Positions 1 through 64,000 of a stretch of 64,000 nt of DNA are shown here, one piece after another; position 1 is the first letter of the stretch; each line of letters begins with the position of its first letter. A program made the translations under genes and the position numbers. Source of the stretch: Treponema sp. (GTDB lineage Bacteria > Spirochaetota > Spirochaetia > Treponematales > Treponemataceae). The notes beneath the pieces were generated by a model. That model saw only the letters and a program-made list of their open reading frames with translations, searched no databases and was not told the origin of the DNA. The DNA lies in contig JAGCWT010000113.1 in the NCBI GenBank assembly GCA_017961705.1, positions 8,681 to 72,680 of the forward strand, written 5' to 3'.

Positions 1-3000
1 GGTCATTTTTCCAGATCCAGATATGTATACGCCTCCACCTTGTGCACAGCCAGTATCTCCTGAAGGGGACTTAGCAGAGTTTGCTTCTATTGAACCGCCG
101 TCCATATTTACTATGCCGCCTACATATATATAAAGTCCGCCACCGGCAGCAGATATTGTACTTGTTTGAGCAGAGTTACTTTTTATCTTGCCTGTTCCTC
201 CAAAATTAAGAGTTCCTTGTTTAATATAAATACCGCCACCGCCAATATAATCTATGGAAGAGGATTCTACCTTATTAAATTCAACGGAGCCTGCGTTAAA
301 GGTTATTGAACTGTCTTCACTAAAAATGCCGCCTCCGTAGGCAGATGCAGTGTTGCGTTCAATTGTACAGCCGCTTATTGTGCAAGTTGCCTGTTTTAGA
401 TTTGGCAATGCATCTGTTCCAAAATTAAATGCGCCAACATATACACCGCCACCGTAACTTGCGGTGTTTCCGTTGATATCGCCTATTGTTCCGCCGGAAA
501 GTACAAGGTTAAGGCCTCGGTTTGCAATTCCGCCGCCAAAAGTTGCTTCGTTTCCACTGATGCTGCCGCCAGACATTGTAAATGTTCCGGTTGAAGTGGT
601 TGACGTTGGCTCAAGCGCAACACCGCCACCATATCCGTATCCGTCTTCAAAATCAGCAATTACCTCATTCTGCGAGATTGTTCCGCTTTCCATAGTCATA
701 GAACCTCTGCATAAGATACCGCCACCATGTGGTATTTTTCCTGAGGTAGAGGATTTAGCTGTATTTAGTATAATCTTGCTGTCATCACCGGACAGTGTTA
801 GCGAACCTCCGTCATTTACAAAAATGCCGCCGCCACCAAATGTACCTAGGACTGTAGATTCGGCACTATTGCTTTGTATTGTAGAATCCGTTATTTGGGC
901 ATTACAGCTGCCACCTATGAAAATTCCTCCGCCAAGAGTTGCCTTGTTGCCGCTTACGGTTGTATTCTCCAAAGTTAGGCTGGAACTATTTTGGCTGTAA
1001 ATACCACCGCCAAAACCTTGGTTGCCTAAGTCTATATACTTTGCCTCACATCCGCTTACCGTACAATTTTTGAGCGTCAAAGTTCCTGCGTTGTAAATAC
1101 CACCGCCGTCTCCTCCGGTGTTGGTGCAGCTTGTTACCTTAACATGCTCTGCTTCTACTTCTGTTCCGCTTGCAATTGTTATTGGTCCAACGAAAGTTGA
1201 GCTTGCACCTAAGCCGTAAAATTCCAAGTTCCTAACTGTTGCATTACAGCTGAATTTTATGTTATATCCGTCACCATTTATTGTCTCTGTTGAAGTTGAA
1301 GTTGCTGCTACATTTCCTGCAAGTGTAAGATCTGGCAAACCTGTAATTTCAATGTTACGCGTTAATGTGATAGTGTCTTTTACATAGATGCTGTATTCTC
1401 CATTGTCAATTGCATAGCGCTCTGCTGCAACTTCCAAGGACTTTTCTAATGTTGCATAGGGGTTCGAATTTGAGCCATCACCTGTTTCATCACTTGCACC
1501 AGTACCGCCAACATAGATTATAAATCTTGCTGCGCTGTTCATTATTACTTTGCCAGAGGCAGCAACAAATTCAAGTGAATAGTCAGAGCCGTCTGGTGTG
1601 GTAAAGCAGGCTGCTTGTGTGGCCGTAGCGGAGCTTATAACGGTATCGCCAAAGGTAAATCCTAGTGTTAAAGTATACAGTTCTATAGCAATGGTATCTG
1701 CAGAAGAAAAGTCTGAGCCTAATTCCAAAGGATGTGCATTTGACTGCAAATAAATAGAACCGTCTATTGATGTTTCACCGCCAAGGGTTAAACTTCCTGC
1801 TGCAGAATTATAAATACTGCTGCCACTTACAGCTGCGGTGCAACTAGAAATTTCACAAGCGGTAAGAGAAACTGTTCCTGCATTATAAATACCGCCACCA
1901 AATCCATAGGAGCCAGTGGCGCTACAGTTTTTAATAACAAGTCCCTGTTCAGAAACAAGCTCTGCTCCGCTTCCAACATAAAAACCACCGCCAACACTAG
2001 CTGTACCGTTTTCTACCGTAGAATCATTTATTGTAAGTTTGGAACTTGAAAGATTAACATTAATTCCCCCCAGCCCGCTAAAATTCAAATTGGAAACTTC
2101 TGCCTCGCCGCTAATGGTAAGGGAATCGTGGCTAGAGCCGCCGCTAACTGTTACCGCAGAAGAACCCTCACTTGTGATGGAGGCCTTTTTGCCGGAGTTC
2201 AAGGTGGCTGAACCGCCAAGCGAAATGTTGTCTCTTACTAGTATTTCAAATTCGGTGGTTGCCGCTGCTGATGAATTGTTTACAAGGTTAACTGCCTGTT
2301 TTAAAGTTTTTACCGGACTAAAATAAGAGCCAGTACCGGAATCCGAGCCGGAAGAGCTTACGTAGATTGTTACAAGTTCTGCACTTGCTAAAAGAGAGCC
2401 TGTTATTTCTATGTGCCCGCTAGATACATATGATGCGTCTTCAAAAGTGTCTGTAGTTAAATTTGAATATATGTTTACAACTTCGTTTATGCGGTAAAGA
2501 ATTGTTCCAGAACAGTCCGTCCCAGAATAGAAAAGAAATTCAACTTTGTAGGAACCCGGATTTACGTTTGACTGTGACCATAGCCAGTCACTTGTTGTGT
2601 TTGATGTTGCTGTAGAAATTCCGCTGGTTAAAGGATTTACCTTTATGCTCTGAATGTTTGTGCTAGAGGCGCAAGAGAGGGTAAGGCCAATGCTTCCCTT
2701 TCCCGTGGAAGACGAACTAGCATAGTTCAAAACAAGGGGATCGCCTAGAGAGACAGAAGGTGAATCGCCTGTAAGGGGTATGCTAACAGCGTTCTTGGTT
2801 GCAAGCACCTTTTTACCCGATGAATCCTCGGCAGAAGCGGTTAATGCCCATGTACCGCTTGTTAGGCTAATTGTAAAAGTTATTGTGTCGCCTGCAACAG
2901 TAATGCTTCCGCCAGAAGATGCCTCTGAACTGCTAAATTCTATTACAGAAGAACCCGATGTTGCCTTTATTTTGTAAACAAGAGATGTGGGTGCAGTGGG

Positions 3001-3222
3001 AAAAGCCGTGCGCCCAGAAGAATTGCCTTTAAAAGCGGAAGGTGTTGCACCGGAAAATTTGATGGATCCAGACAAAAGAACACTTCTTTCCGAATTTGCA
3101 GAAAAAGCAGCGCCTCTTTCTTCCGGGGCAGAATCTGGCACAGAAAAAGAACACCCTGCAAGTAAAACTGTAGCAGCAAGAGGAAGTAAAAATGTCTTTA
3201 TAAAATTACAGCGCACTTTCAT
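1..3222 (-). CDS. Large surface lipoprotein with polymorphic-membrane-protein-like/beta-helix repeats (3' end runs off the window, >1074 aa)
   Basis: Not in the ORF track because it is open at the left edge. Manual translation from ATG 3222 gives MKVRCNFIKTFLLPLAATVLLAGC (lipobox), then GRTAFPT, IYVSSSGSDSGTGSYFSPVKTLKQAVNLV and many GGGIY/GGAI-type repeats. Paralogous to 8260..11520. Confidence 0.85.
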   Translation of the reverse strand, partial: MKVRCNFIKTFLLPLAATVLLAGCSFSVPDSAPEERGAAFSANSERSVLLSGSIKFSGATPSAFKGNSSGRTAFPTAPTSLVYKIKATSGSSVIEFSSSEASSGGSITVAGDTITFTISLTSGTWALTASAEDSSGKKVLATKNAVSIPLTGDSPSVSLGDPLVLNYASSSSTGKGSIGLTLSCASSTNIQSIKVNPLTSGISTATSNTTSDWLWSQSNVNPGSYKVEFLFYSGTDCSGTILYRINEVVNIYSNLTTDTFEDASYVSSGHIEITGSLLASAELVTIYVSSSGSDSGTGSYFSPVKTLKQAVNLVNNSSAAATTEFEILVRDNISLGGSATLNSGKKASITSEGSSAVTVSGGSSHDSLTISGEAEVSNLNFSGLGGINVNLSSSKLTINDSTVENGTASVGGGFYVGSGAELVSEQGLVIKNCSATGSYGFGGGIYNAGTVSLTACEISSCTAAVSGSSIYNSAAGSLTLGGETSIDGSIYLQSNAHPLELGSDFSSADTIAIELYTLTLGFTFGDTVISSATATQAACFTTPDGSDYSLEFVAASGKVIMNSAARFIIYVGGTGASDETGDGSNSNPYATLEKSLEVAAERYAIDNGEYSIYVKDTITLTRNIEITGLPDLTLAGNVAATSTSTETINGDGYNIKFSCNATVRNLEFYGLGASSTFVGPITIASGTEVEAEHVKVTSCTNTGGDGGGIYNAGTLTLKNCTVSGCEAKYIDLGNQGFGGGIYSQNSSSLTLENTTVSGNKATLGGGIFIGGSCNAQITDSTIQSNSAESTVLGTFGGGGIFVNDGGSLTLSGDDSKIILNTAKSSTSGKIPHGGGILCRGSMTMESGTISQNEVIADFEDGYGYGGGVALEPTSTTSTGTFTMSGGSISGNEATFGGGIANRGLNLVLSGGTIGDINGNTASYGGGVYVGAFNFGTDALPNLKQATCTISGCTIERNTASAYGGGIFSEDSSITFNAGSVEFNKVESSSIDYIGGGGIYIKQGTLNFGGTGKIKSNSAQTSTISAAGGGLYIYVGGIVNMDGGSIEANSAKSPSGDTGCAQGGGVYISGSGKMT

Positions 3223-3294
3223 CCCTTTTCAATACTAATTATAGCATTTTTTAAGGTTTTTGACTACATAAAATGATATAGCTCCCCCACAATT

Positions 3295-3354
3295 TGAGAA
3301 CCGTTTTCATATTGACAAAAAATTGTTTTTGGTGTAATTTGATAATCGTTCTCA
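3295..3354 (+). promoter_or_regulatory. Sigma70-type promoter flanked by two Fur-box-like operators
   Basis: TGAGAACCGTTTTCA (3295-3309) and TGATAATCGTTCTCA (3340-3354) are imperfect 7-1-7 inverted repeats resembling TGATAATnATTATCA; TTGACA at 3312-3317 lies between them. Confidence 0.65.
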
Positions 3355-3366
3355 AATTGACGGCCT

Positions 3367-3801
3367 ATGAAAGCGGAATACAAGACAAGGCAGCAGGAAT
3401 TATTGACCTCTTACCTAAAGCAGATGCAGGGAAAGCATTTTACTGCGGAAGAAATTTGTTCACATTTTGAATCAAAGGATATAAGGGTAAGTCCGGCTAC
3501 TGTTTACCGCTATCTTGAAAAGATGGTTAGGGAAGGGGACGTCCTTAAGATTTTTATTGATGAACATTCGGCATCTTGTTTTGAATATGTTGGGGACAAG
3601 GGCTGTAAGGAAAAGAGCGGGCACTTTCATCTTAAATGCGAGGAATGTGGCACTTTGATTCATTTGGACAGTTCTGAACTTTATGATATGCAGAACTTTC
3701 TTGCTAAGAAGAAAGGCTTTAAGATTGATGCGCCAAGAACGGTTTTTTACGGGATTTGCGAAAAATGCAGCAGCAGGAGGGAAGGCAAAAATGAAGAATA
3801 G
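3367..3801 (+). CDS. Fur-family metalloregulator (Zur-like by context)
   Basis: HFTAEE, SPATVYRYL helix, HFHLKCEECG and C-terminal GICEKC motifs; precedes zinc-uptake genes. Confidence 0.9.
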   Translation: MKAEYKTRQQELLTSYLKQMQGKHFTAEEICSHFESKDIRVSPATVYRYLEKMVREGDVLKIFIDEHSASCFEYVGDKGCKEKSGHFHLKCEECGTLIHLDSSELYDMQNFLAKKKGFKIDAPRTVFYGICEKCSSRREGKNEE

Positions 3802-4099
3802 TCTTTGCAAAAAGATTGCCGTTTTTAAGCTTTGCATTTTTATGCTTGCCCTTTTGTCTTTTGCATTTCTTTTGGGGTCAGAGTTTATTCATGCTGGCCA
3901 CGAATGCTCTGGAGATGGCTGTCCTGTTTGCCTTTTGCTGAATACGGCACAAAGGACTTTGCGTTCAATAGAAAATCATCCAGACACACACTTGCTTTTG
4001 CATTTTCTGTTTGCTTTTTTGGCACTTGCATTTTTCTTTTCTAATTCAAATATACAAAAAGAAACCCCTGTTTCCAAAAAAATCCGCAAGAACAACTGA
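3791..4099 (+). CDS. Small two-hydrophobic-segment protein with HxxHECxGxxCPVC metal-binding motif (102 aa)
   Basis: ATG 3791 overlaps the fur 3' end; MKNSL...HAGHECSGDGCPVC...ETPVSKKIRKNN. Confidence 0.7.
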   Translation: MKNSLCKKIAVFKLCIFMLALLSFAFLLGSEFIHAGHECSGDGCPVCLLLNTAQRTLRSIENHPDTHLLLHFLFAFLALAFFFSNSNIQKETPVSKKIRKNN

Positions 4100-4119
4100 C
4101 AATTTTTTCTTTGCAAAAT

Positions 4120-4326
4120 TTTCATGGCAGCGGAGGGGCTTTGGTTTTTACAAAAAGAGCCTACCCCCGATTGGAAGGGTGGTTGGTTAAAAATTGCATC
4201 CATGCAATTTTTAACCATGAGTTTTCTGCGAAAACTCACCTGGTTTTTATGCTAACAAATGACGCACCATCCATGGTGCTGTTTGTTTAGCATTTGCGGG
4301 CCCCGCGTAGCCCTGGAAAGCGGGTT
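4120..4326 (+). repeat. Modular palindromic (REP-like) element, TCCATG-core family
   Basis: Shares modules GAGCCTAnCCCCGATTGGAAGGG, AAAAATTGCnTCCATGCAATTTTT, CAAATGACGCnCCnTCCATGG and CCCTGGAAAGCGGG with the reverse complement of 62830-63111. Confidence 0.8.
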
Positions 4327-4391
4327 AGCAATTTAATGCTGGTCCGAATAAAGAAATAGAATTTTAATACACAGATTTTATGGAGAAAAAA

Positions 4392-5429
4392 ATGAAAAAG
4401 ATTTTTACAGCAGTATTTGCTTCTATAATTTTACTTGCCGGAATTGGCACGATGGCAATTGCAAAAACAAACTCAAAGGCAAATTCAAAGAATGGTTCAA
4501 AGATAAAGGTTGTGGCAACAATTTTTCCTGCTTATGACTGGGCAAAAGAGGTTATTGGCAAGAACGATGTAGATTTGACCATGCTTCTTTCTAAGGGCGT
4601 GGATTTGCATAGCTACCAGCCAACAGTTCAGGATATTGTAAAGATTTCCGAAAGCGATGTTTTTATTTACGTTGGCGGAGAAAGCGACGGTTGGGTTAAG
4701 GATGCGCTTAAGAATGTACGCAACAAGAACATTCAGGTTGTTAACATGATGGAAGTCATGGGTGACAGGGCAAAGGCAGAAGAAGTAAAAGAAGGCATGG
4801 AAGCTGAACATGAGCACGAGCATGAGCATGAACACGAAGCTGACCATCACGATGCCCACGACCACGATCACGATGATGATGAGGAAGAAGAGGAACTTGA
4901 TGAACACGTTTGGCTTTCTTTGCGCAACGCCCAGCTTTTAACATCTGCAATCAGCGTGGCTTTGCAGAAAGCGGATGCAAAAAATGCCGCAAGCTACAAG
5001 GCAAATTGCTTGGCTTACAACAAACAGCTTGCCGCTTTGGATGCCCAGTACGAGAGCGCAATAAAGGCTGCTTCCAAGAAGACTCTTGTGTTTGCAGACC
5101 GCTTCCCCTTCCGCTACCTTACCGACGACTACGGACTTGATTACTTTGCAGCTTTTGTTGGATGTTCTGCAGAAACAGAGGCAAGCTTTAAAACCGTAAT
5201 GTTCCTTGCAAACAAGAGCGACCAGCTTGGCGTGAACAATCTTCTTGTAATTGAAAACTCTGACCAGAAGATTGCAAAGACGGTAAACAAAAATTCTAAG
5301 AACAAGAACCGCGGTATTCTTGTTATTGATTCAATGCAGGCAACAGATGCAAAGGCTGTTAAGGGTGGTGCAACATACCTTAAGGCTATGCAGTCAAACC
5401 TGGAAGTTTTAAAGAAGGCTCTTAACTAG
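4392..5429 (+). CDS. znuA: Zinc ABC transporter substrate-binding protein (ZnuA/AdcA-like, cluster A-I) with His/acid-rich loop
   Basis: VVATIFP, GVDLHSYQPT, HEHEHEHEHEADHHDAHDHDHDDDEEEEELDEHVWLS; GGAG RBS before ATG 4392. Confidence 0.88.
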   Translation: MKKIFTAVFASIILLAGIGTMAIAKTNSKANSKNGSKIKVVATIFPAYDWAKEVIGKNDVDLTMLLSKGVDLHSYQPTVQDIVKISESDVFIYVGGESDGWVKDALKNVRNKNIQVVNMMEVMGDRAKAEEVKEGMEAEHEHEHEHEHEADHHDAHDHDHDDDEEEEELDEHVWLSLRNAQLLTSAISVALQKADAKNAASYKANCLAYNKQLAALDAQYESAIKAASKKTLVFADRFPFRYLTDDYGLDYFAAFVGCSAETEASFKTVMFLANKSDQLGVNNLLVIENSDQKIAKTVNKNSKNKNRGILVIDSMQATDAKAVKGGATYLKAMQSNLEVLKKALN

Positions 5430-5450
5430 TATATCGAACAACAATTAACG

Positions 5451-5623
5451 GTCACCCTGAACTGCTACGCCATATTCGCACGCACTTGCTACGAATATGG
5501 TTTCAGGGTCTGTATAAGACAAACCTTTACCTTATACAGATTCCGGGTCGGGGCCCGGAATGACCAGTTATTTAAGATTCCCGGGTCTTTCGCAACGAAG
5601 TTTCCAGCGAGCCCGGGAATGAC
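5451..5623. repeat. GTCA...AGAT...TGAC palindromic repeat cluster with hairpins nested in the loops
   Basis: GTCACCCTGAAC..TTCAGGGTCT, AGATTCCGGGTCGGGGCCCGGAATGAC and AGATTCCCGGGTC..GCCCGGGAATGAC. Confidence 0.8.
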
Positions 5624-5644
5624 AATCTTTTAGGAAAAAACAAA

Positions 5645-6766
5645 ATGGCAAACATAACTCAAAAACCGGTAATCCTTTTAACAGGATATTTGGGCTCTGG
5701 CAAGACAACTGTGCTTAATGAATTTCTAAAGCAGGAAAAGCGCAGGATAGCCTTGATTGTAAACGACATGGGAAAAATAAATGTAGATTCCAGGCTTTTA
5801 AAAAACGGTGCAAAGGTTGAGCAGTCAAAGCTTGTGGAAATGCAGGGCGGCTGTATTTGCTGCACCTTGCGCGATGAATTTATTGAACAGGTTCAGCGGG
5901 TTGCAGAAGACAAGGATGTGGAAGCGGTATTTGTTGAAGCATCCGGCATTTCTGATCCATCTTCCATAGCGGGCGGCTTTTTGTATGCGGAACAGGAAAA
6001 GGAAATAACAAGCGCATACCTTAGCTCTGTTGTTACCGTTGTAGACGCAGACCGCATTTACAGGGAATTCCTTTCTGCCTTGGCACGCCGTAGCAGCGGT
6101 AAAGACGAAAACGGCTTGGACGAAACGGACATAACAAACCTTATTGTTGACCAGATTGAATTCTGCGATACAATCCTCCTGAACAAATGCGACCTTTTGG
6201 AAGCAGAAAAAGTTGAAGAAGTAAAAGGTGTAATCCGCCAGTTGCAGCCGGAAGCAGAAATAATTGAATGTGTGAACGGCAAGGTGGACTCTAGCCTTGT
6301 TCTTAAGGGCCAGCACTTTGACTTTGAAAAGGTAAGGGATTCTTCTGCGGTTGAGCGCACGCTTAATCAGGAAGGAAACGAAAGCTGCACCGATGAATAC
6401 GGAATCTCAAGCTTTGTTTACGAAGAGCGCCGCCCCTTTGACCGCGAAAAATTCTTTGCCTTTATGGAAAAGAACTATCCCCAGGAACTTATCCGCGCAA
6501 AGGGCTACATGTGGTTCAGCGACAACGACAAGGAAGTGATATTGTTTGAGCAGGCCGGACACAATGCCACTGTAACAGGATATGCCGTCTGGATTGCCGC
6601 CATGCAGGACGGTGAAGGCAAAAAAGAGCTAATGGAAAACTACGACGACGAATATTTTTCCTGGGACGAAAAATACGGCGACCGCATGAACCAGATTGTC
6701 TTTATTGGCAAGGGTTACAACGAAAGCCAAATCCGTAAGCAGCTGAACGAATGCCTTGCGGCGTAA
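5645..6766 (+). CDS. COG0523/CobW-family G3E GTPase, putative zinc metallochaperone
   Basis: GYLGSGKTT Walker A, GCICC, EASG, NKCD, and CobW_C-like C-terminus (RAKG...IVFIG). Confidence 0.92.
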   Translation: MANITQKPVILLTGYLGSGKTTVLNEFLKQEKRRIALIVNDMGKINVDSRLLKNGAKVEQSKLVEMQGGCICCTLRDEFIEQVQRVAEDKDVEAVFVEASGISDPSSIAGGFLYAEQEKEITSAYLSSVVTVVDADRIYREFLSALARRSSGKDENGLDETDITNLIVDQIEFCDTILLNKCDLLEAEKVEEVKGVIRQLQPEAEIIECVNGKVDSSLVLKGQHFDFEKVRDSSAVERTLNQEGNESCTDEYGISSFVYEERRPFDREKFFAFMEKNYPQELIRAKGYMWFSDNDKEVILFEQAGHNATVTGYAVWIAAMQDGEGKKELMENYDDEYFSWDEKYGDRMNQIVFIGKGYNESQIRKQLNECLAA

Positions 6767-6795
6767 GCAGTAAGTTTTTAGGCCGGGACTTTTTA

Positions 6796-6936
6796 GGACG
6801 AAAATTTTCTTTGCTCTACCATTCTGTTCTTGGCTAACTCGACTGTTAATGCCTATGCGTCACCGCCGTTTCGCCCTTCGCTATCCGCTCATACCGGCCT
6901 GCGGCCGGTACTGCCGGGGCTCCATGGCGGCGTAGG
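6796..6936 (-). repeat. ~140-155-bp structured repeat, type-2 core
   Basis: Reverse complement CTACGCCGCCATGGAGCCCCGGCAGTACCGGCC..GGCCGGTATGAGCGGATAGCGAAGGGCG..GGCGGTGACGCA..GTCGAGTTAGCCAAG..ATGGTAGAGC matches 54618-54760. Confidence 0.85.
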
Positions 6937-7006
6937 CTGGGGCGGGATATTTGAATGCTGGAAAGAGGGGGATGTTATTTAGGTAGGGCTTTAGTATAAA
7001 AAGCAA

Positions 7007-7044
7007 ACTCAAAGATTGCCGGTTTACCTTGGCAATCTTTGAGT
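7007..7044 (-). terminator. Intrinsic terminator of the lipoprotein operon
   Basis: Perfect 14-bp stem ACTCAAAGATTGCC/GGCAATCTTTGAGT, 10-nt loop, T-rich tail on the minus strand. Confidence 0.7.
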
Positions 7045-7089
7045 AATTAATGGGTTTGTGGTTTAATGCTATTATATAACCGAAACTTC

Positions 7090-8232
7090 TTAAAAATCTT
7101 TTTCCCAAGTAGGGTCTACTTTTTCACAAATATTTTTTTCTTCGTAGGGGTTGGAATTTTTTTCAAAAAACTTGCAGCGGGTTATAGCAGGTTTGATGTT
7201 TATCGTCTCGCCTATGTAAAAATTGCTTTTATCATTTTTGGGAATTTTTGCAATAATTTCTGTACTGCCTAACATAAAATGTATGTAATTAAAGAATTCA
7301 AACTCTTCTATGGATTTTACTTTAGCTTCTATGTTGTTTTCGTCCCAAGAGGTTTCTTTGTAGTAAAAATCTTCTAGGCGAATTCCAAGAGTGACTTTTT
7401 TCCCTATAAATTTCTTTAAGCCTTCTTGCTGCTCTTCTGTTGGTAAAATGTTTTTTCCCGCATGTTCTACTATGATAAATGGTTCATAAGTTGAATTGGG
7501 ATTTTCTATTTTCTGAACCTCAACTTCAATAAAATTCATTCCACCTGTTGCCAAAGCGACTGTTTTATTAAAAGGATGGTTATATATGTACTGATACTCC
7601 CCTGTTTGGTAAATAGAATTATCATGTATTACTACTACAAAGCCAAAAGCTTTTCCTCCAGTATTAATAGAACCTAAATAATTATTTATTCTAGAAATTT
7701 GCTCCGAATCCTTCCATGAGTCATCGGGTGTTTCTAGGATATTAATTTCGCTTTCAGGATTACTTTCGTTTTTTGCGAAGAAAATATTTTTGCCCAAAGA
7801 TTCTTCTTGATAAACCCAAACAGACTTTCCTTCATAGTTTTTTAACTTGTCTTTGGTTGAACCGGCAATTGTTAGTGTTTTGGAAGATGTTGTTGCTATT
7901 AGATTTGTACCAGTAGAAGTTAATGTTGATTCCTCATAGGAGATATTAGGCACATCTACCCAGTTTTTTCCGTTATACCAACTTGTTGAATATTTATTTG
8001 TTAAAACAGTAAGAACACTTCTGTTTGCAGGGTGTTCAAGCAGGTATTCATAGGTTCCCATTTGCTGGACTTTTTGGTTGTAGCATACTGCAAGATATGT
8101 ACCTTTTTGCCATTTTGATTCTGGGGAATAATCTGAATCTTCTCCAGAAGAGCCGTTAGCACAGGCAAAAAACAGAAATGTTAGAAGAAGAAATACCCCC
8201 CCCCTCGATGTTTTAAGTTTACTTTTAATCAT
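7090..8232 (-). CDS. Lipoprotein composed of duplicated MalK/MsmX C-terminal (TOBE/OB regulatory)-like segments, no ATPase domain
   Basis: Lipobox FFAC; VQQMGTYEYLLEHPANRSV and IYQTGEYQYIYNHPFNKTV...GMNFI...FIGKKVTLGIRLED...IEAKV...GETINI...FFE. Confidence 0.7.
   Translation of the reverse strand: MIKSKLKTSRGGVFLLLTFLFFACANGSSGEDSDYSPESKWQKGTYLAVCYNQKVQQMGTYEYLLEHPANRSVLTVLTNKYSTSWYNGKNWVDVPNISYEESTLTSTGTNLIATTSSKTLTIAGSTKDKLKNYEGKSVWVYQEESLGKNIFFAKNESNPESEINILETPDDSWKDSEQISRINNYLGSINTGGKAFGFVVVIHDNSIYQTGEYQYIYNHPFNKTVALATGGMNFIEVEVQKIENPNSTYEPFIIVEHAGKNILPTEEQQEGLKKFIGKKVTLGIRLEDFYYKETSWDENNIEAKVKSIEEFEFFNYIHFMLGSTEIIAKIPKNDKSNFYIGETINIKPAITRCKFFEKNSNPYEEKNICEKVDPTWEKDF
8196..8204 (-). repeat. 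G9 homopolymer in the signal-peptide coding region (possible phase-variation tract)
   Basis: C9 on the plus strand within an AT-rich gene; encodes R-G-G-V at codons 10-13. Confidence 0.6.
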
Positions 8233-8259
8233 GTTTTGCTCCTTTTTTGGATTATATGG

Positions 8260-11200
8260 TTAATTTGAGTTAAATGGAACTGATAAAACGTCATCGCCAG
8301 GCCATATGGTATCGTTTATTCTACTATTGGCTAGGATAGTTACACCAGCAGCTATATGACAAAGATTTGAAGTTGCAGTAGATTCACTAGTTGTATTTCC
8401 TGTATCTTTAGTAGTGGAATTTAATGCAAGTTTTACAGTTCCTTCAGAAACGCAAATACCACCGCCACGTCCAGAGTTTGATGCTCTATTATCATATATT
8501 TTTACAGGATTTTCCATTGTTAATATACTGGAGGTCTCGGTACGATCCAAAACATAAATTCCGCCTCCATCTCCTGCCCAGGAACTGTTTTCATATATTT
8601 CTGTATTGCCCCTTAAGTTAATTGTAGCTCCGAAACAATAAATTCCGCCTCCATTTCCATAGCTTTGGGCAGAGTTGTGATGAATTTTACAGTTTGTTAG
8701 TGTTACTTCCCCTCCTCTGCTGTAAATGGCGCCTCCTGATGATTGGGTATTATCACAATAGGATATTTCTGCACCTGTTAATTCAATAGTACCAAGGCTA
8801 TTATAAATTCCTGAGCGTCCGCCAGATGTATTATTGTCGCAGTTTTTAATAAGAAGATTTTCGGTTGACTTTAGGGTTGCACCAGATTGTACAGTAATAC
8901 CAGCTGCATAAGCTTCGTCACTTGATACATATTTTCCACTGCCGTTCATGACTGTACTGTTGTTTAAGGTTAAGTCATGGCCAGCTACGTTTATGCCGCC
9001 TTTTAGGCCGGAGAAGTTTATGCTGTCTACTATTACGCCTTCTGCATTAACTTCAATTTGGTAGGCAGATGAGTCGGAACCACCATTTATTGTGCGGCGA
9101 GTTGAGTCTGTGTCGCTTATTATTTTTATGTGTGAAGTTGTTATGCTTAAATTGTCTGAGAGTGTTATGTCTTCGCAGATTTTTATTTCGTATTCGTTTC
9201 CTGCAGTTGCTGCTGATAGAGTGTCTACATGTGCTAGGGCTTCTTCAAGAGTTGAGAAATTACAGTCAGAGCTGCTGCCAACTGTAAAAGATGTGCCGCC
9301 AGATGAGGCTAGTGCGAGGATGCCAGTGTTAGGCGTGGCGGAAGTATTGTATTGTATGCAAAGAGTGTCGTCTTCGAGTTCAAAGTATGTGCATTGTGCT
9401 GCTGTAACTGAGGTTGAAGTATCAGATCCCTTTAGGAGTGCATCACCAATGGTAAAAGATGAATCACTATATGAAAGAGGAATTTCGCTAGTTCCGGAAA
9501 GGGCAAAATCGTTAGCTAAATAAAGAGGATTTGTATTTAAATAAATTCCGTCTGCAAAATAAGTAGAACCAGAAAGGGTTAATTTTCCTGCTGCATACAC
9601 GCCATTTCCTTTGCCGCTAGCCGTATTGCCGGAAATGTCTGTGCAGGAGTCTACCATAAGAAATCTTCCTGATGTAATAGAAATTCCGCCACCATCTGCA
9701 TTAGAAGAATTGTTTTTGATTTTTGTAGTTGCTACAGAGCTTGCAGCCTCTTGTGTTGAATAAATCTGCAAGCCACCGCCTTGACCAGCAGCTTTATTAA
9801 ATAATATTTCACTATCGCAAATTCCTACAGTGGCACTAGGTTTAGACGCATTGATTGCACCCCCTGCGCTTCCTGCATAGTTGCCATTTATTTTTGAATC
9901 AATGGCTGTAAGTGATGAGTAGGCATCAAGAAGAATACCGCCTCCGGCACCTTCAGAATAATTTCCTCCGGCTTCAATGCAGGTGTCCTTGTCTTCACTG
10001 GCTACACTTGTGGGACTTTCAACTCCAATAGTACAGTTGTCCATGTTTATATTTGCCGCTACTGTTGAAGTACCAACTGCGTGGATGGCACCACCTTCGT
10101 TTGATGCGTAATTTTTGGAAAGCACGCAATTGGTTAGGTTTAGAGTACCTTTTGAATAAATGGCACCTCCGTAACCTGCCATACAATTGGTTATGTTGCA
10201 ATTTGTTAAAGTTACGGTTCCTTCCGAATAAATGGCTCCACCAGGCCCACCAGAGGCAACGCATAGGTTAAAATCAAAATCTGTAGCTTTAAATGTTGCA
10301 CCGCTTGCTGTAAAAACGGCGCCTCCGCAATAGTTAGAGTCAACAACATTACCAATACATATACTAAATTCACCATTTCCCATTATGACTGTGCCGCTTT
10401 CAACTTTAAATCCCGCCATTTGAGAAAAATTTATGTCTGTAAAGTTTATGTCTGCAGTGCTTGTAAGTGAGTGTGAATCTCCGTTTACAGTACGCTTTGT
10501 ACCGTCATCAGCATCAGTTATTATCTCTGTTTTTTTTGTAAGTGCTATGTTTGAAGTTTCTGTTGTATTTGTTTGCAGGATAATTCTGAATCCATCCGCA
10601 GGTGTTGCGGTTGAGTTGGTTACTAGGTTTGCAGCTTGGCCTAGGGTTTTTACGGGGCTAAAGATGCTGCCTGTTCCTGTGGCAGTGCCGTTTGTGCCGT
10701 GAACATAGAAGGTTGTGAGTTGCGTGGAGCTTAAATGGCTTGCTTCTAGCTTTATTTCGCCGGATGATGAGTCAATGTAGAGTTCATCTCCGTAGAATTT
10801 GTTTGTTTCAAAGCCTTTGTAGACATTTACGATTTGTTCCAAGTAGTAGATGGTTTGGCCACTTGAGTCTTTAAAATAAACGGTGAGCTTGTGGGGGCCA
10901 AGGGGTACAGATGATCTTGCGTATGTAAATGTTTTGTAACTACCGGAAGTTATAAAGGATGAGTTATTTACGCTGACTGTAGCGGTGTCAAATCCTACCA
11001 TTTTTGCTGCTATGGAATTAACGGGAATAGAGTCCGCGTAGCTTATTTTTAGATTAACAGTTCCCGTGCCGGAAGCGGGGGTGGTTGGGTATTTTAGAAG
11101 AAAGTTTTTGCCACTGTCGTTTGCTGCGTCTATGGTTGCCGAGGCGCTTAGGAATACGGTGCCGCCAGACAGGGCTTCTGCTGTTACGGTCCAGTTGCCG

Positions 11201-11520
11201 CTTGACGGAAAAGAAAGGCTGTATGTTATGTTGGAGGAATCAGAGTCGTCTACCGTTCCGTTTGTTGTTTCGCTGCCTTTTTGGGCGGTTACTCTATAGG
11301 TAAAAGATTCTGGAACTGTTGGAAAGGCGGTTCTTGCAGACTGTGTGCCTGAACTTGCAGAAGGTAGTGCACCGTTTACGATTAGTCTTCCAGAAAGGGT
11401 TGCACATGTGGTGTGGGTTGTGCTTTCCCTTTGTTCATCTGGTGCAGACGCGATGTTTGAGCAGGCCGCAAGGGTAAGAGAAGCTGTGAAAAAGAAAATC
11501 CTTAAAAACTTTTTTAACAT
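8260..11520 (-). CDS. Large surface lipoprotein with Pmp-like GGAI/GGGI beta-helix repeats
   Basis: Lipobox LAAC; GGAIYS, GGAIHA and GGGIY repeats; FYVHGTNGTATGTGSIFSPVKTL. Confidence 0.88.
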   Translation of the reverse strand: MLKKFLRIFFFTASLTLAACSNIASAPDEQRESTTHTTCATLSGRLIVNGALPSASSGTQSARTAFPTVPESFTYRVTAQKGSETTNGTVDDSDSSNITYSLSFPSSGNWTVTAEALSGGTVFLSASATIDAANDSGKNFLLKYPTTPASGTGTVNLKISYADSIPVNSIAAKMVGFDTATVSVNNSSFITSGSYKTFTYARSSVPLGPHKLTVYFKDSSGQTIYYLEQIVNVYKGFETNKFYGDELYIDSSSGEIKLEASHLSSTQLTTFYVHGTNGTATGTGSIFSPVKTLGQAANLVTNSTATPADGFRIILQTNTTETSNIALTKKTEIITDADDGTKRTVNGDSHSLTSTADINFTDINFSQMAGFKVESGTVIMGNGEFSICIGNVVDSNYCGGAVFTASGATFKATDFDFNLCVASGGPGGAIYSEGTVTLTNCNITNCMAGYGGAIYSKGTLNLTNCVLSKNYASNEGGAIHAVGTSTVAANINMDNCTIGVESPTSVASEDKDTCIEAGGNYSEGAGGGILLDAYSSLTAIDSKINGNYAGSAGGAINASKPSATVGICDSEILFNKAAGQGGGLQIYSTQEAASSVATTKIKNNSSNADGGGISITSGRFLMVDSCTDISGNTASGKGNGVYAAGKLTLSGSTYFADGIYLNTNPLYLANDFALSGTSEIPLSYSDSSFTIGDALLKGSDTSTSVTAAQCTYFELEDDTLCIQYNTSATPNTGILALASSGGTSFTVGSSSDCNFSTLEEALAHVDTLSAATAGNEYEIKICEDITLSDNLSITTSHIKIISDTDSTRRTINGGSDSSAYQIEVNAEGVIVDSINFSGLKGGINVAGHDLTLNNSTVMNGSGKYVSSDEAYAAGITVQSGATLKSTENLLIKNCDNNTSGGRSGIYNSLGTIELTGAEISYCDNTQSSGGAIYSRGGEVTLTNCKIHHNSAQSYGNGGGIYCFGATINLRGNTEIYENSSWAGDGGGIYVLDRTETSSILTMENPVKIYDNRASNSGRGGGICVSEGTVKLALNSTTKDTGNTTSESTATSNLCHIAAGVTILANSRINDTIWPGDDVLSVPFNSN

Positions 11521-11532
11521 CTTTTTTACCCT

Positions 11533-13911
11533 CTAGGTTTTATTAACCACCATCTCGCAGGAATATCTTGTTCCATTGAAGGTTACAAAGATAACAATTA
11601 CGTAACTTCCTGCCGGATAGGCAGCTGGGAATGTTAGTTGTAGCGGAGTTGTAGCTGCTGGTACTGCTGCAGGTGTTGGCGCCGCTGTTGGAGATGCATG
11701 GCGGTAGTCATATTCGTAATAGGCCTTTATGTCCCAGTCGGTGAATTTTGTTGGCTCGTCTGTTGGGGTAACAGTTGTGCCGTTTTCGAGGGTTCCGGTT
11801 GCGGATATTGTTATTGTTGTATCTCCAATTGATGCTATTGAAGTAGGAGTTGGTTGTAGCATAAGCTTTCCGTCTGGGGTGTAGACGGAGATGCTTCCAC
11901 CGGAAACGGCAAGGGCGGCTTCCCCTTCTGCTGTTTTTATGACTCCGAAAGCGTCGGAACTCGTAAAATATGTTGAAGGGGCTGCGGTGTTACCTGATGA
12001 TGTATAGCCATCTGTAAATACGCGAGGGGTTCCGGGGCTTGGGCTGTCTAGTATTAGGTTTGTAAGTTTAATTGTGTTGTTGCTGCTACCTGCCATGTTG
12101 CCGTCAATAGTGAGTATACTGCTAGTACCTAAATTAAAAGTGAGGCCGATAACTTTTCCTTTGATAGTTACGTCACCTGAATTTATAACGTTGTTGTTTG
12201 AGGAAGTAACGTTTTTAAGCGTTACCTTGGCAGTAACTACTTCTTGTCCGTCTGCTTTTGCAAGGACTACGTTCTCCAGCACTTTGTTGGCGCCAACTAT
12301 TTTTTTGTTGGTATCGCTTCCTGCAATGGTTGCATTTTTTACTACACAGCCATTACCGATGCTTAGTTTAACATCTGTGAGCGTATGGTTTTGGCAGTTA
12401 ATACAATCTGTTGAGAATATATTTGTATCGGGTTGTTCGGGACCAAGGTCGTTTAGTACTAAAATGGTTCTGACGGCTCCACCTGCATCTGTGAGCGATG
12501 GTAAATTCTCATCAGCATATTTTATTGTTTTATACGGATTCTCTATAGTTCCATTTCCAGGGGCATCGACTCCTGTTGATTTGACGTATACTTTTGTGGC
12601 TATTACTTGTACCGAGAATGTGGTTATGCTTTGTGTATAGCCGGCCTTTGTGGCGGTACATGCTATTGTGTAGGTTCCAGGTGCAAGGTTAAGGTTACGG
12701 TCGGAAGTTGTAGTGCCTGTGTCTATTTCAGAGCCTGCGTCGTTTGTAACCGTATAAGCTACAGTAACACCGCTTACCGATTTGCTGATTCCGCTTGCCG
12801 TACAGGCAGTTGTTGGGACTTTTATTTTTACCTTTGCATAAGAAGAGTCTTCTTCCTGCCCCAGTTTGATGATTGCTGGTGGTGTTGGTGTATAAATGTC
12901 GGAAGCACCGCTATGGTCTGTTCCGGAAGAATCTGCAAGCTTTACGTCTGCAATTCTGTAGGAGTTTGCGGCAGTGGTAGCAGATGACGTAAGTCCTGCT
13001 TCGTCTATAAGAGAGATTGTGTAGGCTCTGTCTGTGGTAACAGGGTCGCTGGTTTCGTAGTAGAAAGAAGTTCCGCCTGTATTAAAATAGGGCTGTCCGT
13101 TTGGTTGAACATCAGTTCTTGTAGCTACAGCGGCTTGTTGCAAAGGAATAGTAGGAGCATAAGAGAACATTGAAGAACCGCCAGGGAGTAAAGTAATGGG
13201 GATAGAAGTTTCACCTATCTTAAGATATTTCAAATCAAAATTAGTTGGCGGAGCGGACATAGAAATCGTAAAGGCTACGACGTATGTTTTGGCACCTGAT
13301 GTAGCATCTGTTTTTGTGTATGTAACTGCATCTTTAATTACTGGTGGCACAGAGTTGCAGTAGAGCGGGAGCGTAAAGGAAGGAAAATTTGTTCCTGTTT
13401 TTGGGTGGGAAAGGTCTATGCGAACGCTGATGTTTTTGGAAAGCTTTGGAGCGAGTGCACCTACTTTTCCCGGGTCTGCATTTTGCAAAAATGATGCAGG
13501 ATATGTTAACTCCCATTCCGTTGAAGAAGTCATGTTCAGCGAAATTGAATCTGCACCTGGAAGGGAGGCGATTGCGGAATCTACAAGGTGGTAGGACATG
13601 TTTGAGCCGAGCGTAAAGTCAAAATTATTGGGGTTTCTTAGCTGGAGCTTTACAATAATGTCGCTTCCAGAGCCTACGCAGGTGTTGCCGTTTGCATCTT
13701 TTGCGGTTGGGGCAGGGACAAGGGTTCCGCTGTTGTTTACAAAGATTTTAAATCCAACTATTTGTGAACCGTCGGACAGGTTTTCAAAGTATTCGCGGAC
13801 GGGTTCGTTTATGGCATCGGAAATTTGAGAACAGGAATTTATGCAAAGCGGGAAAGCAATGCCCAAAAAAGAGAAAAATGCTACTCGTCTAAAAAAACGA
13901 CTGAATCTCAT
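11533..13911 (-). CDS. Large Thr/Ser/Pro-rich surface lipoprotein
   Basis: Likely start MRFSRFF (ATG 13911, GGGAG RBS); INSC lipobox; YVKSTGVDAPGNGTIENPYKTI beta-helix cap motif. Confidence 0.8.
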   Translation of the reverse strand: MRFSRFFRRVAFFSFLGIAFPLCINSCSQISDAINEPVREYFENLSDGSQIVGFKIFVNNSGTLVPAPTAKDANGNTCVGSGSDIIVKLQLRNPNNFDFTLGSNMSYHLVDSAIASLPGADSISLNMTSSTEWELTYPASFLQNADPGKVGALAPKLSKNISVRIDLSHPKTGTNFPSFTLPLYCNSVPPVIKDAVTYTKTDATSGAKTYVVAFTISMSAPPTNFDLKYLKIGETSIPITLLPGGSSMFSYAPTIPLQQAAVATRTDVQPNGQPYFNTGGTSFYYETSDPVTTDRAYTISLIDEAGLTSSATTAANSYRIADVKLADSSGTDHSGASDIYTPTPPAIIKLGQEEDSSYAKVKIKVPTTACTASGISKSVSGVTVAYTVTNDAGSEIDTGTTTSDRNLNLAPGTYTIACTATKAGYTQSITTFSVQVIATKVYVKSTGVDAPGNGTIENPYKTIKYADENLPSLTDAGGAVRTILVLNDLGPEQPDTNIFSTDCINCQNHTLTDVKLSIGNGCVVKNATIAGSDTNKKIVGANKVLENVVLAKADGQEVVTAKVTLKNVTSSNNNVINSGDVTIKGKVIGLTFNLGTSSILTIDGNMAGSSNNTIKLTNLILDSPSPGTPRVFTDGYTSSGNTAAPSTYFTSSDAFGVIKTAEGEAALAVSGGSISVYTPDGKLMLQPTPTSIASIGDTTITISATGTLENGTTVTPTDEPTKFTDWDIKAYYEYDYRHASPTAAPTPAAVPAATTPLQLTFPAAYPAGSYVIVIFVTFNGTRYSCEMVVNKT

Positions 13912-14067
13912 AAACTCCCACTTTATCCTAGCACCAACCCATTTCCTTGTATTATAAGGCATTTTAAATTTTATTTCAACATTTTTTGTGCTTTTTGTTG
14001 ATTATCGGGTCTAGCCTACACGTTTTGTTTGTATAAATTTATCGGCAGGGGGGTGGGAAATTTTCAG

Positions 14068-14221
14068 AGGAACCTACGCCGCCATGGAGGGGCCCGCGAA
14101 GCGGGTTGCGGAGCAATGGAGCGGGTAGGGCCCCGCGGAACCCCGGAACGGCGGTGGCGCAGAGGCATGTTCGGTCGAGTTAGAGGAAGAATGTATGGTA
14201 GAGCGGAGTAGGGTACCGTCC
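14068..14221 (+). repeat. ~155-bp structured repeat, type-1 core (left inverted copy)
   Basis: AGGAACCTACGCCGCCATGGAGGGGCCCGCGAAGCGGGTTGC..GCAATGGAGCGGGTAGGGCCCCGCGGAACCCCGGAACGGCGGTG, near-identical to the reverse complement of 17240-17393. Confidence 0.9.
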
Positions 14222-14250
14222 TAATGAAGAGGAAGAGTGGATGGGTGGAC

Positions 14251-14371
14251 AGATCCTGAAACAAGTTCAGGATGACGGACTTCGTTTAGGATGACGGACT
14301 TCGTGCCCTTCGACCCCTTCGAGAGCCTCAGGGACCGTACTGGGACCGCCCTTCGAGAACCTCAGGGACCG
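14251..14371. repeat. Cluster of short palindromic repeats
   Basis: AGATCCTGAAACAAGTTCAGGATGAC, tandem AGGATGACGGACTTCGT x2, and CCCTTCGAGA(G/A)CCTCAGGGACCG x2 (14315-14337, 14349-14371). Confidence 0.8.
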
Positions 14372-14377
14372 TCCGGT

Positions 14378-15736
14378 TTAGAATTCGCGCTGGAAGACTA
14401 GTTTTCCGGCAAGGAAGGTGGCTTCTACGCGGCCGGTGAGTTTTTTTTCTTCTAGCGGGGTGAATTTTCCTTTGCTGGCAAAGTCTTTTCCGCGGACAGT
14501 CCAGGTTTTGTCCGGGTCTACAAGGGTCATGTCTGCTTCGTATCCGGGTGCAATGAGTCCGCGTTTTTTTAGCCCAAGTAGTTCGGCTGGTTTTGCAGAC
14601 ATTAGGGCAGACAGCTGTTTTAGGGTGAAGGCGTTTTCTTTTACAAGGGTTGTGTTGCATACTGCAAAGGCTGTTTCCAGTCCGCTGAATCCCGGGGATC
14701 CTTCTGCTTTGTCTTGCATTGTGTGCGGTGCGTGGTCAGTTGCAATTACGTCTGCGTCTCCTTTTTTTAGTGCCTGTATAAGAAACTGCCTGTCGGCTTC
14801 GCTTCTTAGCGGCGGGTTTACTATGTTAAAGAGGTTTTCGCCTTTGGAGGAAAGTCCTATGTGGTGGGGGGTTACTTCGCACGTTACGTTTACCCCGCGT
14901 TTTTTTGCGCTGATTACGGCTTTAAGGCTTTCTTCTGTGCTTACGTGGCAGAGGTGTATGTGGCAACCTGCAAGTTCTGCCAGGCGGATGTTGCGGTAGG
15001 TGGCTGCGTCTTCTGCGGCGGCAAGCAAAGAGTCTGCTTCTTTTAGGTAGGCGGCGGCTTCTTTTTTTTCTTCTGCAGACGGCTCTTGTGCTAAAGGATT
15101 GCCTTTGTTTTTCTTTAGCAGTTCAAGGGCGGCTTTGCGCAAGGGGCGGGCGGCTTGGGCAAGGAAGGGGTCTTCGCTGTGGCAGCTTACGATAAGGCCT
15201 TTTTTGGCGGCGGTTTTCATTGCGCTTAGCATTACGCTGCTGTCCGTTACTTCGTGGCCGTCTTCTGTTATTAGGGGAACTTGGGTCTTTTTTAGCTGGT
15301 CAAGGTGGCTTATGGTTTTTCCGTCAAAGCGGGATGTTATGCTTACGCTTTGGATTACGTGGGCAAGGCCTGTTTCTTCTGCTTTTTGGTTGTTGGCAAG
15401 GGCTTCTTTTTGCGAAGAGACAACCGGGGACGTGTTTGGCATAAGGACAAGGGTTCCAAATCCTCCTGCGGCGGCGGCACGGCATCCGGAAACAATGTCT
15501 TCTTTTTGCGTTAGGCCAGGGTCGCGGAAGTGGGCGTGCATGTCTATGAAGCTTGGCATTAGGGTTAGGTCTTTTGCGTCAAAAGCGGGGATGGAAGGGT
15601 CGGCAAGCAGCTTTTTTAGCTCTGTTGATGAGGGCATGGAGTGGATTTTGCCGTTTTTTACCAGGATTGCTCCCTTTTTGTCTGTACGGGCATCAACAAT
15701 GTGTGCGTTGTAAATTAAAAGCTGCTTGGCTGCCAT
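14378..15736 (-). CDS. pyrC: Dihydroorotase (class I)
   Basis: DMHAHFRDPG, MPNT, HSED, HLCHVST, NPPLR, TDHAPH; start MAAKQ overlaps the pyrI stop (TAATG). Confidence 0.95.
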   Translation of the reverse strand: MAAKQLLIYNAHIVDARTDKKGAILVKNGKIHSMPSSTELKKLLADPSIPAFDAKDLTLMPSFIDMHAHFRDPGLTQKEDIVSGCRAAAAGGFGTLVLMPNTSPVVSSQKEALANNQKAEETGLAHVIQSVSITSRFDGKTISHLDQLKKTQVPLITEDGHEVTDSSVMLSAMKTAAKKGLIVSCHSEDPFLAQAARPLRKAALELLKKNKGNPLAQEPSAEEKKEAAAYLKEADSLLAAAEDAATYRNIRLAELAGCHIHLCHVSTEESLKAVISAKKRGVNVTCEVTPHHIGLSSKGENLFNIVNPPLRSEADRQFLIQALKKGDADVIATDHAPHTMQDKAEGSPGFSGLETAFAVCNTTLVKENAFTLKQLSALMSAKPAELLGLKKRGLIAPGYEADMTLVDPDKTWTVRGKDFASKGKFTPLEEKKLTGRVEATFLAGKLVFQREF

Positions 15737-16176
15737 TAGTCTTCTCCTACGGTTCCTGCGGTGTAGAGGGCATCGCAATAGATGCAGCGGTACTGCTTAA
15801 GGTTCTTGTCCACCAGGCGGAATTCCTGGGGAACGTAATGTTCTGTTATTGTGATGCAGCGGGGGTTCTTGCAGTGGATTACGTTTTCCACTTTTTCCGG
15901 CAGCTCCATCTTTATTTTGCGGACAATCTGGCCGTCTTGGATTACGTTTACGGTTATGTTGGGGTCTATGAAACCAAGCACGCTGTAGTCAATGTTCAGG
16001 ATGTTGTCTATTTTGATTATGTCTTTGGTTCCGGTTTTCTTGGAAATGGCGTTTACGATTAGCGCACAGGTGAATTTGGCTTCGTCCAGGCCAAGCCACT
16101 TGAATACTTTCCAGCCAAGTCCTGCCTGAATGTGGTCAATTACCAGTCCGTTTTTTATTTCGGCTATATTAATCAT
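15736..16176 (-). CDS. pyrI: Aspartate carbamoyltransferase regulatory chain
   Basis: [24 protein letters not shown]...YRCIYCD zinc site. Confidence 0.95.
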
Positions 16177-16229
16177 TCTGTTTTCTCCTATTATCCGGCA
16201 TTTGCTTTATAAGGCATCTGCTTTCTTGC

Positions 16230-17153
16230 TTACAGGCAGCCGGTCAGCTTAGACATTAGGGCCATGCGGGCGTACATTCCAAATTTTACCTGTTTAAAGT
16301 AGGCGGCTCTTGGGTCTTCGTCCACTTCCGGGGCAATTTCGTTTACGCGGGGAAGGGGGTGCAGGACAATCATGTCTTTGCGGGCAAGGCTCATCTTTGC
16401 TTTGTCCAGAATGTAGCTGTCCTTTAGGCGGATGTAGTCCTGTTCGTTAAAGAAGCGTTCCTTTTGTACGCGGGTCATGTAGAGGATGTCCAGGTCACCG
16501 ATAACGTTTTCCAGGCGCTCTGCCGTTGTAAATTCAACACCAGCGGGCTGCAATACAGACTTTACGTAGTATTCGGGAAGCTCCAGTTCCTTGGGGCTTA
16601 TAAAGACGAACTTGTTCTTGGGGTAGAGGCACATTGCCTTTGCAAGAGAGTGGACCGTGCGGCCAAACTTTAGGTCTCCGCAGAAGCCTATTGTGTGGCC
16701 TTCCAGCGTACCCTGCAACATGCGGATTGTGGTAAGGTCTGTAAGGGTCTGCGTTGGGTGGTAGTGTCCGCCGTCTCCAGCGTTGATTACCGGACATGCG
16801 CTGAACTGGGATGCCAAAAGTGCGGCTCCTTCTTTTGGTGAGCGCATGGCTATTACGTCTACATAGGAACTTACTACGCGGATTGTGTCTGCAAGGGTTT
16901 CTCCCTTTGTGGAAGATGTGTAGCTTGCGTCTGCAAAGCCTTCTACTGTTCCGCCCAAATGCAGCATTGCCGCTTCAAAAGAAAGGCGGGTTCTGGTACT
17001 TGGCTCAAAAAAAAGTGTCGCAAGAATTTTCCCGCGGCACACATCTTGAAAAGAAACAGGATCTACTAAAATCTGTTCTGCCAAAGAACAAATCTCATCA
17101 ATTTCTGAAACACTTAAATCTCCGGGTTCTATAATATGCCTGCCTTTTAACAT
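16230..17153 (-). CDS. pyrB: Aspartate carbamoyltransferase catalytic chain
   Basis: [47 protein letters not shown]. Confidence 0.97.
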
Positions 17154-17194
17154 ACCGGGGCTACCTCCTATTTCCTGTCAAACCGATTTTGCAG

Positions 17195-17223
17195 ATTATA
17201 GCGCAAATTGCGGACAGGTTCAA
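17195..17223 (-). promoter_or_regulatory. pyrBIC sigma70 promoter
   Basis: TTGAAC-17 nt-TATAAT on the minus strand; AGGAGG RBS downstream. Confidence 0.7.
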
Positions 17224-17239
17224 GGATTTGGAATTTTCT

Positions 17240-17393
17240 GGACGGTGCTTTTTTATGTTCTACCATTCATTTTTTGGCTAATTCGACAGAAGGTGCCTCT
17301 GCGTCACCGCCGTTCCGGGGTTCCGCGGGGCCCTACCCGCTCCATTGCTGTGCAACCCGCTTCGCGGGCCCCTCCATGGCGGCGTAGGTTCCT
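17240..17393 (-). repeat. ~155-bp structured repeat, type-1 core (right inverted copy)
   Basis: Reverse complement of 14068-14221; begins at the TAG stop of the upstream gene. Confidence 0.9.
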
Positions 17394-18099
17394 AATCAGC
17401 AATAAACGTTAATCCCAAAGAAATGCGCCTCATGTTTTTGCCAAAGAAATTTGCATCCGTATAAGAAGCATAAAAATTAGCTGCGTTTTTAAGGTTAAAG
17501 TTAAGGCTGCAGGAAGGTGCCGCATACCATTCATTGTCAAAATATCCAGCCTTAATTCCCGCGTTTAAGGATATTGGTTCATAGCCAAGCACCAGGTAGG
17601 AACTTGCATTTGGGCCAACTTTGAATGCCCACCTTCCAACGCAAAAGTCACAGGCTACCCCAAGCTTAATGGCCGTATAAAAGTTGTCGCCAAAGTAGAG
17701 TGCCATTGTCATGTTTGCCGGATGGCTTATTCCAAAATAGTTTCCGTAAGAGCCGTCGTCATCCTGCTTACGGTAGTAAACCAGTTCTCCTGCGCCAACC
17801 ACAAATCCTGCTGCGGAAAAAAGTGTATAATATGGAACCGTAAGAATACATTCAAGAATATCCGAACGTACTTCTTTCATATAAAGAAGCATGCTTTTTG
17901 TATTTACGGGTAACCAATATAGCCCATATGAGTAATCAAAAAAGATGTTCCCTTTTATACTGGCATTTTTTTCCCTGCCGCCATCTTTTTCCTCTGCATC
18001 AGGCACTTCCTCACTAACTGGCACGCTTTCCTGACTGGTCTGGCAATAGAGCGGCAAAGCTAGGGCAAAGAAAATGGCAAAAACAAACACTTTTTTCAT
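17392..18099 (-). CDS. Exported hypothetical protein, possibly outer-membrane beta-stranded
   Basis: Signal peptide MKKVFVFAIFFALALPLYC; alternating aromatic/Gly strands and terminal ISLGLTF. Confidence 0.6.
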   Translation of the reverse strand: MKKVFVFAIFFALALPLYCQTSQESVPVSEEVPDAEEKDGGREKNASIKGNIFFDYSYGLYWLPVNTKSMLLYMKEVRSDILECILTVPYYTLFSAAGFVVGAGELVYYRKQDDDGSYGNYFGISHPANMTMALYFGDNFYTAIKLGVACDFCVGRWAFKVGPNASSYLVLGYEPISLNAGIKAGYFDNEWYAAPSCSLNFNLKNAANFYASYTDANFFGKNMRRISLGLTFIAD

Positions 18100-18171
18100 A
18101 ATCCGGCATATTATATAGAAAACTCATACGCACAGCAATTATTCCAACCTTGCATTATTGCGCAAAAGGAA

Positions 18172-18645
18172 CTATGATTTTGTAAAGTCCAATAAATCCG
18201 AATAATCACCGGCATCAGCTTTTCTTAGCGCTGCGATGTATCGTGTTTTTATTTCTGAAACATTCACGAGATTCTCGTTTCCCCAATAAAGAGCTTTGCC
18301 TTCGAGCTGAAAAGAAGTCAAGTCTGCCATAATGCGCGAAACTCTTCCGTTACCATTGGGAAAAGGATGGATTTGTACAAGTCTGTGGTGAAGCCTTACT
18401 GTTTCACGGTATTTTCCTGCCCATTTCCACACATTTCCGAACATCTTTTTGTGAAGGTTCCTTAAAAACGAATCAGATAAAACGTCTTTATTTTTGTTCG
18501 TTGCAAGCCAAATCTGCGCCTCGGCAATATTTCGTGCTTCTGCCTCGTTAAGTTCGGAGCGTAGAGTTATCCATTTTAGTTTTAGCCCGTCTTTTTCTTC
18601 TGTGGTAAGCGGTGTTGAATTGTCGTCTGCTTCAAATATGTCCAT
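18172..18645 (-). CDS. Fic-domain mobile mystery protein B, apparently with an internal in-frame deletion
   Basis: TPLTTEEKDGL, ELNEAEARNI, LHKKMFGNVWKWAGKYR, HPFPNGNGRVSR, YIAALRKAD. Confidence 0.85.
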   Translation of the reverse strand: MDIFEADDNSTPLTTEEKDGLKLKWITLRSELNEAEARNIAEAQIWLATNKNKDVLSDSFLRNLHKKMFGNVWKWAGKYRETVRLHHRLVQIHPFPNGNGRVSRIMADLTSFQLEGKALYWGNENLVNVSEIKTRYIAALRKADAGDYSDLLDFTKS

Positions 18646-18648
18646 GCG

Positions 18649-19089
18649 TTAATCCCATATTAGTTTTGTTTTGTTGTTTATAAAGTCGTTAACTATATCT
18701 TCCGTTGTTTCTTCAAGAGAAATATCCTGATTCTCAAGTGCCATGTTCAAATTCACATTTTTTAGGATTTCCTTCGCTTTCATTTGAGCCTGATCTTTTA
18801 CAAAATCCTGGAAAGAAGTTTTGGGCTTAAAGTAATACACAAATTCGCAGTTCAAAGCCGCTGCCACTTTTTTCATTGTCGAAAGTTTGAGGTTTTCTTC
18901 ATTTGATTCCATTTTTGCAATTCTTGGTTGGGTAACTCCCAACCTTTTTGCAAGCTGAATTGCAGTCATACCGATAGCTTCCCTAACAGTTTTTATCCAA
19001 CTTTGCCCTCGAGGAATCACATTCTGGCAGGACTTTAAGTCAGCTGTTTTTTTGTCCAAAGCCCTTATTTGTATTATCCGTGTATCCAT
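18649..19089 (-). CDS. XRE-HTH mobile mystery protein A
   Basis: PRGQSWIKTVREAIGMTAIQLAKRLGVTQPRIAKME...AAALNCEFVY...NMALENQ...LIWD. Confidence 0.88.
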   Translation of the reverse strand: MDTRIIQIRALDKKTADLKSCQNVIPRGQSWIKTVREAIGMTAIQLAKRLGVTQPRIAKMESNEENLKLSTMKKVAAALNCEFVYYFKPKTSFQDFVKDQAQMKAKEILKNVNLNMALENQDISLEETTEDIVNDFINNKTKLIWD

Positions 19090-19222
19090 GCTTTATAACC
19101 TAAATATTATATTTTAACTATATTATAATATATAAAGGTTATAAATACAAGAAAAAATATAATTTATAAGTTATTTTTTTATAACCTTGCATTATTGCGC
19201 AAAAGGAACTATGATTTTAACT

Positions 19223-20134
19223 ATGGACGTACACATTTTAGAAATGCCGCTTGATTACGGTGGAAGAAGACACGGCTCTGATATGGGGCCGTCTGCCGTT
19301 CGCCTTGCTGGAATACGGGAAAAAATAGAAAGCTTGGGGCACAAGGTCATAAGCGACCAGAATCCAATAAAAGTTACCGCGCAGGAATTTGCAGACATTG
19401 GCACGAACCCCAAGGCAAAATACCTTGAACCTATTGTTGATGCGTGTACGCTTCTTGCTAAGGAAGTTGAAGATGCCGCTTGCGACGGAGAGTTTCCCCT
19501 TGTTTTTGGCGGCGACCATTCAATAGTTTTGGGAACGCTTGCGGGGCTAAGTTCATTCTATAAGAAAAAGAACCTTAGGCTTGGAGTTTTGTATGTGGAT
19601 GCCCACGGAGACTTTAACACTACAGAAACAAGCCCTACCGGAAACATTCACGGCGAATGTCTTGCGGCCAGTGCGGGCTACGGACTTCCGGAACTTGTGA
19701 ACCTTTACCACGAGGGGCGCAAGGTTGACCCTGCAAACATCTGCTTTGTGGGCTTGCGTGACTTGGACAAGGGCGAAAAACTGCTCATGAAAGAAGCCGG
19801 AGTTACGGCCTTTACAATTAGCGACATAGACCGTATTGGCTTTGACCAGGTTCTAACAAAAGTAAAGCTCTTCTTTAAGACCCGCTGCGACGTAGTCCAC
19901 ATTAGCTTTGACATGGACTCCCTTGACCCTTCAATTGCTCCCGGTACCGGTGTGCCAGTCCCCGGCGGCCTAAATTACCGCGAAGGCCTCCTTTTAATGG
20001 AAGAAATGTGCCAGCTGAACATGGTAAAATCCATGGAAATTGTAGAAGTAAACCCCATCCTTGACGTTCGGAACCAGACAGCAATCATGGCGGTAAACCT
20101 GGCAGCTCGGCTTTTGGGGGAGACTTTGTATTAG
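19223..20134 (+). CDS. rocF: Arginase
   Basis: GGDHS, DAHGDFN, SPTGNIHG, SFDMDSLDP, PGTG, VEVNP. ATG 19223 lies 7 nt after TATGAT, so it is probably leaderless. Confidence 0.95.
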   Translation: MDVHILEMPLDYGGRRHGSDMGPSAVRLAGIREKIESLGHKVISDQNPIKVTAQEFADIGTNPKAKYLEPIVDACTLLAKEVEDAACDGEFPLVFGGDHSIVLGTLAGLSSFYKKKNLRLGVLYVDAHGDFNTTETSPTGNIHGECLAASAGYGLPELVNLYHEGRKVDPANICFVGLRDLDKGEKLLMKEAGVTAFTISDIDRIGFDQVLTKVKLFFKTRCDVVHISFDMDSLDPSIAPGTGVPVPGGLNYREGLLLMEEMCQLNMVKSMEIVEVNPILDVRNQTAIMAVNLAARLLGETLY

Positions 20135-20174
20135 AAAGATGGCAGACTGTAGCAGAAAAAAGCACGGCAGGCAC

Positions 20175-20235
20175 TGGAGGGGCCCGCCACAGGCGGGTTG
20201 CCGTTAGGCAATGGAGGCGAATGCCGGAACCCCGC
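20175..20235 (+). repeat. Variant of the structured repeat core
   Basis: TGGAGGGGCCCGCCACAGGCGGGTTGCCGTTAGGCAATGGAGGCGAATGCCGGAACCCCG shares stems with 14068-14221 and the reverse complement of 63040-63095. Confidence 0.75.
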
Positions 20236-20349
20236 AAGCGCCACACACAAGGCCTTTAAGGCAGCAGAAAAAGCTTTCGGATTGGAAAGCAAGTGCCGCA
20301 AATAATGTATTCACAAAGAGTGGCTTATTGTATATAATGTTTTAACTCT

Positions 20350-21864
20350 ATGAAATACACTGTTTTAGATTATCTTGAAGCAACCTCAGAAAAATATGCG
20401 GATAAAACGGCTTTTGCGGATGTGCAAGAGAGCGTTAATTGGAAAGATTTTGTAAAAGATGCAAAGGCACTGTCTTCTTTTTTGGAAAAACATTTTGACC
20501 CAAGGACGGCAGTTCCTCTTGTAACGGAAAAATCCGTTCTAACACTAAAGCTGTTTTTTGCGGCACTGTACGCGGGATGCTTTTATTCATTTGTGGATGC
20601 GACTTTCCCGGATGAGCGCCTTCTTTCCATGATTTCAACTCTAAAAGCAAAGACTCTCGTTGTGGACCGTAAATTCCAGAAAAAGATAGAAGGTCTTGGA
20701 TGCGACTGTAAGATTATTTATACGGATGATTTATTAAAGGAAGTAAAAGAGGCGAATGTTCCTTATAATCCTGCCCGACGCAATCAGATTGTAGACGTTG
20801 ACCCTGTTTATGCAAACTTTACCTCCGGTACAACCGGTATGCCAAAAGCGGTTCTTGTAAACCACCGCAACGTTGTTGATTTTATTTCCTGCTTTGCAGA
20901 GGTTTTTGACATTCAAAGCTCAGAAAACCTTGCAAACCAGGCTCCTTTTGATTTTGATGTTTCGGTTAAGGATATTTTTACCGCAGTCTTTACTGGTGCC
21001 GCAGTTCATCTTGTTCCAAAGGCATTTTTCTCTTTTCCAACAAAGCTCCTTGACTATCTTGAAGAGCGCGAGATTACCACAATCATTTGGGCTGTTTCCG
21101 CAATGTGCATAATTTCTACTCTGGGTGGCTTTAAGTACAAAAAACCGCTTACCCTAAAAAAGATTATGTTCTCCGGAGAAGTCATGCCGGTTAAGCAGCT
21201 TCGCATTTGGAAAGAAAATGTGCCCGATGCAAAATACATAAATCTTTACGGTCCAACCGAAATCACATGCAACTGTACCTATGCGGAAGTTCCACAGTCA
21301 ATTGGAGAAGATTATGTTTTGCCGATTGGCATTCCTTTTCCAAATGAGCGCGTCTTCCTGCTGGACGAAAACGATGCGGTCATTACCCAAGCAGAAAAAA
21401 CTGGAGAACTTTGCGTAAGCGGTTCTTGTGTTGCACCAGGCTATTACAACAACAGCGAGCGTACGGCACAGGCCTTTGTCCAGAATCCGCTGAATGCCTC
21501 TTACTTTGAGCGCATTTATCGTACCGGTGACTTGGCAAGCTACGGCAAGGACGGTTTGCTTTATTATGTTTCCCGCAAAGACACCCAGATTAAGCACATG
21601 GGCCACAGAATAGAGCTTTCCGAAATTGAGGGAGCTGTAGAAAAGATTTGTTCAATAACAAGAGCCTGTTGTATTTTTGCACAGAACAAGATAAGCGCTT
21701 TTTATACAGGACAGGAAACGGATAAAAAAGAAATCGTTACGGCTTTAAAAACTTCGCTTCCGGTTTATATGATTCCAAGTAATTTTATTTTTATAGAAGA
21801 ATTCCCACTTACAAAAAACGGCAAGGTGGACAAGAGGGCATTGGAGGCAAAACTAAATGGTTAA
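20350..21864 (+). CDS. Stand-alone amino-acid adenylation enzyme (DltA-like)
   Basis: FTSGTTGMPKAV, FDFDVSVKD, NLYGPTE, GELCVSG, YRTGDL, QIKHMGHRIELSEIE, PLTKNGKVDK. Confidence 0.92.
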   Translation: MKYTVLDYLEATSEKYADKTAFADVQESVNWKDFVKDAKALSSFLEKHFDPRTAVPLVTEKSVLTLKLFFAALYAGCFYSFVDATFPDERLLSMISTLKAKTLVVDRKFQKKIEGLGCDCKIIYTDDLLKEVKEANVPYNPARRNQIVDVDPVYANFTSGTTGMPKAVLVNHRNVVDFISCFAEVFDIQSSENLANQAPFDFDVSVKDIFTAVFTGAAVHLVPKAFFSFPTKLLDYLEEREITTIIWAVSAMCIISTLGGFKYKKPLTLKKIMFSGEVMPVKQLRIWKENVPDAKYINLYGPTEITCNCTYAEVPQSIGEDYVLPIGIPFPNERVFLLDENDAVITQAEKTGELCVSGSCVAPGYYNNSERTAQAFVQNPLNASYFERIYRTGDLASYGKDGLLYYVSRKDTQIKHMGHRIELSEIEGAVEKICSITRACCIFAQNKISAFYTGQETDKKEIVTALKTSLPVYMIPSNFIFIEEFPLTKNGKVDKRALEAKLNG

Positions 21865-23059
21865 CGATGAATTCATAAAATCATGTGCGCAGAAATACGG
21901 CACACCGTTTTATCTTTTTGACTACGATGCCTTGCTTTCCCGCGTTCAGAAAATAAAGGAAATGCTGCCTTCAAATTCACGGCTCTGCTATGCAATGAAG
22001 GCAAACCCATTTTTGCTTGATGCACTAAAAGAAGACACAGATCTTTTGTTTGAGGTTTGCTCTCCGGGTGAACTTTCTGTTTGCGAAGCCGTAAAAGTAA
22101 ATCCAGAACAGATTGTATTCTCCGGTGTTGTAAAAACCAAGCAGGACATTGAAAGGGCCTACAATCTTGGTGTTGGAACAATCACGCTGGAATCTTTTTT
22201 GCATGCAACTTTTCTTGAGCAAGTTGTAAAAGCTTCTGCCAATCCTCATCCTCAGGGAATAATCGTGCGCCTTACAAACGGCTGTCAGTTTGGTATGAAC
22301 GAGGAATGCGTAAGAAAATCAATTGCCTTGCTTAAGGACTTGCCCGGAATAAAAATTCAGGGAATACATTTTTTTACCGGTACGCAAAAGAAGATGAAGA
22401 AGGTTGCAGAGGAAGTTGCTTTTATCCAAGACTTCTGCACGGAACTGCAAAAAGAATTCAACATCAACTTTGAGCGCATTGAATATGGCCCGGGTCTTGC
22501 CTTTGACTATTTTTCTCCAGAAGATTATGCGCAGAACTTTAGCGACCTTGAAGAATTTTCTGCAATGATAAAGGACAGCCCATTTTTCTGGGTTGTTGAA
22601 AGCGGACGCTATGTTGCCTCTTCCTGTGGAACTTACGTAAGCTCTGTAATGGACTTAAAACAGAATGCAGAAGTTCCCGCCCTTTTTATTGATGGCGGAA
22701 TAAACCACGTAAACTATTACGGCCAGATTATGGGAATGAAAAAGCCTCCCATTCATCTTGTAAAAACAAATTCATCACAAAGCATCCAGGGCATTTCAAC
22801 AAGCAACGGCTACACAATTTACGGCTCTCTCTGCACAACCGCTGACATCATCACCAAAGAATATCCCTTTGAATCCCAACCCGGTGTAGGAGACCTGCTT
22901 TCGTTTGCAAACATAGGCGCATATTCCGTTACAGAAGGAATCTATCTTTTCCTAAGCCACCCCCTGCCCAAAATCTTAAGCTGCCAAAACGGCACAGAAA
23001 AACTCCTGCGTGATTCTGTAGAAAGCTGGCCGCTAAATACGAATGGTGATGCAGAATGA
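21857..23059 (+). CDS. PLP-dependent group IV (LysA/BtrK/VinO-like) decarboxylase
   Basis: YGTPFYLFD, YAMKAN (PLP lysine), HFFTGTQ, ESGRY, GSLCTTAD, GAY; overlaps the A-domain stop. Confidence 0.88.
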   Translation: MVNDEFIKSCAQKYGTPFYLFDYDALLSRVQKIKEMLPSNSRLCYAMKANPFLLDALKEDTDLLFEVCSPGELSVCEAVKVNPEQIVFSGVVKTKQDIERAYNLGVGTITLESFLHATFLEQVVKASANPHPQGIIVRLTNGCQFGMNEECVRKSIALLKDLPGIKIQGIHFFTGTQKKMKKVAEEVAFIQDFCTELQKEFNINFERIEYGPGLAFDYFSPEDYAQNFSDLEEFSAMIKDSPFFWVVESGRYVASSCGTYVSSVMDLKQNAEVPALFIDGGINHVNYYGQIMGMKKPPIHLVKTNSSQSIQGISTSNGYTIYGSLCTTADIITKEYPFESQPGVGDLLSFANIGAYSVTEGIYLFLSHPLPKILSCQNGTEKLLRDSVESWPLNTNGDAE

Positions 23060-24405
23060 AAGGAAAAAAAAGAATTTTTTTGTTTATGATTAAACTTTTA
23101 GTTTTTTGTATTGTTTTTTATATTCTAAATTTAATTTTGGCATTTGCGCTCAAGATTGACTCAAATTCGTATACACGCTTGATTTTTCATGAGTTGCATC
23201 AGCAAAAAAATATAGATGTCTTGATTTGCGGGGCAAGTCACGTGAGCCATGGTTTTTACTGTGCTCAAGCGGATGAAATTTTGGGCAGAAATACTTTTTG
23301 TGCCGGAACACCCAACCAGCCAATAGATGCTACTTATGCAGTAATTCAAGAAGCAGCCTCGCAATGTCCAGTTCGTCATGTTTTTCTTGAAATGGATTTT
23401 GCTGCTGCCAAGGGCGATGTTTTTAAAGAGCGCGATGGTTTAAGGGCAAATTATCTTGTGTCAGATTATCTAAAAAATAAGAAAGTAAAATTCAATTACC
23501 TTAAGGATGCGTCTGGGGCAAACCTATATTTGAATTCCTTGCTGCCACTGGGGAAAGAAAAATCCATAGACCTAAATCCGATTGCCGTAATAAAGAATTT
23601 AAAGTCCAAACTGACAGGGCAGTACTACAAGTATGATTTTTCCTCTGCAGATGATTATGTAGGGAAGGGCTGTGTCATGAAGACGGACTTTATAGAAAAT
23701 GGCTCCTATTGCTCAGATGGAGAAAAGCCAATTGCTGTAAAAAGCATTGGTGCTGATTATAAAAATACGGTAAGAAAAATAGTCAAATTTTGTGAACAAA
23801 ACAAAATATCTCTTACTTTTTTTTCGATGCCATGCAGTGATTTTTATCTTGCAGAGAAAGGAAACTATGATGAGTATTATGATTTTGTAAAAGACTTTAC
23901 ATCTTCCATGGGTTATGAATATTATGATTTCAATCTTTGCAAAGATGAACATCTTCATCTGGAGGATGTAGATTTTAGTGATGACAACCATTTTTCAAAA
24001 ACAGGAATTATTAAATTTACAAATGCCTTCTGCGAATTTTTCTACGGCAATTATGCATACGATGATTTAGCGTTGAAAAAATCAGATTGGTTTTATGATT
24101 CATATTCGCAAAAAACAAATGCTCAGCCAGAAAGACTCTATGGTCTTGAACTAAAAAAATCTCGGGCCTCAGACGGTTCTGCACAGATAAAAATTATTCC
24201 GCTAATAAATCATGGTGACAGTTCGACTGTGGCCTATGAAGTGTCTGCTGAGCTTAAAGACAGCAAAACTATTGTGATTCAACAAAAAAGTGCAAACGAT
24301 ACAATTTCTTTGCCGACAAATGCTGAAGGTAAAATAAAAATAAGTGCATGGTTTAATGGCAAGTGCCTTAATCATGTGGAAGAATATTTCAATACATCAT
24401 TGTAA
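23056..24405 (+). CDS. Membrane-anchored SGNH-type (DltD/AlgJ-like) acyltransferase
   Basis: N-terminal TM; ICGASH block I and DDNH catalytic motif. Confidence 0.7.
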   Translation: MKGKKRIFLFMIKLLVFCIVFYILNLILAFALKIDSNSYTRLIFHELHQQKNIDVLICGASHVSHGFYCAQADEILGRNTFCAGTPNQPIDATYAVIQEAASQCPVRHVFLEMDFAAAKGDVFKERDGLRANYLVSDYLKNKKVKFNYLKDASGANLYLNSLLPLGKEKSIDLNPIAVIKNLKSKLTGQYYKYDFSSADDYVGKGCVMKTDFIENGSYCSDGEKPIAVKSIGADYKNTVRKIVKFCEQNKISLTFFSMPCSDFYLAEKGNYDEYYDFVKDFTSSMGYEYYDFNLCKDEHLHLEDVDFSDDNHFSKTGIIKFTNAFCEFFYGNYAYDDLALKKSDWFYDSYSQKTNAQPERLYGLELKKSRASDGSAQIKIIPLINHGDSSTVAYEVSAELKDSKTIVIQQKSANDTISLPTNAEGKIKISAWFNGKCLNHVEEYFNTSL

Positions 24406-24416
24406 AGGATACAAAA

Positions 24417-26042
24417 ATGAACTTGTTAAATTTTAAATCCTATTCTTTTGTATTCTTTTTAGTGGCATCATTGCTTTGTTATTATATAGCTCCTAAAAAG
24501 GTACAAAAATACATTTTGCTTGTAACGAATGCGATCTTTTACTTTTTCTCTGGACCGCTGAATTTTATATTCATTTTATTAACTGCAGCTTCTACTTTTT
24601 TAGGTGCCAAAAAGGTTTTTGGCCTGAATTTTTCGGTTAAAGAAAAAAAAGCCGGAGGCATGCAAAAGGAAGAGCTAAAAGATTACAAGCTTTTTGTCCA
24701 GAAAAAAAAGCGGCATGTGCTTGTCCTTATGATTCTGATAAATTTTGGAATCTTGTTTTTCCTAAAATATTGGAATGCAATAGCTACTTTTTTGGATGCA
24801 TATATTAATGCAGATTTATCCTTTTTAAAATTTGGAACTGCTAAAACACTTTTACTGCCTCTGGGTATTTCTTTTTATACATTCCAGACCATTGCTTATT
24901 TTATGGATGTGTATAATGCAAAGTACGAAGCAGAACATAGTTTTTTACAGTATGTCTTGTTTGTGTCTTTTTTCCCTCAGCTTGTTATGGGGCCGATAAA
25001 CCGTTATGATGCACTTGGCAAGCAGCTAAAAGAAGAACATAAATTCAATTTTGGGAATATTAAGCATGGAACACTTTTAATACTTTTTGGTGCGGTAAAA
25101 AAATATTGTATTGCAGATCTTCTTGCAGGGCGTATTTCCTCTGTTCTTGATCACGATTACCCGAATCTTCCTGGACTTTTTATTGTAATTGGCATATTAA
25201 GCTATGCAATTTATCAGTATGCTGATTTTTCCGGGGGAATAGACATGGTGCTGGGATTTGCAAAAATGTATGGGCTTGAAATGTCTCCTAATTTTCGCCA
25301 ACCATATTTTGCGGTTTCTCTTGCAGACTTTTGGAGACGGTGGCATATTACACTTGGTACGTGGATGAGGGATTATGTGTTCTATCCCTTTGTTCTTACA
25401 AAATCAATGCAGAATTTTTCCAAGCGCTTTATGAGCAAAAAGACAGAATGGGGAAAACATCTTGCCCGAACCGTGCCTGCAGGAATAGCAAATATCTTGG
25501 TTTTCCTTTTTGTAGGAATATGGCATGGGCCTGAATTCCACTTTGTTCTTTGGGGCTTGTACAATGGCCTTGTAATTGCATTAGGTGACTTCTGCAAGCC
25601 TGCCCTTGAAAACATTGACCAAAAACTTCACATTCCCATAAATTCTTTTGGATGGAAGGTGTTCAGAATTATTCGTACATTCATCATTGTAAATGTTGGC
25701 GGATATTTTGACAGGATTGTTGACGTACCAAAAAGTTTTTTGTATTTAAAGCGAACTTTTGCGAATTTTGGAAGCCTTGCCTTACTTAAGGATGCAGATT
25801 ACATGAAATCAATTTTTGGAAGCCTTCGCTATGTGGAAAGCGAGATTACACTCATTTTTGTTTCGCTTATAATAGTGTTCGTGGTAAGTATCCTGAAGGA
25901 ACGAAAAATAGATGTTTGTGAAACAATTCAAAAGAAAAACATTGTCCTCCGCTGGAGCGCATATTATATTTTGATGTTGCTTCTTTTACTTTCATTATCT
26001 TTCGCTCCAGGAAATCCGGTGTTTATGTATGCACAGTATTAG
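24417..26042 (+). CDS. MBOAT family O-acyltransferase (DltB/AlgI-like)
   Basis: LPLGISFYTFQ, FFPQLVMGPI, YADFSG, NFRQPY, FWRRWHITL, GIWHG; C-terminal FMYAQY. Confidence 0.95.
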   Translation: MNLLNFKSYSFVFFLVASLLCYYIAPKKVQKYILLVTNAIFYFFSGPLNFIFILLTAASTFLGAKKVFGLNFSVKEKKAGGMQKEELKDYKLFVQKKKRHVLVLMILINFGILFFLKYWNAIATFLDAYINADLSFLKFGTAKTLLLPLGISFYTFQTIAYFMDVYNAKYEAEHSFLQYVLFVSFFPQLVMGPINRYDALGKQLKEEHKFNFGNIKHGTLLILFGAVKKYCIADLLAGRISSVLDHDYPNLPGLFIVIGILSYAIYQYADFSGGIDMVLGFAKMYGLEMSPNFRQPYFAVSLADFWRRWHITLGTWMRDYVFYPFVLTKSMQNFSKRFMSKKTEWGKHLARTVPAGIANILVFLFVGIWHGPEFHFVLWGLYNGLVIALGDFCKPALENIDQKLHIPINSFGWKVFRIIRTFIIVNVGGYFDRIVDVPKSFLYLKRTFANFGSLALLKDADYMKSIFGSLRYVESEITLIFVSLIIVFVVSILKERKIDVCETIQKKNIVLRWSAYYILMLLLLLSLSFAPGNPVFMYAQY

Positions 26043-26051
26043 AGGAAAAAT

Positions 26052-27614
26052 ATGTCTATAACATCAGCAATTTTTATTTTATTCGTGTTGGTAACAGGTA
26101 TTGTCTACTATACTGTTCCAAGCAAAAAACGATGGGTTGTCATTTTATGTGCGGGTATTTTGTTTTATGCATATTCAAGCATAAAAACTTTATGCTATTT
26201 TGCTATAACAATTTGCATAACTTGGTTTTTAGCAATTCTTATGCAAAAAAGACAGGAAAAATATGACGTTCTTCTTTTGGTTGCAAAAGATAAAACTGAG
26301 AAAAAACAGCTTAAAGCAAAATGTAAGAAGCAGAAAAAACTTATTTTGATTTCTGCTCTTTTATTTGCATTTGGTATCCTGGCTGTTTTTAAATATTTTA
26401 ATTTTGCTGTGTTACAAATTTCTGCATTGTTTGGTGTACCAAAGGAAAGCTATAGGCCTGTTCGTTTTTTGATTCCTCTTGGAATTTCTTTTTATACGTT
26501 TACAATTACAAGTTATCTTTTTGATGTTTATTATAATAAAATTAAAGCTGAGAAAAACTTTGCTCATTATGCGCTTTTTGCAAGTTATTTTCCCTCATTG
26601 ATTCAAGGTCCCATAAACAGATTCGGTAAAATGAAAGCAGAGTTTTTTGAGAAAGAGCATCCTTTTGTTTTGGAGAACGCTCAGTTTGCATTGCAGAGAA
26701 TTCTTTGGGGATTCTTTAAAAAGATGGTAATTGCAGATAGAGCAGCTCAGATTACGGATTATGTTTTTGGAAATTATGCACAACTTCCATGGTATATTGT
26801 TTATTTTGGACTTTTTATGTATGCAATACAGCAATATGCTGATTTTGCAGGTGGAATTGACGTAGTGATGGGAGTTTCGGAACTGTTTGGGATAAGGATG
26901 CAGGAAAATTTCAATCAGCCGTATTTCTCAAAGTCCTTAGGTGAATTTTGGAGACGATGGCATATAAGCCTGGGACTTTGGATGAAAGATTATATTTTTT
27001 ACCCTCTTTCACTTTCAAAGACTATGCTAAATCTTGGCAAGAAATTGAATGAAAAGTCAAAATATTTTGCAAGAGTCATCCCTTCTTGCATAGGTAATTT
27101 AATAGTTTTCTTTATAGTCGGTATATGGCATGGGGCAGAATGGCATTTTGTGGTTTATGGACTTTTCCATGGTGGTATTATTGCATTTTCTGTATTAATG
27201 GGCGGTGTGTATAAAAAAGGAATTTCATTTTGCAAAATTAATGAACAGGCGCATTGGTGGTGCTGTTGGCAAATAGGAAGAACATTCTTCCTTGTTATGT
27301 TTAGCGGAGTATTTGATTATGTTGTAGATATGAATCAGTCTTTTGGAATGATAAGACAAATGTTTGATTTTAAGAACACGTGGCTAATTAGTAATTGGAA
27401 TTTGACTTTGCAATCTTATTCGCAATACATTATTCCGTTTGGGCTAGTTTTTTTGTTATTAGTTAGTTTTATAAAGGAAAAGGGGATTGATATAAGAAGA
27501 AGAATTTCTGCTTTGCCATTATTAGCAAGGTGGACAATATATATTTCCTTGATATTTTCAATTCCCCTACTTCAATCTACAGAAACGGCAGGTTTTTTAT
27601 ATGCACAATTCTAA
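26052..27614 (+). CDS. Second MBOAT family O-acyltransferase
   Basis: IPLGISFYTF, YFPSLIQGPI, NFNQPY, FWRRWHISL, GIWHG; C-terminal FLYAQF. Confidence 0.95.
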   Translation: MSITSAIFILFVLVTGIVYYTVPSKKRWVVILCAGILFYAYSSIKTLCYFAITICITWFLAILMQKRQEKYDVLLLVAKDKTEKKQLKAKCKKQKKLILISALLFAFGILAVFKYFNFAVLQISALFGVPKESYRPVRFLIPLGISFYTFTITSYLFDVYYNKIKAEKNFAHYALFASYFPSLIQGPINRFGKMKAEFFEKEHPFVLENAQFALQRILWGFFKKMVIADRAAQITDYVFGNYAQLPWYIVYFGLFMYAIQQYADFAGGIDVVMGVSELFGIRMQENFNQPYFSKSLGEFWRRWHISLGLWMKDYIFYPLSLSKTMLNLGKKLNEKSKYFARVIPSCIGNLIVFFIVGIWHGAEWHFVVYGLFHGGIIAFSVLMGGVYKKGISFCKINEQAHWWCCWQIGRTFFLVMFSGVFDYVVDMNQSFGMIRQMFDFKNTWLISNWNLTLQSYSQYIIPFGLVFLLLVSFIKEKGIDIRRRISALPLLARWTIYISLIFSIPLLQSTETAGFLYAQF

Positions 27615-28602
27615 AAAAATTATTATGGCAGTTGTTTTTTGTGTTCTAGTTATTTTATTAAATTCTCTTTTTAATTATATTTTTATACCTCCGTATTATG
27701 CACAAAATGTTATAAGAGATTTAAATAAGCAAAAAGATATTGAATTGTTAATAATAGGGGATTCTTTAAGCCGCTCTGCCTATGATACAAAAACGATAAG
27801 TAGCAGTTTGAATATAAATGCATTTAATTTGAATCAGACCGGCTGTAATTTGGAAACAGAACTTTTACTATTGGAATACACTTTGGAAAAGCATAAGGTA
27901 CAGACTGTAATTCTAAATTGGGATACAGATACTGTTTTGCAAGAGAACAATTTAGTGCAAAGTTATTATACAGAATTGTTAAGAGTTCTGGATGGGCTAA
28001 AATATAAGATAAGAATTTTTCCAAAAACTTTTGAATTGCCTTGGACAAATGCTTTTATATATTGGTCAAATATGTTTTCGCATGAATTCTTAGAGATTAT
28101 TAAAGTAAAACAATCAGATTTATATAAGAAGGGAGACGTTGTGATTTTCCACCCAGAAACAGCCCCTAGGGTTTATTTGGGCCAAGGGGCCTTTGCATAC
28201 AGAATTTTGAAGCAGAGAACTGCAGATTTTAAATTTTCAGATGAGAATAGAGATGACATTTTTTTGTATTTTATGGATGAGAAAAATAAAGAAATTGTAA
28301 ATGAAATTAAAGATTTGTGTAATAAAACCAATACTAATTTGATATTTATGATGCAATCACTTCCTTTAAGTATAAGGGATAATTCCTTAACCTTAAAAAA
28401 ATATTCAGAGGACATGAAAAATTTTTTTTCTTCAATGGGAATAAAATTCGTTGATGCAAATTTTATTGAGGAGTTTAACAATAGCAGGGATGATTATTTA
28501 TTTAGGGATGCAGGAGGTCATTATTATATTAATGGCACAAAATCTTATACAGAAGACTTTTGTAATTGGTATAAAAAACAGCCAGACTTTAACAAAAAAT
28601 AA
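27601..28602 (+). CDS. Second membrane-anchored SGNH-type acyltransferase
   Basis: N-terminal TM; IIGDS and FRDAGGHY. Confidence 0.65.
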   Translation: MHNSKKIIMAVVFCVLVILLNSLFNYIFIPPYYAQNVIRDLNKQKDIELLIIGDSLSRSAYDTKTISSSLNINAFNLNQTGCNLETELLLLEYTLEKHKVQTVILNWDTDTVLQENNLVQSYYTELLRVLDGLKYKIRIFPKTFELPWTNAFIYWSNMFSHEFLEIIKVKQSDLYKKGDVVIFHPETAPRVYLGQGAFAYRILKQRTADFKFSDENRDDIFLYFMDEKNKEIVNEIKDLCNKTNTNLIFMMQSLPLSIRDNSLTLKKYSEDMKNFFSSMGIKFVDANFIEEFNNSRDDYLFRDAGGHYYINGTKSYTEDFCNWYKKQPDFNKK

Positions 28603-28656
28603 GTAAATTAATTCTGTGAAAGTTGATTTATACCAGATTATTTGTTAAAATAACTT

Positions 28657-29847
28657 ATGCTGAATTTTCTTTATGACCTTACAGCTACACAGCCAACCCC
28701 CGATAGTAAATTCCATGGAGCAGGAACATATGGGGAAATTGTATTTTTGAAGTTGCTTCAGGTTTTTGATGCACAAAAAGTTATTTTTTTTATAGCATAT
28801 GATTCAAAGCGATATATAAATGAAGAACTTTTAAATGCTGCAGATAAATTAAATTTAACATTTCTTGATATACAAAAAGAATCTCCAAAAGAAATCTGCT
28901 CCAAATATAAAATTGACCGTTTTTATTCTGCCTTGCTAGATGAATCAATTCCATGGAAGTTTGCAAATGCTCAAGTCATAACCACGGTTCATGGTTTAAG
29001 AGGTTTGGAAATGCCATTGGATAAAATTGTGTTAACTTATGATAGATCTGTAAAGGCGAGAGTTAAAGATTTCTTGAAATTGTACATTTTTAATAAGCGG
29101 CAAATTGCAAAAATTTATAAAGGCTACGAAAGATTTTTTGTAAATGATTATAAAATTATCACTGTCTCAAATCATAGCAAAGCTTCTATAATGTCTTTTT
29201 TTTCAAAAATAAAAGATGAAGATATAAAAGTATTTTCCAGCCCTACTTTTGATCAATTAAAAGATGATTCTATTCTAGAAATGCCATTACTAAAAACAAG
29301 TAACCTTGCGGTAAAAAAATATTTTATCCTTACAAGTGGAGCTAGATGGATAAAAAACAATATGAGGGCAATTCTTGCGTTTGATGATTTGTTTATAGAA
29401 AATGCCCAATTGTTAAAAGATTTTAAGGTTGTTATTACAGGAGTTCCAGACAAGACAGTATTTACGCGGTATATAAAAAACAAAGATAAATTTGTATTTT
29501 TTGATTATATAGAACGAGATTTGCTTGCTGGTTTAGAAGCAAATGCATATGCCTTTATTTATCCGTCATTGAATGAAGGTTTTGGATATCCTCCAGTTGA
29601 ATCAATGAAATATGGAGTACCTGTTGCTGCTAGTGGAACATCTTCAATACCTGAAATTTGTGGAGATGCAGCTTTATACTTTGACCCATATTCAATTAGT
29701 GAAATAAAAAATAGAATTATTCAGTTATGTAATAAAGAAATATATAATAGCTTTGTGGAAAAAGCAAAATCACAATATAATAAAGTATCTATGATGCAAA
29801 AAAAAGACTTGGATAGTATGGCTGAATATTTATTGGAGATAAAATAA
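28657..29847 (+). CDS. Glycosyltransferase family 4
   Basis: TTVHGLR, FIYPSLNEGFGYPPVESM, SIPEICGDAALYFDP. Confidence 0.92.
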   Translation: MLNFLYDLTATQPTPDSKFHGAGTYGEIVFLKLLQVFDAQKVIFFIAYDSKRYINEELLNAADKLNLTFLDIQKESPKEICSKYKIDRFYSALLDESIPWKFANAQVITTVHGLRGLEMPLDKIVLTYDRSVKARVKDFLKLYIFNKRQIAKIYKGYERFFVNDYKIITVSNHSKASIMSFFSKIKDEDIKVFSSPTFDQLKDDSILEMPLLKTSNLAVKKYFILTSGARWIKNNMRAILAFDDLFIENAQLLKDFKVVITGVPDKTVFTRYIKNKDKFVFFDYIERDLLAGLEANAYAFIYPSLNEGFGYPPVESMKYGVPVAASGTSSIPEICGDAALYFDPYSISEIKNRIIQLCNKEIYNSFVEKAKSQYNKVSMMQKKDLDSMAEYLLEIK

Positions 29848-30708
29848 ATGATATTGTTCTCAGTTTTGATTGCAAATTACAATAATGCAAAATTTCTTTC
29901 TGAATGTCTCACTTCAATCAAAAAACAGACTTATTCAAACTGGGAAATTATTTTTGTGGATGACTGTTCAAAAGATAATTCAATTGAGATAGTTGAAAAT
30001 TTTTCAAAAAACTCTGCTAACTTGGTAAAAATATACAAAAATGATACAAATCACGGTTGTGGCTATACAAAAAAACGTTGTATGGAATATGCTAACGGTC
30101 AAATTTGTGGTTATCTTGATCCAGATGACGCATTGGCTGATGATGCAATTGAGTTAATGGTTAAGGCACATGAAAAAAATCCGTTGGCAAGCGTAATAGG
30201 TTCACGACGTTTTTTTTGTAATGACAAATTAAAAGTCGTAGATGTTGCTCCGAGTTTGGCACCAAGAATTAAAAATTTTAAGAGTCAGCTAGAAACACCT
30301 TTCTATATTACACATTTTGCATCCTTTAAAAAAGAGGCTTATGATAAAACGGGGGGTCTTGATCCATACATGAAAAGAGCTGTAGATCAGGATTTGTATT
30401 TAAAACTTGAAGAACAAGGTTGCGTAGATTTTGTTGATAAGCCTCTTTACTATTATAGAAATTCATCAAATTCAATCTCCTTAAATAAGAACTATTATAA
30501 AGCGACTGCTTGGCATGTTTATGCAGTTGTAGAAACTTGTAAAAGGCGGAGAGTGTCGTTTGACGATTACTGTTATCTCTTAAAGCAAAAGAAAAATAAA
30601 CAAGAGAGGTTTGTTGATTTTATTACACATCCATTAACACTTCTAAAGAGTTTTATTATACGAAAAAGGCATATTAATGCATATAAAAAAGAGAGTAGAA
30701 GGAAGTAA
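29848..30708 (+). CDS. Glycosyltransferase family 2
   Basis: SVLIANYN, VDDCSKD, YLDPDD, VDQDL. Confidence 0.92.
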   Translation: MILFSVLIANYNNAKFLSECLTSIKKQTYSNWEIIFVDDCSKDNSIEIVENFSKNSANLVKIYKNDTNHGCGYTKKRCMEYANGQICGYLDPDDALADDAIELMVKAHEKNPLASVIGSRRFFCNDKLKVVDVAPSLAPRIKNFKSQLETPFYITHFASFKKEAYDKTGGLDPYMKRAVDQDLYLKLEEQGCVDFVDKPLYYYRNSSNSISLNKNYYKATAWHVYAVVETCKRRRVSFDDYCYLLKQKKNKQERFVDFITHPLTLLKSFIIRKRHINAYKKESRRK

Positions 30709-30764
30709 GTTTATTTTAAATGATATTTTGTAAAACAAGTCTTGAAAAAATTGAGTTCCAGAAA

Positions 30765-31757
30765 TCAAATTTCAAACATTGATTTCTGAGGGAGTGTTTG
30801 TTCAAAGGTTTGAATAATTCTCTTCATTTTTTCATTAATATCAATGTCAGAATCATTGATAACTATTTGTTTATAGGTTCTATCTCGAATTGACTTGCAC
30901 AAATCATCAATGTTGGCTGAGTCTAGTCTATAAAAATGTCGTCTTCTTCGTAAATTTATGGGAGTAAAATTTCCTTTGCATAATTGCCAGTAGCGGAAAA
31001 TATATTGGTTGATGTCATTTATACTGCGGAATCTATTTTGCATAGCAATATCTAATTCGTCTTTGCAATTTGCCCATACGTCCTCGAAAATTTTTTTTGT
31101 AAAACAATTTGCCATATGGAAATCTATGAAGCCAGGAAACTTTTGTAGATAGTTTAATACAAAATTGAAATAATTCAGTTTTCCGTAGATGGGGTTAAAC
31201 CATTTGAAAAAATTTTTTGAAATGACTTGTTTTTTTTTAAAATTTTTGTTTATAGCATTTATCGTATTAAATATTGTGTTAAGTTGAGGTGCTTTTCCTG
31301 AATCTTTTACTTCCAAAATTGCACAGTCACAAGGTAGACCACATTTAAAAAAATCTTGTGGTGACATAAAATCTGTAATGTATATATCATCATTAAAATA
31401 AACGAAATGATCTTGTAAACTTGGTATTTTATGTAGACAAAGTTCTATAGGTATTGAAGAAAAAACAGGTAAATATTCTTTTGGAATATAATCAGTATGT
31501 TTTACTAAATGTAATTTTGAACAATCCAAATTAAGCCATTCTGGTTTCTGTCCACAGGTAACAAAATGGACTTTATTAACCCAAGGAGCAAATTTTTCAA
31601 CTCCGCGAAACCAATAACGTAAAAGGCCGTAATCTCTAAATTCAAAAGATTTTTTCTTTTTCCCTTCTGGTGCGAATTTATTATATTCTTCAATCCAATC
31701 TGGATCAGATCCATCAACCCATGGAATTATAAAGTCAATTGGAAATTCTTTTTTCAT
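30765..31757 (-). CDS. Stealth-family hexose-1-phosphate transferase
   Basis: IDFIIPWVDGSD (CR1), LRYWFRGVEKFAPWVNKVHFVT (CR2), FVYFNDD, INDSD. Confidence 0.92.
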   Translation of the reverse strand: MKKEFPIDFIIPWVDGSDPDWIEEYNKFAPEGKKKKSFEFRDYGLLRYWFRGVEKFAPWVNKVHFVTCGQKPEWLNLDCSKLHLVKHTDYIPKEYLPVFSSIPIELCLHKIPSLQDHFVYFNDDIYITDFMSPQDFFKCGLPCDCAILEVKDSGKAPQLNTIFNTINAINKNFKKKQVISKNFFKWFNPIYGKLNYFNFVLNYLQKFPGFIDFHMANCFTKKIFEDVWANCKDELDIAMQNRFRSINDINQYIFRYWQLCKGNFTPINLRRRRHFYRLDSANIDDLCKSIRDRTYKQIVINDSDIDINEKMKRIIQTFEQTLPQKSMFEI

Positions 31758-31779
31758 TTTTTATAATCCAAATTTTTTG

Positions 31780-32625
31780 CTAATCTAATGAGTAATAAAA
31801 ATCTGTAGTTATTGTATCAACACCCATTTTAAAAAGCCTTTCCCATACTTCTTTCCCACCATATGTAAAGGCATTTACTTCAAGTCCGTTTTCATGGCAG
31901 AGATCAATGGTTTTTTGTGAGACATTTTCACCTGTATGGTATGCGTTAACACCTAGTTGGGCGCACATTGGAATAGCACCAACTATGTTACCTTTATCTA
32001 TATATCCAATTTTTACTTTTTTGGAATAATTACGTATTAACCAGAGTGAAAAAGGATTTCCAGAGGAGATAACAACTCTGTCTTCAAGACCATATTTTTT
32101 TATGAGTTTAACAGCTTTTTTTTCTATATCGGTATAGTATAATTCATAGCTTTTAATTTCTATATTTGTGATGATATTAGTATCTTTTACCCACTGGCAA
32201 TACTCCTCTAAAGATGGAATATGTTCAGGTTTTGTCAGGTTTTGAGTGTTTTTTTTGATTTTCATTTTTTGAATTTCTGCAAACGTACAGTCTTTGAAAT
32301 CTCCAAAGCCATAAGCTTTTTTGTCGGTGGATTCATCATGAGAAATTACAAGAACACCATCATAAGTTTCATGAATATCCAATTCAATGCCTTTACATCC
32401 AAGACGGGCTGCTTCCTTAAAAGCAGACATTGTATTTTCTGGATATAAAGAACTAATCCCTTTGTGTGCAAAAAAGAAGTTCTTTTTATTCAGCTGCATG
32501 AGGTCCTGCTTTGATTCAAGGGGATTATCAGAATTTACATTTGCTTTTGTTGAGGCACATGAGAAAGTAAGAAGTAGAATGACTGCGCTAGAAATAAGAG
32601 AAAAAGAATTTGTAATTTTTTTCAT
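31780..32625 (-). CDS. Glycerophosphodiester phosphodiesterase lipoprotein
   Basis: Lipobox TFSC; AHKG, PENTMSAF, IELDIH, HD, NIEIK, GVDTITTD. Confidence 0.88.
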   Translation of the reverse strand: MKKITNSFSLISSAVILLLTFSCASTKANVNSDNPLESKQDLMQLNKKNFFFAHKGISSLYPENTMSAFKEAARLGCKGIELDIHETYDGVLVISHDESTDKKAYGFGDFKDCTFAEIQKMKIKKNTQNLTKPEHIPSLEEYCQWVKDTNIITNIEIKSYELYYTDIEKKAVKLIKKYGLEDRVVISSGNPFSLWLIRNYSKKVKIGYIDKGNIVGAIPMCAQLGVNAYHTGENVSQKTIDLCHENGLEVNAFTYGGKEVWERLFKMGVDTITTDFYYSLD

Positions 32626-34076
32626 AAAACCTTTCCTTTTAATATTTGTAAAATTTGAAAAGCCGTTTTATTTCGAAATAAAAGCGAAAAAAACGTATAA
32701 GCTATTACACCTACTATTATACTCAATAATGTAGTTATAACAAGGGAAATTTCTCTCATTTCAAGAAAATTATAAACAAAATAAACACATAAAGACATTA
32801 GTAAAGTTATGAAAGCAACTTGAATTATAGGAAGAATGATTTCTTTTTTGAAAAACCATTTGCTTACATAGGCAAGTCTTATGGAAAACATTACGCATTG
32901 TGCTATAAAAGTTGCAAGTGAGGCTCCCCAAACGCCTTTTGTCGGAATAAGTATTGCATTGAAGATAATATCTGTTATGCAGGCGGCAATTTGGGAAGTC
33001 AAAAGAATTTTCTCTTTATGCAGAGGAACAATTATAAGATTGTTAACCATAGAGTTTATTGCATAAAGAATAATCAGTAAAGACATGATTTGCATGGATC
33101 CCTGTGCTGGCAAGTAATTTTCACCGCAGAAAATTATAATTACAGGTTTACTTAATATTGTAAGACCGAGAGCGGCAGGAAAAGCAAAGAAAGATGTCGC
33201 TCCAGCAGATTTTTTTATCAAGTTTTTGAATTCTTCTTGTTTGTTACTGTCAAAATATGAGGTTCCTCGTGGCATTAACGTTGCTAATGAACTTTTTATT
33301 AAACTGGATACCATAGAGGAAACTTTATTTGCTGCTGTATAATAACCAACTGCAGCATTTCCTATAATAAGGCCAACCATTGTAGTATCAATCATGGAAT
33401 AAAGTTTTATAGCGAAATTATTTCCAAAGAAAACTAAAATACCTTTTAAGTGATGAATAGGGTGAATTTCAGTTTTTTCAAATATATTTACATATTTTCG
33501 TGTGTATATAAGATTATAGATATTTGAACCTACAGAAGAAAAAACACCAATGATTGCATATATTATATAATCTTTTGGACTGTGAACAAATGTAAACAAT
33601 GCAATAAGAGAAATAATTTGAAATAATATGGAGCGTAATGTTATATATTTTTGGTCTTCTTCTGCTACAAAAAGCCAGCCAAAATCCATGGTATTAAAAA
33701 GCAATTTTGTGCCTATTAGAATAATTAAAAGTCTATACTCAGATAACCGTGATATGAAAAAGATTCCGGTGAACAGTAAGGTGGCAGATATAAGTGTTGA
33801 GAATAATGTTAAAGCTATGATTTCTCGTACAAATTGATTTAATTTTGGTTTATCATTTTTTAATTTTGTTGCCTCACGAGTGGCATATGTTGATATACCT
33901 AGTGCTGCAAGCATCAAAAAATAATCAACAATTGAATTTGCAAAATTTACTTTCCCTATGTTTTCTGGCATGAGAACTCGAGAAGCATAGGGGAATGTTA
34001 TTATAGGAAATGCAATATTCATGAAAGATCGGATAAATCCGTATAATGCATTTTTCTTTAAGGATTTTGTTTTCAT
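32622..34076 (-). CDS. wzx: Wzx-like polysaccharide flippase
   Basis: SLKKNALY, FPIITFPYASRVL, VGYYTAA; many TM segments. Confidence 0.9.
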   Translation of the reverse strand: MKTKSLKKNALYGFIRSFMNIAFPIITFPYASRVLMPENIGKVNFANSIVDYFLMLAALGISTYATREATKLKNDKPKLNQFVREIIALTLFSTLISATLLFTGIFFISRLSEYRLLIILIGTKLLFNTMDFGWLFVAEEDQKYITLRSILFQIISLIALFTFVHSPKDYIIYAIIGVFSSVGSNIYNLIYTRKYVNIFEKTEIHPIHHLKGILVFFGNNFAIKLYSMIDTTMVGLIIGNAAVGYYTAANKVSSMVSSLIKSSLATLMPRGTSYFDSNKQEEFKNLIKKSAGATSFFAFPAALGLTILSKPVIIIFCGENYLPAQGSMQIMSLLIILYAINSMVNNLIIVPLHKEKILLTSQIAACITDIIFNAILIPTKGVWGASLATFIAQCVMFSIRLAYVSKWFFKKEIILPIIQVAFITLLMSLCVYFVYNFLEMREISLVITTLLSIIVGVIAYTFFSLLFRNKTAFQILQILKGKVL

Positions 34077-34106
34077 TCGGAACTTCCTTAATTGTAAAAG
34101 GTGAGG

Positions 34107-35123
34107 TTATTTTTCCCACTCGGATTTTATAGGAAATACTTGTTCAAAAAATGAAGTAGCGTACTCTACTTCGTCATCAGGAATAGCATTTAGGCATATT
34201 GATAAAGGTTTTATGGTTTTTAATTTGTCTTGTAAATCCTTTATTTTTTCAGAATAAATCATATTTCTATTTTCCTTTATTGAAAATGATATTTTAAAAA
34301 CCTTAAAAAATTTCCTAATTATTCTAATTAATATAGGAGAAATATTTGCATAATGAAATTTATATTTTAATATATATATCATCTCATATTGAAAAATAAT
34401 TCTGTTAATATCTTTTCCATCGCGAAATGGATGGATATTGGTTTCTAAAACCTCGGGATATTTCAAAAGTATTTTTTCAAAATCGGATTTTAATAAAGAT
34501 GTGAAACAGTGATTTAAAGTATATCCTGGTATTATAAGATGATTTTTTTTGCAAAATAGATCCCAAGAATTGTAAATTGTTAACCTATATTTTTTATCAG
34601 GACCAGAAATGCTAGGGACACGATCGAGTGAGAAATTAAAAATTTGTCCTTTGTTCCCATTCACCCAAACAATAGGATTTCCTTTTTTGTCAAAGTAATC
34701 TTTTCTTTGAACTGTATTGAAAAAAATAAAATCATCATTCGCATAAAGAAAATGCTCTGAAAGGTTTTTAATTTTGTGTATATAGAATTCAATTACGCAA
34801 GAGTTAAAAGTGGGAAGTATGTTTTTAGGAATAATATCTTTGTGATCTATGATTGTTAATCTACTATTTTCCTTAAGCCACTTGGGCTTTTGATTATCTG
34901 TAACAATATATATATGATTTATCCATGGAGCAAATTTTTGGACAGAACGTAGCGAAAATTTTAGTTCATTATGTTCAATGTAACGAACATTTCCATTTGA
35001 TTGCTTATCAAAAGAGATATTTAATTTTTTTTTCAGTTCATTTTTTTTATTTGCAAAATTTTTATCACTGCCATCACACCATAAATAAACTAAGTCTACT
35101 GGAAAATCGTATTGTTTTTTCAT
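34107..35123 (-). CDS. Second Stealth-family phosphotransferase
   Basis: VDLVYLWCDGSD, ELKFSLRSVQKFAPWINHIYIVTD, PTFNS, FLYANDD. Confidence 0.9.
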   Translation of the reverse strand: MKKQYDFPVDLVYLWCDGSDKNFANKKNELKKKLNISFDKQSNGNVRYIEHNELKFSLRSVQKFAPWINHIYIVTDNQKPKWLKENSRLTIIDHKDIIPKNILPTFNSCVIEFYIHKIKNLSEHFLYANDDFIFFNTVQRKDYFDKKGNPIVWVNGNKGQIFNFSLDRVPSISGPDKKYRLTIYNSWDLFCKKNHLIIPGYTLNHCFTSLLKSDFEKILLKYPEVLETNIHPFRDGKDINRIIFQYEMIYILKYKFHYANISPILIRIIRKFFKVFKISFSIKENRNMIYSEKIKDLQDKLKTIKPLSICLNAIPDDEVEYATSFFEQVFPIKSEWEK

Positions 35124-35290
35124 AATATCTTTCTACGACAAAAAATCTTTAACAATATTTTAACATAAATTTCAAAAAAAGCAAAGTATATGAGGTTTGA
35201 CAGATTTAAAATTTTAAGTTACTTTATTCATTGTATTAACACAATATGGCAATGTAATGACTGTCAATTCTAATCAAATAGAGGTGTTTT

Positions 35291-36295
35291 ATGGTACATG
35301 CAGCTTTAATATTTGCTCCACATCAAGATGATGAACTAAATATTGCAGGTGGTTTGATGGAACAAATGATATTGGCTGGTATAAAAATATCTGTTTGCTT
35401 TTTAACAAATGGGGACTGGAAAGGTGAGCAAGAGAAGCGGTTAAAAGAAGCAAAAAAAGTGGCTAATATTTTTGGTTATAATGATATTATTTATCTTGGA
35501 TATGGAGATGGTGGCTTTTCTAAAAGTTTATACTATGCAACAAATGATGACGTTGTTGTCTTTTCCCCTGCGGGGTTTAAAGAAACATATGGTGTTGAAG
35601 ACAAACAGGATTTTCATTATGCAAAGCATGGAGTGCATGCTGCCTATACGAAACGAAATGTTAGGAATGATATAAAGGATGTAATACAAAGTATAAAGGC
35701 TGATATTATTTTTTGTGTTGATGCTGATGAACATCCTGATCATAAATTGCTTTCTGAACAGTTTGATAAAGCTATTTCAGAAATAATTTCAAACTCAGAT
35801 TATCATCCTATTATTTTAAAAACTTTTGCATATTTAGGTGTGTTTTATGGAGCAAATGATTATTTTGTTAGACCTATGCAACAAACGAAATGTATGTCTT
35901 ATGGGCGATGGGCTCGAAGCGATTGTGCTCCATATAATTGGGATGATCGTGTTTCTTTTGCAGTAAATAGTTCTGTTTATCCATTGTGTTGGAGGAAAAG
36001 TAAACTGTTTAAAGCTTTAAAAGCTTACAAAACTCAACGAGGAGTAAAATTTTTTCCAAGAATTTGTAATGCAGATGCTGTTTATTGGTTTTATGATACA
36101 AGATTAGGTGATTATACTCTTAGTTCGGATTTTCCACTTGAACAAACTCCATTTAAATACTATAAAAATATAGGGAATATAAAAAAAATAAAAAATCATG
36201 ATATCCTAAAATTGATATATGAGTTTTATTATGATAAAATACCTGGAAAGGTAAATAGTATTATTAAAAAAATTTTATCCGTCATCAAATCATGA
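35291..36295 (+). CDS. PIG-L/LmbE family N-deacetylase
   Basis: FAPHQDDE, LTNGD, DEHPDH. Confidence 0.85.
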   Translation: MVHAALIFAPHQDDELNIAGGLMEQMILAGIKISVCFLTNGDWKGEQEKRLKEAKKVANIFGYNDIIYLGYGDGGFSKSLYYATNDDVVVFSPAGFKETYGVEDKQDFHYAKHGVHAAYTKRNVRNDIKDVIQSIKADIIFCVDADEHPDHKLLSEQFDKAISEIISNSDYHPIILKTFAYLGVFYGANDYFVRPMQQTKCMSYGRWARSDCAPYNWDDRVSFAVNSSVYPLCWRKSKLFKALKAYKTQRGVKFFPRICNADAVYWFYDTRLGDYTLSSDFPLEQTPFKYYKNIGNIKKIKNHDILKLIYEFYYDKIPGKVNSIIKKILSVIKS

Positions 36296-36335
36296 CAGAA
36301 AATATCAGAACCTGAAAACCAAAAGATAAATTTTA

Positions 36336-38051
36336 TTAGAATTTATATTCTACTCCTACTTGAAGTATGTTGTTGTATCGGTGATTTGAGTTCCTGTCTA
36401 CTCTGTCATTCTTGTATATTGGATTATGTTCATCTTCAAATACATATTTTCCTGTTAAAATGATATTCTTAGAAATAAATTGTGTTATATCTATTCCAAA
36501 ATCTAGTGTTGCACGTATATTTCTTTCTGCGGTATTAGGTTCGGCTTGATTTTTTGAAGCAATATACATTGTATAATCTAAATCAGGATTTCGTCGTTGT
36601 CCGAATAGAGTTACAGAACCTTTTGGATGGAAGAACTCAAATCCCAAATATTGACTGTTTCCTCCTGTTCCTATACCTGCTCCAAGCCATTGCCCCCTAT
36701 TTGTGTGTCCTTGTGTAATTTCACTATGACTATAGAATGTTGTATACCAATTTATAAGTCTGTCATAATCAGCAGAGTTTTCAAGATAGGTTAATTCCAA
36801 TAAGACTTTTAATCCGTATTTGGGAGAAAAGTTAAATGCTTTTTCTGCTCCGAATGTCCAAGCTTGTGTGTGGAATGGGTAGCGAATTATGTAATCCATG
36901 TCTGGGGAGAAATCATTTCGAGCCCATTCCAGATATACTTCAAAACCAGCTTTTTGAAGGGTATAGTCAAATATAAATGAAAATCTCTGATCCGCAGCGT
37001 CATGGCCGCCATCCATTTTTGGAAGAAAAACTCTAGTTAATGAATACGATGAAATTTCATTCCATTTAGAGAGCATTATTCGGTTGAATCCTATAGAAAG
37101 GCCGTCAAAGATTCCGGGAAACGCGTAGTTTGCTGTCATTCCAGCAATCAAATTGCTGTCGTTGTTGGTGTCGTTATCAAAATAATCAGACTCGGTAAGT
37201 TTTCCCCACCATGCACGACCTTCAACGTCACCAAGATACCAGCCAAAATATGGCATGTAAATTGCTGTTTTCCTCAAGCCAACGTCTGCTTTGGGATAGC
37301 TTGGAGCATTGTTTGAGTGAATAATGGGGTTGAGTTTTGCAGGACCTAGCCAGATTGCCTGTGTTCCAACTCCTGCTGTTAAATTGTGCCATGTGTAGCG
37401 AATTTCTGTGTCGCCCCAATCATAGGTAAAGAAAGCTTTGTCACCAAATCTTTGAGGGGCATCAATAAATTCTACTCCATAGTATCCATAAGTATCAGCT
37501 TTTCCGTTATATATTGTAAAGTTGTTGTTTTCATCAACAGTTGGATAATTTGGTTTGATATAATCAAATTCCCTGTTCTGCGAAAAGCTTAGTTGGGGTT
37601 TGAAGGTTGCTTCCAGCCCGTAGGCTTCGAGGCGGGCACCGGCGGTAAGGCTTGTGTTGTAGCCTTTGCCTTGCCAGAGGGCACCGTCGTTTTGGCCGTA
37701 GGGGGCTGCGGTGTTGTAGCTGTTGTACCATTCAGGGCCGTAGACTTTTACTTTTACGCTCTGGTCTATTCCGCGGGTAAAGAAGTTGTCAGTTTTTTGA
37801 GCTGGCTCATAGACTGTCCATTTGGAGCCAAGGCTGTTGTTTTTCCAGACGTTTTCATCGGCTGTTTTTGCTTCTTCGGTCAACGTCCATTCGTTGTCGC
37901 TTAGCGTTCGGTAGCCCAGGGTGGGGCGTCCGACAAGACCCTGCAGGCTTAGAAAGTCGTAGTATTCTTCTTCCGTGCTTTTTAGGGCTTCCTGAGAAAG
38001 AATTGATGCACATGAAAGCATGGCTGCAAAAAAAGTATAAAGTCTTTTCAT
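36336..38051 (-). CDS. Capsule-assembly Wzi-like outer-membrane protein
   Basis: Signal peptide; PYGQNDGALWQGKG, WLGPAKLNPIIHSNNAP, GQWLGAGIGTGGNSQ; terminal VGVEYKF. Confidence 0.8.
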   Translation of the reverse strand: MKRLYTFFAAMLSCASILSQEALKSTEEEYYDFLSLQGLVGRPTLGYRTLSDNEWTLTEEAKTADENVWKNNSLGSKWTVYEPAQKTDNFFTRGIDQSVKVKVYGPEWYNSYNTAAPYGQNDGALWQGKGYNTSLTAGARLEAYGLEATFKPQLSFSQNREFDYIKPNYPTVDENNNFTIYNGKADTYGYYGVEFIDAPQRFGDKAFFTYDWGDTEIRYTWHNLTAGVGTQAIWLGPAKLNPIIHSNNAPSYPKADVGLRKTAIYMPYFGWYLGDVEGRAWWGKLTESDYFDNDTNNDSNLIAGMTANYAFPGIFDGLSIGFNRIMLSKWNEISSYSLTRVFLPKMDGGHDAADQRFSFIFDYTLQKAGFEVYLEWARNDFSPDMDYIIRYPFHTQAWTFGAEKAFNFSPKYGLKVLLELTYLENSADYDRLINWYTTFYSHSEITQGHTNRGQWLGAGIGTGGNSQYLGFEFFHPKGSVTLFGQRRNPDLDYTMYIASKNQAEPNTAERNIRATLDFGIDITQFISKNIILTGKYVFEDEHNPIYKNDRVDRNSNHRYNNILQVGVEYKF

Positions 38052-38163
38052 TTATATTTCCCGGTAGCCTTTTGATTTGACTCGAAAAACTACGCTTTTT
38101 GATAGTCTTTTAATAATATTATCTTATTTAAATACAAAAATCAATGTTTGAAAATAATGAGAC
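38051..38163 (-). repeat. wzi promoter/leader region, duplicated at 42901-43014
   Basis: Manual alignment gives about 19 differences over 114 positions with 42901-43014. Confidence 0.85.
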
Positions 38164-38265
38164 TCAGCTTATGTAATTCTGTCGTAGAATATCCGTCGTA
38201 TGATTGCGATATTAACTACAATAAGAAAACCTCTTAGCAGGCTTCTGCAGTTTTCCTTTCCGATT

Positions 38266-39207
38266 TTATTTTGTCATTTCCTTTACAATAAATTTAGGCT
38301 GCTTGTTTACCGTAAGATATACCTGCCCAAGGTACTTCCCTATAATTCCCAGTGAAACGAGTATTAAGCCGCCTAAAACCAGAATCAATATGACAATTGT
38401 AGTCCAGCCGGTAACATCTGCCTTTCCTGTAAAATACTGAACTGCATATATGATGGCAAGGACAAGTCCTACTACTGCACTGAAAAATCCTGTATAAGAA
38501 GCAAGGTTCAAAGGCATGGTAGAAAATCCAAAAAGCATGCGCATAAAAACTTTTATTGATTTTATAAGATTGTAGTTTGACTTTCCAAGTTCCCGCTTGT
38601 GGTGTTCGATGTCAATCTGAGTAATGTTTCTCGTTACCTGAAAAATCAATCCGTCAATATAGGGAAAAAGGTTGTTGAACTTGCACATCTCTCTTACAAC
38701 TTCACCATTTACAATTTTAAACGGCGAAAGGTATATCCCTTTTGGCTTGTCCAATGCAATCTCACTTATTTTTCCGTTGAACCATGAGCCTAGGTTTTTC
38801 CAGAGCTTTTGTTTTTTTGCCTCAAAGTTGGCATAAACAACATCAAAACCTTTCTTTGCTTCTTCGTAAAGCTTTGGGATATCGTATGGAGAATGCTGAA
38901 GGTCGTCATCCATTATGACAACCCATTTTCCGCTCACATAGTTCAATCCAGTAAGGATTGCGCTGTCCTGGCCACCATTTTTGCGCAGGTTTATTCCCAG
39001 AAGATTTGGATTTTTTGAAGCTTCTTTTTTTATTTCGTCCCAGCTTGAATCCTTTGAACAGTCATTTACCATTATCTGTTCATAGCTGATTCCTGCTTTT
39101 GACATGGAATCTGCAATCTGACGGCTTAGTTCCGCAACACACTCATGACTGTTGTAAACAGGGATGACAATGCTTATTTCTTTTTGGGAATCTGTATTTA
39201 TGCTCAT
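38266..39207 (-). CDS. Polyprenyl-phosphate glycosyltransferase (ArnC/GtrB-like GT2)
   Basis: ISIVIPVYN, VNDCSKD, RKNGGQDSA, MDDDLQH; two C-terminal TM helices. Confidence 0.9.
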   Translation of the reverse strand: MSINTDSQKEISIVIPVYNSHECVAELSRQIADSMSKAGISYEQIMVNDCSKDSSWDEIKKEASKNPNLLGINLRKNGGQDSAILTGLNYVSGKWVVIMDDDLQHSPYDIPKLYEEAKKGFDVVYANFEAKKQKLWKNLGSWFNGKISEIALDKPKGIYLSPFKIVNGEVVREMCKFNNLFPYIDGLIFQVTRNITQIDIEHHKRELGKSNYNLIKSIKVFMRMLFGFSTMPLNLASYTGFFSAVVGLVLAIIYAVQYFTGKADVTGWTTIVILILVLGGLILVSLGIIGKYLGQVYLTVNKQPKFIVKEMTK

Positions 39208-40352
39208 TTGTAGAACTCCAGAACAGCATCAATTACTTTCTGCTGGTCACTCTCTGTAAGACCATAATAGAGTGGCAGACGGACAAGACGTTCTGAATAG
39301 GGAGTCGTAACCTCGTCTATTGCATCAAAGCGTCCAAATTTAATTCCTGCTGGACTTGAGTGAAGCGGAATATAGTGGAATACAGCAAGAATGTCATTTT
39401 TCCGCATGAATGAAATAAATGACGTGCGCTCTTTGATATCCTTTGTAATCAGATAGAACATGTGGGCATTGTGCTGGCAATCCCTTGGGATGACGGGCAG
39501 ACGAATTTTTCCCTGCTTTTCCAAATCAGCAAAGGCTGACTTGTATTTATTCCAGATTTTCATTCGTGAATTCTGAATCTCATCTGCCATTTCAAGCTGC
39601 GCCCAAAGATAGGCTGCATTCAAATCACTTGGAAGGTAAGATGAGCCGTAATCACGCCAGGTATATTTATCAACCTGTCCCCGCAAGAAACGGCTCCGGT
39701 CAGTTCCTTTTTCGCGGATAATCTCTGCCTTTTCAAAGTCATCGTTGTTTGTATTGATTATAATTGCACCGCCTTCTCCCATTGAAAAATTCTTTGTCTC
39801 ATGGAATGAAAAACAGCCGTAGTCACCGATTGTTCCCAGTGGCTTTCCCTTGTAAAAGGAACATACAGCCTGAGCCGCATCCTCAACGACTTTTAGATTA
39901 TGCCGCAGGGCAATGTCCATTATTGTGTCCATTTCGCAGGCAACCCCCGCATAGTGAACCACACAGATTGCTTTTGTCTTGCCAGTAATTGCCCTCTCGA
40001 TTTTTGTCTCATCAATATTCATCGTGTCCGTCCGTACATCGACAAAGACAATTTTAGCTCCGCGTTGAACGAATGCATCAGCCGTAGAACAGAAAGTAAA
40101 AGACGGCATAATTACCTCATCTCCAGCTTTTATATCGCAGAGAAGGGCCGCCATTTCAAGGGCTGTGGTTCCGCTTGTGGTAAGGAGGACTTTCGACGAT
40201 TTCCCTCCAGTAGTAGAATTTAGCTTTTCTTCAAACCACGCATGACATTTTTTCGTAAATTCACCGTCACCACAAATCTTGTGATTCTCGATTGCTTTCT
40301 GAATGTATTTTACTTCGTTGCCAGTTACAGGCGGAACATTAAAATGTATCAT
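39204..40352 (-). CDS. wecE: dTDP-4-amino-4,6-dideoxygalactose transaminase
   Basis: FNVPP, CGDGEFT, VVEDAAQ, FSFHETKN, EKGTDRSRFLRGQVDKYTW, AVFHYIPLH. Confidence 0.92.
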   Translation of the reverse strand: MIHFNVPPVTGNEVKYIQKAIENHKICGDGEFTKKCHAWFEEKLNSTTGGKSSKVLLTTSGTTALEMAALLCDIKAGDEVIMPSFTFCSTADAFVQRGAKIVFVDVRTDTMNIDETKIERAITGKTKAICVVHYAGVACEMDTIMDIALRHNLKVVEDAAQAVCSFYKGKPLGTIGDYGCFSFHETKNFSMGEGGAIIINTNNDDFEKAEIIREKGTDRSRFLRGQVDKYTWRDYGSSYLPSDLNAAYLWAQLEMADEIQNSRMKIWNKYKSAFADLEKQGKIRLPVIPRDCQHNAHMFYLITKDIKERTSFISFMRKNDILAVFHYIPLHSSPAGIKFGRFDAIDEVTTPYSERLVRLPLYYGLTESDQQKVIDAVLEFYK

Positions 40353-40360
40353 GATTATTT

Positions 40361-40393
40361 ATTCTAGCAAATAAAGTTTTTTTTTGCTATACT
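40361..40393. promoter_or_regulatory. Overlapping symmetric divergent promoters with T9 in the shared spacer
   Basis: Plus: TAGCAA(40365)-17 nt-TATACT; minus: TAGCAA(40389)-17 nt-TAGAAT; both -10 boxes have an upstream TGn. Confidence 0.6.
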
Positions 40394-40406
40394 ATTTAAA
40401 AGCTAT

Positions 40407-40778
40407 ATGAAAAAGCATAACAAACTCTTTCCTTTTCTCTTCATGCATTTAGCCTTTCTCGTTTACACGCTATACCCGCTTTTGGGTAAGTTTGCCACAC
40501 GGTATGACTTTTTTTCCTTACAGTTCATCGTACTTTACTGTGTGGTTTTTGCAATTCTCTTTTTGTATGCCATCCTCTGGCAACAGGTTTTAAAATACAT
40601 ACCTCTTACAACAACAATCGCAAACAAGTCTATTACTATTATCTGGGGTATGATTTTTGGGCTACTGTTCTTTAATGAAAAAATCACGCCAAAAATGCTT
40701 GTTGGAGCGGTCCTAATTCTTTCGGGAATCCTTATTCTATGCACTGAAAAAGAAAAATTGCAGGAGAATGCAGCATGA
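40407..40778 (+). CDS. EamA/SMR-like small transporter (ArnE/F-like flippase subunit)
   Basis: Four TMs; WQQVLKYIPL, FFNEKITPKMLVGAVLILSGI. Confidence 0.85.
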   Translation: MKKHNKLFPFLFMHLAFLVYTLYPLLGKFATRYDFFSLQFIVLYCVVFAILFLYAILWQQVLKYIPLTTTIANKSITIIWGMIFGLLFFNEKITPKMLVGAVLILSGILILCTEKEKLQENAA

Positions 40779-41110
40779 TTTTATACAGTGCAATCCTGAT
40801 TTTTTCGGTATTTATCTCGGCATTTTCACAGGTTCTCTTAAAAAAATCTGCCCTAAAAAGCTATGACTCTTTCATTCGGGAATACGTTAATATTTATGTC
40901 GTTCCGGCCTATGCAATCTATTTTTTGGCGGTTTTTTTGGATTTAATTGCACTTCGGAAAGTTCCTGTATCTTTCGTTCCGGTAGCCGAAGCTTCCAGCT
41001 ATGTTTTTGTGCTTCTGTTCGGGCGCATTTTCTTTAGGGAATCTTTCTCTAAGCGGAAGGTTCTTGCGATGGCTTTAATTCTTGCGGGGATTATTGTGTT
41101 TGTGATATAA
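40775..41110 (+). CDS. EamA/SMR-like small transporter (partner subunit)
   Basis: SQVLLKKSA, FFRESFSKRKVLAMALILAGI; ATGA overlap with the previous gene. Confidence 0.85.
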   Translation: MILYSAILIFSVFISAFSQVLLKKSALKSYDSFIREYVNIYVVPAYAIYFLAVFLDLIALRKVPVSFVPVAEASSYVFVLLFGRIFFRESFSKRKVLAMALILAGIIVFVI

Positions 41111-41157
41111 TTCAATTTCTAATTGAAACAAAGTTTTATTTATGATATTCTAATACT

Positions 41158-42882
41158 ATGTCTCGGTTTGTACTATTTCCTACCATTAAAAAAAACACTG
41201 GCATTTTATTGTCAGTGTTTTTTATTCTCTTATTGTTTGTAATACTTTTCATAAATAATTTTTATACATTTTGCTGGTCAGACGAGTCCTTTTACATTTC
41301 GTCTATTCATCGTCTTATAAATGGAGACTGCTTATTTACAGACGAATGGCACCCAACCCTGTTTTATGAACCGCTGCTTTTGCCTTTTTACTATTTATAT
41401 ATTTTTATTACAGGTGGAACGGAAGGAGTTTACCTTGCAGCCCGCACTGTTCAACTTTTCCTAAGGCTTTTTACTTGCTTTTTTTTGTATTTCACACTTC
41501 GGGAAAAAAATGGAAATTTTCCGGCTGTGGTTACTGCAATTCTGCTTATGCCTTTTTTGCGAGCAAACATAAAAGGATTAAGTTATTATGCCCTATCTTT
41601 AGATTTCTTTATAATTGGAATTTTATGTCTTTATAATTTTTATATTGCACGGGAAAAGCTTATTCTAACTTTTATTGCAGGATTGTTTTTTTCATTTACA
41701 GTTTTATGCAATCCATTTACTGCCTTTGTTTATATTGGTTATTCAGTATGGTATCTCATAAGGTCAATACGAAGAAATGAAAGTATAAAACCAATCCTCC
41801 TTGTCTGGGGTGGAACAGTTTTTGCAGCTGCCTCTTATATCTTATATTTGGCTACAACAAGTACAATTACCGGATTTTTATCTAGTTTTCACAATATTTT
41901 TGAGACACCAAATTATCAAAAATCATCGCTTTATGATGTTTTGATTTTTCCACTAAATAAATATATAACAAACTTGTTAAAGCCATATAAATATACGCTC
42001 CCATTTTTTATTGTTGCTGTAATTACGCTGCTTGTATTAAAAATTAAAAAAATAAGACCAAGTAAAAAAATTAAGTTTACAATATTTGTACTAAACTTAA
42101 TTTTTTTTATCTACAACTTGAAGGTAAAGAAAAGTAATCCTGGTTCCACTTTTGTTGCGCTTGCATTTTTTACATGCATATTTATTCTTCTTTATCAAGA
42201 CAAAATTTTTGATAAAACTAAACATATCCTTTTTTTTGTGATTCCAGGAATTCTTTTTTCTATTGCATGGTCATATTGTTCGGATACGAGTTACACTGTT
42301 TTTACAATTGGGTATGCCGTGGCAATGCCTGGTATGATTTGTTTGATTTTTGAACTTAGCCAAATTGTTTTTTCAAAAAATAAACAAAGATGTATTTTTC
42401 TTGCATTGTTTTTTTGTTTGATGATAACAATGTCCTTGTTTCAAAGATTTCATTATATTTATCGTGATGGGAAAAATTCTGAACTTGTATGTAAAATTGA
42501 AAATGGGCCAGCGAAAGGACTTTTTACTACAAAAATTCGAAAGCAAAAATATGATGAAGTCTATAAAACAATTTCAAAAATTTCAGATAAATATCCGAAT
42601 AAAAGTATTTATATAACACCTATGATTCCTTGGTCATATTTACTTTTGAATACTAAATATTCTGGTCCTTCTACGTGGCGTGGATATCTTGATGATTATC
42701 AAATATATAATTACTTTGAAAAAGACAATCATCCATACCCTGATTTGATTTTAATGACGAATGAAGAATACACCATTGATTCGCCTTATAAAATTCCTCA
42801 AACAGAATATGCTAACACGCTTTTAAAAAAATATGAAAAAATATCTCTGTCCATAGGGGAGCTTTTGGTACGAAAGGAATGA
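41158..42882 (+). CDS. Polytopic GT-C-fold glycosyltransferase (ArnT/GtrC-like)
   Basis: WSDESFY acidic motif after TM1, many further TMs, soluble C-terminal domain. Confidence 0.65.
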   Translation: MSRFVLFPTIKKNTGILLSVFFILLLFVILFINNFYTFCWSDESFYISSIHRLINGDCLFTDEWHPTLFYEPLLLPFYYLYIFITGGTEGVYLAARTVQLFLRLFTCFFLYFTLREKNGNFPAVVTAILLMPFLRANIKGLSYYALSLDFFIIGILCLYNFYIAREKLILTFIAGLFFSFTVLCNPFTAFVYIGYSVWYLIRSIRRNESIKPILLVWGGTVFAAASYILYLATTSTITGFLSSFHNIFETPNYQKSSLYDVLIFPLNKYITNLLKPYKYTLPFFIVAVITLLVLKIKKIRPSKKIKFTIFVLNLIFFIYNLKVKKSNPGSTFVALAFFTCIFILLYQDKIFDKTKHILFFVIPGILFSIAWSYCSDTSYTVFTIGYAVAMPGMICLIFELSQIVFSKNKQRCIFLALFFCLMITMSLFQRFHYIYRDGKNSELVCKIENGPAKGLFTTKIRKQKYDEVYKTISKISDKYPNKSIYITPMIPWSYLLLNTKYSGPSTWRGYLDDYQIYNYFEKDNHPYPDLILMTNEEYTIDSPYKIPQTEYANTLLKKYEKISLSIGELLVRKE

Positions 42883-42900
42883 TTTAAAAATACTTAGCTT

Positions 42901-43014
42901 TTTATATTTATCGGTAATCTTTAGATTTGAATCAAAAAAGTACACTTTTTTTATGGTCTCCTTATAATATTATCTTATTTAAATGCAAAAATCAGTGTTT
43001 GAAAACAATGGGAC
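42901..43014 (-). repeat. Orphan degenerate copy of the wzi promoter/leader
   Basis: Matches 38051-38163 up to the start-codon position, where the ATG is lost. Confidence 0.8.
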
Positions 43015-43099
43015 GGAGGAATGCTGGTTGAGATTTGTAGAAAGTTTTAGGAAGAGCGAATGGCTGCTGGAAGAATAGTAAAAATTACGGTGAAAGGCG

Positions 43100-43527
43100 T
43101 TATTCAAACCAGTTTTCCATCATTAGCGGGGAAACTTCTTGGATGGGTTCAAAGTGCTTGGTGTTGCGGGTTACCAGGACCATGTTGTTTGAGACTGCAA
43201 TGGCGGCAATTTGCGTGTCCTGGAAGTCAATAGGGGTGCCTTTCTCTTCTAGGCGTTGGCGGATGTCTGCCTGAATCCAGGCCGCGTGGTTGTCGTACTA
43301 TATGATTGGGTAGTTGGCTTGAATGTCGTCGATTAAGTCGGAGAATAGCAAATCCTTCTTTTTTCCACTGGGCATACGCTGTACACCGAAAAGAAGTTCA
43401 TTCCATGTTGTAGAAGAAATTCCGCAAAGTTTTTCACGTGCTTCTGATTGAAAGACACATTCTGGTTGGGATTTGCCCTCATTAGTTCTGATACGATATT
43501 AGTGTCTAGTAAATAGATAGGATTCAT
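43100..43527 (-). pseudogene. vapC: VapC/PIN-domain toxin pseudogene
   Basis: YLLDTNIVSE start; frameshift near codon 24; the alternative frame gives ISSTTWNELLFG...YPII-TAG(43298-43300)-YDNHAA...FQDTQIAAIAVSNNMVLVTRNTKHF...ENWFE. Confidence 0.88.
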
Positions 43528-43856
43528 TCTTCTGGAACCTCCACATCATCAAAAATATGCTCAGCCCCGGGACGACCAAAGTAATTTCTGTCGCGCAGGC
43601 TGTCAAAATATTCGGTGTAGTCAAAATTGTCGTCTTCAAGACCATATTTTTTTCGATTGTCCTGTAGCTTTTGCGCCAGGCTTTTTTGGGGCATGCTTGT
43701 TGCCTTCATTTCGTCATAGTCAGATTTTGAAATAATGTAGGCCACTTCCTGATTGTAGCGGGTGATTGGAACCGGACCTTCGGTTTCTGCCATGTGGATG
43801 AAAAATGGAAGCTTGTTCTTTGCTTCAAAAACGGGAACTGCATTGCACATAGACAC
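43524..43856 (-). CDS. Phd/YefM-type antitoxin
   Basis: VFEAKNKLPFFIHMAETEGPVPITRYNQEVAYIIS; ATGA overlap with vapC. Confidence 0.85.
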   Translation of the reverse strand: MSMCNAVPVFEAKNKLPFFIHMAETEGPVPITRYNQEVAYIISKSDYDEMKATSMPQKSLAQKLQDNRKKYGLEDDNFDYTEYFDSLRDRNYFGRPGAEHIFDDVEVPEE

Positions 43857-44044
43857 CTCCTGTATATGCAGATATTATATGAGTGTTATAGCTATCTGTC
43901 AAATTTGTAGCTATAAAATACTTTTGGCCATGGAATAATATAAATATATAAGTAGGCTTTGGACTGTTCCATAAAATTTGTAAGTGAAAATTTTTTTGCA
44001 AACTGTGATGATGCAAAGAATTCCTGTGATTTTTTATTTGGAAC

Positions 44045-44115
44045 CTTTGCCGGAGAGGTGCCCCTTTAGTACCGCCCGTATGGACGGTATGGCCGTTAGG
44101 GAAAGGGAGCTCGCA
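44045..44115. repeat. GC-rich hairpin related to the type-2 repeat core
   Basis: AGTACCGCCCGTATGGACGGTATG resembles AGTACCGGCCTGAAAGGACGGTATG at ~54641. Confidence 0.5.
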
Positions 44116-44134
44116 AAGAAGACTGCATCCAAAA

Positions 44135-45379
44135 TCAGCTGAGCTTTTGCACTGTTTCTATCATGAAGTCGGCGGTGCGTTTTCCGGCTTCGCCTATGTG
44201 CTGCCAGGCCTGGGCTTTTGCGCTTGCACGGCGCTGCTTTAGTTCCGGGCTGTCGGAGGCGTTTTGGATTACGTCCTTTATGCGGCCAAAGTCTTTTTCT
44301 TCCAAAAGGATACCGCAGTTTTTAAGTGTCTGCATTTCCCAGAGGCCTTCGTAGTTTTCACCGTGGATGTCGTAGGCATCGTAGGGCAGGAGGTCCATTT
44401 TGCTTGCGGCATAGATAACAGGCTTGTCGCAGAGGAAGGTGTAGTCGAAGATGATGCCGGAGAAGTCGGAGATCATGATGTCGGCTTTTTTTAGCGAATA
44501 GATGTTGTCGCGCTCGTAGTCCCAGGTGACGTTTGCCTTGTCCTTGTAGCGTTCCGTAAGTTTGTTAAGCATTTCCGCTTCTGAGATTTTTGACTGCGGG
44601 TGCGGGCGGATTATGATGTTGAACCCTGTTTGGATAAGTGGGTCTAAGAGGCGTTCACCATAGAGCGAAAGGAGGGCGCTTTTTCCCCATGACGGAGAGA
44701 CGAGAACCGTGTACTGGTGGTTTTCTTCGGCTGGTATTTCTGCAATCTTTTTTTGGAGCACGTCCAGGTAGGTGCAGCCTACTGTTACAAGCTCTTTTGC
44801 AGGAAGGTTACGCTGCTTTTCCAGGATGCGTATGTCTTCTCCTGAATAGTCGCCGGTTAGCAAGACGGAATCAAAGAAGTCTAGGCCAAAGAGCCTGTAC
44901 ATTGAAGAGTCGGTGGTTGAATGGAAGATGTGGCAGTAGTGCTTTACGTTTTTGCTGCGCTTCCACTGGTAGACGTTTACGCCGGGCGTTGTGCAGACAA
45001 GGATTCCTGCGCTCATCATGTTGAGTTTTGCATAGGCGGAGTTTCCAGTTCCTATGACTTCCGGTTTTACGTACTTGAAATTCTGGCTAAAAACCGGGTC
45101 TTCGGCGGACGAGACGTAATAGGTGATTTCCGTTTCGCGCTTTTCGAATTCCTGTAGTACAGGGAGGAAGACGTTCCAGTAGCGGCGGTCTTCACAATAA
45201 ATTACGTACTTCTTATATGAAGAATCCTGAATTACACCGTTCTTTTTGCCGGAGATTAGCACTTTTAGTTTAATCCAGACTGCCTTTGAAAGAAAGAACA
45301 GTGTGGTTGCGGCTCCAATCAAGATTGAAAAGAGCATGCTTCCCGTTCCAGGGTCAATATAAAGGAGCATAAGGTTCAT
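44135..45379 (-). CDS. CDP-glycerol:glycerophosphate transferase family (TagB/TagF-like) protein with an N-terminal YIDPGTGS anchor
   Basis: HIFHS, VLVSPSWG, IIRPHPQ, ADIMISDFSGIIFDYTFLCDKPVI. Confidence 0.85.
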   Translation of the reverse strand: MNLMLLYIDPGTGSMLFSILIGAATTLFFLSKAVWIKLKVLISGKKNGVIQDSSYKKYVIYCEDRRYWNVFLPVLQEFEKRETEITYYVSSAEDPVFSQNFKYVKPEVIGTGNSAYAKLNMMSAGILVCTTPGVNVYQWKRSKNVKHYCHIFHSTTDSSMYRLFGLDFFDSVLLTGDYSGEDIRILEKQRNLPAKELVTVGCTYLDVLQKKIAEIPAEENHQYTVLVSPSWGKSALLSLYGERLLDPLIQTGFNIIIRPHPQSKISEAEMLNKLTERYKDKANVTWDYERDNIYSLKKADIMISDFSGIIFDYTFLCDKPVIYAASKMDLLPYDAYDIHGENYEGLWEMQTLKNCGILLEEKDFGRIKDVIQNASDSPELKQRRASAKAQAWQHIGEAGKRTADFMIETVQKLS

Positions 45380-45395
45380 TTTTTATCTTCCTGCT

Positions 45396-47366
45396 TTATT
45401 TTCCTAAAAATTCTTTTATAAGGTTGAATGCCTTGTCCATCCACTCTTTTGGTGCAACAGTTACGCGCATTGCAAGCTGTCCGTTTTCCGTCCACAGGCG
45501 TACGAGGATGCCATTCTGCGCAAGGTAGTCCTTGAGCTTTTGCGTGTCTATTGAATTGTCAAAATGAATGAAGACAAAGTTTGCGGCAGATTTGAATGCC
45601 TTTACGTTTGCAAGCGTATTCATCTGGGCAATAAAGTTGTCCCTTATTTGGGCGGTTGTCTTTGTAAGGTTATCGTAATAAGCCTTGTCCTGCAAAGCGG
45701 CGACTGCTGCCTTTCTGCCGAGGTTGCTTACGCGGAAGGGGTTAAGATCCAGTTTGAAGACCTGCTTTGCCATTGGTGCGCACAGTCCGTAGCCAATGCG
45801 GACTCCTGCAAGGCCATAGAGTTTGGAGAAGGTTCGGCAGAAGACAACGTTGTTGTAGGAGTTCAAGAGGTGCTTTGCGTCGATTTTTTCGGAAGAGAAT
45901 CCCAAGTAGGCTTCGTCTATGATTACCAGAGAAGACGGGTTCTGCTTTACGATTTTTTCTACATCGGTCTGGCTCATGACTGCGCCGGTCGGGTTGTGGG
46001 GTGTCGTAATTACGATGATTCTTGGGTTCGTTTCGCGGGCCTTTGATAGGAGGCCTTTTACGTCAAATTCGTATGAATCTTTGCCGGGCTTGATTTCGTA
46101 GTATGCGGCCTTTGCAAAGTGGAGTTCCACTACGGACTTGTAGTAGTTCCATGCGGGGGCGGAAATGAGTACCGTGTCGTCCTTGTTGAGTACAAGGGTC
46201 ATTATTGTCTTTATGACATCGGATGAACCTGAGTGGACAAAAATGTTGTCTGTAGGAAGGTCCAGCATCTTTGAGACTTCAAGGGCAAGTTCATCTTCGC
46301 GGGTAAGGTCGTAAAGGCACAAGTCTTCCATCTTGGCATTGTGGAAAACTTCAAGGCATTTTGGGGATGCACCAAAGAGGTTTTCGTTTACGTGCATGCG
46401 GCCTGTAAGCTGTTCTGTTGCGACTACTGAGTACTGCTTAACGTCTGTGTAGTTTGAAAGGTAGGAGATGCGCTGGGTGCTGTTTACGAATTCTTCTTCC
46501 TGGAAGAACTGGTTTACAAATTCCTTGAAGCTTGGGTTGAATTCGATGATTTCTTCCGTTGTGTCGAATTCCTTGCATTCAGCATCTGTTGTCTTGCGGA
46601 TTTTCATGTTGAGTACATCGATGTGCTTTGCATAGAAGTGGTCCCAAAGCATGTACTTCATTTCTGGATCGTAATATTCCTTAACCATAAGGTCTTTGAA
46701 GGTGTCGGAAAAGTCTTTGCGCCAGAATGATTCGCCTATGATGTACCAGCTTTTTTCACCGCCGCGCTTTACTTCGCGCATGTAGCCGTTTTTGTCAAAA
46801 GCCTTTACGCAGTCTTCATTGATGAATTCATCAGAATATTTGGCGGCATAGTATGAGTCGTAAACGTAGTCGCGGTAGACGTTGTGGGCAAACCAGTTGT
46901 CCGAGCAGCAGATGTAGGAATTTTTTATATAGTCCTTTGCGGCATACAAAGAAGATATGTTGTTTTTTTCCTGCCATTCTTCGTTGTCGATTACAATCAG
47001 TTCAGGATATTTTTTTGCCATTTCGTAGTATTTTTCTTTTAGATAGCCTACGACGATTACGATTTCTTTGATTCCCGCATCGTGCATCTGCTTAATCTGG
47101 CGCTCAACCATTGTGTCGCCCCTTATTTCGAACAGGCCTTTTGGAAGGTAGTTGGAAAGGGGCATGCATCTTCTGGAGCGTCCTGCCGCCATAATGATTG
47201 CATTGTCTACTTTATATGGAGCAAGTGCTTCGTAGCCTGAATCTGTGATTTTATTGCCGTCAGTCCAGCCGTTCTTTTGGCAAGCCTGCTTGAGTTCATC
47301 AGAAAAAGATGAGGTGTCATTCCTTTTGTGGACTGCATACAAATATTCAAATTCCTGTTCGGTCAT
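45396..47366 (-). CDS. Fusion of LicC-like sugar/alcohol-phosphate cytidylyltransferase and class I/II PLP enzyme (HisC/CobD-like)
   Basis: NAIIMAAGRSRR..PKGL, VVGY, NNISSL, CSDN; then NEN, PHNPTG, IIDEAY, RTFSKLYGLAGVRIGY. Confidence 0.88.
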   Translation of the reverse strand: MTEQEFEYLYAVHKRNDTSSFSDELKQACQKNGWTDGNKITDSGYEALAPYKVDNAIIMAAGRSRRCMPLSNYLPKGLFEIRGDTMVERQIKQMHDAGIKEIVIVVGYLKEKYYEMAKKYPELIVIDNEEWQEKNNISSLYAAKDYIKNSYICCSDNWFAHNVYRDYVYDSYYAAKYSDEFINEDCVKAFDKNGYMREVKRGGEKSWYIIGESFWRKDFSDTFKDLMVKEYYDPEMKYMLWDHFYAKHIDVLNMKIRKTTDAECKEFDTTEEIIEFNPSFKEFVNQFFQEEEFVNSTQRISYLSNYTDVKQYSVVATEQLTGRMHVNENLFGASPKCLEVFHNAKMEDLCLYDLTREDELALEVSKMLDLPTDNIFVHSGSSDVIKTIMTLVLNKDDTVLISAPAWNYYKSVVELHFAKAAYYEIKPGKDSYEFDVKGLLSKARETNPRIIVITTPHNPTGAVMSQTDVEKIVKQNPSSLVIIDEAYLGFSSEKIDAKHLLNSYNNVVFCRTFSKLYGLAGVRIGYGLCAPMAKQVFKLDLNPFRVSNLGRKAAVAALQDKAYYDNLTKTTAQIRDNFIAQMNTLANVKAFKSAANFVFIHFDNSIDTQKLKDYLAQNGILVRLWTENGQLAMRVTVAPKEWMDKAFNLIKEFLGK

Positions 47367-47427
47367 AGTTTTTTTCTCCTGTATATTTAAGGCATAAAGA
47401 TGCCCTTATATTCTACTCCTATTTTAA

Positions 47428-50151
47428 TTAGTTTTCAATATTAGCTTCTGTCCAGCTGGATGCCTTAAGAACGTCGTCTTTTACACGCCACCACTGGTTT
47501 TTGCGGACCGGGAAGGTGTAGTCGCCCTGCATTAGCCAAGCCTGATGCACGTCACTGCAGCTTATTATGACGCCGTCTTTTTTTATGGAAGAAGTGTCCA
47601 GCGGTATTTTTTTGTTTGTAAATGGGTTTACCGGGTCTTCCACGATTCCGTTCAGGGCAATAGATGGAACGTCTCCATTTGTCATGAAAGTTCCGTCGGT
47701 TTTTAGGGAGCCTGTCTGGTTAAAGTCTTTTACCATAAGCAGGGGGTGGAAATGTCCGCGGCCAGTGTACCTGTCGCCGGCAATTTTTTCGTCCAGGGCA
47801 TCGTCTTTTTCCATGCAGTCTTCATAAGTTGTACGGCTGTGGTCAGCTGCTATTATGATGCGGGTGTTGTCGTAAACGCCCTGCTGCTTTAGGTAGTCAA
47901 GCCACTTTGCAATCTGTTTGAATGCCGCCATGTTTGTATGGTAGGCCTCTTCATTCTTAAAGCGGCTCTGGCCCTTGTTTGTAATTTTTTCTGAAGGAAC
48001 ATAGTCTGGTGCCTGCATGAAAGTGGATGAATGGGTAAGTTCATTTACAATGCAGATGTAGGAGCCCGAATTGGATTCTTCCGTAACTGTTAGTTCTGGG
48101 AGGAAAGAGAGGGGGGCATAGTTGTCTATTATGTTTGTGTAAGATGTAACGTTGTCGTCCGTGTTCCAGTACTTTCCCTGCTGATAGATTATTTCCCTTA
48201 CGATTGCGGGGCTTGTTCGGAAAAAGCTAAAGAAGAGCATGTTGCGCTTTAAGAGTTTTTCCGTGTTGTCAAGTCCGGAGGATTCGCGGTGGGCTTTGTA
48301 CCAGGCGCTTGAATATTTGCCAATTGTCTGGTAACCGGAAATTTTTTCGTAGGGGTCTGTTATTGTAAGGTCTGCATAGGCATTGTAGTTTGCCCAAGAA
48401 GGGTCTGTTATGGTTGCGGAAAAGTCTGCCTGTTCTGTAAAAATGCGGGGCAAAAGCAGCAGGGCTTCGTTGTTCTTTTTGTAGAGAAGTTCGTCTTTTC
48501 TTTTGTTCATCTCCAAGGGGGCATATTCGTATCCGCCGTAAACAAGGGGGGCTCCCATTAGCGTGTGGCCGTTAAAAGAGAGTGTGTTCTTGTAAAGGGT
48601 AAAGCCGGAGAATGATTCGTTAAAAGAAGGGTCTTCCTTGAACATTTCTTCCGCATACTGGTTTTCCGACCGGTCAAGCATAAAGACTATGACGTTCTGC
48701 TTGTTTTTTGAAAGCTTAAAAATCGGTTCTATTTTTGCAGAGTCGGTTCCGCTTATCTGGAGGAATTCCTTGTACTGCTTTTGAATCGTTGCTGTGTTTA
48801 TAAGGGCCAAAGCTGTAACGGCAAAGATTAGAAGCGAAGTTAGGCTGCAGTGGATTTTTGCCTTCTTGAAAGGAATTGTGAATACTATTGCAAGGAGCAG
48901 AGCAGCCAATACAAAGAGGTTCAGCAGGCTTGGCATTGAAATAGTTCTGAAGTTTACCGCATTCAGGAAGGTGAGCGTTGCGGAGACATCCCCATAGTTC
49001 AGCATAAAGAAGAATGAATTTACAATGGCACTTGCGGCTATCCAGCACATAAACGCAGAAAGCAAAGTCTGAATCTTTTTGTTGAAGAGGAAGTAGACGC
49101 ACAAAGGCCAGAAGAGGAAAAATCCTGCCGACTGGGTTAAAACCGTCTTTATGTAAAAGAGGGGATTTGGATGTTCGCCGAGCCCTGAAAATTCAATTGG
49201 TGAAGAGGAAACCAAGGCCGCCGGAATGGAAAGGCCTGCAAGTACAAAAAGCAGGACGCAGGAAAGGATGTAGAGGGAATTCCTTGTTTTTCTTGATTCA
49301 GCAAGAACTTTGAGCGGGCCTCCGATAAGCTTGTTTGCAAAACGGATAAAGACTGGGGCTAGGAATATGCAGGCAAATACCAGCATTGCCACCAGGGTGT
49401 AGGAGAATTTTATCTTTAGCCTAAACAATATGTAGGCAAGGAGTATTACGCAGATTGCACAGCATAGAATCCAGAATTTCTTGAGGGGGTTCTTGAGTTT
49501 GTAGAAGATGTTTTTTACCAGGCTGAATATGTTGTTGAATGTCCAGTAAAGAACAAGGCCTGCCGGTGAGTCATAAAGAATGATAAGGAAGATGGCCGCC
49601 ATTATATAAATCTGAAGCTTTTCCCTAAGCCCGTGACCCTTTGAATAAATTGCGCCGGATATGCAGTTTATTAGCGTCATTGCGATTGGCAAGATGTTTA
49701 CGGAAAATGCCCCTATTGAAAACAAGGCGTCCGGTGCACCCATGTCGCGGATGAAGAGGAAGCTTTCTCCGTTCAAGTCGCTAAGATGAGAAAGATAGCT
49801 GTAAGCGGCAAGGAAAAAGGGAACCTGAATTAAAAGGCCGAATGATGAGCGTAGTGCCATAATTGGGCTGTAATGCTGCTGGCGGTAGAAAGTGGACGTC
49901 ATCATGTAGCGTTCATCGCCAGAAAATGCCTTTTTTATGCGTTCAAGCCCGGCTTTCATTTTGCCCTGTTTTTCGCGCTCAACTTCCTGCCAGTGTTCGG
50001 CAACGGCATAAAGCGGAAGGCAAAGGATTGTAATTCCAACGGAAACACAAATAACTGCCAGTCCTTCGTTATGGAAAAATTTCTTGGAAATGGCATAGAT
50101 AATTTCTATTATTGTATAGAGAGGATAGATTATCAGGTTGTATAGCAGCAT
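47428..50151 (-). CDS. YidC/Oxa1-like domain fused via TM region to an LtaS/EptA-like (alkaline phosphatase superfamily) domain
   Basis: LCLPLY, LLIQVPFF, FLFIRDMGAPD, NILPI, PAGLVLYWTFNNIFS; then NVIVFMLD, GHT, ELTH, YDNTRIIIAADH. Confidence 0.85.
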   Translation of the reverse strand: MLLYNLIIYPLYTIIEIIYAISKKFFHNEGLAVICVSVGITILCLPLYAVAEHWQEVEREKQGKMKAGLERIKKAFSGDERYMMTSTFYRQQHYSPIMALRSSFGLLIQVPFFLAAYSYLSHLSDLNGESFLFIRDMGAPDALFSIGAFSVNILPIAMTLINCISGAIYSKGHGLREKLQIYIMAAIFLIILYDSPAGLVLYWTFNNIFSLVKNIFYKLKNPLKKFWILCCAICVILLAYILFRLKIKFSYTLVAMLVFACIFLAPVFIRFANKLIGGPLKVLAESRKTRNSLYILSCVLLFVLAGLSIPAALVSSSPIEFSGLGEHPNPLFYIKTVLTQSAGFFLFWPLCVYFLFNKKIQTLLSAFMCWIAASAIVNSFFFMLNYGDVSATLTFLNAVNFRTISMPSLLNLFVLAALLLAIVFTIPFKKAKIHCSLTSLLIFAVTALALINTATIQKQYKEFLQISGTDSAKIEPIFKLSKNKQNVIVFMLDRSENQYAEEMFKEDPSFNESFSGFTLYKNTLSFNGHTLMGAPLVYGGYEYAPLEMNKRKDELLYKKNNEALLLLPRIFTEQADFSATITDPSWANYNAYADLTITDPYEKISGYQTIGKYSSAWYKAHRESSGLDNTEKLLKRNMLFFSFFRTSPAIVREIIYQQGKYWNTDDNVTSYTNIIDNYAPLSFLPELTVTEESNSGSYICIVNELTHSSTFMQAPDYVPSEKITNKGQSRFKNEEAYHTNMAAFKQIAKWLDYLKQQGVYDNTRIIIAADHSRTTYEDCMEKDDALDEKIAGDRYTGRGHFHPLLMVKDFNQTGSLKTDGTFMTNGDVPSIALNGIVEDPVNPFTNKKIPLDTSSIKKDGVIISCSDVHQAWLMQGDYTFPVRKNQWWRVKDDVLKASSWTEANIEN

Positions 50152-50153
50152 AT

Positions 50154-52847
50154 TTATTCTCCAAACGGGAAAATTTGTTTCCAGTTTTCGTTTTTTGTTA
50201 TGTCTCCGCTTACCGTATACCAGTCGTCATTAGAGATAATCAACTTTGTATGCTCACGGTTACGCGTACTTTCTGCATTTGGGTGACAAATTTTTACGAA
50301 TTCATCTTTGTTGGGAAGGTCGTATTCAAGCCCAGTGAAGGGATTTTTTGCGTTCGGGAAAATATCCCTTGTTGCAATTGCCGGGGTGTCTGCATTTGTC
50401 ATAAAAGAGAAGTCCTTTGTAAGGTGGATTCCGTCCGGGCTGGGGCGGCGGTCGTTAAAGTCTTTTACGATAAGGCTTGCAGTTACGCTTTCTTTTGGAT
50501 AGGGCGGCTTGTCGGACTTTTCAAATTTGCCTGTGTCAATGTATGTTCCGTGGTCAGAGACTATGATGATGCGGGTATTGTCGTACAGGTCGTTTTCTTT
50601 TAGCCAGTCAAAGAATTTTGCATAGCAGCGCAAGGTTCCTGCCTGTGTGTTGTACTGGGCGTTTTTTGCCCATTTTGAAGGACCTGTCTGCGTAACATCT
50701 TTTACCGGTATGTAGTCCGGGTACTGAAGCCTGCTGGGTTCGTGAGTGGAAAGGTTGTCTATCATGGTGAAGGTGCTTTTTTCTGCTGAACCGTCAAACA
50801 TTTCCGGGAAATAGATAAGGCATGAATAGTTGTCTATAAACTGGGAGAAGTGGTCTTTGCGGCCGTTTGCATTCCACCAGCGCTTGTGATGGACCAAGCG
50901 TCTTAAAACTGGAGGGAAGGTCTTAAAAATACTGAACATGATGAAATTGTGCTTTATGCTTTCGCTTATGTAATTGGTCTTTTCTATGCCGTTTTGTTCA
51001 TACCAATAGTCTGAATATAGGCCTGTCGTTAAAACACGGTTTATGTCCGGGTAGTCTTTGTACATGTCGGTAACAGGTTCTTTGCCAAAGTTTTCGTAGG
51101 GCATGTCGGAAACAGTTGCTTCCCAGCCGTTTTCCATAAAAGTGACTGGCATGGAAAGGATAGATTCGTTGTGCTTTTTCTGCAAAGTTTCCGTATCCCT
51201 TTTGTTCATCTCTGCCGGAGTAAAGCTGTAGCCGCCAAATATTCCCGGTACGCCAACCATTGTAAGCGAACCAAAAGAAACAGTGTTAGGATAGAATACA
51301 AAGCCGTCAAAATGTTCCACCAGTTCCGGCTTTTCTTCAAACACTTCGTCTATGAGCGGAGAAAAGAGCCTGTCCTGCATAAAGACAATTACGTTTTTGC
51401 CTGTTTTGGAAAGATGGTACACAGGTTCAATCTTGGAAATTGTCTGCTTTTTTTCCATATTCAGGTAGGCCTTGCTGACAATTGAAATATTGCGCAAAGA
51501 AACGGTTGTTAGGCAGATTGCTGCAATGATAAAGATGGGCGAAAGTACTTTAGACTTTTTCGTAAGCACAAAAACTATGGCTGCAAAAGCTATAAGGGCT
51601 ATAAGGGCATTTAATGCGATTTGCCACAATGGTGCCGAGAAAAACTGTGCTTCCATAAAGTCAAGGTTTTCGGTAAGCGGTCCGTATGAACCGGTAAAGG
51701 CAAAGTTGTTAACGAGTGCATATACGGCAAGGAATGCTGCCATAAGAGTTAGGATTTTCTTTATCTTTTTTCCGAACAGGGCATAAAAACAGACTGGCCA
51801 AAATACGTAGAAGCCAAGTCCCTGGTAGAAGGCTGTCCTTAGGAATATGAAAGGAGACGTGTATTTGTCTACGTAGCAGAATTCCTGGGGCTCACTTTCT
51901 ATAAGCATGGAAGGAATCGTAAGGCCTGTTAAAAGGGCGATTGTTAGCGAAGAGAAAATGAATATGCAAAGCCTTGTCTTTGGGGACCGGTCTATGTCTG
52001 TAAGCATGTTGTCCAAAAGCCAGTTTACAGCCTTGATGATTAAAGGGGCAGCCGCAATGATGATGCAGATTAGGGCAAGCATTGCACGGAGTTCGATTTT
52101 TCTCTTCTGCATTGCAAATATGGCTACGAGTATACCGCAGATGCATGCCGCAAGTGCTATTCTGTAAAGCACTTTGACCGGATTCTTGAACTTGTAGAAG
52201 ACGTTTTTTACCAGGGAAAGCAGGTTGTTCATTGTCCAGTACATTACAAGTCCAGCCGGAGAATTGTAGAGTATTACAAGAAAGACCAGTGCGGAAACGT
52301 AAATCTGAATTTTCTCGCGTTTGTCTTTGTGGCCGTAGGAATAAATGGCACCGGAAACGCAGTTGATTATAGTCATTGCGATGGGAAGAACATTCACTGT
52401 GAATGAACCTATGGAAAACATTGCGTCTGGGCTGCCCATATCCCTTATGAACAGAAATTTTACTCCGTTAAGGTTGGGCAGGTGGGACAAGAATGAATAT
52501 GCCGCCATAAAAAAGGGAATCTGAATCAAAAGGCCGAATGAAGAGCGAAGGGCCATAATAGGGTGGTAATGGTGCTGGGTATAAAAAGCGTTCAGCATCA
52601 TGAATTGCTCGTCACCCTTGAATGCTTTTTTTATGCGCTTAACGCCGGGTCGCATGCTGTCTTCCAGAATTCTTTCTTTTTCCTGCCAAGATTCGGCTAT
52701 TATGTACAGCGGAAGGCAACAAAGCGTTACGACAAAGCTTAGTCCTATTACAGAAATTCCTGAACTTCTAGTTAGTTCTTCAAAAAAAAGGTAAAAAATT
52801 TCAAGAATTTGTTTTATAGGATAAATTACTAAATAATAGAAAAGCAT
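50154..52847 (-). CDS. Second YidC/Oxa1-LtaS/EptA-like fusion (tandem paralog)
   Basis: CCLPLY, LLIQIPFF, FLFIRDMGSPD, PAGLVMYWTMNNLLS; NVIVFMQD, SLT, STHEP, YDNTRIIIVSDHG. Confidence 0.85.
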   Translation of the reverse strand: MLFYYLVIYPIKQILEIFYLFFEELTRSSGISVIGLSFVVTLCCLPLYIIAESWQEKERILEDSMRPGVKRIKKAFKGDEQFMMLNAFYTQHHYHPIMALRSSFGLLIQIPFFMAAYSFLSHLPNLNGVKFLFIRDMGSPDAMFSIGSFTVNVLPIAMTIINCVSGAIYSYGHKDKREKIQIYVSALVFLVILYNSPAGLVMYWTMNNLLSLVKNVFYKFKNPVKVLYRIALAACICGILVAIFAMQKRKIELRAMLALICIIIAAAPLIIKAVNWLLDNMLTDIDRSPKTRLCIFIFSSLTIALLTGLTIPSMLIESEPQEFCYVDKYTSPFIFLRTAFYQGLGFYVFWPVCFYALFGKKIKKILTLMAAFLAVYALVNNFAFTGSYGPLTENLDFMEAQFFSAPLWQIALNALIALIAFAAIVFVLTKKSKVLSPIFIIAAICLTTVSLRNISIVSKAYLNMEKKQTISKIEPVYHLSKTGKNVIVFMQDRLFSPLIDEVFEEKPELVEHFDGFVFYPNTVSFGSLTMVGVPGIFGGYSFTPAEMNKRDTETLQKKHNESILSMPVTFMENGWEATVSDMPYENFGKEPVTDMYKDYPDINRVLTTGLYSDYWYEQNGIEKTNYISESIKHNFIMFSIFKTFPPVLRRLVHHKRWWNANGRKDHFSQFIDNYSCLIYFPEMFDGSAEKSTFTMIDNLSTHEPSRLQYPDYIPVKDVTQTGPSKWAKNAQYNTQAGTLRCYAKFFDWLKENDLYDNTRIIIVSDHGTYIDTGKFEKSDKPPYPKESVTASLIVKDFNDRRPSPDGIHLTKDFSFMTNADTPAIATRDIFPNAKNPFTGLEYDLPNKDEFVKICHPNAESTRNREHTKLIISNDDWYTVSGDITKNENWKQIFPFGE

Positions 52848-52853
52848 AGGAAT

Positions 52854-52882
52854 ATTATAGTAGTTTTTATTTTCACGTGCAA
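52854..52882 (-). promoter_or_regulatory. Promoter of the YidC-fusion operon (leaderless)
   Basis: TTGCAC-17 nt-TATAAT, 6 nt before ATG 52847; no Shine-Dalgarno sequence. Confidence 0.65.
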
Positions 52883-52967
52883 GCGAGGCTTTGGTTAGGT
52901 TTTTTTGTGCAAAAAATTTGCGTGTTTGTGTCAGTTTTTGAATTTTTAGGGGCTATATATAGTATGG

Positions 52968-54023
52968 ATGGAAAATATGAAAAAAATACTTTTGGTTTTG
53001 ATGCATGTTGTTTTGCTTGCCCTTTGTTTTGGCGGCTGTTCGCTCGGTGATGCGGATGGTGAAGCAAGCAGGTCGGAAAGAAGAAGGGCTTCGGCCAGGG
53101 AGCTTGGCAGCAGGCAGAAGCTTAGGGTTGCAAACTGGAATGTCCAGACATTTTTTGACAGCACAACAAGCGGTCTTGAATATGATGAATTCAAGAAAGA
53201 CGGAAGCTGGGGACAGGAAGCATACACTGTGCGCCTTGAGCGTCTTTGCCAAGTGATAAAGGCTTTGGATGCGGACGTTTTTGTAATGGAAGAAATTGAA
53301 AACGAAGGCGTTATGATGGACATAAGCAATTTTTTGGCAGGGGAATGGGACAAGAAGAAGGTCTATGCCTACGGTTGCTTTGCAAAGGATTTTGGTGGTG
53401 CAATTGGGTGCGGAGTGCTTTCACGCTGGCCTGTAAGCGGGCTAACCGTTCACGGGGTGGATTTTCGTAAGCAAAAGTCTGATATGCCAAGGATGAGGCC
53501 TTTGATGCAGCTTTCGGTTTGCAAAGGTAGCCGTATGCTTACTCTTATGGTCAACCACTGGAAGAGCATGAGCGGGGGTGAAAATGCAACGGAGAAGTGG
53601 CGCAATCTTCAGGAGTCGGTTCTTTCGCGGAAGGTTGGGGAAGAGCTGGCTCTTGGCAAGGCTGTCTTGTGCTGCGGAGACTTTAACCGCGATATTGGAA
53701 AATTCAAAAAGGGAGGGGATAGCGGGACAATCCTTTTGAGGGAACTTGCTTTTGGAAAACAAAATGACTTTGGGGTAGAGGTGCTAAGCCCTTGGTATGA
53801 TTTTTCTCAAAGCCTTGTTGAACCGGGGAGCTATTACTTTAACGGCGAATGGTCGCGCATAGACCAGTTTTTTTATGCGGGTGATGCTGAAGTTGAATAT
53901 TTTGAAGCTGCCGCCTCCGAACCATGGAGTGAAGGGGAAAGTAAAATTCCCAAGAAGTACAAGATTTGGAACGGAAGCGGCTTTAGTGACCATCTGCCGA
54001 TAGTCTGCGAAGTGTCTTTTTAG
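52968..54023 (+). CDS. Endonuclease/exonuclease/phosphatase-family lipoprotein (probable extracellular nuclease)
   Basis: Lipobox FGGC; NWNV, EEIE, NHWKS, GDFN, IDQ, SDHLP. Confidence 0.88.
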   Translation: MENMKKILLVLMHVVLLALCFGGCSLGDADGEASRSERRRASARELGSRQKLRVANWNVQTFFDSTTSGLEYDEFKKDGSWGQEAYTVRLERLCQVIKALDADVFVMEEIENEGVMMDISNFLAGEWDKKKVYAYGCFAKDFGGAIGCGVLSRWPVSGLTVHGVDFRKQKSDMPRMRPLMQLSVCKGSRMLTLMVNHWKSMSGGENATEKWRNLQESVLSRKVGEELALGKAVLCCGDFNRDIGKFKKGGDSGTILLRELAFGKQNDFGVEVLSPWYDFSQSLVEPGSYYFNGEWSRIDQFFYAGDAEVEYFEAAASEPWSEGESKIPKKYKIWNGSGFSDHLPIVCEVSF

Positions 54024-54505
54024 TACTTGTAGATGCCGTAAATTGTTGTTGCGTTCTTGGAAATCATCATTGCCAAGGTGTTCAGGATTGCGGTGGAGGA
54101 AGACAAGTCCAGCGTAATGCCAGAGCCGTCTTTTGCCGTGTTGTAGGTAAGGGTGCATTTTTTGCCGGATGCTTTTTGCATTGCTGCCTGAATTGCCCTA
54201 CAGCTTGAAGTGAATTTGAGGATAGGCTGAATGCTTGAGGAATCTGGTGTGCCTACAAAAGTGAATGAAGTTTCTCCGGTGTAGGAAGCGTCCAAAGCCT
54301 TGAAGCCTGCCTGTGCAAGGATTCCGCCAGCATCGTCTGTGGGGCAGTTGTCGTACATTTTGATTGTGACTTTTTCGCCCTGCTTGTTGCTTCCTCCCTG
54401 GGAACTTCCGCTGCTACCGGAAGAATTTGTGGTTGCGCAGCTTGAAAGAGCGAAAATGAAAGAAATAGCTGCTACTGCAGCCAAAACGAGTGTTGCTTTC
54501 TTCAT
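54020..54505 (-). CDS. Small lipoprotein of unknown function
   Basis: Lipobox LSSC; Ser/Gly linker; GGAG RBS. Confidence 0.8.
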   Translation of the reverse strand: MKKATLVLAAVAAISFIFALSSCATTNSSGSSGSSQGGSNKQGEKVTIKMYDNCPTDDAGGILAQAGFKALDASYTGETSFTFVGTPDSSSIQPILKFTSSCRAIQAAMQKASGKKCTLTYNTAKDGSGITLDLSSSTAILNTLAMMISKNATTIYGIYKY

Positions 54506-54617
54506 GAAAAAACTCCTTAAAGGGCATTGGGCATGGGAATGCTTAGACCTTTCTTAAATAATAAGACCTTTATTGTAATTTCGCAAGCATTAATTGCAAA
54601 AAGGCATAAGGAGAATG

Positions 54618-54760
54618 CTACGCCGCCGTGGAGCCCCGTCAGTACCGGCCTGAAAGGACGGTATGAGCGGATAGCGAAGGGCGGAAGGGCGGTGACGCAA
54701 AGGCCTATTCGGTCGAATTAGCCAAGGGATAAAATGGAAGAGCGGTCAAAAGTACCGTCC
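54618..54760 (+). repeat. ~145-bp structured repeat, type-2 core
   Basis: Matches the reverse complement of 6796-6936. Confidence 0.85.
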
Positions 54761-54785
54761 AAAAAAACTGGCAAAAATGAAAAAT

Positions 54786-56723
54786 TTACAGCGTAAAGCT
54801 TCCGATTATGTCGCCAAGTGAATTCAAGTCCTGCTGGTTCTTTGTGGATGCAGAATTTACGTTTTCTACGGCCGCAGTAATAACGTCTATGCTGTCCGTC
54901 ATAAGGTTCATCTGGAGGTTTATCTTGGTTGTAACGTTGTTCAGGATTTCCATTTCTTTTACGACCTGTTCGCCACCGGAAAGCATTTCTTTTGAGCCGT
55001 CCTTTACGTAGCTTGTAGCCTCGTTGATTTCTTCCATGGTGTCAAGAACCTTTTGGTTGCCTTTTGCCTGTTCTGCAACAGCGTCCATAATTTCGGTTTC
55101 CTGTCTGCGCACGGTCTGGGTTAGGTCGTAGATTATGTCAAACTTTTTCTGAACCTCTTGTGTGCTGTCTGCAACATTTACGATTGCCTTGGACAAGCCT
55201 TTAAGGTTGTCGCGTATGGATTTGCTCTGTTTTGCTGACTGTTCGGCTAGCTTTCTGATTTCATCTGCAACAACAGCGAATCCCTGGCCTATTGCACCGG
55301 CATGGGCTGACTCAATTGCGGCGTTCATGGCAAGAAGGTTTGTCTGGCTTGCTATGTTCTGGATGATTGCACTTGCTTCCATGAGAGAAGTTGACCTGCT
55401 GATGATGTCCTGGGCCAAATTAACCGCACCCTGGATACTTTTGCGGCCTTCATCAGATGCCTGCCCAAGGGAATTTACGGCATTGGAGTTGTTCTGTAGA
55501 ACTTCCGTTATGTCGCGGATCTTTTCTACCATCTTGTTTACCGCATAGGATGACTGCTTTACGGAAGAAGCCTGCATTTCTATGTTTGCGTTAAGACCCT
55601 TGATGCTGCCAAGAATCTGGTTTGCGCTTGCATTTGCTTCCTGTACGCCCTGGGCCTGCTTGTTCATCTCGTCGCGGACAGCCTGGATGTGGTCCATAAT
55701 GCCGGTAACCTGCTCCATGGCTTTTTCCATGTTTATAGAAAGGTTGGAAGCGTTCTCGTTTGAAAGAATGATTGAATTCTTAAAGCTGGCCAAAAGATTG
55801 TGCATTGTATCCGAGAAGGAATTCATGTCGTTTACAAGGTCGCCAAGTTCGCAGCGGAGTATTATGGGAACAGGTTTTGCGGTGTAGTTCCTCATGCTAA
55901 GCTCTTTTGCCTGGTTTGCAATGTCCGTTATGTTCAGCTTTACGTCGCGTATACAGGTGTAGAAGTCTATGACATCCATGATGATGCAAAGGGCCGCAAC
56001 CGGAAGAATTCGCAGGGCAAGCAGACTGTTGCTTACAAGCCTGTTTTTTGGAATAAGGAATGTTGAAAAAAGGAGGAGGCCAAGTCCTATAAGTGCAAAG
56101 CCGGAGATTGCCAGTATGCGCACTACAAGAGACATGGTTTGGTGCTTTGTCCTGTATGGCAGCCAGTAAATGGTGTGCTCTACGCTCTGCAAAAAAAGAA
56201 TGTAGACGAATGTTCCAAAGATGAAGGTTACGCCTATGATAAGAAAGACAAGGTACATTAGCGGAGATTTTCCGCTAAAGGCTTCCCAAGACAATCCCCT
56301 GGCAAGATAGCGCGCGTGGTAGATGTTTGGCAAAGTGGCGGCACAAGCGATAGGGAGTATTATGGAAATGTTTTCAAAGGTGCGTACGGTTTTGTTTAGT
56401 TTTTCAATGGAATCTTCTGAATGGTTGTAGGATTCTATGTTTTTTTTGTACCAGCGGAATGTAACAATCGGCAAAATCAGCTGGATTGCAAGGAAAATGT
56501 AAAGCACCGGGTCTGCCAGCGTATGGAAAAACTCTTTAAGGGACATTGCTCCCATAAAGCAGGCAATGTAGCCCCAGAGGAGGGGTGTTATCAAGTAAGC
56601 GCCTAATAATAATGGAAGCGTGCGTTTTTTTATTAACTCTGGTTTTGTTGAGTCGTTGTTATTTTCAGTTTGAACAACTTCTTCGGTTGAAATACCGAAT
56701 TCGTCCAAAGAAATTTCTTCCAT
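54786..56723 (-). CDS. Methyl-accepting chemotaxis protein with multi-TM sensor
   Basis: [38 protein letters not shown]; about six N-terminal TMs. Confidence 0.95.
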
Positions 56724-56762
56724 GTATAGGCTCCATACTTTTTATTGTTCTTATTATAACTG

Positions 56763-56796
56763 AAAAAAGGGCAGTCTACAATAAGTAAACTGCCCT
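56763..56796 (-). terminator. Intrinsic terminator after pfkA
   Basis: AGGGCAGT..ACTGCCCT stem followed by a T run on the minus strand. Confidence 0.75.
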
Positions 56797-56819
56797 AAAA
56801 TGCAAAATTAAACGAATAA

Positions 56820-58244
56820 TTATTTCTTACCCATGCTGTTGACTTTTTCAAGTCTTGCAATGGCCTTCTGGTTGGCTTCTTCTGCTGTCTTGCGCTGGTA
56901 TTCTGTAACTGTGTTGATGTTGTTTACCATATAAACTGGCTGGAGTGTAGCATCCAAACAGTCACGCCAGAGTGAGCTTTCCGGGTCTACGGTGTTGCGC
57001 TTGAGTGTTGCCATTGTGATTGGGATGTGAACGTACTTGTCGTGGACAAGGCCAATAACAATCTTTGTCTTACCAGCCATTGCTGCGTGGACGGCATTGT
57101 TTCCAAGGCGCTCGCAGTAGATGGAGTCGTTTGCGGTTGTAACTGATGCGCGTACTTCGTAGCTTGGGTCAATGTACTTAAGGTTGATGTGGAAGCTCTT
57201 GTTTGCAAAGTATTCAGTTATCTTGTCGCGGAGGAAGATGCCAATGTCTGCAAGCTTCTTGTTGCCGGATGCGTCTGTCTGGTTGGTTGTTGTAAGAAGT
57301 TCCTGTCCTGCACCTTCTGCTACTACGATAACTGCGTGGTGGCGCTTTTCGAGGCGTTCCTGGAGGTGGGCAAGGAATCCGTTTGGACCGTCCATGTCAA
57401 ATGGAACTTCCGGGATAAGGCAGAAGTTTGCCTCATGGCTTGCAATGGCGGCTGCTGTAGCAATAAAGCCAGATTCGCGTCCCATGAGCTTTACGAGACC
57501 AATACCGTTAATCTGTGAGTGGGCTTCCATGTGGCATGAATTGATAGCCTGGGTTGCCTTCTGAACTGCTGTTTCAAAACCGAATGAGCGGTCTATGAAC
57601 TGAAGGTCGTTGTCTACGGTCTTGGGAATGCCAACAACGGCGATTTTTAAGCCGCGGCGGTCAATTTCGTTTGCAATGTCCAAGGCACCGCGCTGGGTTC
57701 CGTCACCGCCAATTATGAACATAACGTTGATGTTGAGGCGCTCTATGGAATCTACGATGTCTGTTACACGGTCTCCGCCACCGCGTGAAGTTCCAAGGAA
57801 GGAACCGCCAATCTTGTGGATTGTGTCTACGTTGTCCGGGTTAAGATCTACTGTGTTGAAGCCCTGTTCTGTAAAGAAACCCTTGTAGCCAAAGCGGATG
57901 CCACGGATTCTGCGGACACCGTAGCGGTTCCAAAGGCAGCGTACTACAGCACGGATTACGTCGTTCAAACCTGGGCAAAGACCGCCACAAGTACAAATGC
58001 CGGCTGTAACGTGAGCAGGGTTAAAATAAATGGTTTCTCTTGGACCTGCTTTTTCCATAAGGTTGGACATGTCGTTGGCATCGCCCTTGTCGTCCTCAAA
58101 AACATTCACCAGATTGCGGACAAAAGATGTGTCCTTAACATAAGTTGCACGGAAGTCACCGTGTTCATGTGAAAGTTCAATTGGAGAGCGGACTTTGCAT
58201 TCTCCTAAAGTTTCAACGGAAAAATCGTATTTTATTTTGTCCAT
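56820..58244 (-). CDS. pfkA: ATP-dependent 6-phosphofructokinase (clade X type)
   Basis: [50 protein letters not shown]. Confidence 0.93.
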
Positions 58245-58464
58245 AAGACCTTACCTCAAAAAAGACTGTCTGGCGCAAAAATGCACCTTATTTTTCAATC
58301 TATTAACATAAACTGTTAAGCGCATATTGTCAATTACTTGGGCAAAAAGAAGCAAGATAGGAATTGGTGGGGCCTGCGAAATCGGAAGGACCTTAGCATA
58401 TAAAACTGCCGCAAGACTACTTTTTTTTTTCTATTAAATATGGCAAATTATAGTTGAGGGAAAG

Positions 58465-59235
58465 ATGAGGGACGAATCCTGGAACAGGTTTGAAGAACAA
58501 GAGCGCATGGAAAACAGAAAGCACAGTGAGCCTTCTGATGAATACAGTTTTTATGAAGCGGTTGCAAGCGGAGACATAGAAACTGTTGAGCAGAATTTTG
58601 CCCGCGGTGATTTTGTAAACCAAGAAGGTAAGGGCAAGCTTTCCCTGAATTTTTTGCGCAACACAAAGTATCATTTTGTGGTTACGGCAGCCCTGGTTAC
58701 CCGCTTTTGCATAGACGCTGGCATGGAAAACGAAGAAGCCTACACCCTTAGTGATTTTTACATCCTAAAGATGGACGAATGTGCAGACATACAGAGTGTT
58801 GTTGCCGTGTACACGGACATGGTCATGGACTTTACCAGAAGAATGCGGGTTCTAAAAAGACCGGCATCCCTTTCAAAGCCAGTGCTAAAGTGCATAAACT
58901 ATATTTACGAAAATCTTACCAGGCAGATAAAAATAGACGAATTGGCCAAGGTTTCTGACCTTTCGGAAAACTATCTGTCGCATTTGTTCAAGAACGAGAT
59001 GGGGGTTAGCCCGGCAGACTATATCCGCGAGCAGAAGATTGTCTACGCAAAGCAGATGCTGCTCAATTCGGATTATTCGGTCATGCAGATAGCGGACATG
59101 CTATCCTTTAGTTCGCAGAGCCATTTTGTTCAGGTGTTCAAGAACATGGTGGGGCTTACCCCAAAGAAATTCAGGGAGCAGAAGCCGGAATTCCTTAAGA
59201 ACAAGAAGGGAACAGGGTATGAAAAAAAAGACTAA
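58465..59235 (+). CDS. AraC-family transcriptional regulator
   Basis: LSENYLSHLFKNEMG, AKQML, IADMLSFSSQSHFVQVFKNMVGLTPKKFR. Confidence 0.93.
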   Translation: MRDESWNRFEEQERMENRKHSEPSDEYSFYEAVASGDIETVEQNFARGDFVNQEGKGKLSLNFLRNTKYHFVVTAALVTRFCIDAGMENEEAYTLSDFYILKMDECADIQSVVAVYTDMVMDFTRRMRVLKRPASLSKPVLKCINYIYENLTRQIKIDELAKVSDLSENYLSHLFKNEMGVSPADYIREQKIVYAKQMLLNSDYSVMQIADMLSFSSQSHFVQVFKNMVGLTPKKFREQKPEFLKNKKGTGYEKKD

Positions 59236-59755
59236 CCGTTTTGCCAGATTGATTCTTGTTGCAGCATTTATTTTTACCGTTCAGTTTTTTTCTGCACAAG
59301 CAAGGGCACTGGAAATTTACCGTCCGGAAAATTTTGGCAATATGAATATAGTTCCCTGCATGATTAGGGTTACGGATATGGACGGAAACGATGCGTCTTC
59401 TTCCATAATAAGCATTTCTTATTCATGGTATTACGAGATAAACAAAAAGAAGGGAAAGTGGCTGCACCGCTATTGGAACGGCTGCTTTACCGGCGGAACC
59501 GTAGTTCACCTGGACATGAAGAGCGGCAGCTACAAAATATCGGTTTATACACCTGTAAAAGACCAGTCTGAATATGTTTCGCTTACAAGGCAGGAGTGGA
59601 CTTCAAACGAATTTATCTATAAAACGGGAAGCCCCGCGCTAAATGTTATTTTTGTAAGCCCGGTTGCAAATGACAACGGATTTTATTCTGGTGCATGGCA
59701 CATTGACTACCGCGCCCCAAAATTCTATATCTACACCAAGCCAAAGATGGAATGA
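59219..59755 (+). CDS. Exported hypothetical protein
   Basis: MKKKTNRFARLILVAAFIFTVQFFSAQARA signal peptide; overlaps the AraC stop. Confidence 0.7.
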   Translation: MKKKTNRFARLILVAAFIFTVQFFSAQARALEIYRPENFGNMNIVPCMIRVTDMDGNDASSSIISISYSWYYEINKKKGKWLHRYWNGCFTGGTVVHLDMKSGSYKISVYTPVKDQSEYVSLTRQEWTSNEFIYKTGSPALNVIFVSPVANDNGFYSGAWHIDYRAPKFYIYTKPKME

Positions 59756-59944
59756 TTTGGTTTGTAAGGATAAAAACTGGAATTTTTGCATAAAAAAGCC
59801 TAAAAAATTTGGAATTCAAGGAGAACTTGAAAGACAAAAGTTTTTTTTAGTGATATAGTAAGCCTATCACTTCTAAATTTGTCTTTCAAAACTTGGGAGT
59901 AGTGCTCGTTGAGTACCTTGTATCTTAAAACAGGAGGAACTGAT

Positions 59945-60118
59945 ATGTCGGCAGTTTCTGATAAATCTAACTTGCAAACACAAAAACTGCTACAGTTACC
60001 GCTTGTAAACCTTATGCAGGAATATGTTCAGCAGAGAAAGACACAGGGAATAATTAACGGGTGTGGCCTATACGACCAGGCTACTTTTGAAGATTTTGAA
60101 GGGCAGACCAGCGCCTAA
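59945..60118 (+). CDS. 57-aa small protein upstream of XRE-1
   Basis: AGGAGG RBS; MSAVSDKSN...FEGQTSA. Confidence 0.55.
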   Translation: MSAVSDKSNLQTQKLLQLPLVNLMQEYVQQRKTQGIINGCGLYDQATFEDFEGQTSA

Positions 60119-60164
60119 GACTTTTTTTCACATGCGTTGGCTCCCGGTATTTTAGGAGAAACGG

Positions 60165-60440
60165 ATGTGCAAGATAAATAAACCAATAATAAATATAGAA
60201 GCAACCGCCGCAAAGATAAAGGAATGTAGGATACGTGCGGGCTATTCGGTTCGCGAAGTCCAAGCAATTTTTAATTTCTCTAGCCCAGAGGCAATCTATG
60301 CCTGGGAAAAGGGAAAGTATCTTCCAACAATAGACAACATGATTGTTATTGCCAACATCTACGGTGTTTCTGTCGACGAATTCATTGTCCGCGACTTTGT
60401 GGAAGTGGTGTGCGAGCTTTCTGAAGCCAAGTCTGCTTAA
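60165..60440 (+). CDS. XRE-family HTH regulator 1
   Basis: IKECRIRAGYSVREVQAIF..PEAIYAWEKGKYLPTIDN. Confidence 0.9.
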   Translation: MCKINKPIINIEATAAKIKECRIRAGYSVREVQAIFNFSSPEAIYAWEKGKYLPTIDNMIVIANIYGVSVDEFIVRDFVEVVCELSEAKSA

Positions 60441-60571
60441 AAACAGTTCCTGCGTTTTTAAAGAAGCTCGCTAATGACACAAATTTGTTTTGGTGATATA
60501 TTAATGACATAAAGCGTTGAAGCAACGCAAAAGTTGGCTCCGGCTGGCTTACACTTAAATGGAGGTTCAGA

Positions 60572-60745
60572 ATGAACGCTATGAACATCAACAAGTTTCA
60601 TTTTCATTCCCATGAAGAAAGTCATTCTTCTGAACATTCATGCGTGCATCATAGCCACGAAAGTGAATGCCAGTTGGAAAGCAGTTTGGAACATTCAGCT
60701 TCCTTTAGCTGCAAGTCAATTTTTGTAAGAGGAGCTTTGGCGTAA
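60572..60745 (+). CDS. 57-aa His/Cys-rich small protein upstream of XRE-2
   Basis: Below the ORF-track cutoff; GGAGG RBS; MNAMNINKFHFHSHEESHSSEHSCVHHSHESECQLESSLEHSASFSCKSIFVRGALA. Confidence 0.6.
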   Translation: MNAMNINKFHFHSHEESHSSEHSCVHHSHESECQLESSLEHSASFSCKSIFVRGALA

Positions 60746-60790
60746 ACCTTCCTAAGAAGCGTTGGGGCTCCAAAAATAGGAGTTATCAAC

Positions 60791-61078
60791 GTGAAAACAA
60801 CATTTCTAAGACCTGTACTTGATGTGGACGCTACAGGCGCAAAAATCAAATCACTTATGAAGCAGCGGGGAATCACTCCCAGGCAGCTGCAGGTTATCCT
60901 CAACTTTCCCTATGTGCAGACTGTCTACAACTGGTTTGCCGGTAAGAACATGCCAACAATAGACAACCTTATTGTTCTTGCGCAGGTTCTTGGCGTAACC
61001 GTGGACGAGATTATCGTTACAAAGATGGTTGATATAGAGATTGAGGATATGCAGGGAGTGGAAGCTCTTATTGCATAA
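60791..61078 (+). CDS. XRE-family HTH regulator 2 (paralog of XRE-1)
   Basis: ATGAKIKSLMKQRGITPRQLQ..VQTVYNWFAGKNMPTIDN; GTG start. Confidence 0.9.
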   Translation: MKTTFLRPVLDVDATGAKIKSLMKQRGITPRQLQVILNFPYVQTVYNWFAGKNMPTIDNLIVLAQVLGVTVDEIIVTKMVDIEIEDMQGVEALIA

Positions 61079-61084
61079 GCACCC

Positions 61085-61171
61085 GGAGAGATGGCAGAGT
61101 GGTCGATTGCGGCAGCATGCTAAGCTGTTATGGTGGTAACGCCATCGGGGGTTCAAATCCCTCTCTCTCCG
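61085..61171 (+). tRNA. tRNA-Ser(GCT)
   Basis: GGAGAGA/TCTCTCC acceptor stem, GCT anticodon, long variable arm, GGTTCAAATCC; CCA not encoded. Confidence 0.93.
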
Positions 61172-61176
61172 CTACC

Positions 61177-61248
61177 GGTCGGTTCGTCTAACGGTCAGGA
61201 CAGCTGGTTTTCATCCAGCAAACGAGAGTTCGACTCTCTCACCGACCT
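61177..61248 (+). tRNA. tRNA-Glu(TTC)
   Basis: GGTCGGT/ACCGACC acceptor stem, GCTGG-TTTTCAT-CCAGC anticodon arm, GTTCGAC; CCA not encoded. Confidence 0.93.
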
Positions 61249-62751
61249 TTAAAACTTTCTTTCCAGGCGGTCAAATCCGTCGGTAAGTTTCTTTGCAATT
61301 TCCACAAGCTTTGCAAGGTCCCCTTTACGCGCGCCCTCTATGTTAAGCGGCATAACCGGGTCGTGCAAAGAAAGCCTAAGAAGCATCCAGCCCTTTATGT
61401 CTTCGCTGTTAAAAGAAATTCTTACGCCTTCATAGGAATGTGGCAGAGTATAGCCTGCAGCAGAAGCCCTCTTTTTGAATTCATCAAGAACCTTTAGGCC
61501 GTATTCCTTAAAGTCCTCCCCCTTGATTTTAAAGCGGAATTCTCCGTCTTCTACGAGTGGCGGAAGTTTTTCTATAAGGGAACTCAAGTTTTTTCCCTTT
61601 ACGGAAGCCTGGGCAAGGGCAATGATAAGCTTTACCGCAAGGAAGGCTCCGTCGTCCAGGAAGTAGTTGTCCTTTAGCGCACCGTGGCCGGAAGTTTCCA
61701 TTGCAAGCGGGGCAACCGTTCCAGAAGCGTTAAGTTCCTTCTGCTTGTCAATAACATTCTTGTATCCGCGCTTAAAGCAAAGGTGCTTTAGACCAAGAAC
61801 GTCTTCAAGGAAGTAGGTAAGCCTGTCGGAAGTAATGGAATCCGTAATGATTGTAGAACCCGGGTATTCAGGTGCAAGAATTGCCGCAATCATTGCTATG
61901 ATAGAGTCGCGGTTGATTTCCCTGCCGTCGTTCAAGACTGCACTCATGCGGTCAACGTCTGTGTCAAAGATAAGGCCAAGATCCGCCTTGTTGTTTAGCA
62001 CGGCATTCTTTATGGCTTCCATGGCCTGCTTGTTTTCCGGATTTGGAATATGGTTGGGGAACATTCCGTCCGGCTCCAGAAACTGGCTGCCAGTCGTGTC
62101 TGCTCCAAGCGGCTTAAGTATTTTGTCTACAAAGAATCCGCTGGCACCGTTACCGCTGTCCACAACGATGTGCAAACCTTTAAGCGGCTGTTTTTCGTCT
62201 ATGTCCTTTAGCGCAGATGCAATTTTATTCTTTAGGTATTCGGCGTAAATGCTTATTAAATCCACCGACCCAACAGATGCTGGTGCAGAAGCCTTTTCTA
62301 CATTGGCCTTTTCTGCTTGCGAAAGGATTTCTGTTATGTCGTCGTGCTCAAGACCGCCGTCTTTGTCAAAGAATTTGATTCCGTTGCGGTTAAAGGGAAG
62401 GTGGCTTGCCGTAATCATTGCAGCACCGGTAAAAGCTGTTTCCTTAAAAACAATGGACATGAACATGGAAGGTGTGGTTGCCATTTTGCAGTCAACAACG
62501 CTTGCACCTGCAAAAACAATTCCTTCCATAAGGGCAGCAGCAAGGTCTGGACCTGTAATGCGGGAGTCGCGTCCAACACCAATCTTTAGGTCTTTTGCCT
62601 GGCATCCTGATTTTTTTGCAAGCCAATTGGCAAAAGCATATCCTATCTGCCTTGCAATCTGGGGCGTAAGGTTTACGTTTTCTCCTTCAACACCTTCAGA
62701 AGCAATTCCGCGGATGTCGCTGCCGTTCTGAAGTTTCATAAAAGCTGTCAT
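61249..62751 (-). CDS. Phosphomannomutase/phosphoglucomutase
   Basis: NGSDIRG, ITASHLP..NGIK, FDTDVDR, METSGH. Confidence 0.93.
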   Translation of the reverse strand: MTAFMKLQNGSDIRGIASEGVEGENVNLTPQIARQIGYAFANWLAKKSGCQAKDLKIGVGRDSRITGPDLAAALMEGIVFAGASVVDCKMATTPSMFMSIVFKETAFTGAAMITASHLPFNRNGIKFFDKDGGLEHDDITEILSQAEKANVEKASAPASVGSVDLISIYAEYLKNKIASALKDIDEKQPLKGLHIVVDSGNGASGFFVDKILKPLGADTTGSQFLEPDGMFPNHIPNPENKQAMEAIKNAVLNNKADLGLIFDTDVDRMSAVLNDGREINRDSIIAMIAAILAPEYPGSTIITDSITSDRLTYFLEDVLGLKHLCFKRGYKNVIDKQKELNASGTVAPLAMETSGHGALKDNYFLDDGAFLAVKLIIALAQASVKGKNLSSLIEKLPPLVEDGEFRFKIKGEDFKEYGLKVLDEFKKRASAAGYTLPHSYEGVRISFNSEDIKGWMLLRLSLHDPVMPLNIEGARKGDLAKLVEIAKKLTDGFDRLERKF

Positions 62752-62829
62752 ATATTTTCTCCTTATTTTTTATTGCAAATTTTGAACAATCCTATTTTAA
62801 AGCTTTGCATAAGAATTGCCAATAGGGTT

Positions 62830-63111
62830 TGGAGCCACCTTTTTGGTTATACTGTGCCCGGCACTTCGTGTCCGGTCAGCTCCATGCAATTTTTACTAAA
62901 TCGCAAACAAGGAGCGCCATGGAGGGCGCGTCATTTGTTTGCGGAAACATACGGCAAGTTTTCCGTTGGAAAACTTGTGGGGAAAAATTGCATGGAGGCA
63001 ATTTTTCCCCGCTTTCCAGGGTCGCTAGAAACTTCGTTGCGAAATCCGGCTTTCGCCTCCATTGCCTAAAGGCAACCGCTTCGCGGCCCTTCCAATCGGG
63101 GCTAGGCTCTG
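62830..63111 (-). repeat. Long mosaic of palindromic repeat modules
   Basis: Combines modules found at 4120-4326, 5588-5610 and 20175-20235. Confidence 0.8.
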
Positions 63112-63144
63112 TTTAAATTCGTGCATAAGAAATAAAATATCTTG

Positions 63145-63447
63145 CTACTGAATCCTTGTGTCCATAAAGATTACGTATTCTTCATCGCCCACAAATTTGC
63201 TAAGCTTCCACAGCTTTTGTGTATAGGTAAAATAGAGCTTGTAGTATTCACTGCCAGAAATTTTATATATAACCTTTACTTTGTTTGTATCAAATTCATA
63301 GGAATCAGGCTCACCAAATTCCTTGGAAACATCAGCCCTTGAAGTTCCTAGGGCTAGTTTTTCTATCATAATTATTTTTTCCCTGCCAAAGGTAAAGCAA
63401 TTTACAAAAAGTATTATTGCAATAAGAAAAAGTCTTCTGCTAAGCAT
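63145..63447 (-). CDS. Small exported protein with SmpA/BamE-like motif
   Basis: GAGGT RBS before MLSRRLF; LALGTSRADVSKEFGEPD. Confidence 0.55.
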   Translation of the reverse strand: MLSRRLFLIAIILFVNCFTFGREKIIMIEKLALGTSRADVSKEFGEPDSYEFDTNKVKVIYKISGSEYYKLYFTYTQKLWKLSKFVGDEEYVIFMDTRIQ

Positions 63448-63546
63448 TTTTAACCTCTTGCCCCCAATTCCTTCTTTGAGTTTAACATTTAAGTTGATTT
63501 TGTTACAAGGCTTTGACTTTTTATACAAAGATTATATAATAGAAGA

Positions 63547-64000
63547 ATGAATAAGTTTGCAAGATTGTTATTTGCCGGTGTTTTTTTTCTGTTTACAATT
63601 ACAATGACTGAAGGTTGCGCTACTACGCCAGAAGATCAGCAGCTATTTACAGAGGATTCAACCTTGTCTGCCGGAAGCGAAGAAAAGTCTAAAGAAGCTA
63701 AGTCTGTGGATTCAAAAGCAAAGGATTCCAAAGCAGCGGATTCCAAAGATTCAGAGAGTTCTGAAGGTTCCAAAGATTCAGAAGGTTCAGAAGAAATTTC
63801 CCAGGAAGATGAAGTGCCTGCCACTGTTGTGAACATAAAGGGCCGCTCTTCCACCGACTTGAAGGTTCCGCAGGTTGTTGAACAGTACAAGCTTTCTAAG
63901 GTTGTGCGCGTTTCTCCGGATGTGGTTCAGGCTGTCTATAACAATACGGAAACAAAGGGCAAGGTTCTTACCGTAACAAAGGCTTACGGAAACGTTGTTC
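63547..64000 (+). CDS. Lipoprotein with Ser/Glu/Lys low-complexity linker (runs off the right edge)
   Basis: TTGACT-16 nt-TATAAT 6 nt before ATG; MNKFARLLFAGVFFLFTITMTEGCATT..DSKAKDSKAADSKDSESSEGSKDSEGSEE. Confidence 0.8.
   Translation, partial: MNKFARLLFAGVFFLFTITMTEGCATTPEDQQLFTEDSTLSAGSEEKSKEAKSVDSKAKDSKAADSKDSESSEGSKDSEGSEEISQEDEVPATVVNIKGRSSTDLKVPQVVEQYKLSKVVRVSPDVVQAVYNNTETKGKVLTVTKAYGNVV

Follow-up and report, generated by a model that had tools for sequence, protein, structure and literature searches.

Locus and overall architecture of P0001

The window analysed here is the whole stretch of 64,000 nucleotides of Treponema sp. DNA. The genes under study form an apparent four-gene operon, in which P0004, P0003, P0001, and P0002 follow one another in this order, with P0004 first and all four on the minus strand. 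The features are as follows.

44135..45379 (-), P0002, TagF-like transferase (Glyphos_transf, PF04464; Pfam) with an N-terminal membrane anchor
45396..47366 (-), P0001, fusion gene, a single uninterrupted ORF of 656 aa
47217..47366 (-), P0001 residues 1-50, N-terminal winged-helix-like domain of ~50 aa with three helices (pLDDT 92-95)
46512..47207 (-), P0001 residues ~54-285, LicC-like nucleotidyltransferase domain (alignments and LicC comparison)
46449..46511 (-), P0001 residues ~286-306, flexible interdomain linker, poorly conserved (pLDDT <50)
45399..46448 (-), P0001 residues ~307-656, fold-type I PLP domain of the HisC/CobD family (HMM, alignment, and structure search)
47428..50151 (-), P0003, polytopic membrane protein of 907 aa, YidC/Oxa1-like in its N-terminal domain and ending in a large C-terminal domain
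50154..52847 (-), P0004, polytopic membrane protein of 897 aa, YidC/Oxa1-like in its N-terminal domain and ending in a sulfatase domain

From the Pfam and NCBIfam searches and the AF2 model (mean pLDDT 85.9), P0001 consists of a winged-helix-like (wHTH-like) domain, followed by the LicC-like cytidylyltransferase and then by the HisC/CobD-family PLP domain. The domain matches were not at chance level, and the cytidylyltransferase-PLP fusion was confirmed to be real. The wHTH-like domain is also found in the LicC-LicA relatives, and in P0131 the equivalent region matches HTH_24/MarR. In the databases, P0001 is labelled as histidinol-phosphate aminotransferase or as a generic class I/II aminotransferase, and a protein-atlas feature search with P0001 returned generic aminotransferase clusters only. 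No description of an NTase-PLP (LicC-HisC-like) fusion of the P0001 type was found in our literature search.

P0002 begins 16 bp downstream of the fusion gene and matched Glyphos_transf (TagF family) with 35 bits against a cut-off of 22; the TagF-like enzyme that the sequence-only reading of this DNA had placed next to the fusion is thus present. Comparison of the P0002 sequence with the PDB gave no significant match, and the homologues retrieved for it were all generically named proteins of close relatives in Treponema. P0003 and P0004 are paralogues, and the C-terminal domain of P0004 belongs to the sulfatase/alkaline-phosphatase superfamily and is LtaS/EptA-like. A HAD or methyltransferase domain was absent from the four operon genes. 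In a promoter/terminator scan of the operon, the counts were no higher than in shuffled sequence.

LicC-like cytidylyltransferase domain

The N-terminal half had been described from the sequence as the LicC part of LicC-LicA fusions, and the searches bore this out. Residues 56-168 of P0001 matched NTP_transf_3/NTP_transferase (Pfam), and residues 55-272 aligned with full-length Streptococcus pneumoniae LicC (1JYK) over 218 residues (92 bits, E 4e-25), which was the top PDB match for this half. In a library of 1.8 billion proteins, the closest relatives of the NTase half were LicC-LicA (choline kinase/APH) fusions of ~590 aa. P0001 has in common with LicC the NTase fold, the G-x-G-x-R...K nucleotide-binding signature, and the acidic metal ligands (D107, D192, E216, and D218 in LicC). 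Moreover, R66, K76, D156, D242, E266, and D268 of P0001 were invariant among the 37 family members aligned. The presence of the full catalytic set implies that this domain itself activates a phospho-monoester.

The choline pocket of LicC includes D105 and an aromatic box, formed by W136 and Y190, for the trimethylammonium group (PMC6697681). In the P0001 family, W136 is replaced by D/Y, Y190 by L/M/R, and D105 by an invariant cysteine (C154). Since the aromatic box is lost, an identity of the P0001 NTase as a choline LicC was rejected. The pocket gives no assignment of another head group, because even the closest LicC-LicA relatives have other residues there than pneumococcal LicC. No choline kinase/APH domain was detected in P0001 or its operon, and neither licA nor licB lies nearby; in P0001, the position of the LicA kinase is occupied by the PLP domain.

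HisC/CobD-family PLP domain

The C-terminal half had been read as HisC/CobD-like with an intact PLP lysine, which agrees with our results. Aminotran_1_2 (class I/II) covered residues 359-638 of P0001 with an E-value of 3.5e-45 (Pfam). The RTFSK motif holds the Schiff-base lysine, K515 (codon 45822-45824), which aligns with K214 of Escherichia coli HisC. The HisC residues D184, Y187, T211, S213, R222, R322, and R335 (E. coli numbering) are retained, and Y312, R623, and R634 of P0001 correspond to the HisC phosphate binders Y20, R322, and R335. The PLP lysine, D184, Y187, R222, and the three phosphate binders were conserved in every fusion aligned. While P0001 has in common with HisC and CobD the fold, the PLP lysine, and two phosphate/carboxylate arginines, it differs from them in two extra arginines (R545 and R551), in being encoded by an accessory gene, and in its surface-glycan context. 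W406, F544, R545, and R551 are specific to the clade, and R545 and R551 sit in a loop reaching the neighbouring active site; R545 resembles Arg292 of AAT, to which it may be structurally equivalent.

The top-scoring named family for the C-terminal half was hisC (TIGR01141), with 225.1 bits (227.7 in a second search) against a cut-off of 276.55, followed by CobD (TIGR01140), with 147.2 bits against a cut-off of 290.55. This top family, the database label, and LicC as the top PDB match of the N-terminal half could all be accounted for if P0001 were a chance fusion of a true histidinol-phosphate aminotransferase with a phosphocholine cytidylyltransferase or, in a variant, a CobD and CobY-like pair for cobamide. 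We consider this explanation hardly credible, since the scores are below both equivalog cut-offs, a true HisC is encoded elsewhere in the genome (contig C54, 295.6 bits for TIGR01141), and the HisC imidazole pocket is altered as well as the LicC choline box. D85, Y110, and Y243, which we take to be the imidazole-binding residues from the E. coli and Corynebacterium glutamicum HisC structures, are replaced by S/A, W, and F, respectively, and the adjacent P244 is replaced by R545. Furthermore, the gene is accessory (5 of 30 same-genus genomes), and the fusion loci examined were always in a surface-glycan context, never in his or cob operons. The identity as HisC was therefore rejected because of the score below the cut-off, the changed imidazole pocket, and the separate true HisC; the PLP domain falls in a clade separate from true HisC. 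CobD fares no better, with a score below its cut-off and no cob genes in the operon or related loci. As judged from these scores and residues, the combination of a true HisC with a phosphocholine-specific NTase, which the sequence-only reading had named as the outcome that would overturn it, does not hold.

The best sequence and structure matches of the PLP domain were all HisC, CobD appearing at about rank 49, and the TM-scores against HisC/CobD folds were ~0.75-0.87 (normalised by target length). Every relative, including a short putative CobD-like group, scored higher on the hisC HMM than on the CobD HMM; therefore, the score ratio does not classify the reaction type and was rejected for this purpose. 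Transaminase and decarboxylase are not separable by sequence alone, with no residue-level determinant in the P0001 family.

A decarboxylase would make P0001 a CDP-ethanolamine synthase. The PLP domain would convert O-phospho-L-serine (from SerA/SerC) to ethanolamine-P, the NTase would convert this to CDP-ethanolamine, and the TagF-like enzyme or LicD would add single phosphoethanolamine caps to glycans. Such a route requires no extra gene and fits a minimal cassette of LicD and the fusion, and CobD-type decarboxylases have the same fold and the same arginines for binding phosphate. Glycans commonly carry phosphoethanolamine (PMC6697681), and there is a precedent in Cj1436, which converts Ser-P to ethanolamine-P (PMC11800397), as SMUL_1544 does. 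We nevertheless regard this route as unlikely. The PLP domain is nearer to HisC than to CobD in HMM score (225 versus 147 bits) and structure rank, and it keeps the N-terminal Tyr arm of HisC, in contrast to the shorter putative CobD-like group of 340-350 aa, which is without it. A decarboxylase would also leave the glycerol-phosphate gene context of the Lachnospiraceae loci, given below, unexplained.

Distribution and gene context

Relatives of the fusion are encoded in at least 222 species genomes of rumen/gut Treponema and Lachnospiraceae, and the cultured carriers include T. succinifaciens, T. pectinovorum, T. berlinense, T. parvum, T. zioleckii, Acetatifactor muris, and Lachnospira hominis. 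In P0128 and P0132, which belong to the same PLP clade, the gene is preceded by an overlapping stand-alone NTase gene. Across more than 200 species, the NTase-PLP pairing is thus conserved, either within one protein or as two overlapping genes. Together with the retained catalytic residues, this pairing supports the earlier suggestion that a single protein may couple kinase-independent synthesis of a phospho-amine to its CMP activation.

A TagF-like gene lies within 8 kb of the fusion in 54 of the 57 Treponema loci, the three exceptions being contigs that end inside the fusion gene. It directly neighbours the fusion in nearly all Treponema loci. In this genus, genes for YidC-sulfatase membrane proteins also accompany the fusion. 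In the Lachnospiraceae, LicD is directly upstream of the fusion in all 23 loci, and LicD takes the same position in 4 of 4 divergent metagenomic loci. The Lachnospiraceae cassette also has a GDPD gene, and a fusion of a TagD-like protein with a GFO/IDH/MocA oxidoreductase is encoded upstream in 17-18 of the 23 loci. One classical way of making nucleotide-linked amino sugars is through a GFO-type dehydrogenase paired with an aminotransferase, and with the TagD-GFO fusion present, the amine might alternatively be added to a CDP-linked ketone. In such a reversed order, the GFO/IDH/MocA enzyme would oxidise C2 of CDP-glycerol to give CDP-dihydroxyacetone, the HisC-like domain would transaminate it to CDP-serinol, and the fused NTase would make or bind the CDP substrate. 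This is quite improbable for the family, because neither GFO nor GDPD genes were found in the 57 Treponema loci, a TagD-like match was found in only one of them (L081), and the genome of origin (88% complete) gave no TagD equivalog. Moreover, the full catalytic set of the LicC-like domain argues for its own activation of a phospho-monoester.

The Treponema and Lachnospiraceae contexts have no gene in common that would make the substrate, be it a dedicated kinase, a PEP mutase, or another enzyme, suggesting that the substrate should be a common metabolite. TPP enzymes encoded beside divergent homologues (L009, L010, and L012) were rejected as phosphonopyruvate decarboxylases, being acetolactate-synthase-like or PDH-E1-like by NCBIfam. 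None was found in the 80 genome loci; therefore, TPP enzymes are not a conserved partner of the fusion.

Comparison with known systems

An NTase-aminotransferase fusion of solved structure is Tde1415 (PntC-AEPT) from Treponema denticola (PDB 6PD1/6PD2; PMC6697681). Like P0001, it is of spirochaete origin and joins an N-terminal LicC-like cytidylyltransferase to a C-terminal fold-type I PLP aminotransferase, which makes the phospho(no)-amine that the NTase then activates, and it feeds LicD-type surface decoration. It was the sole two-domain structural match to P0001. Nevertheless, the PLP domain of Tde1415 is class V (PhnW-like), whereas that of P0001 is class I/II of the HisC family, with 13-14% identity. 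Tde1415 is also without the wHTH-like N-terminal domain, and the partners of P0001, a TagF-like enzyme and YidC-sulfatase proteins, are unlike its own. The Tde1415 substrate is a phosphonate that needs PEP mutase and phosphonopyruvate decarboxylase, neither of which was found for P0001.

The parallel architecture, with 6PD1 as the match, and the LicD partners, which are typical of phosphonate tailoring loci (PMC6697681), would be consistent with P0001 as a PntC-type enzyme that makes CMP-2-aminoethylphosphonate, its HisC-like domain standing in for the class V AEP transaminase. We consider this very improbable, and it was rejected as a general explanation because PEP mutase (PF13714) was unmatched in the genome of origin (88% complete) and in four of the five genomes of cultured carriers, one of the four being the complete T. 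parvum chromosome; the one match found was unlinked. In addition, the same genus has separate ~620-aa ORFs with a class V aminotransferase domain, which we read as Tde1415-like fusions that would fill this role, and the TPP enzymes encoded close to two of the divergent homologues resemble acetolactate synthase rather than phosphonopyruvate decarboxylase.

The FtaABCD system makes the type A flagellin modification of Clostridioides difficile (PMC10714395; bioRxiv 10.64898/2026.02.12.704994). FtaB, like the P0001 NTase, is LicC-like and makes a CDP-activated amino compound, and FtaD is a TagF-like enzyme that installs a phosphodiester substituent on a glycan, as might P0002 beside P0001. The arrangement of a LicC-like NTase gene beside a TagF-family gene was found here also, and the pair is conserved in the Treponema loci. 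FtaA, a dedicated partner that makes the phospho-substrate in a predicted complex with the NTase, parallels the PLP domain of P0001; however, it is an unfused HAD-type phosphotransferase. The Fta donor is CDP-(N-methyl)threonine, FtaC is a methyltransferase, and the locus is flagellar, whereas the Treponema operon has YidC-sulfatase proteins and no HAD or methyltransferase gene. Neither Tde1415 nor FtaB/FtaD was mentioned as a precedent in the sequence-only reading.

By analogy with Fta, the PLP domain might make or interconvert a phospho-amino acid, for instance phosphoserine from 3-phosphohydroxypyruvate and Glu, for activation by the NTase to CDP-serine or CDP-threonine and subsequent transfer by the TagF-like enzyme or LicD. 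CDP-threonine, the LicC-like FtaB, and the TagF-like FtaD are established (PMC10714395; bioRxiv 10.64898/2026.02.12.704994), and the clade-specific R545 and R551 could hold one more anionic group. In 18 of the 23 Lachnospiraceae loci, the gene after the fusion is methyltransferase-like, which recalls FtaC; however, the match is weak (21-22 bits, below the cut-off), the 57 Treponema loci gave no methyltransferase match, and the Treponema operon has no FtaA-like HAD gene. Since a second phosphoserine aminotransferase would also duplicate the universal SerC, we consider this alternative improbable.

The two chemistries considered for the P0001 PLP domain are both performed in Campylobacter jejuni by Cj1437 and Cj1436, PLP enzymes that convert central metabolites to small amino-alcohol phosphates for capsule decoration (PMC11800397). 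An ATP-dependent amide ligase attaches their products to glucuronate, after which the phosphate is removed, with no CMP activation. Compared with S. pneumoniae LicC and the LicCA fusions, P0001 has the PLP domain in place of the choline kinase partner.

Proposed pathway and identity of the product

Since P0001 joins the two domains with their catalytic residues intact, and since the fusion is consistently found beside CDP-X transferases, we consider it rather likely that P0001 is a bifunctional, kinase-independent CDP-amino-alcohol synthase, with CDP-serinol from DHAP and Glu as the likeliest product, feeding TagF/LicD-type transfer. The C-terminal HisC-like domain would convert a central phosphorylated metabolite to a small primary-amine phosphate. 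The likeliest step is the transamination of DHAP with L-glutamate to (S)-serinol phosphate, which would be the HisC reaction with a hydroxymethyl instead of an imidazolylmethyl group. The LicC-like domain would then react the amine phosphate with CTP to give CDP-X (CDP-serinol) and pyrophosphate. In Treponema, the membrane-anchored P0002, the presumed user of CDP-X, would transfer phospho-X at the inner membrane face, with a glycan or a lipid as acceptor, and P0003 and P0004 may handle the phospho-X product on the outer face. In the Lachnospiraceae, LicD would take the TagF-like role, often in flagellin or surface-glycan glycosylation loci. We infer the reaction order, the identity of X, and the acceptor from these comparisons.

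For X, serinol is the leading candidate at slightly less than even confidence, a head group other than serinol and ethanolamine is distinctly possible, and ethanolamine is unlikely. Precedents exist both for the serinol route, in Cj1437, which transaminates DHAP to (S)-serinol-P (PMC11800397), and for the coupling, in Tde1415, where PntC is fused to the aminotransferase that makes its substrate (PMC6697681). The HisC N-terminal arm tyrosine (Y20, here Y312) and both phosphate arginines are kept, the best matches are HisC only, and the AAT-Arg292-like R545 is specific to the clade, all on the side of a transaminase. The TagD-GFO fusion and GDPD of the Lachnospiraceae favour glycerol-phosphate (C3) chemistry and thereby serinol, although the HisC arm and this gene context would favour it only modestly.

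The CDP-serinol product had earlier been said to fit the TagF-like neighbour. This stands insofar as the Treponema partner belongs to the CDP-glycerol transferase family, which favours serinol; however, C. difficile FtaD can use CDP-amino-acid donors, and hence a TagF-like partner alone does not imply a glycerol-like donor. Moreover, R545 and R551 could alternatively bind the carboxylate of a phospho-amino acid. SerC was present in 31 of the 31 same-genus genomes searched, so that phosphoserine is available in the genus and its decarboxylation to ethanolamine-P is equally feasible metabolically, which counts against serinol. Phosphoethanolamine is far commoner than phosphoserinol as a glycan substituent; to our knowledge, phosphoserinol has not been reported in this role. 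CDP-serinol gave no match in the searchable literature.

Significance

The P0001 family probably supplies an activated amino-alcohol phosphate for the decoration of cell-surface sugars, CDP-serinol being the most likely compound. P0001, which is mislabelled in the databases, is the signature gene of an uncharacterised surface-decoration pathway. A more tentative extension, which we regard as doubtful in its entirety, is that CDP-serinol is made directly from DHAP, glutamate, and CTP, that Treponema carries a serinol-phosphate substituent or poly(serinol phosphate), and that the Lachnospiraceae make CDP-glycerol and CDP-serinol in parallel. If so, poly(serinol phosphate) made by the TagF-like and YidC-LtaS-like proteins would give a diderm spirochaete an amino counterpart of glycerol teichoic acid, and in the Lachnospiraceae the TagD-GFO and LicC-HisC fusions would lead from the same triose phosphate to CDP-glycerol and CDP-serinol as donors for LicD.

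The identity of the product would extend the short list of CDP-activated non-sugar donors, which holds choline, ethanolamine, glycerol, ribitol, AEP, and threonine, and would offer a way into the function of the YidC-sulfatase fusion proteins, which are so far unexplained. A further prediction would be that spirochaete envelopes, and the glycans or flagellins of Lachnospiraceae, bear a new charged substituent; these structures are encountered by the host immune system and by phages.

Architecture of the P0001 fusion protein

The minus-strand segment 45396-47366 was found to be one unbroken ORF encoding P0001, a protein of 656 residues. In Pfam, residues 56-168 were assigned to a nucleotidyltransferase (NTase) domain (NTP_transf_3/NTP_transferase) and residues 359-638 to a class I/II aminotransferase domain (E 3.5e-45). 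The sequence-only reading had likened the N-terminal half to the LicC part of LicC-LicA fusions. Indeed, residues 55-272 covered the whole of the S. pneumoniae LicC structure 1JYK (92 bits, E 4e-25), and when 1.8 billion representative proteins were searched exhaustively, this half matched best to proteins of about 590 aa with choline-kinase/APH domains, namely LicC-LicA fusions. The C-terminal half had been called HisC/CobD-like with an intact PLP lysine (RTFSK). It matched hisC (TIGR01141) best at 225 bits and CobD (TIGR01140) second at 147 bits, below the curated cut-offs of both (276.55 and 290.55, respectively), and K515 in RTFSK corresponded in the alignment to K214, the Schiff-base lysine of E. 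coli HisC. The neighbour P0002 (44135-45379, minus strand), described as TagF-like, matched PF04464 at 35 bits (cut-off 22). Given these ORF, domain, alignment, RTFSK and PF04464 results, the initial description was right in every particular.

An AlphaFold2 model was built from 37 family members (mean pLDDT 85.9). Residues 1-50 formed a confident three-helix, winged-helix-like domain, confidence in the NTase domain was low in the mobile glycine-rich loop 63-82 only, and a disordered linker (residues 286-306) led to the PLP domain. When the model was compared with the PDB by Foldseek, histidinol-phosphate aminotransferases ranked first (TM-score about 0.85, target-length normalised), CobD structures stood at about rank 49-50, and the only two-domain match was Tde1415, the T. 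denticola PntC-AEPT fusion (6PD1).

Identities ruled out

We considered whether P0001 is the HisC of its host. Its score fell below the equivalog cut-off, and a protein on contig C54 of the same genome passed hisC at 295.6 bits. In the tree, the fusion PLP domains formed their own clade, apart from the one that unites the C54 protein with E. coli HisC. The PLP- and phosphate-binding positions (E. coli numbering) Y20, D184, Y187, T211, S213, K214, R222, R322 and R335 were invariant, and N157 was retained in the Treponema fusions but was Met in some divergent members. The imidazole-ring positions were changed throughout the clade (D85 to Ser/Ala, Y110 to Trp, Y243 to Phe), and beside them stood two clade-specific arginines, R545 (replacing P244) and R551. 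The roles of D85, Y110 and Y243 as holders of the imidazole ring, and those of the other HisC residues, are assigned after published HisC structures; R545 is a putative equivalent of Arg292* of aspartate aminotransferase. With its sub-cut-off score, separate clade and altered imidazole residues, P0001 is, on sequence grounds, not the true HisC that the sequence-only reading had named as its counter-case.

A choline-specific LicC was also rejected. The aromatic box was gone (W136 to Asp/Tyr, Y190 to Leu) and D105 was replaced by an invariant Cys, while the metal ligands were kept (residue roles from PMC6697681). Since some of these positions already differ from pneumococcal LicC in the nearest LicC-LicA relatives, the NTase pocket excludes the classical choline box without naming the substrate.

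A phosphonate enzyme was rejected as well, since the PEP-mutase family was found neither in the genome of the window (88% complete) nor in four of the five cultured carriers, the complete T. parvum chromosome being among the four. Separate ORFs of about 620 aa with a class V aminotransferase domain occur in the same genus, and we read them as Tde1415-like fusions; those of about 615-642 aa in eight same-genus genomes (G007, G013, G014, G016, G017, G021, G026 and G030) are probably PntC-AEPT fusions of this kind. In G016, contig C34 carries one such class V ORF and the HisC-type fusion about 8 kb apart; therefore, one surface locus can hold both fusion types.

Distribution and gene neighbourhood

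The host is a rumen/gut Treponema; in T. succinifaciens, named relatives show about 71% identity. With each prokaryotic species represented by a single genome, a scan gave 222 stretches encoding a relative, the best 80 of which comprised 57 Treponema-type loci (a few from metagenomic bins labelled as other taxa) and 23 Lachnospiraceae loci. Within the genus the fusion is accessory (5/30 sampled genomes).

The two contexts were sharply dichotomous. In Treponema, the fusion adjoins a TagF-like gene and one or two proteins of about 900 aa, YidC/Oxa1-like at the N-terminus and sulfatase (LtaS/EptA)-like at the C-terminus; the gene order is shuffled from one species to another, pointing to selection on the module. 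At all 23 Lachnospiraceae loci, LicD lay directly upstream of the fusion. LicD also adjoined all four divergent metagenomic representatives (41-45% identity), and two unfused members of the PLP clade, P0128 and P0132, were each preceded by an overlapping stand-alone NTase gene. The conserved core is thus the pairing of NTase and PLP enzyme, together with its link to a phosphotransferase using CDP-X, the CMP-activated amino compound proposed as product.

Further genes recurred around these loci. Of the 23 loci from Lachnospiraceae (L086-L108), 17-18 carry a conserved cassette (e.g. L086:4356-6418) upstream of LicD and the NTase-PLP fusion. It encodes a 445-aa fusion of a TagD-like cytidylyltransferase (CTP_transf_like) and a GFO/IDH/MocA oxidoreductase. 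The gene for this TagD-oxidoreductase protein is followed by a GDPD glycerophosphodiesterase in 13/23, and the NTase-PLP fusion is immediately followed by a weakly methyltransferase-like gene of about 337 aa in 18/23. Beside a divergent fusion homologue (L009:10080-15395) is a PDH-like set with a fused E1 alpha-beta, a lipoate-protein ligase and E3, whose 'E2' joins a lipoyl domain to a PglD-like hexapeptide acyltransferase in place of the usual catalytic domain; this set might serve to N-acylate an amino substituent in a lipoyl-dependent manner. In L015, L017 and about 15 other Treponema loci, genes of the CotH kinase-like, VTC-domain and DUF4956 types repeatedly occur within a few kb of the module, and L017 has a CotH gene between the two YidC-sulfatase genes.

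YidC-sulfatase proteins and other features of the window

The features concerned are as follows.
47428-52847, minus: two tandem paralogues of about 900 aa (P0003/P0004), each with a YidC/Oxa1-like domain (about 1-220), a polytopic membrane region and a C-terminal domain
43524-43856, minus: 110-aa ORF encoding a Phd/YefM antitoxin domain, a short way downstream of the operon
41158-42882, plus: 574-aa protein without Pfam match, Arn-like module
40407-41110, plus: two half-size EamA proteins, ArnE/ArnF-like, Arn-like module
39204-40352, minus: DegT/ArnB-type aminotransferase, Arn-like module
38266-39207, minus: GT2 ArnC-like gene, Arn-like module
36336-38051: Wzi-like protein, after the low-GC island

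The C-terminal domain of P0004 matched sulfatase/alkaline-phosphatase (LtaS/EptA-like) families, and in nearly all Treponema loci such paralogues accompanied the fusion and the TagF-like gene. To our knowledge, a YidC-LtaS-like fusion has not been described. Inferring roles from domain content and conserved linkage only, we propose that the YidC-like part might be a scramblase of a lipid or lipid-linked donor for the outer-face transferase domain.

The antitoxin ORF has a perfect sigma-70-like promoter match at 43902-43874. The segment 38266-42882 is an Arn-like lipid-linked amino-sugar module, whose 574-aa protein could be an ArnT-like transferase. A low-GC island (about 24000-36300; 0.29-0.35 versus 0.40-0.48 in the flanks) carries polysaccharide genes: two MBOAT acyltransferases, GT1, GT2, two Stealth-family hexose-1-phosphoryl transferases, GDPD, a Wzx-like flippase and a PIG-L deacetylase. 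This is probably a phosphoglycan or capsule locus gained by horizontal transfer. Contig C245 of the same genome (L023:3249-8038) holds a separate, canonical CDP-ribitol-type cluster with an IspD/TarI-like cytidylyltransferase, a TarJ-like dehydrogenase, a 638-aa LicD-GT2 fusion and a strong TagF/TarL match (232 bits). This genome (88% complete) yielded no TagD equivalog.

Proposed mechanism and product

Most likely, the PLP domain of P0001 would form a phospho-amine, which the NTase would turn into CDP-X for transfer by the TagF-like or LicD enzyme. This reading draws on two analogies. In Tde1415, the PLP domain produces the amine activated by the cytidylyltransferase (PMC6697681); in the C. 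difficile flagellin modification (Fta) pathway, the LicC-like FtaB makes CDP-threonine, which the TagF-like FtaD puts on a glycan (PMC10714395; bioRxiv 10.64898/2026.02.12.704994).

No kinase or other substrate-forming gene was common to the Treponema and Lachnospiraceae contexts; therefore, the precursor should be a central metabolite. The two obvious candidates are DHAP, which a transamination like that of Cj1437 would turn into serinol phosphate, and phosphoserine, which would give ethanolamine phosphate by decarboxylation of the Cj1436 kind (PMC11800397). Since SerC is universal in the genus, both are available.

For X, serinol is modestly favoured, at somewhat short of an even chance, by four arguments, none decisive. 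In score, structure rank and its kept N-terminal Tyr arm, the domain resembles HisC rather than CobD. DHAP differs from the keto substrate of HisC in having hydroxymethyl for imidazolylmethyl, and the remodelled pocket is exactly the imidazole one. The Lachnospiraceae cassette (TagD-like plus GFO/IDH/MocA in 17-18 and GDPD in 13 of 23 loci) represents glycerol-phosphate chemistry on the same C3 skeleton. Finally, the Treponema partner P0002 is of the CDP-glycerol transferase family; however, FtaD shows that TagF-like enzymes take amino-acid donors, and R545 and R551 might bind a carboxylate. Ethanolamine, by decarboxylation of phosphoserine, seems unlikely, although phosphoethanolamine is a far commoner substituent. 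A CDP-amino acid, amination at the CDP level, aminopropanol and unknown products are together a possibility of intermediate weight.

In databases P0001 is named histidinol-phosphate aminotransferase or generic aminotransferase, and the literature searched neither described an NTase-HisC-like fusion nor mentioned CDP-serinol. The principle of joining a substrate-making enzyme to a cytidylyltransferase, which in turn supplies a LicD/TagF transferase, is already known; compared with the Tde1415 type, P0001 is new in its different PLP family, its non-phosphonate substrate and its partners. P0001 may thus make a new CDP-activated metabolite.
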